Assembly (NCBI GenBank): GCA_964016885.1 | Contig: OZ024740.1 | Coordinates: 412,548,001 to 412,612,000, forward strand | Reading direction: 5' to 3' | Origin: Eledone cirrhosa | Lineage: Eukaryota | Length of the DNA stretch: 64,000 nt | In this document: piece by piece, positions 1 through 64,000 of the stretch | Layout of the letters: every line of letters starts with the position of its first letter | How positions within the stretch are numbered: the stretch's first letter is position 1 | The notes under the pieces: generated by a model | What the model saw: only the letters and a program-made list of their open reading frames with translations | Databases searched by the model: none | Told to the model about the DNA's origin: nothing | Made by a program: the position numbers and the translations under genes

Positions 1-1298
1 AAAATAATATATGGGGGGGGGGGGGGGACATAAGAGAAGGTGAAATATAAGGGGAGGTAAGGGAGAAAAAAAAAGTAAATATACAAGAGTATAGAACGTA
101 GAATCAGCAAAATAAAAACCGTAGCAGAAGTAAAGAGCAGAGAGGGAGTTCAAGGCGGTTGATTTATCATAGGAGTGTCAATCCAGTTGCAGATCAGATG
201 CGATTTCAGTTGAGGACAGCATCTGAAGATCTCATTCTTTGAGTTAAGGCAAGCGGAAGTGGCTCTCAAGTTTAGCAAAATCCTATACTTTTCTGTGGTA
301 CACAAAGAACAATTCTTTGTGCCCCTTTGGTACTCCCTCGAATGGTCTAATATAGACCAAATAATAGAGTACGGGATGTTACTATCCTTGAGTTCCCACA
401 CCTTACTTGCGAGGGCCGTTGATGTTCGTTTATCGGAGTGCTAAAAAGAAGCGACATGTGAGTAAAATCTGGTTTTAAACCTGTCCTGGGTCATACCGAC
501 ATATCGCTCACTCCTGGCTGGCTGGTTGTTGATTACCGGTGTTATCTTAGCCTCACAAACGACAGATTTGGTGTTACATTTACCCTGCAATGGGCATTCA
601 TCCGGCTTCCTGCAACTGCATCCTGGATTTATTCTCGTACGGTTTGAACTGGTTTTGGACTTCATAGATGGGCAACAAGAGTAGCTGATCTTGACTACGT
701 TCCTATTAAAAATCTTATAATATCTATGATTAGGAGGAAAATGTGTGTCTAATAGTTCAAGGAATTTCCTTCCTACATTAGTTTTGACAGTTAGAGAGAA
801 GGGGGGTGTGAACCAAATAATCTTCCTTTTCCTGTTATTGTGGTTAGTTTTAGGGGGGGAGTAGTTAAATAAGAATTTTTTTCTGCAAAACCGGTGTTCT
901 TAAGGGCTTTATTATAATAAGGGGTGGCTTTATTAAAAATGTCCATAGACGAAGATAAGGTAGAAATCCTACGGCTAATGTTAGGAATAAGATTATTAAA
1001 AACTATAGGGGGATGGCAAGACTCTTTGTGTATATACCTAAGATTTTCATTAGGTTTATGATAGGGTTTAAAAGAGGCAGTAAGTAGATCAAGATTAATA
1101 TCAAGAAAGTTAGCATTAGTATGGTTCGTATCTATAGTAATTTAAGGTTAAGACTAGCAAAAGTATTGATTAAATCTTTACGGAATTTATCAAGGTTATG
1201 GCCGTTGGTGGTATGAGAAACTGCTAATCCGTCATCACGGTATAAACCGATATTATGGGACGGGAATTTCTCTTTGAGGGTGATGACGGATTAGCAGT
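1..1298 (-). mobile_element. Penelope-like retroelement 1, inverted 5'-truncated copy (left arm of a fold-back), ORF disrupted
   Basis: Reverse complement of 1306-2605 with scattered differences. Track ORFs 441-665 and 150-401 are pieces of the same GIY-YIG protein as 1659-2462, split by a stop at 441-443. The arm runs off the window start. Confidence 0.92.
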
Positions 1299-1313
1299 TT
1301 CTCATACTGCTAA

Positions 1314-2462
1314 TCCGTCATCACCCTCAAAGACAAATTCCCGTCCCATAATATCGGTTTATACCGTGATGACGGATTAGCAGTTTCTCATACCACCAAC
1401 GGCCATAACCTTGATAAATTCCGTAAAGATTTAATCAATACTTTTGCTAGTCTTAACCTTAACATTACTATAGATACGAACCTTACTAATGCTAACTTTC
1501 TTGATATTAATCTTGATCTACTTACTGCCTCTTTTAAACCCTATCATAAACCTAATGAAAATCTTAGGTATATACACAAAGAGTCTTGCCATCCCCCTAT
1601 AGTTTTTAATAATCTTATTCCTAACATTAGCCGAAGGATTTCTACCTTATCTTCGTCTATGGACATTTTTAATAAAGCTGCCCCTTATTATAATGAAGCC
1701 CTTATGAACAGCGGTTTTACAAAAAACAATTCTTATTTACCTACTCCCCCCCCCCCTAAAACTAACCACAATAACACGAAAAGGAAGATTATTTGGTTCA
1801 CACACCCCTTCTCTCTAACTGTCAAAACTAATGTCGGAAGGAAATTCCTTGAACTATTAGACAAACATTTTCCTCCTAATCATAGATATTATAAGATTTT
1901 TAATAGGAACATAGTTAAGATCAGCTACTCTTGTTGCCCATCTATGAAGTCCAAAATCACCAGTTCAAACCGTGCGAGAATAAATCCAGGATGCAGTTGC
2001 AGGAAGCCGGATGAATGCCCATTGCAGGGTAAATGTAACACCAAATCTGTCGTTTATGAGGCTAAGATAACACCGGTAATCAACAACCAGCCAGCCAGGA
2101 GTGAGCGATATGTCGGTATGACCCAGGACAGGTTTAAAACCAGATTTTACTCACAATTCGCATCTTTTAAGCACTCCGAAAAACGAACATCAACGGCCTT
2201 CGCAAGAAAGGTGTGGGAACTCAAGGATAGTAACATCCCGTACTCTATTGATTGGTCTATATTAGACCATTCGAGGGAGTACCAAAGGGGCAAAAAGAAT
2301 TGTTCTTTGTGTACCACAGAAAAGTATAGGATTTTGCTAAATTTGAGAGCCACTTCCGCTTGCCTTAACTCAAAGACTGAGATCTTCAGATGCTGTCCTC
2401 ATCTGAAATCGCATCTGATCTGCAACTGGATTGACACTCCTATGATAAATCAACCGCCTTGA
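1314..2462 (+). pseudogene. PLE RT C-terminal half plus GIY-YIG endonuclease, open frame without native start
   Basis: The frame is open from after the TAA at 1311 to the stop at 2462. From 1323 it reads TLKDKFPSHNIGLYRDDGLAVS...NFLDINLDL...PYHKPNENLRYIHKESCHPP..., in frame with track ORF 1659-2462. Confidence 0.88.
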
Positions 2463-2677
2463 ACTCCTTCGCTGCTCTTTACTTCTGCTACGGTTTTTAT
2501 TTTGCTGTTTCTACGTTCTGTACGCTTGTATATTTACTATTTTTTCTCCCTTACCTCCCCTTATATTTCACCTTCTCTTATGCCCCCTCCCCCATATATT
2601 ATTTTTTGCCTTGCCGTTCACATACCTATGTGTATGTGTATGTATATTTGTGTGTATATATATATGTATATATGTAT

Positions 2678-2713
<36 letters not shown>

Positions 2714-2782
2714 ATGTGTATGTGTATATATATGTATATATTTGTGTGTGTATAAGTATGTATATGTGGATAGACCAGGTTT

Positions 2783-2843
2783 TTTTCATTCTGAAGATTG
2801 AAGGAACATTTGTTTGCTTTTAAGAAACCACTGGTGAATGGAA
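2783..2843 (+). ncRNA. Type I hammerhead ribozyme motif in PLE pseudo-LTR, cleavage triplet mutated to GUG
   Basis: ttcatt-CTGAAGA-ttgaagg...cttttaa-GAAA-cc act gg-TG-aatgga. Stem I ttcatt/aatgga. The NUH rule is violated. Confidence 0.75.
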
Positions 2844-2979
2844 TAATTGCCTTATGTTGCTTTATTACTTTACTACTATATATATGTATATGTAAGGTTC
2901 ATATGAATTATCTAAGACTGAGTTTTACACATACACACATGTATGTGTGTGTGTATGTGTATGCATATGTATATATATG

Positions 2980-3048
<69 letters not shown>

Positions 3049-3218
3049 ATATGTGCGTGCATATATATATATGTATGTGTGTGTGTGTGTGTGTGTGTTT
3101 GTATTTGGTTGTGCGTGTTTATGATATGTACGTATTTGTATGTGTACAATTGTATAGCTATGTATGTATATGTGTGTGTATGTATACATATATGTGTGTG
3201 TGTGTGTATGTTTATATT

Positions 3219-3275
<57 letters not shown>

Positions 3276-3281
<6 letters not shown>

Positions 3282-3653
3282 AGATTTGAATGGATACAGT
3301 TTAGTTGAAAGGAATTTATTGACACGTGTTTCTATAACAGTTACATAACCTAAAACAGCTGCTATCTACAAACTTTTAGTTATGCAGACATTCAATATTT
3401 TTTGCTTTTAAGAATGTCACATATTGAATGTCTGCATAACTAAAAGTTTGTAGATAGCAGCTGTTTTAGGTTATGTAACTGTTATAGAAACACGTGTCAA
3501 TAAATTCCTTTCAACTAAACTGTATCCATTCAAATCTTTCTATTTTTCTCCGGATTACTTTTGGAACTACAACTGGAACCGTCGAGCAAACTCTACGTGA
3601 GCTGATAATCTACTGTGTGTAATATTTATATTACAAGACAACGGAAAATACTG
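3276..3653 (+). mobile_element. Mini fold-back insertion in (TA)n, probable PLE 3'-end fragment
   Basis: Inverted arms 3276-3398 and 3421-3543 (about 123 bp, 22-nt spacer) with a one-sided tail to about 3653. GAAAC-ACGT-GTC followed by AATAAA at 3487-3504. (TA)n on both sides. Confidence 0.6.
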
Positions 3654-3696
<43 letters not shown>

Positions 3697-4104
3697 ATAA
3701 TTACATATACATATGTGTGTGTATATATTGTATACGTGTGCATGTTTGTGCATGTATGTGTATGTATGTGTTTATGTATTTGTATATGTATATTTATGTG
3801 TGAGAGTGTGTGTATGTATTTACTATTTCGTACGTATGTATACGTGCATTTGTGTGTATTACTTACCACGCGCGTCTGTCCAGTTAGCTGCCTTATGTAT
3901 CGGTGTCAAAAATGTTTAATATATATTTATTTTTTTCTTATATTTATTTGCGTGTGTGAATATGTAGAGGAGTGCATTTATGTATGTGTATGTATGTACG
4001 TGTGTATATATGTATGAATGTGTGAATGTATGTATATGTGTGTGTGTATGGCTATGTTTGTGTATGTGTATGCTTGTAGACATGTATATATATATATATA
4101 TGTG

Positions 4105-4185
<81 letters not shown>

Positions 4186-4445
4186 ATATATGTGTGTGTA
4201 TGTATGAGGTTATGTGTATGTATGTGTATGTGTATATATGTGTATGTATATATATGTGTATATGTATATATGTATATATATATATGTGTGTGTGTATGTA
4301 TGCTTTTGTGTTTTGTTTTTTTGTGTGTGTGTTTGCATGTGTAGTTTTATTTTATTTTTCCTTTCCTTCTTCCTTCTCCAGCCTCACTTTCATATAGATT
4401 GCATTTTTGTTTTTAAAATCCAAATTCAATAAACAAACCAGGATT

Positions 4446-4507
4446 TTTTCATTCTGAGGATTGAAAGCAAAACCTTTTGCTTTTAAGAAACCACTGGTAA
4501 ATGGAAT
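4446..4507 (+). ncRNA. Type I hammerhead ribozyme, intact, predicted cleavage after 4499 (GUA)
   Basis: ttcatt-CTGAGGA-ttgaaagcaaaa cc ttttgcttttaa-GAAA-cc act gg-TA-aatggaa. All core positions are canonical. Homologous to 2783-2843. Confidence 0.85.
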
Positions 4508-4599
4508 AATTGCCTTATGTTGTTTATTACATAATAATAATTAAGCTCTGTTACCTACATATAGCACTCTTTTTTCCTGGACTTTTCCGACGGAATTAC

Positions 4600-4669
<70 letters not shown>

Positions 4670-4670
<1 letters not shown>

Positions 4671-5731
4671 GCCGCTAACACCCCCTCTACCACACACACG
4701 CACACGCATCCAAACACGCACACACACACATCCCACTAACAGCTCAACTAATATAAACCCCATCCCCCTACATCACCACCTCTCTCCTCCACCTTTCACA
4801 CCTATCCATCCTCACCCCTGTCCACCGCACCTCCGCACACACAGACACACAGTCCTCTCCATATTCCGACAATTTCTCCACTTGTCATCCTCTTTTACTG
4901 CAATATCTTCACCCTGCCTTGAACATCTGACCACTTCCTGTTGCGCGCGCACCCCACATCTCTCCACTTCCGACCACTACAACTAATCGATTCCACACCA
5001 CCGGTCATCGTTCCAGCTATCCACTCTATAACAGGAACAATATCCAACACCTCATCGCACACTCCACGGAACTACCTTAAGACCTTACCCACGAACAAAC
5101 ACTCACATTCTTTTTCGAACCACGCCACCTACGTCCACACCACGTATAAACACAAACACACGTGGGCATATATTCACACTCAGCCTCCGGAATCCACACG
5201 AGCACTCCCCCCTACACCACCCCTCTGAACCCTCTCCATCCACATGCACGCACACACCGACTTACACCCCACCTCACACACACACCTTTTCCTGAACATG
5301 GAACCTCTTTATTCCTCCAACTCTCACATTCACATACACACGCACACACACATACGTACACCTACACACATACATAAACACCACCTTCAGCCCTCCCCAC
5401 TCGGACCGCCGCCTCCGTCACCCAACTTCACTCGCCACCACCCCTACACGCCTCACACCCTTCCACCACTTGTTTATTTTTATGTTTATTTATATATTTG
5501 TTTTATTTTTATTTCGTTTTTCCTCCCTGTTCTCTCTCCCTCTCTTTTCTAAATGTCTTTCCACAACTCCCCCACACACCTTCGGAACTCTCCTCCTGCC
5601 CACTTTTCTCCTGAGGAAGGGCTTATGCCTGAAACGTCTTACCCCTCTCCCCCTCACACACCCAAAAGCGTGAACCTAATAAACTCTTAGTTGTACTGCC
5701 TCTCTCTTTTTGTTCCCGTCTAAGTTTTAAC
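4670..5731 (+). mobile_element. C/A-rich probable PLE 3' end with minimal hammerhead and AATAAA
   Basis: Bounded by (TA)n on both sides. Contains the HHR core at 5611-5638 and AATAAA at about 5678. No recognisable protein. Confidence 0.5.
5611..5638 (+). ncRNA. Minimal PLE-type hammerhead core, stem I degraded
   Basis: CTGAGGA-agggc ttat gcct-GAAAC-GTC. The stem I partner is not evident. Confidence 0.6.
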
Positions 5732-5734
5732 TAT

Positions 5735-5853
<119 letters not shown>

Positions 5854-6629
5854 CTCTAGTACACTCGTATCTATCGAGCGCTTGCCACACAATTCGGAAA
5901 TTCTTTTTCGCTAATTTCCACTAGCCGAAATGCGATTCTCGCTAAATTATATATATATATATATAACATCCGTATAGTATATAGGTTTATATTTATGGAC
6001 AGACAGATTAGGCAGCATGTCTGTTGTTCAGAGGTTCCAGTGTGTTTTATAAGTGATTTTCTGCATGTTAGTGTAAATAGTAACAACTTCATTCAAGAAG
6101 CGGCAGGATTATTCGATTGGAGTGTTACATTTACATTTTAAATGGCGAGAAGCTGTTCGGTTTTGATATATTGTCTGTTTCTGAGGATAATGGCTAATCT
6201 TGTATATGCATTTCTAGCTAAATTTAAAATCTAAATTTGCTACAAGAAGTCCTAAGACATTGGGTGAAGTTTATAGAAGAATGAAGGAAGTTATCATAGC
6301 AATGTGGAGATGAAGCTTCATGCAGTCACATAGTTATTCATCTAATTACCCATCTAGCCATCTAACTCTCCAACATGTTATGGTTCTCTAATGGTCTGTT
6401 CCCAGAGTTATCTCGGTGCTGCCATTCATTAGACATTTTCCACATCCCATATTCTACTTTAATGCAATTTGATTAATTTATATTTAAGTCTGTATTCGTC
6501 ATTAAGCATCTATTCTGACGTAAGTCCCGGTGTAATATATATTCATTAATTTCTCTTGTCACACTGCATTAAATAACTTCATACGAAAGCACATTCGATT
6601 TAGATTTATATATTCATGCGTATATATGG

Positions 6630-6662
<33 letters not shown>

Positions 6663-7203
6663 CATGTGTATGTAGGTCTAAGTTCATGATGCTAATTATT
6701 ACGTAGCGCATGATGTCATTCATATCCAAATACTGAGTGCACATATAACATATCCGACATACAGACATATGTGGCTTCATGAATAAAGAAGGATGCCCTT
6801 TAATCTGCAGGCAATTGCGGAAACTAATGATGATGTGGAGAAAACTATGTAGACGTACAAATTACATGTACATTAGACAGAAGTAGAGAACTAAATGTAT
6901 AAAGAACCTCAACCATATCACACAATATGTTTATATTAAACATTAGAAGATTCGGTTAGTAGTTTGAGTTTCAGTAAATGTTTAAATTTAATACGATAGA
7001 AAATATATATATCCATTAAGTGGTGCGTGGTGAATACTTTCCATATAATCTCCGCTCTTCATTTTGTTTATTTGACCTCTATTATGCCTTCAATTTCGTT
7101 CTCAAAACATTCTTTTCTTTTAGTGTGTACAATATCTACATGTTTTCTCATAAACTACTGATTTTAGAGAAATTTCATATGAAGCACTCACTTTTAATAG
7201 CGC

Positions 7204-7238
<35 letters not shown>

Positions 7239-7268
7239 CACACATACGCACACTCACACGCGCGCGCG

Positions 7269-7324
<56 letters not shown>

Positions 7325-7885
7325 CACATTATCGGAGAAAGGTAATAGCGATATTCCGGCCAAATCCGAACTCACTCAACAAACATTAGGAAATAAGTGA
7401 GTATATACCTAATTAAACGTTCGGGGTGCTAACTAATTGTATTGTGTGGAAAATTGGCTGTATTATTTCATATGAGATATATGAAATATATCTCTTCCCA
7501 GAGGGACGTCTCGTTTCATTATAAGATTCCTACTAGTTGGGTGAAATTATACCAATTTATGCAGAAGCTTGTATAAGATCAACAGATACTTATTCAAGTG
7601 GGCTCTTATAATTCTTCAGTGGGTGCCCAATAACATTAATATTGATAGTCAAATCAACATCAATATTTAGCGATAAACCCCATCAGTGCTTGAGGTAGCT
7701 GGTAGGTTGCTAGCCCAGCAGTTCTAAAGAAATTATCATACTGTCTCAAAAAAAGAGGAAGGAGAATTACCGCCAAAAAACAATACATGCGCAGGACAAT
7801 GAATTCTAAAAGGAATTCAAGCCACGTATTAGAACTCAATTGGAATTTGAAAAAATACCCATATGTGTACATCATTTGATGACAC

Positions 7886-7913
7886 AGAGAGAGAGAGAGA
7901 GAGAGAGAGAGGC

Positions 7914-7981
<68 letters not shown>
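7886..7981. repeat. (AG)n microsatellite
   Basis: Seen directly. Confidence 0.95.
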
Positions 7982-7985
<4 letters not shown>

Positions 7986-8360
7986 TTCCACAAAAGTTAG
8001 CATACTCGATGATGCGCCTTTCATGGAACCGTTTTTAACCCCCTCTATGTCTGCGTCTCACCGCAGCCATAAACTGATTGAAACACGGTTCGATTTAACG
8101 CGCGCCTTCGTGTATGGTTTGCTAACCTTTTGTGGAAGTAATTCTATACCGAACTCGTCCTTTAGACTGATTGCCCTACTTAATATATATATATTACGTG
8201 TGAGTGTGTATACACACATCGAAGCCGGTCAGCCAAACTGACAACAAGTGGACCCCATGACCACCTTCTATTCAAATTTGTTTTTCTCTGCTTTCTTTCC
8301 TTATAGTATATTGAATGGTGAATACCATTATTCCTTTATTGTATAACTATTATGCAATAT

Positions 8361-8418
8361 ACACCCGATGAGTTCACCAGGATCTTACGTAAACTGGCCA
8401 CTGAAATGTACATAGTGT
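8361..8418 (+). ncRNA. Degenerate type I hammerhead (U4C core change)
   Basis: acac-CCGATGA-g..ccag gatcttacgtaaa ctgg..-GAAA-tgtaca-TA-gtgt. Stem I acac/gtgt, palindromic stem III ATGTACAT, AATAAA just downstream. Confidence 0.62.
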
Positions 8419-8630
8419 TTGCTGAAATAAATATTTGAACGAATTTCACCAGTCCGACTCCTATCATTTTACTGAATAATAATTAACTCCGTTCTCACAC
8501 CACAAACAAGATTCATCATCAAAAATGTTACAGAACGTAGAGTGCTTTTCCTAATATTACATCAGGATTAACTATACAGAAACACCCGTTCTATCCAGTG
8601 AACCGCCAAAATTAAATCAATATATATATA

Positions 8631-8920
8631 TAGGAAAATGTTAAACCCCAACGGCAGAGCTCAAGCCGTTTCGACGGCTATTTCTGGACTGAATAGTTCA
8701 GAAATAGCCGTCGAAACGGCTTGAGCTCTGCTGTCGGGGTTGAACATTTTCCTACTACCCACTCTACTATCCTAAGTATTGTGTACTCTGGTGCGTTATG
8801 GTCCATCTGGTTCCTTACCACACTTCCTGGCAGTAACACCAGTTTTAGAGAAATTGCGTGGGATAAATATATTCCCGAAACCTTTGGTCCACTATGATTC
8901 TAGATATTTTCTCCCTTGAT
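8631..8920 (+). mobile_element. Mini fold-back insertion in (TA)n
   Basis: Inverted arms 8631-8686 and 8699-8754 with about 3 mismatches, and a tail to about 8920. The tail holds a half-HHR-like gggataaatatattccc-GAAA-cctttgg-TC at 8860-8890. Confidence 0.55.
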
Positions 8921-10076
8921 ATATATACATATATATAATATATACACATATATATAATATATACATACATATATATGTGGTCTTGAATTTGAATGTGATA
9001 CTCTAACTCATTTTTAGAATACGAGCCTTTTCCTTGTACGTAACCCTCTCCATATACAGAAGAAAAGAAACTATTAAAAATCTACATAGGATCTCTCAAT
9101 ACATTCTTTCACACACCCACGGATATATATAAATTCCCTTTCAGACACACTTAAATGCATACGTATATATAAACTGATCTGTCTCTTTATGTAGTATTAT
9201 ATCTATTGAATCTGTTATACTCGATATAATAATGCTTTATTTTATTGTATATTATTATTTGATTCATGTAGATATAATTTATAAATCATAATCCAGTTGT
9301 TTTAAGTATAATCGTTATAATGTTGCTTTGTAGTAATATTGTTTGTCAGTTCTTCTATAGCATGAAGCCATTAGTTATATACTGATATGAGTTGTATTAT
9401 TTCTGCATTATTATATTCTTCAACCACCAAAATGTTATTCTATGTTACGCTGTAACTTTTGTATGGTATAATCTGAAGTGATCTGATCAACCAATGATTC
9501 TTACAATACAGAAATTATGTTCAAAATGTGCCTTTCTATTCCTTTAAAAACGCCGGGGACTTATCTGGCATTCGTTTGGCAGGTATTTTCATTTGTGCAA
9601 GGAAACATATACCTACATCCCTGATATACCACAGATTGACTCCTACGCTTTTCAAATGCTTACCCCCCACACACACACACACACAATCCTCAATATGAAC
9701 AACGTACGAATATATTCGTTTGACTACGTAAAAGCTCACATCCTTCCGTGTTGAAAATATTATATAGTTGTGTACCAAATACCGTTTAGATTGTCTATTA
9801 TCTATTCTGTTTATTTTATCTCCGACCATGGTATGGAATATGAGATTGTATCGTGAGAAATATCTGTTATCACATTTGACCTCGAATAATACGACATGCC
9901 TGCAGATTATGTTACTTTTCTTATTTTCATCAATATATTATTTCAATATAGTTTGCGCAATTTTCCTTCTGATGAGGATTTTTTCAATAAAAGGTACTTG
10001 AAAATAATTACCATTTCCATCAATTGAATTATTTCGTTAGCACCTATTTAATTAAAGGCTTTCTAGCTGTAAAAAC

Positions 10077-10427
<351 letters not shown>

Positions 10428-10429
10428 CG

Positions 10430-11920
10430 TTTCTGAATTTGTTTAGCAAGATTCTTTATCTGAAATCATGTGTTGAAACCGATATTGTTATACTTTGGGA
10501 GGGTCATGTTGCCAATAAGAAACACACGCACCAGGGTTTTCACTTCAATTTATTATAATAAATTTATAAATTTAGGAATTTATAAATGTCTGGTTGGTTG
10601 GTTGGTTCCACAACCAGGTAGTTGTTTATATAGTGTCAAAGTTCTTTCGTCACACATTATGTGACCTCTTCAGTGACTGGGGATTTTTTTCTATGTTTTT
10701 GTGCCTCTCCTTTGTTCTGTCCTACGCCATTTTGTTTCTGTGTGTGTGTTGTGTGCTCAGTCTGCGCATGCGCCACATCCAGGTGTCTGTGTGTGTTCAT
10801 ATTCGTTTATTTATTTGTTTATTTACAGGTTACCGGTTGGTTGTTTGTTCTATGTGCGTGTGTGTTTTCATTTTGTCCTTAATTGTAAGTGGTGATGTTG
10901 CTGTTCCACTCATATTTTCTATTTAATTTTGGTTGTAATTCTTTTATGTTTATTGCCTCTGTGATTTGTCTAAACATTGCATCTTTTCTGTGTGTAGATT
11001 CTATTTGTATTTCTATGTTCTCTAATTTACCCTTATGTTCTATTTTAGCATGTTGGTGGAGTACAGATGATTCTTTACTATCTTGAAGGTCTCGCCAGTG
11101 TTCATTTATCCGTTCCCCTAAACTACGAGCTTTCTCACCTATGTACATTTTATTTTTGTCTCTACATTGTCCTTCAGTACATCTTATGCTATATACTACA
11201 TTTCTAGTTTTACAGTTAATATGGGGGCTCAATTTACAGGTTATACATTTCTTATCTATACAAGGGGTCTTTGAAAAGGGTATGTCTCGCTAATAAGTGT
11301 TTTTACGGAGGTACCTGGTCTTTATACTATCTTAATATTGAGTTTATGTTTGTCTAGGGCCATTCTAAATGTGTAAGCTAATTCACATCTAGGGGTTGTA
11401 TCGATGAACATTACACTCTGGTATTTATTGCTATCATACCATGAGTTTATTCTATTAGCCTTATTCCTAGTTCTTTCTGTTCTATTCCAAAATTTGCTCC
11501 TATACAAGGGGCAGGTCCCATTTGTGTCATTATTTACCATTTTTTCCCATTTGGTTCTGGCTCCTCTATACACTGTGATTTTATCTCTCTGATTGTAACC
11601 AGAGAACTGCATACGGTGGATGAAGTGTTGTATGTGTCTCTCTAGTTCTTCGGGGTTGCACATGCGGGACACGTTTCTCATCACCCGTACCAAATCCGCA
11701 ATCAGTATGTTGATTTTGGTATGGTCCGAAACAGCCGAGTTTCGGTGGATCAGATGTTCGGAAGTCATGGGTTTGGCATAATGGGAATGGAGGATTAGTT
11801 TTTTGTTATTAATGGTATCTAACCAGAGCTCTGTGTCTAGTACAGGTAATCGATGGTTGGGGTGTTTACTTGGGTAGTCTATAGTAACTCTAATACTATG
11901 GTGGATGGAGTTAGCTATTT
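10430..11920 (-). mobile_element. Penelope-like retroelement 2 (Neptune-like), long arm, decayed
   Basis: The minus strand encodes IANSIHHSIRVTIDYPSKHPNHRLPVLDTELW, then track ORF 11322-11768 (FIHRMQFSGY...PLYRSKFWN), then GIY-YIG (CKTRNVVYSIRC...MYIGE...ERINEH...LNRKYEW). HHR in the 3' UTR. Confidence 0.88.
10635..10677 (-). ncRNA. Type I hammerhead ribozyme of PLE 2
   Basis: Reverse complement reads gtca-CTGAAGA-g gtcaca taatg tgtgac-GAAA-g aa c-TT-tgac. Confidence 0.8.
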
Positions 11921-11933
11921 GCTATTAGCTATT

Positions 11934-12821
<888 letters not shown>

Positions 12822-13411
12822 GAGTGGTTTCATGTCAGACGTTATATTTCTGTATGTATCTGTATATGAAGATATGGGAAGGTAATTTCTTTCTGCATTT
12901 AAAGATATGTAATATTGATTTTATCAAAATAGATTTTGTATACTTTTCATTCGTGTTTTATTTAATGTTATATTCTAGCGAAGGAAACCATGAAATAATT
13001 TTCTTAATACTATGGATCCTATACGCTTAAATGCTTACAGGGGCGTATTAGAAGATGAATGTTATTCCCAACAGGTTAAGCACACATATAATAGATTAAT
13101 AGATAATACCATCGTCATTTTTTTCTTATATAAGCTTAAAATTCATATGTTGCATCCTCTCATACGTAATTACTTATATATCTAATACCAAATGCTTCTC
13201 ATCGTCCAAATTTGATATTAGTTCATTTTTTCTTTTCGTTATGCATTCCATCTCGTATACATAACATCCACTGCATCTATATCTAATGTGGCTTCCCTCC
13301 CTAAGGAATCCGAATGCTTACAAGACTCTTCTACACATACATACACAGACGCGCACATATGTGTAAATATATATACATACACACTCACACACACATATAT
13401 ATATATATATG

Positions 13412-13521
<110 letters not shown>

Positions 13522-16500
13522 TATATATATATGTATATATTATATATATGTGTATATATTAGATATATATATGTATATATATATATATTTTATATATATA
13601 TATATTAACATTTGTGTATAAATAGCGAGTAAAATGCTATTGTATATTCCTTTGGATATCGTTTACGGAGATGGATCCCTCTGAATACAGAGTGGAGAGC
13701 ACCGATGTTATTACATTACTAAATGAATATCAAGAAATGGCTATGAACATGCATTTATATACATAAAACATATATGCGCAGTGAATACAATACTGTAGAA
13801 TTGTTTCCATTTCGATTAGTATCTACAACGATTTTAGTATTTCAATTCTGTAATTAAATAAAAGATATGCCTTCATATTCATTGTATTATAACGTATACA
13901 ATCCCATAATAATCTCACTTTAGTATTTTACATGACAAACTGAAGTCACTAATTCAGTAATGCTCGTTAAACCAGTATATTACTTCCTATCACGTAATAG
14001 AATGTGTACTATATTCAATGACCAGGGACGTTCAACTTACATTGAGTTTCTACCTATGTATCATTTCTGCATGACTCGTTACATTTTCCCTTAGTGTGAA
14101 TATTGCTTACGGTAAAATGCATTCCACAAATATGGCTTATACGTCGTATGTTACAAGAAGGCAACATCTTTACACCAATTTGCCTTTATATATTAGGTTA
14201 TTACATACTCTATTCTCACTTTCAAAGCAGGTGTTCAAATGCAAACTTTTTGAATTGAATATATGAATTCCAATACATTCTAACTCACAACCTCATTACT
14301 GCTGCACGACTAGCCATTGTAAATAATTTCTTCTATATGGGCGATTTATAATTTAAAATCTACAAGGAATGGTACAGCTGGTAACTTCTTGATAAAATTA
14401 ACGATATGAAAGTGATTGTTTTTTTTAACAAACTGTGCCAGCAGAATTCTAAAAATATGAGCATTATTCGAAAATGAAAGATTTAAGCTCGATTTAAGTA
14501 CTGGAAACAGGATAAGAAGAGAAACATCAATATAGATACTTAAAAATAGACGGATCTGATAAGACACACAATAGAGTAGATGAAACCGATAGGGTACAAC
14601 ATAGTTAATATATCGGTGGATACTTGATTTGAAGATCATAGGCAAGGAAATTAGAAAAGAATTTCCTGCATTCCGAAGCCATCATTTTAAGTCGATATTG
14701 ATAACATAAGCCTACGCTCTACGTAAGTTGTAATTGGTCATGATGATTATAGAGACAAATTACCAAGTAAGAACGGAGAATTTAGCAAAATACTAAGGAG
14801 AAATAAACCATGGGAAACTTATTAGTGTCATAAATATAAGACAACAAGCTCTGTGCCTATAAACATAATCAAATAATTGTGTAAATAATCGAACAAACAC
14901 GTACACCATTTAAAAAATAAAAGCACACAAAAGCAAATATACCATAGAGTAAGAAGTAAAAGCACTGTATGTCCAATAACATGAGAGATTCGCCATGCGT
15001 GTAATAAAATAACATTAAAATAGCAACGGCATAAGAGTTCTAACTCAATGCGCAAATCAATGTTTAGCCCAAGAAATATATAAAAGAATAAAACTAAAAT
15101 CTAAAGTCGAGAGCAGGCTATAAAATGAACACACACACAAAATGTCATCGAATTATTTCTGTCTCCCTAGTCATTTGTATTAATGACAGAATATATAATT
15201 GTCGTCAGCTATTTTTGAAGAATTTGTAAACACTTGGATATGTAACCTGATGGGTCGTGGGATAAATGTATAAGGAATTCGGTACATGTTAAGGATATCG
15301 GTACAATAGTCTGGAAAGCACATTAAAATGAATTATCGTATCCAAAAACTTGAATTGGATGTTATAAATACTATAAGAACTTGACGCAAAGCATGAGAAA
15401 AAATTTCAAGTTTTACATATTCTCACATAATTTAAATGTATTACCCCACACAACACAATACCAATATCCCCCTGGGTACAATCAATCCAATAATACAATT
15501 CATGTGATACATATTATACCTCCCATAAAGCATATTGTAGATAATAAACAATCGATATTGTAACATAACATACATAGCATATTCACTATAAATTTGAGAC
15601 CTAATAATATGATTCAACCCACTCAACACATATTGTATACATTCAATATCCAACAATATGGCAGAACACATAGGAAATACAGTCACCAACTGCAAATATA
15701 ACACGATCTTCTAGAGATCCAACGATGAATCCTCTATGTCATTGACCCACTAACAACCCAATTAGGAGGCCTATATCTGATTGCATCATTGGTTTGAAAT
15801 GGAAGCCCTATTCTCTTCAATACCTTTTGCAGTCTAGGAGACCGAAAGACTGAAAACACTAAAATATATAGCTCTTGATACACGACAAGAACACCGAAAT
15901 ACTTTTGATCAGATCTATAGTCTCTCAGATCTGACCTATGGTCCAACGACACAAAATAATTTTTGGGGATGGATGATAAAACTGTCACATACAAAATATT
16001 CATGAAACCAAGATGGGTTAACGACAAAAATTTGAATCTATAAGCATTTAAATTTTGGAACATGCTGATAGAAATAATCCGACAATAGGATCTACTCCAA
16101 TTCCTTAGAATTTCTTAAAGCGTGACAGCCGTTTTCATAGATCTCAGCAAGATACAAATCGTCGGTGAAAGCGGTGGTATTATAAAAACGAATACAACAG
16201 TGTGGGATTTTGCTTTATCTGACACAGTTTCAGCAATTTGCAAAATTCTTCGCTGTGGGTATTGTAGAAAATTTCTTTCAAGGATTTCTAGTTGACGACC
16301 AATCTCTATGTTATGATGTTAGCTATTTCATATGTACAGTACTTCTATGAAATTAAAGAGACGTTACATATTTTGTTTCCGTGAAAAAGTCACGATACTG
16401 ATATTTCGCGGAATGTCAAGTTACTCCTTATTAACTTCGAGCAAGTAATATAGGAACGCCATCCCCGTGAGAAATATATATCATTTCAGTATTTTTCTTA

Positions 16501-16525
16501 ACTTTCAATTCGTCTTGCTTTTCTA

Positions 16526-16558
16526 TTTCGACGTTTCACCTTCTACTCATCAGTGAAT
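16526..16558 (-). ncRNA. Degenerate minimal hammerhead core
   Basis: Reverse complement reads ttca-CTGATGA-gtagaaggt-GAAAC-GTC-gaa. The core is perfect but stem II does not pair. Confidence 0.4.
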
Positions 16559-17339
16559 ATTTGGTGAAATAGCATAGAAACATTTTTTTTTATCTGCAAT
16601 TTATCTGAGGATTCAATATTTTCTTGGTTGTCGCAACTATTATGCATCACTAGGTTAATGCGCAGAAAATTCTACTTCTACTTCTATCTAGAAACATTAT
16701 AGTGCCACAAAAAGAGATAGGAATTTAGAGCGCTGGTGAGAGAAAGAGAGTAAAGTAATAATAAGTGGGAAGAAAAGTGAAGTACGATAACCTGACGAAT
16801 ATATCGGTGCATGGTAATGTCGGAAGATTGGTCCAATCTTGAGGTATAAACTGCGATTCGTTGTTTCTAATGTTGAATCGCACCATAAGGCTATATAAAA
16901 TGCGATTGAAAACCTTTTCAAGTAATGTCCGTTTTATACACAAACCTCCTATGACAGGATTCTCATATAATGTAACAATATTATCTTAGTGTGAATTGTA
17001 GTTATAAACGAACAGATAGACAAGCGGTTGACTAAGTTAATTGCAGATTGATATATAACTGAAATGGATATTACTGAGTATATCTCCGTTTTCTATTCCA
17101 GGTTATTGCTCGCAATGCTTTCATTCTCGAGAAAATTAGTCTTCTGAAACAATTTCATTTCTGATAGGGAGAGCTACAGAGTAGGAATTTTGCCTGGAAT
17201 AGATTGAAACCAGCTCAGATACGTACATACACATTTACACGCGCACACGCACACACATACACTCATGCATGTGAGAAGAATAAACCATTACTGATATATA
17301 CTTGGCGTATAAAACATCTACTAGATAATTCAATTCGCA

Positions 17340-17531
17340 TATAATTGTTTCTACATTTGGCACAAGGCCAGCATTTACCCAGTGCATTACTGGTACTTTA
17401 TTTTGTCGACCCCATAAGGACGAAAGGCAAAGTTAACCTCGGCGGGATTTGAACTCACATCATAAAGAGCTGTAACTCTATGCGTCAAAGCATGGCGTCC
17501 GACCCTCTACCGATACTGCCAATCCACCGCC
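17340..17531 (-). mobile_element. tRNA-derived SINE with a MetaSINE/MESC-like central domain
   Basis: A-box-like TGGCAGTATCGG, B-box GAGTTCAAATCC, and GCCTTTCGTCC..GGGGTCGACAAAATAAAGTACCAG. Homologous to 25269-25462 and 26166-26349. Confidence 0.8.
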
Positions 17532-17936
17532 AAAATCGCATATAATACGTACTTGACATGGTTGGTTGGGATTAATTAACAGTTACACAATCACAGTGTG
17601 ATTTATAACAGAAATGTATCCTTACACATGTTTAATGTATATACACAGTATCCTTACACATTTTAATGAATATTAGTGCTACTGGCAATATATATCTAAG
17701 GAGCAGATCGATAGTGGAGTCGGGTCCATAACTCCTGTGGGTTGCCTTCAGCCAATTCTCTGCGAAACCCGCGTAACTGGTCGATACACAATAAATATAC
17801 TTTATACGTAAACAAAGCTTCTTCGTTTTTTTCTATCATATATCTATCTATCTATATCTCTATATGTATCTTGGAGTTTAGACTTTTCACACTCCAGAGA
17901 AAGTATATATTATAGGTATTTTATATATATATATAT

Positions 17937-19045
17937 ATAATAACTAGAAATTGATTAACATATAAATATACCGTGTAACCACGCATGGCTAGTTGGGTAA
18001 TAAATAAATATATACCTTTAAGTATGATTAACCTTCCTTGTATATATCCCATTAAAGAAATATATTTCACCAATTAATCACATGGTAAGTCACGGAAAGT
18101 GGATATTATTGGATTGTCAACAAGGAAGAATAATTTTCAGCGATCCATGCTCACACAGCGAGTTCAAATCCTCATCTGGCCGCTACCGCGTGTTGTGTCT
18201 ACACATCACAGCAGCTTCGTTTCAGTGGCGTGAATAGGTATTCGACAACTAGAAATAGCAGTCAAATTCCCTTCAACAGAAATAGCTCTACAATTAAGGA
18301 GCCGTATTTATATATCTATATCCAAAATTAAGGTAAATTAAATGAATTTAATCCAAATCGAAATTGTGGGTGTCATGCCATAACGGCGTGCGCCATATCG
18401 CCTGGAAATAAGCTCAAAGATATGTCCGAGCATTTTATAATAACTAGAAATTGTTTAACATATAAATATACATGAATAATCACAGGAGATAATATTTACA
18501 AGCGTGTAACCACGCATGGCTAGTTGGGTAATAAATAAATATATACCTTTAAGTATGATTAACCTTCCTTGAAGGGAATTTGACTGCTATTTCTAGTTGT
18601 CGAATACCTCTTCACGCCACTGAAACGAAGCTGATGTGATGTGTAGACACAACACGTGGTAGCGGCCAGATGATGATTTGAACTCGCTGTGTGAGCATGG
18701 ATCGCTGGACATTATTCTTCCTTGATGACAATCCAATAATATCCACTTTCCGTGACTTACCAGCTGATTAATTGGTGAAATATATTTCTTTAATGGGATA
18801 TATACAAGGAAGGTTAATCATACTTAAAGGTATATATTTATTTATTACCCAACTAGCCATGCGTGGTTACACGCTTGTAAAAATTATCTCCTGTGATTAT
18901 TCATGTATATTTATATGTTAATCAATTTCTAGTTATTATAGAATGCTCGGACATATCTTTGAGCTTATTTCCAGGCGATATGGCATGGCAACCACAATTT
19001 CGATTTGGATTAAATTCATTTAATTTATCTTAATTTTGGATATAT
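17937..19045. repeat. Complex local duplication-inversion
   Basis: Segment order is A-B (17937-18275), link, C-A' (18316-18571), then inverted C-A-B (18569-19045). Confidence 0.85.
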
Positions 19046-19062
19046 GTATATATATATATATA

Positions 19063-19375
19063 CATTGACGTCGCAACTTATTTCTACAGCTGAGTAAACT
19101 GGAGCAACGTGATATAAAGTGTCTTGCTCAAGAGCACAACGCATCGCCCAGTCCGAGAATCGAACTCACAACCTCTCAATTGTAAGCTCTGACCACTAAG
19201 CCATGCACTTTCACCAGAAATGAGTTGGACCTCATTGGTGCCAAGCTGTATCGGCCATTGCCTTTCTCTTTGACAACATTGGTGGCGTGGAGAGGGGAGG
19301 CTGGTATGCATGGGCGACTCGGAGGGAAACTTTCTAGGTGCAAAACCATGGTCATTCGTGACCGAGTGGGGCCAT
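19063..19375. mobile_element. CORE-like tRNA SINE with head (19063-19213, minus) inverted relative to its putative tail (19216-19375, plus)
   Basis: The head's reverse complement has A box TGGCTTAGTGG, B box GTTCGATTC and a CORE-like GTGCTCTTGAGCAAGACACTT. About 23 bp are shared in inverted orientation between the head end and the tail start. Confidence 0.7.
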
Positions 19376-19892
19376 AGATATATATATATACATTAAATAT
19401 ATATATATTATACTTTCTCCGAAACGACACTATAAGGTGCGGAATAATGACATTTTTTATTTGATATAATCGATCCATTAGTGAATACATATAAATTGAT
19501 CATCTTTTTTTACCAAGAAACACTATACCCTTCAATTTCCCGTTTACCAAATCTCATAATAATCACATCTTATTTTACTTCACCTAACAAATCTTGAAGT
19601 ATTGAATTCTGCTTGGTACTTTACATTGTCCTTTTATTTTTATTGTGTATTGCATCAGAAATTATATATTCCTTATACATCCATTGATATCCATCATCAA
19701 AAGATAAAGGTGTCCCAAAGTAATCTAGACACTTAAAAATGTATATCACGTATATTGAACTGTGGATAATCTATTTCTTTGTGGATATTTTACAAGATTC
19801 CAAAAGTGAAATGCCAGTCGTATTTTCGTTATTATGGTATTAACTATATGTTACATTCATGAAGAAGTTATAGAAAACAACTCTCTCTCTAT

Positions 19893-19977
<85 letters not shown>

Positions 19978-20052
19978 ACACACACGCACCCACACACACT
20001 GCTCAATGTAAAATATCAGATAACATTACAGAGCGGAAATACAACACAGAAA

Positions 20053-20245
20053 ACAATCAACATTTTGCTTAATGCGTTTAATTGCTGACTATCGTTTCTT
20101 CCAGGAATGTCTGGATTTATCCCAGCATATACAATGTTAAAACAATGTTTTAACATTGTATATGCCCCGAATATTCCAAACATTTTTCTGGAAGGACATT
20201 TTTTCTGATCGTCAGCAATTAAATGCAGTAAACAAAAATCTGATT
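20053..20245. repeat. Old imperfect palindrome with a perfect 41-bp centre (20125-20165)
   Basis: gcatatacaatgttaaaaca-a-tgttttaacattgtatatgc. Outer arms tttaattgctgac/gtcagcaattaaa. Confidence 0.75.
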
Positions 20246-20254
20246 TTTTCTATG

Positions 20255-20302
<48 letters not shown>

Positions 20303-20308
<6 letters not shown>

Positions 20309-21281
20309 AAAAAGAGATGAAATCGAAAATGCAACTGGAGTCTTATTTTTTTTTTTAAATATATATATTTATTTGGTTCCCTTACCGGTTTCGCAGTTCT
20401 TTTGCTTTTCAAAAGGTGAGTTGAGATGGAGGGTCTGTGGTTTTTCTCACATCTGGTTGGTCTCTGAATGTTACTTGTTTTATATGGAAAAAGTGACTCG
20501 AAATGCCAGGTTTTTCGAGAAGTAATTTGATTGGTTTGTCAATAATTATAATAAATTTCGGGCCAGGTCGCGTTACAATAGTTCTTCAAATATGAGGGGG
20601 GTTGTCACAGGTTGTTTTTTTCATATATGAGTGTTTGAATTTCTTTTTACTTGAAAAAAGGGGCTCACGAAGGCTTTTTTTTGGTTGGTTATAAATGAAA
20701 TTATAGCTGTCACGTGAACAAGTTTTCATTAAATTTTCGTGCCCTTATTTGGAAATCCATTCTGTAGCCTTTTTAGAGTATTTTATGATAAGTGAAAGAT
20801 AATGGTCAAGAGAAAGGGATGGGAGAATTGTTCTGGTTCAGTGAATATGGTTAGTTCGCTGGGGTGTCAGAATTCAGATTTTCTATTGAATAAAGAAAGA
20901 AAAGATATGTATGTTATTTGTGTGCTTATGTGTGTGTGCGTGTGTGTGTTGTGTGTGTGTGTGTCTGAATTTCTTTACTTTAAAAAAGGTGGCTCACGAA
21001 GGCTTTTTTTAATAAACGTGATTTGATTGGTTATAAATGAAATTTGGCTGTCACGTGAACAAGTTTTCATCACATTTTCGCGCCCTTGTTTGGAAATCTA
21101 TTATGTAGCCTTTATAGAGAATGTTATGACAAGGGAAAGATAGTGGTCATGAGAAATGGGATTGGGAGAATTGTTCTGGTGCAGTGAATATGGTTAGTTC
21201 GCTGAGGTGTCAGAGTTCAGATTTTCTATTGAAGTAAAGATATGTATGTTTATTTGTGATTGTGTGTGTGTGTGTGTGTGC

Positions 21282-21352
<71 letters not shown>

Positions 21353-22165
21353 GGAAGATGATTCTATTAGTAGAAATGGGGGAGGGAGTTGTGTGTGTGT
21401 GTATATGGGTGTTATGTGTGTGTGTGCGAGTATGTTAAGATGGAGAGAATATATATATATATATATTGTGTGTGTGTGTGTGTGTAGGAAAATGATTCCT
21501 TTAGTAGGAATATTTTTGAATGAACATATTTTCCTTACTTATTCGTATTTGTTCTGTTGTATTTTCAGTGCAAACGTATGTTAAGGTTTATTTAGTTTGG
21601 GTTTTTATTTTCTAAAGTAGAAGGTGTTATGTGTGTGTGTGTATGTCATATTATGGTGTTGACATAATGTATATTAAACCATATTTAATGCTGGTCTATA
21701 TTTTTGAATAAACATATTTTCCTTATTTATTCGTATTTGTTCTGTTGTATTGTTAGCGCAAAGGTAAAATGGGAAGAATTTGGGTGTCTTATTACTTGCG
21801 CAAATGTCTAGATATGCACTTAGTGGTATCTGTCTCGTGGTTGGATCTCGTAATTGTTGACGATGAACTGTCATTCTGTTTCTGAGTGTGAGTTTAGTTT
21901 GTCCTATATAATCTTCATTTCATCCTTTACATTTAATGGCATAAATTAGATTTTTTGATGAGCAAGTGAAGTGATTTTTTACAGTAAAATTTTATCCTGA
22001 TTTAAATGTATACGTGGATGTATAAGGAACCAAATAAATATATATATATTTTTTTTTAAATAAGACTGCAGTTGCATTTTCGATTTCATCTCTTTTTCTT
22101 TATACTTTCTCTCGTGTAGGACACCTCGGTTATTTTTCAATTCGTAAAAAAAACCTCACTTTCTA
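20303..22165 (-). mobile_element. Penelope-like retroelement 3 (Neptune-like) 3' fragment with inverted pLTR piece at its 5' end (22024-22165, plus)
   Basis: Minus 21674-22018 reads HFTCSSKNLIYAIKCKG*NEDYIGQTKLTLRNRMTVHRQQ...FIQKYRPALN. The 3' UTR has a 330-bp tandem duplication (20636/20966). HHR at 20379-20416. 20303-20383 is inverted at 22023-22104. Confidence 0.85.
20379..20416 (-). ncRNA. Type I hammerhead, U3-A8 core variant
   Basis: Reverse complement reads cctt-TTGAAAA-gca aaagaac tgc-GAAA-c cg g-TA-aggg. Confidence 0.72.
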
Positions 22166-22919
22166 ATATATATATATATATATATACAGCAGGAAAGTAA
22201 GATTAAATGGATTGTCTTATATATCTTAACATATAGTTGAGCCTAAAAGACACTGAATGATTTTATAGCTAAAGTTGTTGTTAGTTAAACATGTCGAAAG
22301 GACAAATCTAATGTTGGTATCCATATAAACGATTTGAATTAATCGATCAAAGAAGTGGAGCTATGTGGCATCGAGTTTGATATTAATGGCTAGTTATTTA
22401 ATTTATTTGAAATATTTTCGGTGCAATTACATTGTAAGGAAGATGCCTCGCATCCACTTTCGTTGAACCTAGCCTTGGTCATTAGGGGTTTATATAACCA
22501 GACAGTATCCAACACTCATCGGATGCTTAGACCCATAAATGTAACGCATCTTTGGTGGGCTGGTAATCTTCTAGCTTCCAGTTATATCTCCTCTCTCCTC
22601 TTCCATAGCCAACAATAAGCCGTTTATGCTGTCTCTTCTATACTAGAACTGCGATCTTCTCACTTCTTTTATTCCAATGGCAGTGAGCGTTTTCCATACC
22701 GAGCCGAGCGGAAATCCACAGCAGCCCATCTGAACTAGAAATAGCGAGTCCTGCAATCCTCTCTGCCTGCACTCCTGCACAAGATCTTGGCACTTGTCAC
22801 CGTTTCACTCAAAGATGTGGCTGTACTTATCTTCCCTCGCAAATGTGATTTCAATCAGTATTATCCTTTCAGAATACAAACAACTATATCTGCCCTCAGG
22901 GTTGTTTCGTCATTGTTTC

Positions 22920-24080
22920 GTCATTCGTAAGATGAATAGAATGGGAGAAATCGAATAACCAGTTAAAATTTCATTTCCCAATTAGTTTTAAATTGGGATG
23001 GTTTTAACCGCAGAAGGAAACTCTAAAATCAATTTTGATCATTTCCTTGCTATGACGAGATACATGATAGTGACATAGTGTTCCTTATATAAGAGCATGA
23101 AGGATTGATCCATTAGTATTATCTAAATTTATCTAGATTTCTGATAGATCGGCTATACTTTCCTTGTTCTTACGAATCATCTGGCTGTGAAATATGCGGA
23201 GTGTCCCATTCATCCATAAATGCACAACATCCAACGAACTAAACAGATGTATCGATATATATCTATTCTCGGTCGGTTAATAAGTTCAATTTGTAGCCAG
23301 CACCGAAAGGATAATCTTGCTTTCCATATTGAATAGTAAGATTGTTGTAAGTAGGTTGAGGTTTCCTCTTTGATACAAAATAGCCTTCTGTATCCTTTCA
23401 AAACTATGGAATAATTTCCTTATTCTAGATAATTCGCCAGTATTTCCACACTCTCAGAAGAAGCGTTAGGCATTTCTTATATATCTTGTAAGGTATAACG
23501 TTTGGTGGAAAAGAAGATCTCATTAATGCTTGTGTCCTCACATTTCTGAATTTCTTCCAAAATATTCGATGATGTTGAGTATTTCTGTGAATGTTTCAGC
23601 TCCACTGATATTTTGGTTGATTACCAGATCTTAGTTACTGAAAGAGTGATGGTGGATCCCCCTCAATATTTCAACTTCTTTTCTGTGTCTGGACACCATC
23701 CCTGATTTCGATTCCGCTGACAATGAACAGGTGAATACAAAGAGGCCTTTAGTAAGGTCAGCTCTTTTATATTCCGTCTCCCTCTACTTACAAGCTCTTT
23801 CTGATATTCGGAATATGTAGAGATATTTGTGGAGTATTGTAACCTAATCATCCTTACTTTATCTTCCCTTTTAGGGGCTAAATTAATCTGCTAATCAGGA
23901 ACCATGATTTTATCTCTTAGACGGTGGATTAATTTTCTTCTTAATTTTGCCTAGGGGTTTTTACTCTTCTTATGGAAGAGATTCCAGAGCATTTTCTGGC
24001 TAGTTTGTATATTATGCATACGAAGACATCCCTACTGTTTGTTTGAATAATTTATCCATGTCGTCATCTAATTGGAGCCA
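22920..24080 (-). mobile_element. Heavily decayed HERO-like (R2 superfamily) non-LTR retrotransposon RT fragment
   Basis: Minus-strand pieces in colinear RT order: WLQLDDDMDKL; PNVIPYKIYKKCLTLLLRVWK..I*NKEIIP..KDTEGYFVSK; YIDTSV; I*INLDNTNGSILHALI; ILTGYSISPILFI. These match remembered HERO RT motifs. Many stops and frameshifts. Confidence 0.7.
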
Positions 24081-25268
24081 TTAATTTCTTTTATTCATTT
24101 TTAGTCATTTGATGCGTTATCTCAGAACGAGAGTTCGGTCCTCTGTTGTAGCATAAAATATGTTGCTTCTGAGGATTTGAGGAGTAGCAGGTACCGCGAG
24201 GTCTCCAGTACTGTGGACTGCTTGTTGCCTATAGTGTTCTTACATTTACTCAGGTGTTACCAATATGCATTACATTCGTGACTCCTCATTCCTCCATGCG
24301 GTCTTGGATTGGTGTATTATAAGAGCTTTCATACTCTTACAAATCAATCCACAGTCACACTTTAATTCTAATATCATTCCTATTTATGTTGTTCCGACCA
24401 GCCTTTTTGGTCTCCGTAATTCGTACCTGGTTATGTTGTGGTAGCTGTCATTTTGAATCTCTCATCCTCTTCATAATTTAAAATAGCATTTATACACCAA
24501 CTTATGTTCCCTAACTACATTACCCAGAGACACACACACACGCACACACATACTTATATATAGATACATCTGGCGCGGGGAGCAAGATTCTTTTGCCTAG
24601 ATCATGCCCAATTTGTTTGGTGACAAAATTAATTCGGGGGTGTATTATACCACACGTATGATCAGCCTGTTTATAAGTGACATTTGTAAACAAAAGAATC
24701 GAAGAACACAAAATTAGCATAATTTAAGATGAGAAGTGACGATTGATATTGATTTTGAATTTTTGGCAGATTGTTGTGATCAGGAAAACAAATAGGCCGA
24801 AGAGACTACCGGAGCCGTGATGTGCGGGAACGAAACTTTCAGAATGGAATTTACAATTACATTTGGGAATATAAAAGTGTAAAAGAATGGGAACAAACAA
24901 CAAAACTAGCACTAAGAGTGTTTCCGCGTGAAGATGGGGCAACAAAGAGGAAATTTCACCGGAAGATTTTCATGAAAATATGAAGAGAAAATACAGAGCG
25001 GCAACATTCGGCAGTATGTTAATGATTGAAGCCAACATAATATGACCAGTTGTGGAAATAATTCTCAATACAATGACGGATGGGAGATTAATGACGATGC
25101 TACGCACTCTCAGAGGGGAAAAACCTTCTGACATGACAGAGCTGCTCAAATTTCTGGACCATAGAGATTTCACAATCCATACGATACAATCACTCTAGCT
25201 CAGATCAGTTGAAAATGTCAGACCAACTAGAAAATAATATTTATTATGAACATATACAGGTTGATGAA

Positions 25269-25462
25269 CGGTGGATGATTGGCAGTATCAGTAGAGAGTC
25301 GGACGCCATGCTTTGAAGCATAGAGTTACGTCCCTTTATGATCTGAGTTCAAATCCTGCCGAGGTTGACTTTGCCTTTCACCCTTACGGGGTCGATAAAA
25401 TAAAGTACCAGTAATGTACTGGGTAATTTGCTGGCCTTGTGCCTGAAAATAGAAACAATTAT
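25269..25462 (+). mobile_element. tRNA-derived SINE, same family as 17340-17531
   Basis: GAGTTCAAATCC B box and GCCTTTCACCC..GGGGTCGATAAAATAAAGTACCAG. Confidence 0.8.
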
Positions 25463-25951
25463 GAACATATACACTACAAAACTTAAACAGATGAAAGCTA
25501 TAAGTTCTGGAATAACTAAGGTGGTAGTCATGCAATTAATTTAAAATATATATTTTTATTAACCAGTCTTTTCAAATAAACAAATGTAACTCTTATATAA
25601 TAAACTTCGTACACTCAGTGATATAACAGATTTTATCTAGAAAGACAGTAAATTACTAGGCTACTGTGAATTAGGAGTTAGACAGCTACTCAGCCGTTCG
25701 ATGAAAGCCGACATTAACTGTAATATAGCGCAGACAGTGTCATTATTAGAACGCTGCATTAAAAGACCCTCAGATAGTTGATGTGGCCAGTAATAAAAAC
25801 GAATCAATCGCTTTTCCAAATAATTTAATTCTTAGGCAATCAATATGGATGAGATCTTCACTTCTTTCAGTGAGTCCGACAATTGCTTTGTACACAATGT
25901 AATTATAACCATTATTCTTGACATTAATGTTATTGTTACCATTAAAAGTTC

Positions 25952-25952
<1 letters not shown>

Positions 25953-26003
<51 letters not shown>

Positions 26004-26048
26004 GTCAACATCATCATCATAATTATTATTATTATTATTATTATTATT
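25953..26048. repeat. (ATT)n microsatellite
   Basis: Seen directly. Explains the poly-Ile ORFs. Confidence 0.95.
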
Positions 26049-26165
26049 GCTATTGTTGTTTTTGTAATTGTTGATGTTGTGTTTGTTGGTTTTATAGCTG
26101 CTTTTATTGTTAATACATTCTCTTGATCAATCATTGTCAAAATGAAGGAGTATATAAGACTAGAC

Positions 26166-26349
26166 AGGTTTGGCAGAATTGGTAGAGGGTTGTACAAGCT
26201 TTCCAGCATAGTTACGTCCCTTTACGATCTGAGTTCAAATCCCGCTAAGGTTAACTTTGCCTTTCATCCTCACGAGGTCGATAAAATAAAGTACCAGTAA
26301 TGTACTGGATAATTTAATGGCCTTGTGCCGAAAGTAGAAACAATTATAA
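26166..26349 (+). mobile_element. tRNA-derived SINE, same family
   Basis: Same B box, central domain and 3' end (GGCCTTGTGCC..AGAAACAATTAT). Confidence 0.8.
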
Positions 26350-27553
26350 TTTATTTAATCTTATCCCACATCCCACCTCTCTTAATATTTCATAACTTTC
26401 TCCACTTAGACTCTCTATATTTCTTGTTTCATTGATTCTGTCATTCTCTCTGACGAGTGAAAATGGTTACTATTATCAACAAGACATCTAACGTTTGTCG
26501 AATGTGATGTATTTTTACTCATTATAATATTATATTGAGGTGTTTTTAAACAGATGTCATGAGAATTATCAGTGAATCGCACTTTATATTTTTTGCTAAT
26601 TTGCTTTTACTTGCTTCTAATTAAGTTGGTACGCTGTTTAAACATACACATGTCGTGGCAACAGAGATCGTAAGATCGTAACAGTTTCAGAGGATTAATA
26701 GAAAGTAATTCACAATGTTCTTCAAATGATTACGAAAGTCTGATTATTATCAACAACATAAAATAGATATTAAATGCTTTTGCAATCAAAACGTTTCGGA
26801 TATGTAATACTGTATTACTATTATATTAATGGGTTTCTAAAGCTATATTTAGTATTAACTTAATTACAAATAGTTTAAGTTTAAAATCTAATGTGTTTGA
26901 TTCGGTCATCCTAGTTAACACCATTTTCTGCCCTTTTGATTCTTTCAACAAACACTACTTTCTTGTAACTAATAGGGCAGGAGGAGGGGCAAAGGAGTGA
27001 ATTGATATTTTGAAGCGCTGTATTATATTTCATCAAACAACATATTATGTTATTACCTTTGTTTCCCACACCCAGCATTGGATGTTCTGCAAACATTTGG
27101 TTCTTTGAATTAACGTTATAATGTGAAGACTGTATCCTGCTGTGATAATAGCTGGTGAGCGCGAAATGGCGTAACTATACATTGATCCTCTGTACAGACC
27201 TTTGCAATTCGGTAGGAGAATGGAAAATGTCTTCGCACTTCATGAATATATTTTATAGATTGAAATAAATACAAAAATCTTTAAAATAGATATTTCCTAA
27301 TAACATAAAAAGGATACAGATAAAAGCAAGGATAATGTCTTACTTATTCAAATTATCAAAATCCAAATAATTATACAAATTTAATTGTTTTTTATATATT
27401 GATTTATTTTCTTGACATTCTTCCAATACATCTGTAGTAATTAAATCTTTAATGAAATATAATTCGTTATGATATGATATTACATGTAATTACCTTTCAC
27501 GCATATATATATATATATTCATATATATATATATATATATATACGAGTGTATG

Positions 27554-27591
<38 letters not shown>

Positions 27592-27753
27592 TAAATATAT
27601 ATATATATATGCATTTCGATACATGAACTTTACATATATACTTAAATTTTAAGCATTTCAAATGTATTCTCATCTTTTTTCGATGGATATGTTTGTACGA
27701 ACAAATTAATGGCATCACACACCCACAAATATATATTAGAAACATGTGCACTC

Positions 27754-27838
<85 letters not shown>

Positions 27839-27873
27839 AAATTCTATATAACTATTTATCCTTATCCATCTAT

Positions 27874-27968
<95 letters not shown>

Positions 27969-28013
27969 TGTATGCGTATTTATATATATACATATTTGGA
28001 GAGGATGATATTG

Positions 28014-28140
28014 TTGTAATAATATTGCAAGAATTAATAACAGAACACACTCACTGTTTGGTTGGTTTTCGCTTCTGTATCGTTTATATCAGTTAATGTA
28101 TTCGTTCCTCAATGTTTACCATTGACTGACCAACGGTCAA
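28014..28140 (-). repeat. Dispersed repeat fragment, inverted homologue of 30807-30934
   Basis: Shared blocks accgttggtca...cattgagga...cagaagcgaaaaccaaccaaa...gtgtgttctgttattaattc..gcaatattattac. Confidence 0.75.
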
Positions 28141-28153
28141 GAACCTCGCAAAA

Positions 28154-28201
<48 letters not shown>

Positions 28202-30189
28202 TATTCTTTAAAACCGTTTCAATATTTAGCAGAATTATTTGTAACAAACCCACTAGATCCCTTCTTTCTAAATCAATCCGTTACAAATATATCAAATCGA
28301 TTCATTGGCAGCGCTTCTTGTGAAAGTATATAATCAATATTTACACTATCTAATCTGCAAGTATTGAGATGCTTATATTGAATTATGATCAGTAAGGTCC
28401 TCACCATTATGGGGGTATTGACCTAATCAATATCCAAAATACTATTTTGAAATTATATAATTACAGGTATAAAGAAGAACGTGAGGATCATAGTAAGGTG
28501 TGCATATATGCAACTATGCCACAGAACGGCACATGCTATGTCCCTACGTATGTTATTCCCAACAGATCTGCCTTGTTATGCTAAGTGAAATGGTAGTTGT
28601 GTCGTAAGTTTGATGCTTACATTTGAAAGCAATATCCAGGTTTTGAGGTGGAAATGTACTAATATTCTCTGCGCAAATATGTGTGCTTCTGCCTGTGTAC
28701 ATCTTTATATCAGTATGTTTATGCGAATATGTGTTTTACAATTTATCATTCGAAGAAATGGCTAGTTTTGTTAGCGGAATGAATAAACGAAAAGTCAGTA
28801 GTAATTATTGAAGATGTATGAGAAACTAGATATGTAAACATATAACTAAATCAAATTTGAATTACCACAGAATTCATAGCCATTTGCCACTTTAAATGCA
28901 ATGTGTTATGCAAAGCAGCTGTTGTACATTTATTCATGTTGTCATGTCTAATTCAAAAAGTGTAAATTATATGAATTATGTGTTATTTTAGTCTGTACAG
29001 AAGGAGTTCGAAAAATTATATATATGCTATAAACGATATGAAATCCAGATCAGATGGTTCACCAAAGGCTGTAAATCAATTACATTATATTCATATTTTT
29101 CAGATTACTTTTCAATTGTAATATTGCTACCAATTTTCAAACTTCCATTTGAAACTTATCCAGAGTCTAACATTGAAAATAAAGTAAGGAATGTTTGAAT
29201 TTATCTCATGCAAAAAAAAAAAAAAAGACTCAAACATTTAAGATGCAAACACTTAAAGGATTGTTTCGGCTTTTTCATGTTATCCAAAAGAAAATATATT
29301 ATTCATTACAGAATTAATTGGAAATGTGTGTCGTTCGTTATTCTATGACAATTCCTTCTAGCTTATTCAAACTGCCTGTTGTTCATTAGCCCATTCATTG
29401 AGGAATTTAAACAGTATATAGTGGTGTATATAAAATCATATACAAGTCTCGCTGTGAATATATTAAGCTGTAGTCATGTCAAAGATATCTCCGTAGAGGT
29501 ATGAGAACGCCAGAGACTAGCGTTTCAGGATTTTTCTCCATCATTAGCGATGTTTTACCCCTTCGGTACTGAGAAAAGAAGAAACTATTTCTGGCATGCC
29601 TTACTTCCCATAGAACATCTACTGGGGATGCTCCTTTGCATATGGTACGAGTTTTACTAACTAGAATTAATTAGCGGCAGTATTACCATAGCCTGATTAA
29701 TATCAGTTTATATAGGATGGCTTATATGACATTTCTAGGTATAATAAATATATATAATCTATAGCTTATAGAATTCAGCTGTCATTTGCTGCACATTAAC
29801 AAACACATAACAACATTTCTTTGCACTAGAAACATATATAAAACCATAACATGTATCAGAACATAGTACTAAACCCCGTTCCACTTGAAACCTCTACTTC
29901 TTCCAACATTGAACAAAACAGAAAAAAATCCTATTATCAAGTTCAAAAATTGTCTGCATTACAACAATCAAAATATCCTGCTCCAAATTTAGACGACACC
30001 TCAGTTTTTCTTCTTGTGAAGGGATTTATCCAGACATATGGATTATTAATCACCTCTCTGGTAATATCCCAGTAACATTTTAAACAATATTTTAACGTCG
30101 GGGTCCGGAATTGTTTCATATTACCCAATCTACTACCCCAAGTATTGAGTACTCAGGTGTGTAGTGTTCTATTTGCCATATCCAATTTA

Positions 30190-30254
<65 letters not shown>

Positions 30255-30258
<4 letters not shown>

Positions 30259-30724
30259 TATGTATACGTACATACATATATGTATACAGACGTACAGTAG
30301 TATGTATATATATATATACATACATGCACACACATATATATGTACGTGTGGATTCACCGAACATCTATTATAATGCTCGGTGTGTTTGTAAACAAACATC
30401 CCGTATTAAGCCGTAGTGTCTAGCAACCATCGTTGCTCGTTTGTTCAACACTGACAAAGGAACGCTGTACTAGTTTCAAGCTTATTAGCTATCGTCAGCA
30501 ACGTATACCTTCCTGCCAGATGATTGAACGTGTGAAAGTATATACTTTCCTTATGCATATTAACGGCTGAGCAGCCTAATTTGCACATCGAATGGGTTAA
30601 TCGGCCGGCTACACCGAAAACGATAAACAGAAAAAATGAAACGAAATTTCATTTCCCACTCTTAGTACGGCTGTTACTTAAATATAAGTATGTATACATA
30701 CATATATATATATGTATACAGACG
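30255..30724 (-). mobile_element. Retrozyme-like non-coding HHR element, about 1.1 units with terminal redundancy
   Basis: About 430-bp unit. 30255-30292 is repeated at 30685-30724. HHR at 30462-30504. Homologous to 33802-34230 and 47631-49178. Confidence 0.8.
30462..30504 (-). ncRNA. Type I hammerhead ribozyme of the retrozyme-like unit, intact (GUA)
   Basis: Reverse complement reads acgttg-CTGACGA-t agct aata agct t-GAAA-c ta g-TA-cagcgt. Confidence 0.88.
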
Positions 30725-30957
30725 ATGCACCACTGACGATGTTGCAACGAAAACAATTTGATAGACTATATATATGTGTTTGTGTCTATATTGTATTTGT
30801 ATTTTTTACCGTTGGTCATTCAATAGCCACATTGAGGACCGAATCAATTAAATTAACCGATATAAAAGACACAGAAGCGAAAACCAACCAAAGAGTCAGT
30901 GTGTTCTGTTATTAATTCTGGCAATATTATTACACAAATATTACCCTCCCCAAGTAT

Positions 30958-31000
<43 letters not shown>

Positions 31001-31027
31001 AGTTTGAAGAACAGTTTATATATATAT

Positions 31028-31662
31028 TTTCACCCTAGCAAATGTTTCACCCTAGCAATTTTTTCACCGTAGCAAATGTTAGTCCTTACGATTCGAACAC
31101 ATGTATGTTTATATTAGTGTTCATCTCTCTTGTTTATTCACTTATATTGTACGGCTCTGAAAAGCTTTTTTCTTAGAGCTATTTAATTGTAAGAGACTAC
31201 CCTGAGTTCTTAACTCAATATATATTTGTCGGCTCCATCACGTAGAGCTAATTTGTATTGTCATGTCAGCCAGGCTGCAATTTTTAACGGCAGGGAATTT
31301 AGCGACAAGCCGGTTTCCGAATGACACGTGCGATAATTCATATCCTACACAATTCATTCTCTAATATTTTTTAGAAGTGAAACGATCACTAATTTCCCAA
31401 CAATTACTGAGGAGCAGAGAAAGGTGAAAACTTCAGTTAATAAGTCGTTGCGAAACAGACTCCAACTCTCTGTAGTTGTTACCAGATATTTTTGCCCAAT
31501 ATAGGTCTGTTATTTTTCTTAATTTTTCTTAATTTAATATTCAAAGTTAAGGATAACAAACTATATTGCTGTAGTTAGTATTTTTTCACCCTAGCAAATG
31601 TTAGTCCTTACGCTTCGAACACATGTATGTTTATATTAGTGTCCATCTCTCTTGTTTATTCA
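31028..31662 (+). repeat. Partial tandem element, about 520-bp period, with a degenerate HHR-like motif
   Basis: About 80-bp direct repeat at 31061-31140 and 31581-31662. CTGAGGA-gcag...ttgc-GAAA-cagac-TC at 31407-31462. Confidence 0.55.
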
Positions 31663-31863
31663 ATTATTTATATATATATATATATATAGTGGGAGAACAC
31701 TGGAAGGTAATATCGGTAGTGGTAGAGCACTCAGTCCATGGGACGAGTTTGGTAGATTACGAACTGAGGATCCGCTAAGGTGAAACATTTGTTGTATAAC
31801 TACTTCTATATATATGGGGCACTCCGCCTTTCGTATCTAATACTCTTCACAAGGTTTAGAAGG

Positions 31864-32255
31864 TCCCTAAAGGGAAAATGCCTGATAAACAACATTGGCT
31901 ACGCATGTGATGTTACAACTCGAACCTCCTCCAAAACATATATAGGGTCTACATCGACCCCCTTTAAGACTAGATACAACTCCAATCGCTATACATATAG
32001 GCAAGATAGACTTAAGAATACTACATCCCTAGCTTGTTACATATCCCTCCTGAAGAACACTGATATTCAATACACGCTTGATTGGAGAATCATCACTAAA
32101 TCATCGCAGTACATACCTCCTAGCAAGACCTGTGACCTTTGTCTCTCTGAATCAATGCCATAATACACTCCAAACTGAACCTGCTAAATAGGAAGTCGGA
32201 TATTTTCTCTTCTTGCCCGCACATAAATTTTAGCTCCTTCTAGTACTTTAGACTA
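31864..32255 (+). pseudogene. Decayed PLE GIY-YIG domain (element 4, same type as element 1)
   Basis: SLKGKCLINNIGYAC...TYIGSTSTPFKTRYNS...TSLA..I..LK...Y.LDWRII...CDLCLSE, then frameshifted LLNRKSDIFSSCPH. A degenerate HHR core CTGAGGA..GAAAC..GTT lies just upstream at 31764-31793. Confidence 0.8.
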
Positions 32256-33801
32256 ATTAGCTAACGCTGTAGGAACTGCATACCTCCATCCTATCTGGCC
32301 TAGGTAAAACAACGCCGCACTGCATACTGGTTCCTTTGTGACGATAACTGCCCTTCCTGTGTATATAGACTACTCTAATATGTCTTCTCTTCTCCCCTCT
32401 CTTACTCTTCTTCCTCTCTTCCCTTGCTCATCTTATTGGACCACAAGCCAAGAACCCTTGGGGTAGAACCTTAAGGCTTTTCACTATACCTAGCACAGTT
32501 TGACCCTATACAGCCACCTACCCACACTAACCATATTAATATGGTTTATAAACACACCCATTGTGCGCTAACTGATAGCACAGCATAATAGTGTGTCGGA
32601 ATCCCCCGAAACCCCGCCGCAGCTATAAAGCGGGTGAATTGGGCACCCGGGGTCCAGTTAACTTAACCCTAAAGTGTGTGATAGATCTATCATAGTATAG
32701 TGAACTATGGTAGAAAATCATGTGCGCTAGGTGCCGTAGAATCGATCAATCCCCTAGGGGAAGGGGTAGTTGATCGCCGAGGGCTTCGAATCAAACAAAA
32801 GACTCGCACCTAGCATCCCGTTAGATATCTAATGAATCCGCCCTTTATAACGCGAATTACCTCTCATATTTTTCATAGGCACACTACGACTTCCTGTGTT
32901 TATATTCGGACTACCGTTGTGTGTTACGAGCGAGAGACTAACCTTTGAAAGTTGGAATTAGTTGATATGAATTGTGATCCAGCTTTGATGAATTATAGGA
33001 CCACACTCAAGACAAAGTGCAACACTGGATATTGAAATCCGGCCGCCCCAGGAAGGGTCACACCCGACTGTGAATGGATTGCAACCTCCGGAGTCAATAA
33101 TCTAAACAAAGACCACGTGGAGGACATATAAATAACATAGCTGTCATTGACATGTTTGGCCGTGAGTTCTCTCTTATATACATAAATTTGCACTCACTCT
33201 AATAAATTATTATAACAATATCTGCTCACTCTGCCATATGTGATTCTGGAAGCGGAGTTTCTTTACCTCATCGTACTTTCTTTTAATTTTTATTTTAAGA
33301 TTTTAGGTGTATATCCCAGACCGCCTATGGTGATAAATCCACTGGGTATAGGTTTTGGAATAATAGTGTTATCACACTTAACGTTCGGAACTGGAAAATA
33401 TCGATGTGGTTCCTAGGGTGCTGATATGATAAGGCAAATGGACCTGTTACAATTGGAGTACACCATCCCTGATATGGACTATCGTACATGTAAGGTGTAC
33501 CACTGCTAACCAACTATTCTTCTCACAGACTCATGCTTACAAACTCTCTTAATCTGCCCGTAAACTCTGTTTTTGCACTGCTTGTGCTTTGATGTATCTA
33601 TGCTTTGCTTTTGTTTATATTTTGGGGGCTTTCGGGCTTTTTGTTCCTTTATTGTATTGTATTTTTATATTTATCTCTTTTGTTATCCCTGTATTTTTGT
33701 ACTTTGTTATTATTTTTTTAATTGTTTCTGATCATGCTGAGTAATACCTTCTTATCCCTTGCTACCCTCTCCCAACCTCTTTATCATCTATTGCACAATT
33801 T

Positions 33802-34230
33802 TAGTACAGCGTTCCTTTGTCAGTGTTGAACAAACAAGCAACGGTGGTTTCTAGACACTACGGCTTAATACGGGATGTTTGTTTACAAACACACCGAGCA
33901 TTATAATAAATGTTCGGTGAATCCAAACGTACATATATATATATCTGTGCATGTATGTATATATATATACATACTACTGTACGTCTGTATACATATATGT
34001 ATGTATGTATACATACTTATATTTAAGTAACAGCCGTACTAACAGTGGGAAATGAAATTTCGTTTCATTTTTTCTGTTTATCGTTTTCGGTGTAGCCGGC
34101 CGATTAACCCACTCGATGTGCAAATTAGGCTGCTCAGCCGTTAATATGCATAAGGAAAATATATACTTTCAGACGTTCAATCATCTGGCAGGAGGGTATA
34201 CGTTGCTGACGATAGCTAATAAGCTAGAAA
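33802..34230 (+). mobile_element. Retrozyme-like unit-length monomer, circularly permuted at the hammerhead
   Basis: Begins tagTA|cagcgttcc (cleavage site after 33806) and ends cgttg-CTGACGA-tagctaataagct-a-GAAA at 34230. Near-identical to the reverse complement of 30255-30724. Confidence 0.85.
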
Positions 34231-34370
34231 AATCACGGACACTCCCTCTCAACTCTACTTTTGAAAAGCAGAAGAACTGCGAAACCGGTAAAGGAACCAA
34301 ATAAATATATATTTTTTAAAAATAAGACTCCAGTTGCATTTTCGATTTCATCTTTTTTTCTCTCTCTATA
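34226..34370 (+). mobile_element. PLE 3 family pseudo-LTR 3' fragment
   Basis: Homologous to the reverse complement of 20303-20447. Ends in (TA)n. Confidence 0.82.
34258..34293 (+). ncRNA. Type I hammerhead, U3-A8 variant, fully paired, predicted cleavage after 34290
   Basis: ctt-TTGAAAA-gcag aagaa ctgc-GAAA-c cg g-TA-aag. Confidence 0.8.
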
Positions 34371-34377
34371 TATATAT

Positions 34378-34437
<60 letters not shown>

Positions 34438-34440
34438 AAA

Positions 34441-34797
34441 TAACGAAACGAAATTAAATTTCGTTTCGTTTGTAACTCACTTTTGTATGACTGACGCTTA
34501 AACAATTAAGTTAAAAATGTACATCCACATATGTATACTGAAATACTAGTATGCATATGAATACACACACGTGTACATATGTAGATGTACCTAGTTTTTC
34601 ACTGGACACTTTACTGTGAGTGTCCAGCTATTCTGTATGTAAACACACAGACAAACCGGTTTTTAGAGTCATACTGGTTTTCGAGGAAACACTATTCTCT
34701 AGAAAACTCGGTACATCTACATATGTACACGTGTGTGTATTCATATGCATACTAGTATTTCAGTATACATATGTGGATGTACATTTTTAACTTAATT
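34441..34797 (-). mobile_element. Diverged relative of the retrozyme-like unit with a terminal fold-back
   Basis: 34441-34700 is colinear with the unit (ctcactttt..gtatg; gtatac; hairpin; tgtaaaca.ac.ga..; catac.ggt). Inverted arms 34504-34600 and 34702-34797. Confidence 0.6.
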
Positions 34798-34845
34798 ATA
34801 TATATATATATATACATAATTATATATATACATAATTATATATAT

Positions 34846-34928
<83 letters not shown>

Positions 34929-35015
34929 TATATATATATATATGTATACAAATTGTAGAGTGCTTCTTATCCGATATCTCCATTGCTTTATTGTACTACA
35001 ATAAAACTCACCTCC

Positions 35016-35095
<80 letters not shown>

Positions 35096-35176
35096 CATAT
35101 ATATATATATGCATATATATACATATACATATATATACACATATATATACATATATATATACACATATATATACAC

Positions 35177-35207
<31 letters not shown>

Positions 35208-35227
35208 AATATATACATACATATCTT

Positions 35228-35288
<61 letters not shown>

Positions 35289-35533
35289 CGAAGGGTAAAA
35301 AGGATTTGAGAAGTAGTTATTATTAAATGGATTAGCAAGATTGTTAGATGAGGTAAGATGGTTTGTTTAACCTCTGAATGCTCTGCAAATGGTTGTAGAC
35401 CACTGTGGCTTGGACATGGTCTGTAGTGGTAGGGCTCCATTCTCTCTGTGTCTATCTGTAAACCTCATGCGGTCTGTTGATAGTGGTGAATCTTTCACAT
35501 AGCTAGTTCTGTAGTGGGGTGCGCCGATGTCTC

Positions 35534-35998
35534 TTTGGTGTGGGTATATTTGTCACCAATTTAGCGGAGAGTTATATTTTAGAGAGTTGTAATGTTGACA
35601 CGAGGAACCAGGTTTGGTAGAAAGATATGATAGGAATATCGACAACGACTTTAGCTTGGTTTTACATTATTTATTAACAGAGGTTGAGCTGGCATGCCAA
35701 GAGAAATAAAACACATCAATTAAGATTACAAGAGAAAATACGTTCGACTGGCTGAGGCGTTTAGCCAATTCCGTAGTAAAATTGTTGTGTCGTTACATAT
35801 TGTTTGTACTGGTGGAGCAAAAGAACAAGTGGTGTTTGCCTTAGCATGGCCTAGCTGGAAGTCATAGCGTCCTCAAATCTTTGCGGGCTATTTCTTCCTC
35901 AGAACGCGTAGGGATACATCCTCTTCTACTGGCGCTGATTGGCTGAGCTGAACCAAATCACGCACAGAGAATGTAGGTGAGCCCACGGAATGTAGGTC
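35534..35998 (-). repeat. Second copy of the putative LTR 3' part plus PBS-like site
   Basis: About 465-bp direct repeat of 38090-38555. Reverse complement reads ...ctccGCTAAA-TTGGTGAC. Confidence 0.6.
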
Positions 35999-38108
35999 AC
36001 TACATCACCTCCGAGCAGATCTTTAGCCGAAAATCGTTATCGAAGAAGCCGAGGACCCACAGATTATTGAATCAGCAAGAACAAATGCTGAAAGAGCACA
36101 TCAGTGGAAAAATAATTGAGCAGAAAGATGCATGCAAGAAAAAAAAATGAGGCGCGACGGGCCGTGTTGAGCCGCTGTCAAATGACTAGCTGTTTCGTAG
36201 TTTATACGTGACCACCAAAGGTCTATCAGAAAACAGATAAAGTCTGACATGGGCGAAGTTGCTGTTCTTGCATTAAATGTTAATGGTAAGTGTTGTACCA
36301 GTAGCTGTGGACGAAGCTATTATGGTAGTTTATCAGTGCTGGCAAGAAGATGATGGGTAGGCGAGAAAATGTTGGCCTCCCAGATGTATTGCCGAATGTG
36401 TTAGGGAGCCAGGAAAAAATGGCTGGTTGCTTTGAAAAGAAAAATAAGCAAGTTGAATCTGTAGGTGGGTTGCAGTTCCATAATTCGGGCGAATCCACAG
36501 AAGTGTTGAAAATGCTGACAAGTCCAGTTCTATTTGTTGTTTTCCCGGTGAGCTGGGTAAGATAACAAGATAGGTTGTTATGGAGATGAGAGTGCAACGA
36601 GATGCGAAACTGTTTGAGTTCAGCTGAAATTAGCATACTCGTGTTGCGGTGCAGGTGAATTAAGCTGCAAGTGTCGATAGCATGTTTTGGTACCTCCAGA
36701 AGGTGAAAAGGGATCTCGCAGAATATTACGATGCTTGAAAAGCATATACTCAAGGCAACAACATGTTGGTGTGTGTATATATGCAGGCATGTAATACAGC
36801 AAAGAAAATGTGTGCGTGCGGTCACATATACAATGATAGAGAGAAATGAATTTTCATATAATACAGTTTTAAAAAAATAAATGTCCAAAATAAATGCCTG
36901 AAAAAAAAAGGAAGAAAGAAAGAATTGTTTCTTTTCTTTTAACAAAAAGTTCGCTTCTTTTTTCTTTGGGAACGCTCTTACTATGAAGCTAGTAGAGTTG
37001 TTGTTAAAGCAAAGTCACAATAAATCTTCTGTAGAGTAGAAGTCGAGCGTTGAAGAACCCAGAATCACCGATATGGCAGCCACGTCTGACGCCATAATGG
37101 TGAGAAAACTAATGTCTTAATTTCTCGAGACAGAAGGTATGGTGGTTGTGTCGGTAAAGTTACAAGCCGTTCCCTGGTTTTGGTTAATAGTTAGCCATGT
37201 GTTGCTGCTGATGGGTGATACTTGGTGGTAGCCGTTTCGAAATTTCCTCGTGGCGTAAAGTTTTTGAAATACTGCTAATTTTTTTTCCAAAGATATTCTA
37301 AAGAAAATTTGAAAATATTCTAAAGAAAATAAATTATTTTCCATGATGGCCGACCGAAAAATGTGTTCGTGATGAAAAAGCCGTCATGTGACACGATGCA
37401 GCCACTCAGATGGCTGGGATTGAAGAAGACAAGGTGTACGCGGGAAAACAAAATTGTTGAGTCTCCATTTGTAAATTTTAACAGAATGTTGAAAGCAAAA
37501 TTTAATATCCAGAGAAATCCTTTTTTTTTTTTTTTTTTTTCGTTTTTATCAAACTATGCTTGCAAAGCAAATTGTTCTTAGTCGGTGGTCACCGTACTCA
37601 TTTTATCAACCAATTGAAATATACCAAACCACCTCAACCGGATAGAAGACATCGCAGAATTTTCAATCCAAAAGAGAAATTTTTTTGTTAGTCGTCGAAA
37701 AAACTCTTTCTTTGTGTTGTATTTTTCTGTTCGTCTGTATGCGAGAGTCAATAGTGTCACCATGAAAGTTATGACAGAAATATTGTGCAGGCCGCGTGCT
37801 TCAACAAATGGAATATTATGAATTTTATGGACTTACGCTAAGTGAGTCTAGCTACCCGATCCGAACATTCCAAATGTTAAGCCACTCCACATTGTCGTTA
37901 AAACGAATGGCGAATTCAAATAGGCTGCGTTTTCATTCTTAATCGTCGAAGGACGCCACTTTTAACAGAGAGAGTTATTTTTTGAAGTTGTTGTTTTTGT
38001 GGTAGCGCATAGTATATGATCTTCAAGCGTCGTAATATTCTGCGAGATCCCTTTTCACCTTCTGGAGGTACCAAAACATGCTAGCGACACTTTGGTGTGG
38101 GTATATTT

Positions 38109-38944
<836 letters not shown>

Positions 38945-39171
38945 TTTTATTTCTTTGTCACTAGGGCATAAAGGATTGGGACAAATGCAAAGGAGGGGAA
39001 GTTTACATACAATAAAACGAGTACAAAAATATAACAAACAAAATAAAACAATCGCAGTCCTCAATAGTGAGGGGGTGTTTTGGGGGTCACACACACCCCC
39101 GATAGAATGTGTAAACCTTCTCCTCGGGAGCACAAAGAGAGGGTGCTCCCTTCTTCTCCTATTCTTTCCAC

Positions 39172-42100
39172 CTACAGGCTGTTGTAGAGAGAAGGCCCAT
39201 TCACACGGGCCATTCTCGCCACTTTCACCCACCTTTCATAAAACTGGTTGGGGTGGAGCACCTCTCTCTTCATCCTGATCCTTCTTCCGAAATGATATCG
39301 GAAGAAAAGGACCAGTTGTTGGCCGGAGAGAAAGGTGTCCGACCTTAGTCCTTTCAAACGCGTCCACCATACAACCTCTTTCACCATGGCTATTACACAG
39401 AGGAAGACCGCCTCTACTTCGTTTTGAAGGGAGGAGGCGGGTTGATCGTAACAATGGACTCGGTGGTCATCCGGATTGGTCCCACCCGTGACAGCAGTTG
39501 TTCCACATAGCGCCACAGGTCGGCAACACCCGGGCAGTGTACCAATGCGTGCGCGAGGTTTTCCTCGTCGCGCACACATCTCGGACAGATCTTCTTCGAA
39601 GGGTCCCTACCCGGGCGCCCGTGTCTGTAGTGCTTCTCTCGAACGGGCAGAGCCCCATGGTAGCACTGCCAGGCCAGGGACCTCTGGAAGTTGTCCATCG
39701 GTCCCAGGCCAAATGTCCTACCGAACAGGCTGGCCAGTTCTTCCTCCTCCATGCCTAGGGCTTCTAGAGAGCGTCGTCGCACCTGCTGCTGACCAACCCT
39801 CTATAGAATGTCGAGGTGGAGTCTCCACTGATACCTGGCTCTGCCTGCCAAAAAGCCGTGAGTGACCGAGCACACCCCGTGTGCCATGCGCCTAGTTTTC
39901 TCGGTCTTTGCTTGACCCAGGATTGCAGCTCGGGAAGCGAGACGAGTCTCGAAAAGGCTCGCCTCAAAAAACGGGGCCCACACCGGTTGACCGGTAAGGA
40001 ATATCTGGAGGTGCCGTAGCCTTAATGCGTGTTTACGCATCTGCAGCCACGGCATCCCCAGCCCTCCTTTAGAAGGGTGTTGACAGCAGACTATCTCCTC
40101 ACCAAAGAAACCCGCTTCTTCCAAAGGAATTGGAAGAGTGCGCGCTCAATTTTGGTGAGCGTTTCTCTTGGGCCAGGCACGACAGTCAAGTGGTAATAGA
40201 TGACGGACGCTATATAAGCGTTCGCCACCTCCGCCCGACGTTTCAGGGATAGTTTGTACTCTGCCCACTTCTGGGCCAGTGCAAACACCCTGTTCGTTAC
40301 TCACTCCAGTTCTTCTCAACCTGGAGGTCTGGTCCGAACCAAACCCCAAGCAGCTCCACCGGGCCCTCCATCCAGCGTCCGACGACGCCGTTGGAGGGCA
40401 TTGGTTTGCCCCTCCACGCGCCGCGTTGCAAACCCACGGACTTTTACCGGTTCAGCTTCGCCCCTGTAAACCATTCGTATTCCTCCAGTAAGGTGCAGAT
40501 CGCTCCGATTTCCTAGGTACTGGACACCATTACTGTTACGTCATCGGCGTAGGCCGACACCTCTTTCTGCAATCCCGGTTCCAAGGGGATGCCCTGCAAC
40601 AACTCCAGCTTCCGCAGCAGTGGCTCGAGAGCCAGCACATACAGAAGGGAGGAGAGAGGGCATCTCTCTCGGATGGACCGCGCGATTTGGAACGGCTCCG
40701 TGGTAGCCGTTCACCTTGACCCTCGAGCAGATCCGGCTGCTGTGAATGGCAGTAATCCAGCTCCTGAAAACGGGGCCGAAACCTGTCGCCGCTAGAACCG
40801 CATTCAGGTAACCATGTCGACCCTATCAAACGCTTTAGATTAATCCAAGTTGATCAGGTCCCCACCAAAGCCGGGTTCATTCCCTACCCTCTCTATGATG
40901 TATCGCATGAGGTGGAGGTTGTCGTGAATGGACCTGGACGGGATAGCGTATGTCTGCGCATCTCCCACCAGGTTGCCCACGACAAGCACCAACCTCTTTG
41001 CTAACACCTTGTACAAAATCTTTAACTCCGTATTTAGCAGAGTTATGGGCCTGAAATTACATATTTCACCCCCCTTATTCTCGTCCTTCCTCACTAGCGA
41101 GACTACGCCCTTTGTCACAGAACAGGGAATTTTCCCGTTCTGTTGCCAGTTTCAGTAGACCGCCTCGAGGAGATTGGAGAAAAAGTCCGGCATCGCTACA
41201 TAAATTTCGTATGGAAGACCATCGAGACTCGGGGATTTGCGTTTGCCGTATTGGCTCAGCACGTCCCCTATTTCAGCAGCTGAAATCGGCCCTTCGCAGG
41301 ACTTCGCCCCCTCGTTCGAAAGACGCGGCAGGCCGTCGAGGTATGGACCGAAATCCACATCCCCATCCAATCTCCCGCCCCTGCCGAACAATCGTGCAAA
41401 TTGCCTTTGAAAGGCCTCACGCATCTGTCCAGGTTCAAGGATCACCCGTTCATAGTGGTCCTTCAAAGACCGGATAGTGGATTTAATCCCACTTTTGGCT
41501 TCTGTCACGCGGGCCCAGCTAACAACTTTGGCCCACTAGTTTCCTAGAGAACGTATTTTGCATCTGACAACGCAAGCTTCGTGCTTCGCGTCCAAAAACT
41601 GCTCTAAGGCCGTTCTCGACGCTAGCACTCTTGCTACGTTGCCGTTTCTAATCGCCTCTTCCACTCCATCTACCAATTCCCTTTCTTTCCTATTCCTATC
41701 TGAAGCTAATTGCTTACTAAAACTTATCGAGACTACTCTAATCTCTCTCTTGAGATATCCCCACCACCTGCTGTTGACAATAGCCCCCGTCAACCGTTCC
41801 TTAACTAAAGGGCTAATCCGATCCCTGTAAGCTTTACTTGCCGGTAAGGACAACTTCAGCTTCCAATAACCGGGTCCCTGTCTATGCGTTCTTTCAAGGT
41901 TGACTATGCAGGTCACTAATGTGTGATCTAAATAGCCAACCATGCGCATCTCTGGACAACTTAATAGGTCCCTATCCTTATTTCTAACTAGGACCCTATC
42001 TAGATACGACCTAGATGATCCGCTGCGGTTAGTCCAAGTCCAGGTCGGCGCAGTCGGAAAAGCTAGCCGATATCTATCGGCCAGGTTAAATCGGCCAATT

Positions 42101-42606
42101 AACCGTTTGAGGCTGTTACAGACCCCTCTATCGCGACATGCTACTACATAGTCCCAACTTTCATCTAGGATACCATTCCAGTCCCCCACTAAAAAGTCTC
42201 CCACTAAAGGTCCCCCACTAAAAGTCTCCATACGTTGGAAGAAGTCCGGCCTCGCTGCCCCAAAAGGGGCATAGGCGGCGACCAGCCTAAAGGCTCCACC
42301 TTCACCATTGCCAACGACTAGTACCACCAGTCGACCCTCCGGGTCCAAGTGCACCGTCAGCGTTGCGAGGCCCAGGTGTTTTTGCAGCAGAACGACAACC
42401 CCACCGCCACCTCCTGGCTGACAGAGAGATGCATAGATCTCAAATTCGTTAAAGGTGGGGGCTAGCTGGCGTTCGCTGCTGACCCTGGACTCGCAAATAG
42501 CCATGATATTTATACTGCGCGACCTGAGGTCATTTAGAAGTTTTGCCTGCTTCCAATGTGAGCTCAGGCCACGCGCATTCAAACATCCTACTCTCAATAC
42601 AGCCAT
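39172..42606 (-). pseudogene. LINE ORF2 (APE endonuclease, RT, C-terminal zinc motif), multiple frameshifts and stops
   Basis: VGCLNARGL, GDWN, SYLDRVL, YLDH, KSPSLDGLPYE, FRPITLLNTELKI, VSAYADDVT (about 40535-40560), HPSKGGLGMP, CPRC..E...HALVHC. Confidence 0.92.
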
Positions 42607-42609
42607 GTT

Positions 42610-44540
42610 GGCGGCGAACGGGAAGAAAAAGAAAAGGCACCTGCCACCTTACGTCCCGGGGATCGGGCTGCACAACTTCCATGGGGGTGAGTGAGGGGTT
42701 GTTGGGTGGAGTGGTGGTTTGTGGTGGTGTGGGGATATCAGAGTGTGGTCGGGTTGGGGTGTTTGGTGTGGTGTGGGTGTCTGGGTTTGGGTGAGGACAT
42801 TTTTCAAGAGGACGCGGTTCATTGGTTTTACCCATAGCTCGTCCTCAGGAAAATTGTCTTTTAGTTCTATATAAATGTCTATCGGAGTTTTAATCATTTT
42901 TAAAGAGGGTTTCTTTGTATCCCTCGCGAAATTTGGCCCTTCGGTTTGCACCGTAGGGTTTTGTTAAATTTTGTTTACAAGTTTTATATTTTTTGTGTTG
43001 AAGTATGTGTTTAGCTGTGTCTGTGTAATTTTTGTTGGTTTTTGTTCTGTATTTTTTGTGTTTTGTTTTGGGGAGGGGTTATTTTTCTTTGTGTGGGTGC
43101 GGTGTGTTTTCTTTTTTTTCGCTTTATTTTTCGGAAGGGTTCCCCCTCGTCTTCTGATGTTAAGGGATTCCCTTCCATGTTGGAAGGAAGGGGTATATTT
43201 TGGGGTCTTGTTATGTATGTTGTGGAGTTGTTTTAGGTGGGGAGGTGTTGGGTGGGACCGTGTTCAGTATTTTGTTGACTTGTTGTGTTTGTTGTTTTTG
43301 GGGTGGTGGTGGTGGTGATTGTGTTTTTGTTTGTGGAGTTGTTTTGGGTGTGGAGGGGTTGGGTGGGTCTGTGTTCAGTTTTTTGTTGACTTTGTTGTGT
43401 TTGTTGTTGTTATAGTGGTGGTGGTGGTGTTGTTTTTGGAGGTGTTGGCAGTAAAGTTGTTTTAGTTTGTTGAGCACAGGCAGCGCTCAGGTGACCTCTG
43501 CCACCACAGAGGTAGCAAGCGGGCCGCCTACCCTGAACTGCAATGTTCATAAATTGGGAGCCTTCCAGGGACACTCTTTGGGGTATCTTTGCGATACGTT
43601 CTGGTTTCATTCGAACCAGAACCTGTATGTCTATACCGCCAAAGTGGCTCCTGGTGGCTCTTCCTATATCAAGGAGTTCATCTTCGTCGTCCAGTATACC
43701 TCCTAGTATCCACCACATATTTGTATTTATATATATACCGGAGATTGTTATTTTTTGAATTTTCTTCCCCATGTAGATGGGGAAGAATGTGTACTGTTTG
43801 GATACAATTGGCGACACCGAGTAGTTTTGGGCCACCAATTTGTCCTTCATCAAAATTATCAGACTCCCATATAATTTCACTCTTACAATAAAAATCACGT
43901 CCTTCAACGCGTCCCTTAACACCAGCTTAATTTCGCTATGCAATAATTGAGCCGGTTTTTTCGACGCATTTGATATAGTTCAAAGTCCTTAGGACTGTGT
44001 CTCATTCAATATCCTTAGGGGAGATTATGGTGAATTCACCGTTTTCACCAAAGCTCACCTGTTTTCTCCCCTCTTTTAGCAATTCCGCTGCATTACTGAT
44101 GTCAACTGGGATTAAAGTTTCGGTCTCCTTAACGACTTGGGCAAAGGATATTCATGTAGTGTTGTCTTTTTTTGTTGTGTTTCGTTGCTGTTGTTCTTGC
44201 TTTCTTGGGTGTTTGCGTTTTGGGGGTTTTCACCCATTTTTTCGTGTTTTGAGTTCACATTTTTCATTGTTGCTGCTGTTTTCGCTTTTGTGTGTGTTTT
44301 TGTTATTTTCTTTGTTATTCGTGTTGGTGTTGTTGGTGTCAGTGTAATTTATACATTCTTTCAATTTACTGTTTCCATTGGTTGGGTTATTACCCAAGTT
44401 TTTACAATTGTTCGCCAAATCCGCTTCCATACGTGCATGTGAAAGCGAGAGAAGGGAAGCTTCAGTAGGTTGAGTTACTTCTTCCTCTTTATCACTTTCC
44501 CTGGGGGGCGTGGCAGTGGTGTTTTGATGTGTGGTGTCCA
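42610..44540 (-). pseudogene. LINE ORF1 (gag-like, zinc knuckle), disrupted
   Basis: GRRPACYLCGGRGHLSAAC in track ORF 43410-43943. Low-complexity K/T/P-rich flanking frames with an internal duplication of about 100 bp at 43220-43430. Confidence 0.8.
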
Positions 44541-44807
44541 TTATTGTAAGTTGGTATACACATTTTTCAAAGTAGTTTTTACTTCCCAAAAATGGGTAAA
44601 AATAAAATAACCACCCGTTTGCAAGTCCAGGCGAGAGGTTACGTCACACAAATAAAACAAATGAAACACAAACTCACAGTTAAAAACGTAATACAAATCC
44701 CAAAAGCCTGCAGCCGGAGTAACATACATCTACTATGAACGATAGATAGATAGATAGATAGATATACACTCGTGTAAGAATCTGTTGGTCGACGTTACTT
44801 ATTTATT

Positions 44808-44859
<52 letters not shown>

Positions 44860-45377
44860 TGTATGTCCGTCCTTGTGTGTTTTTCTTTCAGGCTTCTGGA
44901 AATATATCCAACTAAAAATATTAAATGTGACGGTAGAGACGCTGTAACCTGAATTAAGTCCTATGGCAACAATTGAAAATCTTTGGTTTTCACGATAAGT
45001 GATACTGAGGTTGACTCCAGCATTTTCAATTAATCAAAGCCATGGTACGCAGTTAGTTACTTAACCGTAATCCCTGTAAATATAGCGAGATCGTTGGGTG
45101 ATTTATCTTTGGTAACTCTCGGAAGCGAAATTCTCACATATTAAATTTCTTGAGCGATGAAGAAAGGCATGGTTGTAAGGAATATAGTTATCAGTTACTT
45201 TCAATATTTCCACTAAGCTAGCTGCATTTAATTCAGCTGATATTAGATTAATGGATGAAAAACGATAAGGTATTGTATGTCCTTAAGGATTCCATGTATA
45301 ACTAGGAATAAATAGTAATCTACCAGAAAGTATAAAATGAGTTCTTTGTATGATACGTCGACAAGAAAAAAGTCCGG

Positions 45378-45417
45378 CCAGCATTCACAAACATAAATTT
45401 ATGTTTGTGAATGCTGG
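45378..45417. repeat. Perfect 40-bp palindrome without spacer
   Basis: ccagcattcacaaacataaa|tttatgtttgtgaatgctgg. Confidence 0.95.
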
Positions 45418-47746
45418 GTAAGTTTATTTGCTAACATTCCGAATCCGCAAAGGACCTGAACAAGCCAGGTAAACTGAATTCTCTCCAAAATTTAAATGTC
45501 AACAAACATATTGTTAGATACATCGTAGATCTCGCTAAGCAGAATGGACCGGCAACACACATATACCTCAAACATTTCAACGCACAAAATGTTACTATTA
45601 GCTCTCTTTCCTAGAGAGGTTTGTTTAATTTATTTTTCTCTTTTTTATCTGCATACACACATATACGCATAAATATACACACACATACACACACACTCAT
45701 ATCGCAGTACAGAACCTAAAAAACGTGTTATCCCTGCATATTTATTTCTATTCAAGGTTTCTTCTTGTAGTCTCTGTGGTCATTACGCTGTAAAGTATAC
45801 CACATTACATACGGTGTTGTATCATATATCATATATATTACATTATATTATATTATTATATTATGTTATGTTATTTCATATTATATTATGTTAGCATGTT
45901 ATATTACATGTTATGTAAATATGTTTGTATCTAATAACAAAGATATATCCAAAATCCAATTATCTCTAAAATATTTTCTTTCTCGGAACTTCCTTAGAAT
46001 TCAGAATCCATAATCTCATCTACCAAATAATAGGGACAAGTTCACTCATATATAATTTGATTCAACGTAATTGTTAATATACCACCAATCCTTAATTTAA
46101 CATTAACACACCGTTGTAGAATTGGCTAGTATAACAGAAAGTTAATCCGCTATAATGGACATACAACACCTTTTCTACTAGACTCTGCATGGTATCTAAA
46201 ACCATATATATGAAATTGTTCTCACCAAAGAAAAGTTGTTTTTGTTTTGTGTGTGTGTAGAATCCAAATTGACTGAAACTATATTAAGATATGTAGCTCA
46301 ATTTGTGTAATACAGTGGGTAACATTGTCCCAGAAATAAGCAATACGAAATATCAAAATGAATGCAACTGAACACGCGGAAAAATATTTTAATCGCCTAC
46401 TCCATTGAGATCTAATTTCCTCACAAGGACAGGAACTTGCACAAGGGTGTAAGTTGGAACCCCGTTTTAAATATCTATCTTTCCTGAGTATTAGGTAATG
46501 ATTCACATTGTAAAGTTTCTGTATGTACAGAATTCCAGAATTCCAAATAGTACGTGCACACATAAATATGTGTGCGTGTGAGCGTATGTTTTTGTGTGTA
46601 TGTCTGTGTGTCTGCGACTATGTTAGTAAATTATATCTGATTTTTCATTCAATATTATATTTGTTCTGACAAATACTAAACGCATACTAACGTAACTGAT
46701 TATTATATGTATAATATTAGTATGGTTATATCGATAAAACACAAAGCTTCATCATTGTAAACTCTAAGTTATCCGGGATAGGGATTGTCGCTAGCACAAT
46801 TCCTATAATTCTATAATCTGAGAAAATCTGCCCTCTACCAGATAATAAAACACACGGACCCACTAACATTGGCCATGTGGTTGATCTTATGCCTGTGTAC
46901 TAGGTGCATATGAAAAGAAAAATACTTTCAAAACTAAACATATAAGCAGATAAATTTGTGAAAGCACTTAAATGAATATTCGATCTTTCCGTATAATTCT
47001 GATATGTTCTTATATTTATATATACCTACTACTTGTCATATTTACAAGCGAATGCTTTTAGAGATCCTGACGAATATTCAAGAATAATCTATTAAAATAA
47101 TAATTAGATTATAGCAGTGTGTACAGAATGAGGTAAAAATAAAATTGCTGACTAATTTACCTTTTAGCTGCAGAAAAATAACAATTGTTAACAAGTAAAA
47201 GTGATAACTTCAAGAAATTCTAAATGATATCTTAACATAATTTGCTTCCTTATGCTAAAGATCTTTCTTGTTTTCTTTGAAAACAAGGGGCAGCTAAATT
47301 CATGTTACTCTCTATTAAGCAACACGTTAAAAATAAATAATCCAGCCTCGCAGTTAAAATCTGTTTGCAAATATAGAAAAAAATATTTCCGGGTATTTTT
47401 GCAGTATAATTAGTATAATTAAACATAAACTATGAAAAGGGAAACAACTCAAATATGCCAACAGCATGAATTTATGTAGTTTATTTAAAAACTGATACAT
47501 AGAATACGGCATGGAAAGAGTTTTCAATGAATTGAAATTATATTCAATTATTCATGCAATATTTAACTTAAGGAGAATGCTACTTGAATGTAGTATATAT
47601 TTATATTTAAGTATATATTTATATAATTATTAAGTTGAAAAAAAATGAAAACGAAATTTCATTTCTCACTCTTAGTATGGCACTTACTTAAATGTAAGTA
47701 TGTATGTATACGTACATACATATATGTATACAGACGTACAGTAGCA

Positions 47747-47792
<46 letters not shown>

Positions 47793-47958
47793 CATACATA
47801 TAAACATACAGGTACACATACATATATGCACGCATCAGTTTAGCGGACGCTTATTATAACGCCGCTTTGTTCGTGTGTAAACAAACTGAAAAGCCTGAAT
47901 TTATGCCATACGGTGTTAAGGCAACCACGTCACCTTTTTGTTCAACACTGACACAGGA

Positions 47959-48000
47959 ACGATGTACTAGTTTCAAGCTTGTTAGTATCATCAGCACCGT
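47959..48000 (-). ncRNA. Type I hammerhead, array unit 1, with a 1-nt deletion in stem II
   Basis: Reverse complement reads acggtg-CTGATGA-tactaacaagctt-GAAA-c ta g-TA-catcgt. Confidence 0.75.
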
Positions 48001-48235
48001 TTACCCATCTGCCAGATAGTTGAACGTTCGAAAGTATATACTTTCCTTATGAAAATTAACGGCTGAGCAGCCTAAGTTGCATATTGAGTGAGTTAAATCG
48101 GTCAGGCATACCGAAAACGATAAGTTGAAAAAAATGAAAACGAAATTTCATTTCTCACTCTTAGTATGGCACTTACTTAAATGTAAGTATGTATGTATAC
48201 GTACATACATATATGTATACAGACGTACAGTAGCA

Positions 48236-48333
<98 letters not shown>

Positions 48334-48499
48334 CATACATATATACATACAGGTACACATACATATATGCACGCATCAGTTTAGCGGACGCTTATTATAA
48401 CGCCGCTTTGTTCGTTTGTAAACAAACTGAACAGCCTGAATTTATGCCATACGGTGTTAAGGCAACCACGTCACCTTTTTGTTCAACACTGACACGGGA

Positions 48500-48542
48500 A
48501 CGATGTACTAGTTTCAAGCTTGTTAGCTATCATCAGCACCGT
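48500..48542 (-). ncRNA. Type I hammerhead, array unit 2, intact (GUA)
   Basis: Reverse complement reads acggtg-CTGATGA-t agct aaca agct t-GAAA-c ta g-TA-catcgt. Confidence 0.88.
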
Positions 48543-48780
48543 TTACCCATCTGCCAGATAGTTGAACGTTCGAAAGTATATACTTTCCTTATGAAAATTA
48601 ACGGCTGAGCAGCCTAATTTGCATATTGAGTGAGTTAAATCGGTCAGGCATAGCGAAAACGATAAGCTGAAAAAAATGAAAACGAAATTTCATTTCTCAC
48701 TCTTAGTATGGCACTTACTTAAATGTAAGTATGTATGTATACGTACATACATATATGTATACAGACGTACAGTAGCATGC

Positions 48781-48829
<49 letters not shown>

Positions 48830-49058
48830 CATACATATATACATACAGGTACACATACATATATGCACGCATCAGTTTAGCGGACGCCTATTATAACACC
48901 GCTTTGTTCGTTTGTAAACAAACTGAACAGCCTGAATTTATGCCATACGGTGTTAAGGTAATCAGTTTGTTTACAAACGAACAAAGCGGCGTTATAATAA
49001 GCGTCCGCTAAACTGACGCGTGCATATATGTATGTGTACCTGTATGTATATATGTATG

Positions 49059-49126
<68 letters not shown>

Positions 49127-49621
49127 TGCTACTGTACGTCTGTATACATATATGTATGTACGTATACATACATACTTATATATAATTATTTATTTGTTTA
49201 TATATTTCTGTCGTACAAGAGGCGGCCACGTGGTATTTGCGTATATTCGACATCATTATCAATATTTTAACGACAATATTAATTCTTTATTTCATGAAGA
49301 ATTACTTATGTGAACAAAATAACTTTTTCTATTGAACGTTAGTTATATAAAAACAATCCCATAATTTAACCGATGTCTAGGGTTAATTTAGATTAGTTGT
49401 GTATCGGCTCTCGAGTACAAAATACAGCACATGCGTAACGAGTTTGAAGTAAAAGTAAAACTGGAATAAATAGTATTAGTGTTTAAGTATATATATAGCT
49501 ACAAACATGTACCAGCAATCCCCCATCTCTTCCTTCTGTCTGTGGAATCTTAAATAAATGAGAATTTGAAACTAACACTATCTGTAATCTGTTTTCATTC
49601 ATAAAAACATGTGTAAAACTA

Positions 49622-49662
49622 ATAAATATTTCATTAAACCCCTGGTTTAATGAAATATTTAT
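49622..49662. repeat. Perfect hairpin, 19-bp arms and 3-nt loop
   Basis: ataaatatttcattaaacc-cct-ggtttaatgaaatatttat. Confidence 0.93.
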
Positions 49663-50787
49663 GCTCCCGCGTTTATCTTTTCCGGCGATATTTCAATTGA
49701 GGGCAAACTATCTTTAGGAGCATATTTATTTTTTGAAGATGTTATATGTCTTCATATGATCGGTATTAAATAAAACATGCGTTGATTTTATACGAAGATT
49801 CTTCAGGTTTCCTAAAATTCAAACAATCATTTTGAGATGTGATTCGCTATATTAAGAGAGTGGTTACCTAAACGGATAGATTACCGCTCAGTCGGAGTTA
49901 CCTCGCTTATGTCTCGAGCAAATTTAATGAACTGATATAATAGATGCCACATAGAACGGACCATTAACCACTGCTGATGTTGATAGTTATATAAAATTCA
50001 ATTCTCTTACATTTATTTTCAGTGCTGTATTCAATTGTTCCTGTGCATGAGGCAGTGTACACCCATTATAGATATATTCAGATTGGTTGTTTTGTGGTGC
50101 ACGAAAGGGTTCCCTAATTTTTCTTCTTTAGGGAGGCAAATCTTACTGGAACAATATATGTCTCTCACATCACACGTCCCAAACTAATATATATTTCTGT
50201 AACGTACTATATTAGAATAAAACGAGTGAGGTGTGAAATACAATATATGTATAATTTTTAATTTATGGATATATTAATTAGCTTCTAAAAATTATTCATG
50301 TCATGCAATTGCTCTGAATTCATTTACATCTGAACATAACATCATACGTTCACCTTCTGAAACGTGTCATATCCACTGAATACAATCAGAGATGGGGACA
50401 GACAATTCTCAAGTAGGATTTTTAGATAAGGAATGTATTTTTGTTTTGTAGACGCCAAATATATTTTAACTGATATAATTCTTATTTTAGTAGCTAGCAT
50501 TAAACTACCGTGACAACGATTGTGTCGTCTGATAGTCACATTTGCTAGGAATATGAAAGAATGTCGTTTATTCAGTTATATTTTGAACTTCATTGACGCT
50601 TGATTTTCTGTAGCAAAATATAGGGATTTGTAGAGAGTTAAATTGTTTTTACGATATATATATGTGTTGCATTTTTGAATGCACACACATACACACACAC
50701 ACGCACACATAGACACGCACGCACACACTCAGACACACACACACAAACACACACACACATACACAGACATATATATTGATATTTATA

Positions 50788-50848
<61 letters not shown>

Positions 50849-50873
50849 ATATATATATATTTATATATATATG

Positions 50874-50979
<106 letters not shown>

Positions 50980-51103
50980 AGTGGGAGGGAAAGCCGTGGT
51001 GCTGTCAGAACAGAACTGTGTGGGGGGGAGTATTAGTAATATTGCTGTGTGTGCTGAGGGCAGTAGTTGTGCAGAGAGGCAGATATGTATGATGAGTGTA
51101 GCA

Positions 51104-54100
51104 TGTGTGTATGGAGTTATGTGTATGTGTGTAGAAAGTGTAGTGTGTATGGAGTTATGTGTATGTGTGTAGAAGGTGTAGTGTGTATGGAGTTATGTAT
51201 ATGTTTGTAGAAAGTGTAGTGTGTATGGAGTTATGTATATGTGTGTAGAAAGTGTAGTGTGTATGGAGTTATGTATATGTGTGTAGAAAGTGTAGTGTGT
51301 ATGGAGTTATGTATATGTGTGTAGAAAGTGTAGTGTGTATGGAGTTATGTATATGTGTGTAGAAAGTGTAGTGTGTATGGAGTTATGTATATGTGTGTAG
51401 AAGATGTAGTGTGTATGGAGTTATGTATATGTGTGTAGAAAGTGTAGTGTGTATGGAGTTATGTATATGTGTGTAGAAGTTGTAGTGTGTATGGAGTTAT
51501 GTATATGTGTGTAGAAGATGTAGTGTGTATGGAGTTATGTATATGTGTGTAGGTGTAGTGTGTATGGAGTTATGTATATGTGTGTAGGTGTAGTGTGTAT
51601 GGAGTTATGTATATGTGTGTAGAAAGTGTAGTGTGTATGGAGTTATGTATATGTGTGTAGATGTTGTAGTGTCTATGGAGTTATGTATATGTGTGTAGAA
51701 GATGTAGTGTGTATGGAGTTATGTATATGTGTGTAGGTGTAGTGTGTATGGAGTTATGTATATGTGTGTAGAAGGTGTAGTGTGTATGGAGTTATGTATA
51801 TGTGTGTAGAAAGTGTAGTGTATGTGGAGTTATGTATATGTGTGTAGGTGTAGTGTGTATGGAGTTATGTGTATGTGTGTAGAAGGTGTAGTGTGTATGG
51901 AGTTATGTATATGTTTGTAGAAAGTGTAGTGTGTATGGAGTTATGTATATGTGTGTAGAAAGTGTAGTGTGTATGGAGTTATGTATATGTGTGTAGACAT
52001 TGTAGTGTGTATGGAGTTATGTATATGTGTGTAGAAAGTGTAGTGTGTATGGAGTTATGTATATGTGTGTAGAAAGTGTAGTGTGTATGGAGTTATGTAT
52101 ATGTGTGTAGAAGGTGTAGCGTGTATGGAGTTATGTATATGTGTGTAGAAGGTGTAGTGTGTATGGGGTTATGTGTATGTGTGTAGAAAGTGAATTGTGT
52201 ATGGAGTTATGTATATGTGTGTAGAAAGTGTAGTGCGTATGGAGTTATGTATATGTTTGTATGTGTAGTGTGTATGGAGTTATGTATATGTGTGTATGTG
52301 TAGTGTGTATGGAGTTATGTATATGTTTGTAGAAAGTGTAGTGTGTATGGAGTTATGTATATGTGTGTAGAAAGTGTAGTGTGTATGGAGTTATGTATAT
52401 GTGTGTAGAAGGTGTAATGTGTATGGAGTTATGTATATGTGTGCAGAAGGTGTAGTGTGTATGGAGTTTTGTATATGTGTGTATGTGTAGTGTGTATGGA
52501 GTTATGTAAATGTGTGTAGAAAGTGTAGTGTGTATGGAGTTATGTATATGTGTGTAGAAGGTGTAGTGTGTATGGAATTATGTATATGTGTGTAGAAGGT
52601 GTAGTGTGTATGGAGTTATGTATATGTGTGTAGAAGATGTAGTGTGTATGGAGTTATGCATATGTGTGTAGAAGGTGTAGTGTCTATGGAGTTATGTATA
52701 TGTGTGTAGGTTTAGTGTGTATGGAATTATGTATATGTGTGTAGGTGTAGTGTGTATGGAGTTATGTGTATGTGTGTAGAAGGTGTAGTGTGTATGGAGT
52801 TATGTATATGTGTGTAGAATGTGTAAATTGTATGGGGTTAAGTGTATGTGTGTAGAAGGTGTAGTTTGTATGGAGTTATGTATAAGTGTGTAGAAGGTGT
52901 AATGTGTATGGAGTTATGTATATGTGTGTTGGTGTAGTGTGTATGGAGTTATGTATATGTGTATAGAAAGTGTAGTGTGTATGGAGTTATGTATATGTGT
53001 CTAGAAGGTGTAGTGTGTATGGAGTTATGTATATGTGTGTAGAAAGTGTAATGTGTATGGAGTTATGTGTATGTGTGCAGAAGGTGTAGTGTGTATGGAG
53101 TTATGTATATGTGTATAGAAAGTGTAGTGTGTATGGAGTTATGTATATGTGTCTAGAAGGTGTAGTGTGTATGGAGTTATGTATATGTGTGTAGAAAGTG
53201 TAATGTGTATGGAGTTATGTGTATGTGTGCAGAAGGTGTAGTGTGTATGGAGTTATGTATATGTGTGTAGAAGGTGTAGTGTGTATGGAGTTATGTATAT
53301 GTGTGTAGAAAGTGTAGTGTGTATGGAGTTATGTATATGTGTGTAGGAGTAGTGTGTATGGAGTTATGTATATGTGTGTAGAAAGTGTAGTGTGTATGGA
53401 GTAATGTATATGTGTGTAGAAACTGTAGTGTGTATGGAGTTATGTATATGTGTGTAGAAGGTGTAGTGTGTATGGAGTTATGTATATGTGTGTAGAAAGT
53501 GTAGTGTGTATGGAGTTATGTATATGTGTGTAGGAGTAGTGTGTATGGAGTTATGTATATGTGTGTAGAAACTGTAGTGTGTATGGAGTTATGTGTATGT
53601 GTGTAGAAGGTGTAGTGTGTATGGCGTTATGAATATGCGTGTAGGTGTAGTGTGTATGGAGCTATGTACATGTGTGTAGAAGGTGTAGTGTGTATGGAGT
53701 TATGTATATGTGTGTAGAAAGTGTAGTGTGTATGGAGTTATGTATATGTGTGTAGAAGATGTAGTGTGTATGGAGATATGTATATGTGTGTAGAAAGTGT
53801 AGTGTGCATGGAGCTATGTATATGTGTGTAGAAGATGTAGTGTGTATGAAGTTATGTATATGTGTGTAGGTGTAGTGTGTATGGAGTTATGTATATATGT
53901 GTATGTGTAGTGTGTATGGAGTTATGTATATGTGTGTAGATAGTGTAGTGTGTATGAAGTTATGTATATGTGTGTAGAAAGTGTAGTGTGTATGGAGTTA
54001 TGTATATGTGTGTAGAAAGTGTAGTGTGTATGGAGTATTGTATATGTGTGTAGAAAGTGTAGTGTGTATGGAGTTATGTATATGTGTGTAGAAAGTCTAG

Positions 54101-57100
54101 TGTGTATGGAGTTATGTGTATGTGTGTAGAAGGTGTAGTGTGTATGGAGTTATGTATATGTGTGTAGGTGTAGTGTGTATGGAGTAATGTATATGTGTGT
54201 AGAAAGTGTAGTGTGTATGGTGTTATGTGTATGTGTGTAGAAGCTGTAGTGTGTATGGAGGTATGTATATGTGTGTAGGTGTAGTGTGTATGGAGTTATG
54301 TATATGTGTGTAGAAAGTGTAGTGTGTATGGAGTTATGTATATGTGTGTAGAAAGTGTAGTGTGTATGGAATTATGTATATGTGTGTAGAAGGTGTAGTG
54401 TGTATGGAATTATGTATATGTGTGTAGAAGGTGTAGTGTGTATGGAGTTATGTATATGTGTGTAGGTGTAGTGTGTATGGAGTTATGTATATGTGTATGG
54501 TGTTATGTATATGTGTGTAGAAAGTGTAGTGTGTATGGAATTATGTATATGTGTGTAGAAGGTGTAGTGTGTATGGAGTTATGTATATGTGTGTAGAAGG
54601 TGTAGTTTGTATGGAGTTATGTATATGTGTGTAGAAAGTGTAGTGTGTATGGAGTTATGTATATGTGTGTAGAAAGTGTAGTGTGTATGGAGTTATGTGT
54701 ATGTGTGTAGAAGGTGTGGTGTGTATGGAGTTATGTATATGTGTGTAGAAAGTGTAGTGTGTATGGAGTTATGTATATGTGTGTAGAAGTTGTAGTGTGT
54801 ATGGAGTTATGTATATGTGTGTAGAAAGTGTAGTGTGTATGGAGTTATGTATATGTGTGTAGAAAGTGTAGTGTGTATGGAATTATGTATATGTGTGTAG
54901 AAGGTGTAGTGTGTATGGAGTTATGTATATGTGTGTAGAAAGTGTAGTGTGTATGGAGTTATGTATATGTGTGTAGAAGGTGTAGTGTGTATGGAGTTAT
55001 GTATATGTGTGTAGAAGATGTAGTGTGTATGGAGTTATGTATATGTGTGTAGAAGGTGTAGTGTCTATGGAGTTATGTATATGTGTGTAGGTTTAGTGTG
55101 TATGGAATTATGTATATGTGTGTAGGTGTAGTGTGTATGGAGTTATGTGTATGTGTGTAGAAGGTGTAGTGTGTATGGAGTTATGTATATGTGTGTAGAA
55201 TATGTAAATTGTATGGGGTTATGTGTATGTGTGTAGAAGGTGTAGTTTGTATGGAGTTATGTATAAGTGTGTAGAAGGTGTAATGTGTATGGAGTTATGT
55301 ATATGTGTGTTGGTGTAGTGTGTATGGAGTTATGTATATGTGTATAGAAAGTGTAGTGTGTATGGAGTTATGTATATGTGTGTAGAAGGTGTAGTGTGTA
55401 TGGAGTTATGTATATGTGTATAGAAAGTGTAGTGTGTATGGAGTTATGTATATGTGTGTAGAAGGTGTAGTGTGTATGGAGTTACGTATATGTGTGTAGA
55501 AGGTGTAGTGTGTATGGAGTTATGTATATGTGTGTAGAAAGTGTAGTGTGTATGGAGTTATGTATATGTGTGTAGGAGTAGTGTGTATGGAGTTATGAAT
55601 ATGTGTGCAGAAAGTGTAGTGTGTATGGAGTTATGTGTATGTGTGTAGAAAGTCTAGTGTGTATGGAGTTATGTGTATGTGTGTAGAAGGTGTAGTGTGT
55701 ATGGAGTTATGTATATGTGTGTAGAAAGTGTAGTGTGTATGGAGTTATGTATATGTGTGTAGAAAGTCTAGTGTGTATGGAGTTATGTGTATGTGTGTAG
55801 AAGGTGTAGTGTGTATGGAGTTATGTATATGTGTGTAGAAAGTGTAGTGTGTATGGTGTTATGTATATGTGTGTAGAAGTTGTAGTGTGTATGGAGTAAT
55901 GTATATGTATGTAGAAAGTGTAGTATGTATGGAGTTATGTGTATGTGTGTAGAAGGTGTAGTGTGTATGGAGTTATGTATATGTGTGTAGGTGTAGTGTG
56001 TATGGAGTTATGTATATGTGTGTAGAACGTGTAGTGTGTATGGAGTTATGTATATGTGTGAAGAAGGTGTAGTGTGTATGGAGTTATGTGTATGTGTGTA
56101 GAAGTTGTAGTGTGTATGGAGTTATGTATATGTGTGTAGAAAGTATAGTGTGTATGGAGTTATGTATATGTGTGTAGAAAGTGTAGTGTGTATGGAGTAT
56201 TGTATATGTGTGTAGAAAGTGTAGTGTGTATGGAGTTATATATATGTGTGTAGGAGTAGTGTGTATGGAGTTATGTATATGTGTGTAGAAAGTGTAGTGT
56301 GTATGGAGTTATGTATATGTGTGTAGAAAGTCTAGTGTGTATGGAGTTATGTGTATGTGTGTAGAAGGTGTAGTGTGTATGGAGTTATGTATATGTGTGT
56401 AGGTGTAGTGTGTATGGAGTAATGTATATGTGTGTAGAAAGTGTAGTGTGTATGGAGTTATGTGTATGTGTGTAGAAGCTGTAGTGTGTATGGATGTATG
56501 TATATGTGTGTAGGTGTAGTGTGTATGGAGTTTTGTATATGTGTGTAGAAAGTGTAGTGTGTATGGAGTTATGTATATGTGTGTAGAAAGTGTAGTGTGT
56601 ATGGAATTATGTATATGTGTGTAGAAGGTGTAGTGTGTATGGAGTTATGTATATGTGTGTAGAAGGTGTAGTGTGTATGGAGTTATGTATATGTGTGTAG
56701 GTGTAGTGTGTATGGAGTTATGTATATGTGTGTAGAAAGTGTAGTGTGTATGGAGTTATGTATATGTGTGTAGAAAGTGTAGTGTGTATGGAATTATGTA
56801 TATGTGTGAAGAAGGTGTAGTGTGTATGGAGTTATGTATAAGTGTGTAGAAGGTGTAGTTTGTATGGAGTTATGTATATGTGTGTAGAAAGTGTAGTGTA
56901 TATGGAGTTATGTATATGTGTGTAGAAAGTGTAGTGTGTATGGAGTTATGTGTATGTGTGTAGAAGGTGTGGTGTGTATGGAGTTATGTATATGTGTGTA
57001 GAAAGTGTAGTGTGTATGGAGTTATGTATATGTGTGTAGAAAGTGTAGTGTGTATGGAGTTATGTATATGTGTGTAGAAGATATAGTGTGTATGGAGTTA

Positions 57101-60100
57101 TGTATATGTGTGTAGAAGGTGTAGTGTCTATGGAGTTATGTATATGTGTGTAGGTTTAGTGTGTATGGAATTATGTATATGTGTGTGGGTGTAGTGTGTA
57201 TGGAGTTATGTGTATGTGTGTAGAAGGTGTAGTGTGTATGGAGTTATGTATATGTGTGTAGAATGTGTAAATTGAATTGGGTTATGTGTATGTGTGTAGA
57301 AGGTGTAGTTTGTATGGAGTTATGTATAAGTGTGTAGAAGGTGTAATGTGTATGGAGTTATGTATATGTGTGTTGGTGTAGTGTGTATGGAGTTATGTAT
57401 ATGTGTGTTGGTGTAGTGTGTATGGAGTTATGTATATGTGTATAGAAAGTGTAGTGTGTATGGAGTTATGTATATGTGTGTAGAAGGTGTAGTGTGTATG
57501 GAGTTATGTATATGAGTGTAGAAAGTGTAGTGTGTATGGAGTTATGTGTATGTATGCAGAAGGTGTAGTGTGTATGGAGTTAAGTATATGTGTGTAGAAG
57601 GTGTAGTGTGTATAGAGTTATGTATATGTGTGTAGAAGGTGTAGTGTCTATGGAGTTATGTATATGTGTGTAGGTTTAGTGTGTATGGAATTATGTATAT
57701 GTGTGTAGGTGTAGTGTGTATGGAGTTATGTGTATGTGTGTAGAAGGTGTAGTGTGTATGGAGTTATGTATATGTGTGTAGAATGTGTAAATTGTATGGG
57801 GTTATGTGTATGTGTGTAGAAGGTGTAGTTTGTATGGAGTTATGTATAAGTGTGTAGAAGGTGTAATGTGTATGGAGTTATGTATATGTGTGTTGGTGTA
57901 GTGTGTATGGAGTTATGTATATGTGTATAGAAAGTGTAGTGTGTATGGAGTTATGTATATGTGTGTAGAAGGTGTAGTGTGTATGGAGTTATGTATATGT
58001 GTGTAGAAAGTGTAGTGTGTATGGAGTTATGTGTATGTGTGCAGAAGGTGTAGTGTGTATGGAGTTACGTATATGTGTGTAGAAGGTGTAGTGTGTATGG
58101 AGTTATGTATATGTGTGTAGAAAGTGTAGTGTGTATGGAGTTATGTATATGTGTGTAGGAGTAGTGTGTATGGATTTATGAATATGTGTGTAGAAAGTGT
58201 AGTGTGTATGGAGTTATGTATATGTGTGTAGAAAGTGTAGTGTGTATGGAGTATTGTATATGTGTGTAGAAAGTGTAGTGTGTATGGAGTTATATATATG
58301 TGTGTAGGAGTAGTGTGTATGTAGTTATGTATATGTGTGTAGAAAGTGTAGTGTGTATGGAGTTATGTATATGTGTGTAGAAAGTCTAGTGTGTATGGAG
58401 TTATGTGTATGTGTGTAGAAGGTGTAGTGTGTATGGAGTTATGTATATGTGTGTAGAAAGTGTAGTGTGTATGGTGTTATGTATATGTGTGTAGAAGTTG
58501 TAGTGTGTATGGAGTAATGTATATGTGTGTAGAAAGTGTAGTATGTATGGAGTTATGTGTATGTGTGTAGAAGGTGTAGTGTGTATGGAGTTAAGTATAT
58601 GTGTGTAGGTGTAGTGTGTATGGAGTTATGTATATGTGTGTAGAACGTGTAGTGTGTATGGAGTTATGTATATGTGTGTAGAAGGTGTAGTGTGTATGGA
58701 TTTATATGTATGTGTGTAGAAGTTGTAGTGTGTATGGAGTTATGTATATGTGTGTAGAAAGTGTAGTGTGTAGGAAGTTATGTATATGTGTGTAGAAAGT
58801 GTAGTGGGTATGGAGTTATGTATATGAGTGTAGAAAGTGTAGTGTGTATGGAGTTATGTATATGTGTGTAGAAAGTGTAGTGTGTATGGAGTATTGTATA
58901 TGTGTGTAGAAAGTGTAGTGTGTATGGAGTTATATATATGTGTGTAGGAGTAGTGTGTATGGAGTTATGTATATGTGTGTAGAAAGTGTAGTGTGTATGG
59001 AGTTATGTATATGTGTGTAGAAAGTCTAGTGTGTATGGAGTTATGTGTATGTGTGTAGAAGGTGTAGTGTGTATGGAGTTATGTATATGTGTGTAGGTGT
59101 AGTGTGTATGGCGTAATGTATATGTGTGTAGAAAGTGTAGTGTGTATGGAGTTATGTGTATGTGTGTAGAAGCTGTAGTGTGTATGGAGGTATGTATATG
59201 TGTGTAGGTGTAGTGTGTATGGAGTTTTGTATATGTGTGTAGAAAGTGTAGTGCGTATGGAGTTATGTATATGTGTGTAGAAAGTGTAGTGTGTATGGAA
59301 TTATGTATATGTGTGTAGAAGGTGTAGTGTGTATGGAGTTATGTATATGTGTGTAGAAGGTGTAGTGTGTATGGAGTTATGTATATGTGTGTAGGTGTAG
59401 TGTGTATGGAGTTATGTATATGTGTGTAGAAAGTGTAGTGTGTATGGAGTTATGTATAAGTGTGTAGAAAGTGTAGTGTATATGGAGTTATGTATATGTG
59501 TGTAGAAAGTGTAGTGTGTATGGAGTTATGTGTATGTGTGTAGAAGGTGTGGTGTGTATGGAGTTATGTATATGTGTGTAGAAATAGTAGTGTGTATGGA
59601 GTTATGTATATGTGTGTAGAAAGTGTAGTGTGTATGGAGTTATGTATATGTGTGTAGAAGATGTAGTGTGTATGGAGTTATGTATATGTGTGTAGAAGGT
59701 GTAGTGTCTATGGAGTTATGTATATGTGTGTAGGTTTAGTGTGTATGGAATTATGTATATGTGTGTGGGTGTAGTGTGTATGTGTGTAGAAGGTGTAGTG
59801 TGTATGGAGTTATGTATATGTGTGTAGAATGTGTAAATTGTATGGGGTTATGTGTATGTGTGTAGAAGGTGTAGTTTGTATGGAGTTATGTATAAGTGTG
59901 TAGAAGGTGTAATGTGTATGGAGTTATGTATATGTGTGTTGGTGTAGTGTGTATGGAGTTATGTATATGTGTGTTGGTGTAGTGTGTATGGAGTTATGTA
60001 TATGTGTATAGAAAGTGTAGTGTGTATGGAGTTATGTATATGTGTGTAGAAGGTGTAGTGTGTATGGAGTTATGTATATGAGTGTAGAAAGTGTAGTGTG

Positions 60101-63100
60101 TATGGAGTTATGTATATGTGTGTAGAAGGTGTAGTGTGTATGGAGTTATGTGTATGTATGCAGAAGGTGTAGTGTGTATGGAGTTAAGTATATGTGTGTA
60201 GAAGGTGTAGTGTGTATAGAGTTATGTATATGTGTGTAGAAGGTGTAGTGTCTATGGAGTTATGTATATGTGTGTAGGTTTAGTGTGTATGGAATTATGT
60301 ATATGTGTGTAGGTGTAGTGTGTATGGAGTTATGTGTATGTGTGTAGAAGGTGTAGTGTGTATGGAGTTATGTATATGTGTGTAGAATGTGTAAATTGTA
60401 TGGGGTTATGTGTATGTGTGTAGAAGGTGTAGTTTGTATGGAGTTATGTATAAGTGTGTAGAAGGTGTAATGTGTATGGAGTTATGTATATGTGTGTTGG
60501 TGTAGTGTGTATGGAGTTATGTATATGTGTATAGAAAGTGTAGTGTGTATGGAGTTATGTATATGTGTGTAGAAGGTGTAGTGTGTATGGAGTTATGTAT
60601 ATGTGTGTAGAAAGTGTAGTGTGTATGGAGTTATGTGTATGTGTGCAGAAGGTGTAGTGTGTATGGAGTTACGTATATGTGTGTAGAAGGTGTAGTGTGT
60701 ATGGAGTTATGTATATGTGTGTAGAAAGTGTAGTGTGTATGGAGTTATGTATATGTGTGTAGGAGTAGTGTGTATGGATTTATGAATATGTGTGTAGAAA
60801 GTGTAGTGTGTATGGAGTTATGTATATGTGTGTAGAAAGTGTAGTGTGTATGGAGTATTGTATATGTGTGTAGAAAGTGTAGTGTGTATGGAGTTATATA
60901 TATGTGTGTAGGAGTAGTGTGTATGTAGTTATGTATATGTGTGTAGAAAGTGTAGTGTGTATGGAGTTATGTATATGTGTGTAGAAAGTCTAGTGTGTAT
61001 GGAGTTATGTGTATGTGTGTAGAAGGTGTAGTGTGTATGGAGTTATGTATATGTGTGTAGAAAGTGTAGTGTGTATGGTGTTATGTATATGTGTGTAGAA
61101 GTTGTAGTGTGTATGGAGTAATGTATATGTGTGTAGAAAGTGTAGTATGTATGGAGTTATGTGTATGTGTGTAGAAGGTGTAGTGTGTATGGAGTTAAGT
61201 ATATGTGTGTAGGTGTAGTGTGTATGGAGTTATGTATATGTGTGTAGAACGTGTAGTGTGTATGGAGTTATGTATATGTGTGTAGAAGGTGTAGTGTGTA
61301 TGGATTTATATGTATGTGTGTAGAAGTTGTAGTGTGTATGGAGTTATGTATATGTGTGTAGAAAGTGTAGTGTGTAGGAAGTTATGTATATGTGTGTAGA
61401 AAGTGTAGTGGGTATGGAGTTATGTATATGAGTGTAGAAAGTGTAGTGTGTATGGAGTTATGTATATGTGTGTAGAAAGTGTAGTGTGTATGGAGTATTG
61501 TATATGTGTGTAGAAAGTGTAGTGTGTATGGAGTTATATATATGTGTGTAGGAGTAGTGTGTATGGAGTTATGTATATGTGTGTAGAAAGTGTAGTGTGT
61601 ATGGAGTTATGTATATGTGTGTAGAAAGTCTAGTGTGTATGGAGTTATGTGTATGTGTGTAGAAGGTGTAGTGTGTATGGAGTTATGTATATGTGTGTAG
61701 GTGTAGTGTGTATGGCGTAATGTATATGTGTGTAGAAAGTGTAGTGTGTATGGAGTTATGTGTATGTGTGTAGAAGCTGTAGTGTGTATGGAGGTATGTA
61801 TATGTGTGTAGGTGTAGTGTGTATGGAGTTTTGTATATGTGTGTAGAAAGTGTAGTGCGTATGGAGTTATGTATATGTGTGTAGAAAGTGTAGTGTGTAT
61901 GGAATTATGTATATGTGTGTAGAAGGTGTAGTGTGTATGGAGTTATGTATATGTGTGTAGAAGGTGTAGTGTGTATGGAGTTATGTATATGTGTGTAGGT
62001 GTAGTGTGTATGGAGTTATGTATATGTGTGTAGAAAGTGTAGTGTGTATGGAGTTATGTATAAGTGTGTAGAAAGTGTAGTGTATATGGAGTTATGTATA
62101 TGTGTGTAGAAAGTGTAGTGTGTATGGAGTTATGTGTATGTGTGTAGAAGGTGTGGTGTGTATGGAGTTATGTATATGTGTGTAGAAATAGTAGTGTGTA
62201 TGGAGTTATGTATATGTGTGTAGAAAGTGTAGTGTGTATGGAGTTATGTATATGTGTGTAGAAGATGTAGTGTGTATGGAGTTATGTATATGTGTGTAGA
62301 AGGTGTAGTGTCTATGGAGTTATGTATATGTGTGTAGGTTTAGTGTGTATGGAATTATGTATATGTGTGTGGGTGTAGTGTGTATGTGTGTAGAAGGTGT
62401 AGTGTGTATGGAGTTATGTATATGTGTGTAGAATGTGTAAATTGTATGGGGTTATGTGTATGTGTGTAGAAGGTGTAGTTTGTATGGAGTTATGTATAAG
62501 TGTGTAGAAGGTGTAATGTGTATGGAGTTATGTATATGTGTGTTGGTGTAGTGTGTATGGAGTTATGTATATGTGTGTTGGTGTAGTGTGTATGGAGTTA
62601 TGTATATGTGTATAGAAAGTGTAGTGTGTATGGAGTTATGTATATGTGTGTAGAAGGTGTAGTGTGTATGGAGTTATGTATATGAGTGTAGAAAGTGTAG
62701 TGTGTATGGAGTTATGTATATGTGTGTAGAAGGTGTAGTGTGTATGGAGTTATGTATATGTGTATAGAAAGTGTAGTGTGTATGGAGTTATGTATATGTG
62801 TGTAGAAGGTGTAGTGTGTATGGAGTTATGTATATGAGTGTAGAAAGTGTAGTGTGTATGGAGTTATGTGTATGTGTGCAGAAGGTGTAGTGTGTATGGA
62901 GTTAAGTATATGTGTGTAGAAGGTGTAGTGTGTATAGAGTTATGTATATGTGTGTAGAAGGTGTAGTGTCTATGGAGTTATGTATATGTGTGTAGGTTTA
63001 GTGTGTATGGAATTATGTATATGTGTGTAGGTGTAGTGTGTATGGAGTTATGTGTATGTGTGTAGAAGGTGTAGTGTGTATGGAGTTATGTATATGTGTG

Positions 63101-64000
63101 TAGAATGTGTAAATTGTATGGGGTTATGTGTATGTGTGTAGAAGGTGTAGTTTGTATGGAGTTATGTATAAGTGTGTAGAAGGTGTAATGTGTATGGAGT
63201 TATGTATATGTGTGTTGGTGTAGTGTGTATGGAGTTATGTATATGTGTATAGAAAGTGTAGTGTGTATGGAGTTATGTATAAGTGTGTAGAAAGTGTAGT
63301 GTATATGGAGTTATGTATATGTGTGTAGAAAGTGTAGTGTGTATGGAGTTATGTGTATGTGTGTAGAAGGTGTGGTGTGTATGGAGTTATGTATATGTGT
63401 GTAGAAAGTGTAGTGTGTATGGAGTTATGTATATGTGTGTAGAAAGTGTAGTGTGTATGGAGTTATGTATATGTGTGTAGAAGATGTAGTGTGTATGGAG
63501 TTATGTATATGTGTGTAGAAGGTGTAGTGTCTATGGAGTTATGTATATGTGTATAGGTTTAGTGTGTATGGAATTATGTATATGTGTGTGGGTGTAGTGT
63601 GTATGGAGTTATGTGTATGTGTGTAGAAGGTGTAGTGTGTATGGAGTTATGTATATGTGTGTAGAAGGTGTAGTGTGTATGGAGTTATGTATATGTGTGT
63701 AGAAGGTGTAGTGTGTATGGTGTTATGTATATGTGTATAGAAAGTGTAGTGTGTATGGAGTTATGTATATGTGTGTAGAAGGTGTAGTGTGTATGGAGTT
63801 ATGTATATGTGTGTAGAAGGTGTAGTGTGTATGGAGTTATGTATATGAGTGTAGAAAGTGTAGTGTGTATGGTGTTATGTATATGTGTATAGAAAGTGTA
63901 GTGTGTATGGAGTTATGTATATGTGTGTAGAAGGTGTAGTGTGTATGGAGTTATGTATATGAGTGTAGAAAGTGTAGTGTGTATGGAGTTATGTGTATGT
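51104..64000. repeat. 38-bp minisatellite array with 35-bp variants, running off the window end
   Basis: Consensus AGAA(A/G)GTGTAGTGTGTATGGAGTTATGTATATGTGTGT. AGAAAG at 51247 and 51285 gives the period of 38. Roughly 340 units by length division. Confidence 0.97.

Follow-up and report, generated by a model that had tools for sequence, protein, structure and literature searches.

An inverted arm of a Penelope-like retrotransposon opens at a predicted hammerhead cleavage site

Minimal hammerhead motifs in the Penelope-like elements (PLEs) of metazoans show weak cleavage in vitro, and as monomers they do not cleave (PMC4209133). The same study found about 1,300 motifs of the U3-A8 type in the PLEs of Schistosoma mansoni, and a covariant U3-A8 core is described as active in vitro in a portion of PMC3088659. 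In PMC11167929, hammerhead mutants left in vitro insertion unchanged and uncut RNA was the dominant substrate; no RNA-seq reads started or stopped at the hammerhead site, and cleavage was assisted by protein. Whether minimal PLE hammerheads cut in cells, and whether the cut RNA enters the genome, is called open in both PMC4209133 and PMC11167929. Passages of PMC8557442 present a Cys-rich linker as the mark of Neptune and Nematis PLEs and an inverted, 5′-truncated copy at the 5′ end, together with a one-sided tail, as typical of them. For Penelope, parts of PMC2377424 and PMC6765202 place the transcription start within the pLTR.

We analyzed a 64,000-nt stretch of the Eledone cirrhosa genome (contig OZ024740.1, here called the window). 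An earlier note, made from the letters alone, had described a PLE with an inverted pLTR arm that begins directly 3′ of the GUA cleavage triplet of the family's U3/A8 minimal hammerhead. U3/A8 cores, inverted arms, and the element type are all of kinds already known; it is the position at which the arm opens that we weigh here.

A truncated element with an inverted arm

The locus is a 5′-truncated Penelope-like retrotransposon with a short inverted arm, arranged head to head, and both 3′ ends lie in (TA)n. Along the window, the main body comes first, its 3′ end next to (TA)n; across the junction lies the inverted arm, whose 3′ end meets (AT)n (Table 1). The ORF piece (P0001) carries the PF01541 match and is 68% identical to residues 657 to 772 of P0003, a 772-aa protein with RVT_1 and GIY-YIG domains; a 3′ region of 1.4 kb comes next, and then the pLTR. 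The RT of the window copy has been lost through truncation. A Cys-rich, zinc-finger-like linker lies upstream of GIY-YIG in all four of the close homologs that reach that far, and the window copy is truncated just past it. We assume that the element belongs to the Neptune clade, going by the linker in the homologs and by general knowledge of the group for a copy that is itself without RT. The features of EN+ PLEs that are present are the C-terminal GIY-YIG domain, a hammerhead motif in the pLTR near the 3′ end, and an inverted 5′-truncated copy, with the 3′ ends facing outward. The copy shows signs of age, namely, two in-frame stops and arms that are 87% identical.

Protein searches returned no relative above 69 to 70% identity, and exact pattern scans for family copies had no hits in the metagenome, viral, and prokaryote collections. 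Six related metagenome loci were distant (32 to 52% identity), with the hammerhead motif in none of the six, and no related loci were found in viral contigs. Past the part that it has in common with the other two family copies, the arm runs on for about 61 nt, in line with the overhang of about 60 nt that the earlier note had given; the extension is present once within the window and is probably element sequence.

Both family copies that are complete in this region have the minimal type I U3-A8 pattern (core UUGANAA, stem II, GAAA, palindromic stem III, UH, and stem I). A motif scan of both strands placed the U3/A8 minimal hammerhead at 34261 to 34290 (+) in copy A and at 20412 to 20383 (−) in copy B. 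Each has the core UUGAAAA, GAAA, stems I and II of 3 to 4 bp each, and, as stem III, the palindrome ACCGGU. The identification of a PLE with an inverted pLTR arm and a U3/A8 minimal hammerhead is upheld. The predicted monomer fold is unfavorable (+2.4 and +2.9 kcal/mol), and the predicted swapped dimer reaches −15.5 and −14.5 kcal/mol, against cofold minimum free energies of −19.1 and −18.3 kcal/mol. By these models, the energies are as expected for a dimer-dependent motif, and a dimer would be feasible. Single-strand folds were no better than shuffles in five of five cases (z from −0.62 to 0.90); a motif that depends on a dimer would be expected to behave so, and we give the result no weight. 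Rfam gave no hammerhead among the 150 of 154 matches listed. No variants of the core or of stem III appeared among the 40 of 74 variants listed from public reads on copy B, and the ribozyme sequence looks maintained.

The window also contains other repeats. Positions 1 to 2605 form a near-perfect palindrome with 1.3-kb arms (96%) and a PLE-like ORF end in which a GIY-YIG-like motif can be picked out by eye; Pfam gave no match on its 382-aa frame. The ORFs at 41536 to 43979 (−) have AP-endonuclease (PF03372) and zinc-knuckle matches and represent a LINE-type remnant, and a long array of a 38-bp satellite with higher-order spacing begins at about 50950.

Table 1. Coordinates of the element, its junction, and the family copies in the window
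Feature	Position	Strand	Remarks
(TA)n at the 3′ end of the main body, left side of the target microsatellite	20256..20305	.	
Copy B: the element's 3′ UTR and its downstream pLTR	20302..21676	−	Ends in (TA)n; includes the duplication 20628-20967/20958-21304
Hammerhead of copy B	20379..20416	−	U3/A8 core 20412-20406; predicted cut 20383/20382; candidate 5′ splice site, GT at −3
Cluster of 5′ ends and head-to-head joints across the family, at −71 to −73 relative to the cut	20453..20455	−	X1 contigs and X14 reads; likely transcription start
5′-truncated ORF end with GIY-YIG endonuclease, Neptune-type PLE	21677..22018	−	Two in-frame stops; PF01541, E 1.8e-8; 68% to P0003
Junction filler between ORF piece and arm	22019..22023	.	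22018-22024 repeats 22006-22012; likely templated insertion
Inverted pLTR arm, part common to the other two family copies	22024..22104	+	87-88% to copies A and B; opens at +1
Arm extension of about 61 nt, likely a PLE tail begun at another RT start site	22105..22165	+	Pyrimidine tract; AG at 22118-22119 (candidate 3′ splice site)
(AT)n at the 3′ end of the arm, right side of the target microsatellite	22166..22186	.	
Copy A, short family piece	34226..34366	+	Opens at about −65; hammerhead 34261-34290; predicted cut 34290/34291

The start of the arm and the predicted cut

The arm's first bases, at 22024, are AAGGAACCAAATAAAT, and the same 16 bases run from 34291 in copy A, directly 3′ of the GTA at 34288 to 34290. 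In a BLAST alignment with copy A, the match opens exactly at +1, the first position 3′ of the predicted cut (22024 to 22099 against 34291 to 34361, 88%). The alignment with copy B opens at +3, with a single mismatch at +2, and identity to the two copies is 87 to 88%. On the 5′ side of 22024, just 8 or 9 of 30 positions agree with the hammerhead in an ungapped comparison.

The protein homology of the ORF piece opens at 22018, and at the residue before it all four homologs have G, whereas the window copy reads T, itself preceded by Y and P; on these grounds, we read 22019/20 to 22023 as likely filler. The 7-mer at 22018 to 22024, which spans the filler, is an exact direct repeat of 22006 to 22012 in the adjoining ORF piece. 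GTA is also present at 22020 to 22022, which allows an alternative arm start at −3 plus a 1-nt insertion. Of positions taken at random, 21 of 329 and 69 of 1,691 have a GTA within 0 to 2 nt, and a 7-mer direct repeat of this kind occurs at 3 of 302 ORF positions and 13 of 1,664 flank positions. We favor a 4- to 5-nt filler that would be a templated copy of nearby ORF sequence, with the arm starting at 22024, or at 22025 if the first A is shared, since a templated filler needs a single coincidence of 4 to 6%, whereas a start at −3 needs an insertion and a coincidence of 1%. The claim that the arm opens directly 3′ of the family GUA therefore stands, to within one base (22024 being +1); the start at 22021 given in the earlier note shifts to 22024, its first 3 nt falling into the filler.

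Were the arm to open at −3, it would begin with the GU of a 5′-UTR intron, and its template would be a debranched splicing intermediate still carrying exon 2. The cleavage triplet does open CCG/GTAAAG in copy A (34288, +) and CCG/GTAAGG in copy B (20385, −), so that a candidate 5′ splice site overlaps it, and a pyrimidine tract with an AG (22118-22119, +) follows about 99 nt downstream in the arm. These motifs may delimit a 99-nt intron in the 5′ UTR with the GUA triplet as its 5′ splice site, and removal of such an intron would destroy the ribozyme. 5′-UTR introns are known in PLEs, as part of PMC2377424 reports. A splice-donor start nonetheless requires the inserted nucleotide plus a direct repeat arising by chance, and the evidence for splicing consists of motifs, so we consider this origin of the arm highly improbable.

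A second way to reach the observed junction would leave both the ribozyme and the intron out of account. Templated filler is a common signature of end joining, and the copy is old, as its stops and the divergence of its arms attest. The arms may thus originally have been longer (for example, to −72), with a later central deletion of the inverted repeat, end joining with a templated insert, and a new edge at +1 by chance. Fillers also arise during integration, however, and we rate a secondary junction of this kind as quite unlikely.

A census of hammerhead-bearing pieces in the window compared 11 5′ ends from four families, each with its own predicted cut. The arm at 22024 was the one exact match to +1. 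Of the other 10 ends, two belong to the same family as the arm (−65 and about −1636). The rest lay at −5, +38, about +70, about −260, −63 (two ends), and −638, with one longer still; apart from the one at −5, 9 of the 11 are 38 nt or more away. One exact match in 11 is unremarkable, because 1 to 4% is expected per end and because the arm was picked for the coincidence.

Several of these pieces deserve description in their own right. In another hammerhead family, the pieces at 2774 to 3027 and 4437 to 4665 have a common start 63 nt ahead of their predicted cut (the hammerhead occupies 4454 to 4499), in parallel with the −72 end described below. A PLE-like unit at 10339 to 12820 has long inverted arms with a hammerhead in each (10673, −; 12535, +), and its shorter arm opens 638 nt upstream of the cut. 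A noncoding tandem repeat of about 490 nt, present at 47631 to 49188, 30249 to 30724, and 33802 to 34230, resembles a non-LTR retrozyme; its minimal C3/G8 hammerhead has cores on the minus strand at 47994, 48536, and 30498. One whole monomer makes up the piece at 33802 to 34230, which opens 5 nt before the cut site, ends 6 to 11 nt before the next, and is fused to copy A through a common AGAAA; this fusion possibly arose when the template was switched to a monomer that was cleaved or circular. A loose motif scan added isolated candidate hammerhead-like cores at 5611, 16553, and 31764.

Family 5′ ends in public reads and the template of the arm

Of 16 public runs listed, 12 contain part of the stretch, none of them recorded as RNA; four were mapped to copy B (X1, X14, X4, and X5), with three contigs for X4 and nothing for X5. 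The mapping passed over low-complexity sequence on the 3′ side of the cut, and copies opening at +1 and ends nearer than about −27 were invisible to it. In X1 (2,710 contigs), summed depth fell about fourfold, from 1.40 million at 20424 to 20434 to 0.35 million at 20457 to 20467, and raw reads of X14 fell about twofold, from 989 to 493; sequencing depth is not copy number, and X14 is RAD-seq, with uneven counts.

Loose ends on the element's 5′ side fell at the same place. X1 had them at 20453 (13 contigs, agreement 0.51) and 20455 (22 contigs, agreement 0.42), among the 13 of 125 positions listed, and X14 had 173 reads at 20454 (agreement 0.6). We infer from the low agreement (0.42 to 0.6) that many different flanks are involved. 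At the pile-up, the loose consensus of X1 sets out with sequence resembling the start of the element itself, read from the opposite strand, and X1 contains opposite-strand joints at 20453/20454, 20413/20453, and 20415/20451. In X4, from a second organism, one of the three contigs opens at 20453. A family-wide fixed 5′ end lies at 20453 to 20455, with head-to-head joints in which both arms open there. Two sets of loose ends were not counted as 5′ ends: at 20415 and 20421, a subfamily variant of two bases (20416-20417) likely caused clipping, and the ends at 20492 to 20493 and 20578 mostly continue as family sequence.

The pile-up site reads CC/AGATG, a pyrimidine-purine start, and the ends at −71 to −73 likely mark the transcription start, that is, a capped 5′ end. 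Many family copies, inverted arms included, open there and were reverse transcribed from uncut RNA through an intact ribozyme, since each contains it. Seven X1 joints (three marked as opposite strand and four with letters between, read as head to head) provide 14 ends: 6 fall at −67 to −72, another 6 are spread over as many places between −27 and −58, and 2 are far upstream. These observations support the idea that a short arm may extend as far as a fixed 5′ end of the RNA; the visible end of this kind is at about −72, not at the cut site. The scatter, which by itself can bring an arm to the cut, comes to about 1.3% of ends per nucleotide, or 2 to 4% for a target of 2 to 3 nt, a figure extrapolated to +1 from a small, selected sample.

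For the start of the arm, we favor over self-cleavage an incomplete cDNA on uncut RNA, like those that leave scattered ends elsewhere in the family, which came to end at the predicted cut by chance or stalling; we hold this account to be evenly poised between right and wrong. The unchanged insertion of hammerhead mutants and the dominance of uncut RNA as substrate (PMC11167929), the weak cleavage by minimal motifs (PMC4209133), and the unfavorable monomer fold also speak for it. The endonuclease would cut both strands of the (TA)n tract. One 3′ end would prime reverse transcription in the downstream pLTR and run about 1.7 kb into the ORF; the other would prime at a start site in the pLTR lying about 61 nt beyond and, whether by chance or through stalling at the ribozyme in its folded or dimerized state, would be extended by 142 nt. 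The two cDNAs would then be joined via the short templated filler. Against copying from uncut RNA stand the match itself, which is exact within one base and which scatter would yield in only a few percent of cases, and the family arms that reach a fixed RNA 5′ end, next to which a second fixed end at the cut would be mechanistically natural. The maintained look of the ribozyme and its feasible dimer also count against it, and a spike of ends at +1 may exist in the part that the mapping passed over.

The arm could instead be cDNA that ran off the end of an RNA cleaved by its own ribozyme, as the earlier note inferred. A dimeric U3/A8 hammerhead would then cut a minority of the transcripts, and the 5′-OH product would serve as template for the second priming event. 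The opening at +1, a filler that is accounted for without hammerhead sequence, the ability of family arms to reach a fixed 5′ end, and an apparently conserved core all fit a cleaved template. So do the in vitro activity of U3-A8 cores in the portion of PMC3088659 cited above, the assistance that a PLE protein lends to cleavage by a PLE hammerhead (PMC11167929), and the precedent of R2, where a ribozyme cut defines genomic 5′ junctions (PMC3774820). Weighing on the other side are the single junction (n = 1), the visible pile-up at −72 rather than at the cut site among scattered ends that are common, and the absence in Anolis of RNA-seq ends at the site (PMC11167929). We regard a cleaved template as a tentative reading, and on balance a doubtful one.

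Combined with the family data, a cleaved template would mean that the family has two fixed RNA 5′ ends, a capped one at −72 and a hammerhead-made 5′-OH at +1, both of them serving as templates, with the arm a fossil of U3/A8 cleavage in vivo; we put this forward with reservation, as something that could be true but that we would not presume. A joint form with the candidate 99-nt intron, in which splicing would destroy the ribozyme to give mRNA and unspliced RNA would be cut or copied, would amount to a splice-or-cleave switch and seems to us unlikely. A single junction does not settle cleavage in vivo, and the public data point to a likely transcription start at −72. Histograms of the 5′ ends of inverted arms offer a cheap test that needs only genomes, and it is to such a test that this locus points.

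Comparison with described elements

The element resembles the EN+ Neptune and Nematis PLEs in the passages of PMC8557442 that describe them, with a C-terminal GIY-YIG domain, 5′ truncation, an inverted truncated copy, a putative tail at one end, a microsatellite target, and a pLTR hammerhead. It differs from those passages in the length of this putative tail, which is about 61 nt rather than the usual 30 to 40, and in an arm that opens at the predicted cut site. A literature search that covered few subscription papers turned up no description of genomic 5′ ends of PLEs falling at the hammerhead site.

The hammerhead is like the U3-A8 motifs of Schistosoma Cercyon (PMC4209133) in its short stem I, palindromic stem III, U3-A8 covariation, and predicted dependence on a dimer. 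Here, a candidate 5′ splice site and the cleavage triplet overlap; the intron of Drosophila virilis is on the other side, its 3′ end abutting helix I (PMC4209133). PAc, a Poseidon element of Anolis (PMC11167929), likewise has two RT start sites that define the tail (a feature we deduce for the present element), an AT-rich target, and extension of both strands. In PAc, hammerhead cutting is dispensable and is not seen in RNA-seq; an arm copied from cleaved RNA would be an exception to that pattern. The HDV-like ribozyme of R2 provides a precedent for a ribozyme cut that marks genomic 5′ junctions (PMC3774820). Cleavage routinely defines the 5′ end of R2, whereas the visible fixed end of the family described here lies about 72 nt upstream of the cut.

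Follow-up and report, generated by a model that had tools for sequence, protein, structure and literature searches.

The insertions of a non-coding, ribozyme-bearing repeat (a retrozyme) in the genome of Eledone cirrhosa were found to end at fixed sites and to pair one long with one short arm. This combination is the inversion-plus-tail signature of Penelope-like elements (PLEs) and argues for Penelope-type mobilisation of the retrozyme. It is highly probable (about 0.85) that a Penelope-type enzyme copies the retrozyme, the template being multimeric or circular RNA left uncut by the ribozyme. The Penelope signature is borne by the insertion anatomy of the retrozyme itself, which bears on the question of which enzyme and which form of RNA are used to copy animal retrozymes.

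The locus followed up lies in a 64,000-nt stretch of E. cirrhosa DNA (hereafter the window), and the host genome is 3.0 Gb in size and rich in microsatellites. Positions 33802–34230 match a repeat, the retrozyme, that is also present at 30249–30724 and 47640–49110 in the window, and 34226–34366 match an element, PLE-3, at 20.4 kb. At the focal locus, the retrozyme (33802–34225; 424 nt of a 430-bp unit) is fused in sense to a PLE-3 3′ end with no (TA)n between them. The first-pass annotation had described this sense join to a PLE-3 3′ fragment carrying its own hammerhead ribozyme (HHR)-like motif and (TA)n tail, and had noted that the PLE-3 copy at 20.4 kb reads gAGAAAAAccac at the junction point; both were confirmed. 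Adjacency to PLE-3 had also been put forward for a genome-wide test, and the retrozyme/PLE-3 junction is unique, with 1 match in a pattern search of the genome. The features of the locus, and the copies compared with it, are as follows.

20256–21400, minus strand: longer copy of the PLE-3 3′ UTR, the reference used in the first-pass annotation
30249–30724, minus strand: ordinary retrozyme arm that reads across the HHR and stops before (TA)n at the short site
31865–33801, plus strand: UP, a Penelope-like element upstream, 3′-truncated here, with its own HHR and (TA)n tail missing (from repeat comparison)
33802–33806, plus strand: 5′ junction TAGTA, the retrozyme bases preceding the predicted cut
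33802–34225, plus strand: retrozyme-templated stretch, 424 of 430 nt
33807–33812, plus strand: 3′ strand of helix I of the retrozyme HHR, after the predicted cut at 33806/33807 (from covariation in 153 HHR copies)
34200–34225, plus strand: 5′ part of the retrozyme HHR, with the 5′ strand of helix I, the CUGACGA core and helix II
34226–34230, plus strand: 3′ junction, with A from PLE-3 and GAAA common to the retrozyme core and PLE-3
34226–34366, plus strand: PLE-3 3′ fragment, extending from the hot spot of run-off as far as the short 3′ end
34256–34294, plus strand: HHR-like motif of the PLE-3 fragment, with variant core UUGAAAA and a predicted cut after 34290
34367–34434, no strand: (TA)n target and tail
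47640–49110, minus strand: second retrozyme subfamily, ~2.5 tandem units and an inverted arm

More long inverted-arm insertions were seen in the window at 67–2626, 10430–12724 and 17972–18873. The first two contain PLE-like reading frames, and in the insertion at 10430–12724 these are accompanied by an HHR-like motif and by a pair of 3′ ends ~55 nt apart. Another repeat family with a hammerhead-like CTGAGGA...GAAAC motif (31680–31800) recurs in several fetched loci. A satellite array with 38/114-bp repeats occupies 51105–64000 and is at least 12.9 kb long; it is preceded at 50773 by an apparent match to the UP family's long 3′ end. LINE fragments at 39414–44643 (minus strand) include AP-endonuclease-like and reverse transcriptase (RT)-like frames and an upstream zinc-knuckle-like ORF, all named by motif resemblance.

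The retrozyme unit is 430 bp long in tandem neighbours, compared with which just one base, a C, is absent between 34230 and 33802. Two retrozyme motifs have 11,072 and 18,773 exact matches genome-wide. Head-to-tail arrays of at least 8 units of 420–430 bp were found (loci L044–L048, L051 and L057), and the long arrays at L044–L048 (contig C1, ~96.99–97.03 Mb; at least 8 units) include a 420-bp variant. The HHR is a canonical type I ribozyme in which six helix I positions are paired in 135–150 of 153 copies, one of these pairs being kept in 140 of the 153 by way of five types of pair. The strands of helix II read AGCT/AGCT, and helix III is a short palindrome. Searching the window with Rfam at the gathering score gave no matches, and free folding of five HHR stretches was uninformative (z −1.1 to +0.6). 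The predicted circular fold of one unit has an energy of −124.5 versus −95 ± 6 kcal/mol, with none of 40 shuffles as low. As far as can be predicted from its sequence, the repeat has the traits of a non-LTR retrozyme, namely a tandem non-coding unit, a type I HHR and a self-paired circular fold.

Five element ends were compared with the retrozyme, and convincing homology was found to none except that of the element at 34435–34797. The best similarity to PLE-3 was a 25-nt motif that is not significant, being matched by 14 of 500 shuffles in one of 10 tests. The 34435–34797 element is a different inverted-arm element that abuts the same (TA)n from the right, and its end has a 25-nt hairpin-like motif in common with the retrozyme long end (0 of 500 shuffles). 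It may represent a related non-autonomous family, in which no HHR was recognised by eye.

The ends of the retrozyme were examined in a census of 70 loci picked by a motif far from the ribozyme, in which 99 arms were called. In this and the other pattern searches the loci used were those listed first, mostly near the start of contig C1, and hence form a non-random sample of the genome. Arms of less than 45 nt were dropped, as were short matches confined to unit positions 95–245 without the conserved core; the unfiltered census was inflated by the TA-rich palindromic part of the unit. The 3′ ends fell at unit positions 263–284 in 51 arms, at 213–229 in 37 and elsewhere in 11, so that two fixed positions within the unit, each followed by (TA)n, account for 88 of the 99. 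No arm ended at the HHR, which was crossed by 65. The 5′ ends were spread over all ten bins of the unit, with 3 of 99 within ~10 nt of the cut (4.8 expected), and the enrichment of ends near the cut that had been put forward for testing was not seen at either end of these arms. Random distribution of ends across the unit had been named in advance as evidence against the first-pass interpretation; the 5′ ends are distributed in this way, whereas the 3′ ends are fixed, ~200 and ~150 nt from the ribozyme. Self-cleavage thus does not set the ends of retrozyme copies, and unit positions 224 and 280 represent two exact predicted RT start sites.

Retrozyme insertions often consist of two head-to-head arms, each ending in (TA)n. 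Among 28 such pairs, 21 combined a long and a short end and 7 had one odd end, while long-long and short-short pairs were absent. All 21 pairs with two canonical ends are therefore of the long-short type (p ~3e-7 under random pairing).

Breaks close to the cut were also sought with sequence patterns. For 5′ breaks beside the cut there were 409 matches, with no peak among the first 100 listed (hand tally). In 24 fetched loci, 24 arms starting near the cut were identified; 20 of them have one of the usual ends and 4 have another, with none ending at the HHR. For 3′ breaks within the last 12 nt before the cut, 79 matches were obtained with a pattern that would miss the focal locus and ~60% of random joins. 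These were mostly internal deletions, and 20 of the 79 were examined in their loci; ~28 of the 79 are true ends (hand tally), of which 8 lie at the cut and 6 of these 8 run into (TA)n. A sense PLE-3 was joined to none of the 79, and the genome pattern search revealed no PLE-3 start joined at the retrozyme cleavage site.

The parent ORF of PLE-3 (L340; 510-aa frame) matched the Pfam domains RVT_1 (E = 3e-7) and GIY-YIG (E = 4e-5), both above the cut-off, which identifies PLE-3 by predicted protein as a true RT and GIY-YIG Penelope element. The GIY-YIG domain is C-terminal and a CxxxxCxxC Zn-finger-like linker is present. There are 12,884 exact PLE-3 motif matches genome-wide. The HHR-like motif of PLE-3 is conserved, with a variant core (UUGAAAA), a 4-bp helix II and a palindromic helix III; free folding gives no HHR. 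The UUGAAAA core corresponds to a U3-A8 swap, which is tolerated in hammerheads.

PLE-3 insertions are built in the same manner as those of the retrozyme: two sites 61 nt apart account for the ends of 34 of the 39 arms, and among 15 head-to-head pairs there are 12 that are long-short and none that is matched. The starts of 18 of the 39 arms fall inside a 14-nt segment that includes base 34226 and lies ~30 nt downstream of TATAAAA. We infer that this segment is either the 5′ end of the RNA or a stop for the RT. The usual partner at a PLE-3 start is the opposite arm or (TA)n, and at the focal locus it is the retrozyme. PLE-3 5′ ends at 20480–20445 (minus strand) and in loci L211–L240 likewise cluster ~30 nt past the TATAAAA box, which suggests that the PLE-3 3′ repeat contains a promoter and that short run-off copies (150–210 nt) are numerous. 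At L007 (1455–1560), the PLE-3 start is present as three 37-nt copies in tandem, all rejoined at the same AGAAAAA base, and at L094 (1191–2097) a 68-nt PLE-3 tail arm lies head to head with a UP element.

Two other possibilities for PLE-3 were discarded. The T in AAAAATCAC is not a marker for a PLE-3 subfamily with a different upstream sequence, as most of the 100 matches listed (of 106) retain GTG upstream; this pattern leaves out typical full-length PLE-3 copies by design, and hence yields no hot-spot frequency. Nor do the two arms of a PLE-3 insertion come from different RNAs, as a subfamily marker (TAC- or ACC-type) was concordant between arms in 31 rows (several loci counted twice).

At the 3′ junction of the focal locus, base 34226 is A, and the equivalent base is T in all of 160 other retrozyme HHRs from fetched loci and in 99 of 100 HHRs among the matches listed in a separate search. 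As A is absent from the 160, the crossover is placed at 34225/34226. The AGAAA that had been thought to be common to both parts is thus reduced to GAAA, preceded by one mismatched A from PLE-3, which supplies AGAAAAA. The copy continues past both usual retrozyme 3′ ends, at 34025 (unit position 224) and 34081 (unit position 280). There are four GAAA sites per unit, and a junction at the HHR is therefore a ~1-in-4 outcome under either a jump or nested insertion. A transfer at 34226 would be natural, since the PLE-3 part starts at the point where cDNAs of PLE-3 usually end.

At the 5′ junction, comparison of repeats confirmed that retrozyme sequence begins at 33802, with TAGTA before CAGCG and the predicted cut at 33806/33807. 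The clean start proposed there held for the retrozyme bases, T33802 and A33806 fitting the retrozyme and not UP, but not as a sharp boundary, since UP copies elsewhere align through 33805. AGT (33803–33805) is common to UP and the retrozyme and is preceded by one mismatch, and the two junctions are thus alike in having microhomology and one mismatch. On these alignments, the DNA upstream is another Penelope-like repeat that has AGT in common with the retrozyme. UP normally runs on for another ~290 or 400 nt until it reaches an HHR and (TA)n of its own, and this part is absent from the window. A GIY-YIG-like reading frame is found in UP near 31865–32160 and gave no match in a Pfam scan; an endonuclease is named here by resemblance of motifs.

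The length of the retrozyme part was also considered. The first-pass annotation had interpreted the copy as one monomer opened within the ribozyme; a near-unit length (424 of 430 nt templated) was borne out, and the idea that it is more than coincidence was not. With 5′ ends evenly spread and four GAAA sites per unit, a length of this kind is expected by chance in ~2% of cases. Arms of 415–431 nt made up 5 of 88 (~2 expected), and a barrier at one turn was rejected as an explanation of the unit length because arm lengths show no clear pile-up there. A one-turn length fits a circular template, on which copying would have halted 1 nt short of the paired GAAA, though the absence of a clear one-turn limit in other arms means that this too may be the 2% coincidence.

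There is an even chance that the focal locus records a single event, in which PLE-3 cDNA would have jumped onto uncut or circular retrozyme RNA. The PLE-3 protein would nick (TA)n and start at the PLE-3 short start site, and the RT would run to the 5′ stop zone of PLE-3 RNA. The cDNA end would then pair with GAAA in the retrozyme RNA, one mismatched base being retained, and 424 nt of retrozyme would be copied through the uncut ribozyme junction. Finally, the cDNA would join the upstream DNA via AGT, with the last ~290–400 nt of the older UP deleted.

Such a jump is supported by the start of PLE-3 within the stop zone used by 18 of 39 arms, by the absence of (TA)n between the parts and of either usual retrozyme end, and by the equal divergence of the retrozyme and PLE-3 parts (13/322 and 4/97; Fisher p = 1.0 in a test of little power). 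It is also supported by the two sense-to-sense rejoins at L007, in which the same AGAAAAA base is joined onto a GAAAA site, and by short retrozyme pieces at PLE-3 starts in two loci. In L332 (1500–1530), 13–18 nt of retrozyme lie between the two arms of a head-to-head PLE-3 insertion. In L333, a PLE-3 start carries a 15-nt retrozyme piece with no retrozyme within ~4.4 kb, which we estimate to be <1% likely by chance.

The case for a jump is weakened in several respects. No second long retrozyme-PLE-3 fusion was found in 6 other sense windows, and the donor in L332 could be DNA, as a retrozyme pair lies 350 bp from the PLE-3 insertion. An orientation test with the focal window left out favours neither side, as 2 matches in 6 sense windows, 0 real matches in 4 antisense windows and 0 in one UP control are too few; one pattern match (L334) belongs to neither family and is a chance match that reflects the background of the pattern. 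Also against a jump, direct joins of 5′ ends to foreign DNA made up 18 of 108 non-microsatellite retrozyme flanks and 14 of 89 PLE-3 flanks, focal locus included, and 3 of the 4 orientable foreign partners other than the focal locus were antisense, which points to joining at the DNA level. In addition, UP has undergone a deletion at this same locus and is as old (17/361) as the other two parts, the age test having little power, and PLE end pieces were not found at retrozyme 5′ junctions in the flanks examined.

Nested insertions with loss of DNA, at somewhat less than an even chance, cannot be separated from a template jump at this locus. A retrozyme arm with a TAGTA start and a normal (TA)n end would have inserted first, and PLE-3 later in its (TA)n. 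Either the PLE-3 5′ end was joined at GAAA or a later microhomology deletion occurred, with ~230–290 nt removed. Both families are abundant (18,773 and 12,884 exact motif matches), have (TA)n as a common target and are often side by side (L018, L039, L049, L052, L055, L144 and L247). Arms starting at TAGTA are common (~12 of the 100 matches listed of 409; hand tally), and those starting near the cut ended normally in 20 of 24 cases. Foreign joins are often antisense, one example being L161, where a retrozyme arm is joined to an antisense PLE-3 end, and DNA was lost from UP at the focal locus in that way. A rough estimate gives of the order of one such HHR junction per genome, and one was seen. 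Against this, two separate deletions of ~250–400 nt are required, and the junctions predicted near retrozyme tails were not represented by a long fusion in two near-tail windows. The retrozyme piece in L333, which has no nearby donor, and the equal divergence of the retrozyme and PLE-3 parts also argue against nesting.

It is very improbable that a self-cleaved linear monomer was the template for an end-to-end jump by a PLE-3 RT, as the first-pass annotation had proposed, with ribozyme-bounded monomers as the record. Both ends of the retrozyme part do lie within 6 nt of the cut, and a small class of arms may end there (8 of ~28 true ends among 79 matches; hand tally), though 6 of those 8 run into (TA)n, where G followed by TA mimics GTA. 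However, a self-cleaved monomer would start with CAGCG and end with CTAGTA, whereas TAGTA is at the 5′ end here and its T33802 and A33806 do not come from UP. The copy reads through an intact GTA/CAG, which argues that the template was not a self-cleaved linear monomer. The 65 arms that cross the HHR point the same way, and as none of the 99 ends there and 5′ ends are scattered (3 of 99 near the cut), ribozyme-bounded monomers do not form a class; nor does PLE-3 start after the cleavage site anywhere in the genome pattern search.

An assembly error or ectopic recombination of three repeats is the least credible explanation, as each of the three parts has its own 4–5% of private changes and both junctions have microhomology with one mismatch, and although the listed contigs of four sequencing runs bridged neither junction and showed no empty site, these contigs are short and break in repeats, so that missing bridges prove nothing.

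PLE-3 is a candidate for the driver of the retrozyme and is not proven as such. Other PLE-like families in the window also end in (TA)n, and UP is a two-ended family with (TA)n tails, so the signature does not single out PLE-3. The proposal that a PLE mobilises the retrozyme therefore stands for Penelope-type machinery, on the family-wide end signature, and not for PLE-3 as the proven driver. A combined scheme is doubtful, in which the RT-endonuclease of a PLE would prime both (TA)n strands from two built-in sites, one per strand, on circular or multimeric retrozyme RNA and would jump in trans off the 5′ end of its own RNA to retrozyme RNA, the focal locus being one full turn, 1 nt short of the starting hybrid of the RT, and PLE-3 the driver. 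If true, it would make PLE-3 the autonomous element that drives a retrozyme whose copies number in the tens of thousands.

The single fusion is a suggestive physical link, and is too little to carry the claim alone. Template-switch chimeras of U6 and the LINE L1 reportedly have a similar form, with a copy of a small RNA joined in the sense orientation to the 5′ side of the 3′ end of a retroelement. The focal locus would differ from these in having a Penelope RT as driver, a ribozyme repeat as partner and internal entry, rather than the entry at the RNA 3′ end that is said to occur in U6-L1.

Animal retrozymes are known, and the main text of Cervera and de la Pena 2020 (PMC7229834) proposes PLEs as strong candidates for their mobilisation. 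The metazoan non-LTR retrozymes described there are similar to the E. cirrhosa repeat in their tandem non-coding unit, type I HHR, strong circular fold (predicted here) and co-existing PLEs, but the invertebrate units are ~170–400 nt versus 430 bp here. According to the accessible text of PMC4209133, the metazoan HHR architecture is one that is cleaved in dimers and from whose cleavage monomeric circles are protected; the HHR found here is similar, with a 6-bp helix I, a 4-bp helix II and a short palindromic helix III. A 2026 preprint (Li, Clavereau, Pollet, bioRxiv 10.64898/2026.07.22.740005) treats retrozymes as non-autonomous PLE derivatives, its main text drawing on co-occurrence and on pLTR homology in 24 of 57 Xenopus families. 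The preprint and the present analysis both have PLE machinery mobilising retrozymes, the evidence being co-occurrence and homology in the former and insertion anatomy here. The words 'inverted', 'tail' and 'microsatellite' do not occur in the main text of PMC7229834, where the fixed ends, paired arms and PLE fusions seen here are not described. Inverted arms, tails or fusions of retrozymes are likewise not in the main text of the preprint, and none were apparent from titles and the starts of abstracts in the literature (mostly non-subscription). Anatomical evidence for Penelope-driven retrozyme mobilisation is therefore useful and possibly unreported.

Among PLEs, an inverted 5′-truncated copy and a one-sided tail are given in the accessible text of PMC8557442 as traits that LINE insertions do not show. 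With purified Poseidon_Ac, both strands of the target are extended, beginning at two internal start sites by which the tail is defined, and HHR cleavage is not needed (PMC11167929). As far as the accessible text of these two sources extends, PLE-3 resembles EN+ PLEs of the Neptune/Nematis type and Poseidon_Ac in its RT and C-terminal GIY-YIG domain, CxxxxCxxC linker, HHR-like motif in the 3′ repeat, (TA)n targets, inverted 5′-truncated partners and two internal 3′ ends that define a tail; the likeness to Neptune would rest on the Zn-finger-like linker. PLE-3 is thus a candidate protein for an in vitro assay of the Poseidon_Ac kind. The elements differ in the length of the tail, which is 56–61 nt here versus 30–40 nt, and in the strict rule of one long and one short end per pair, which is not stated in that text and is used here by a ribozyme repeat that lacks an ORF.
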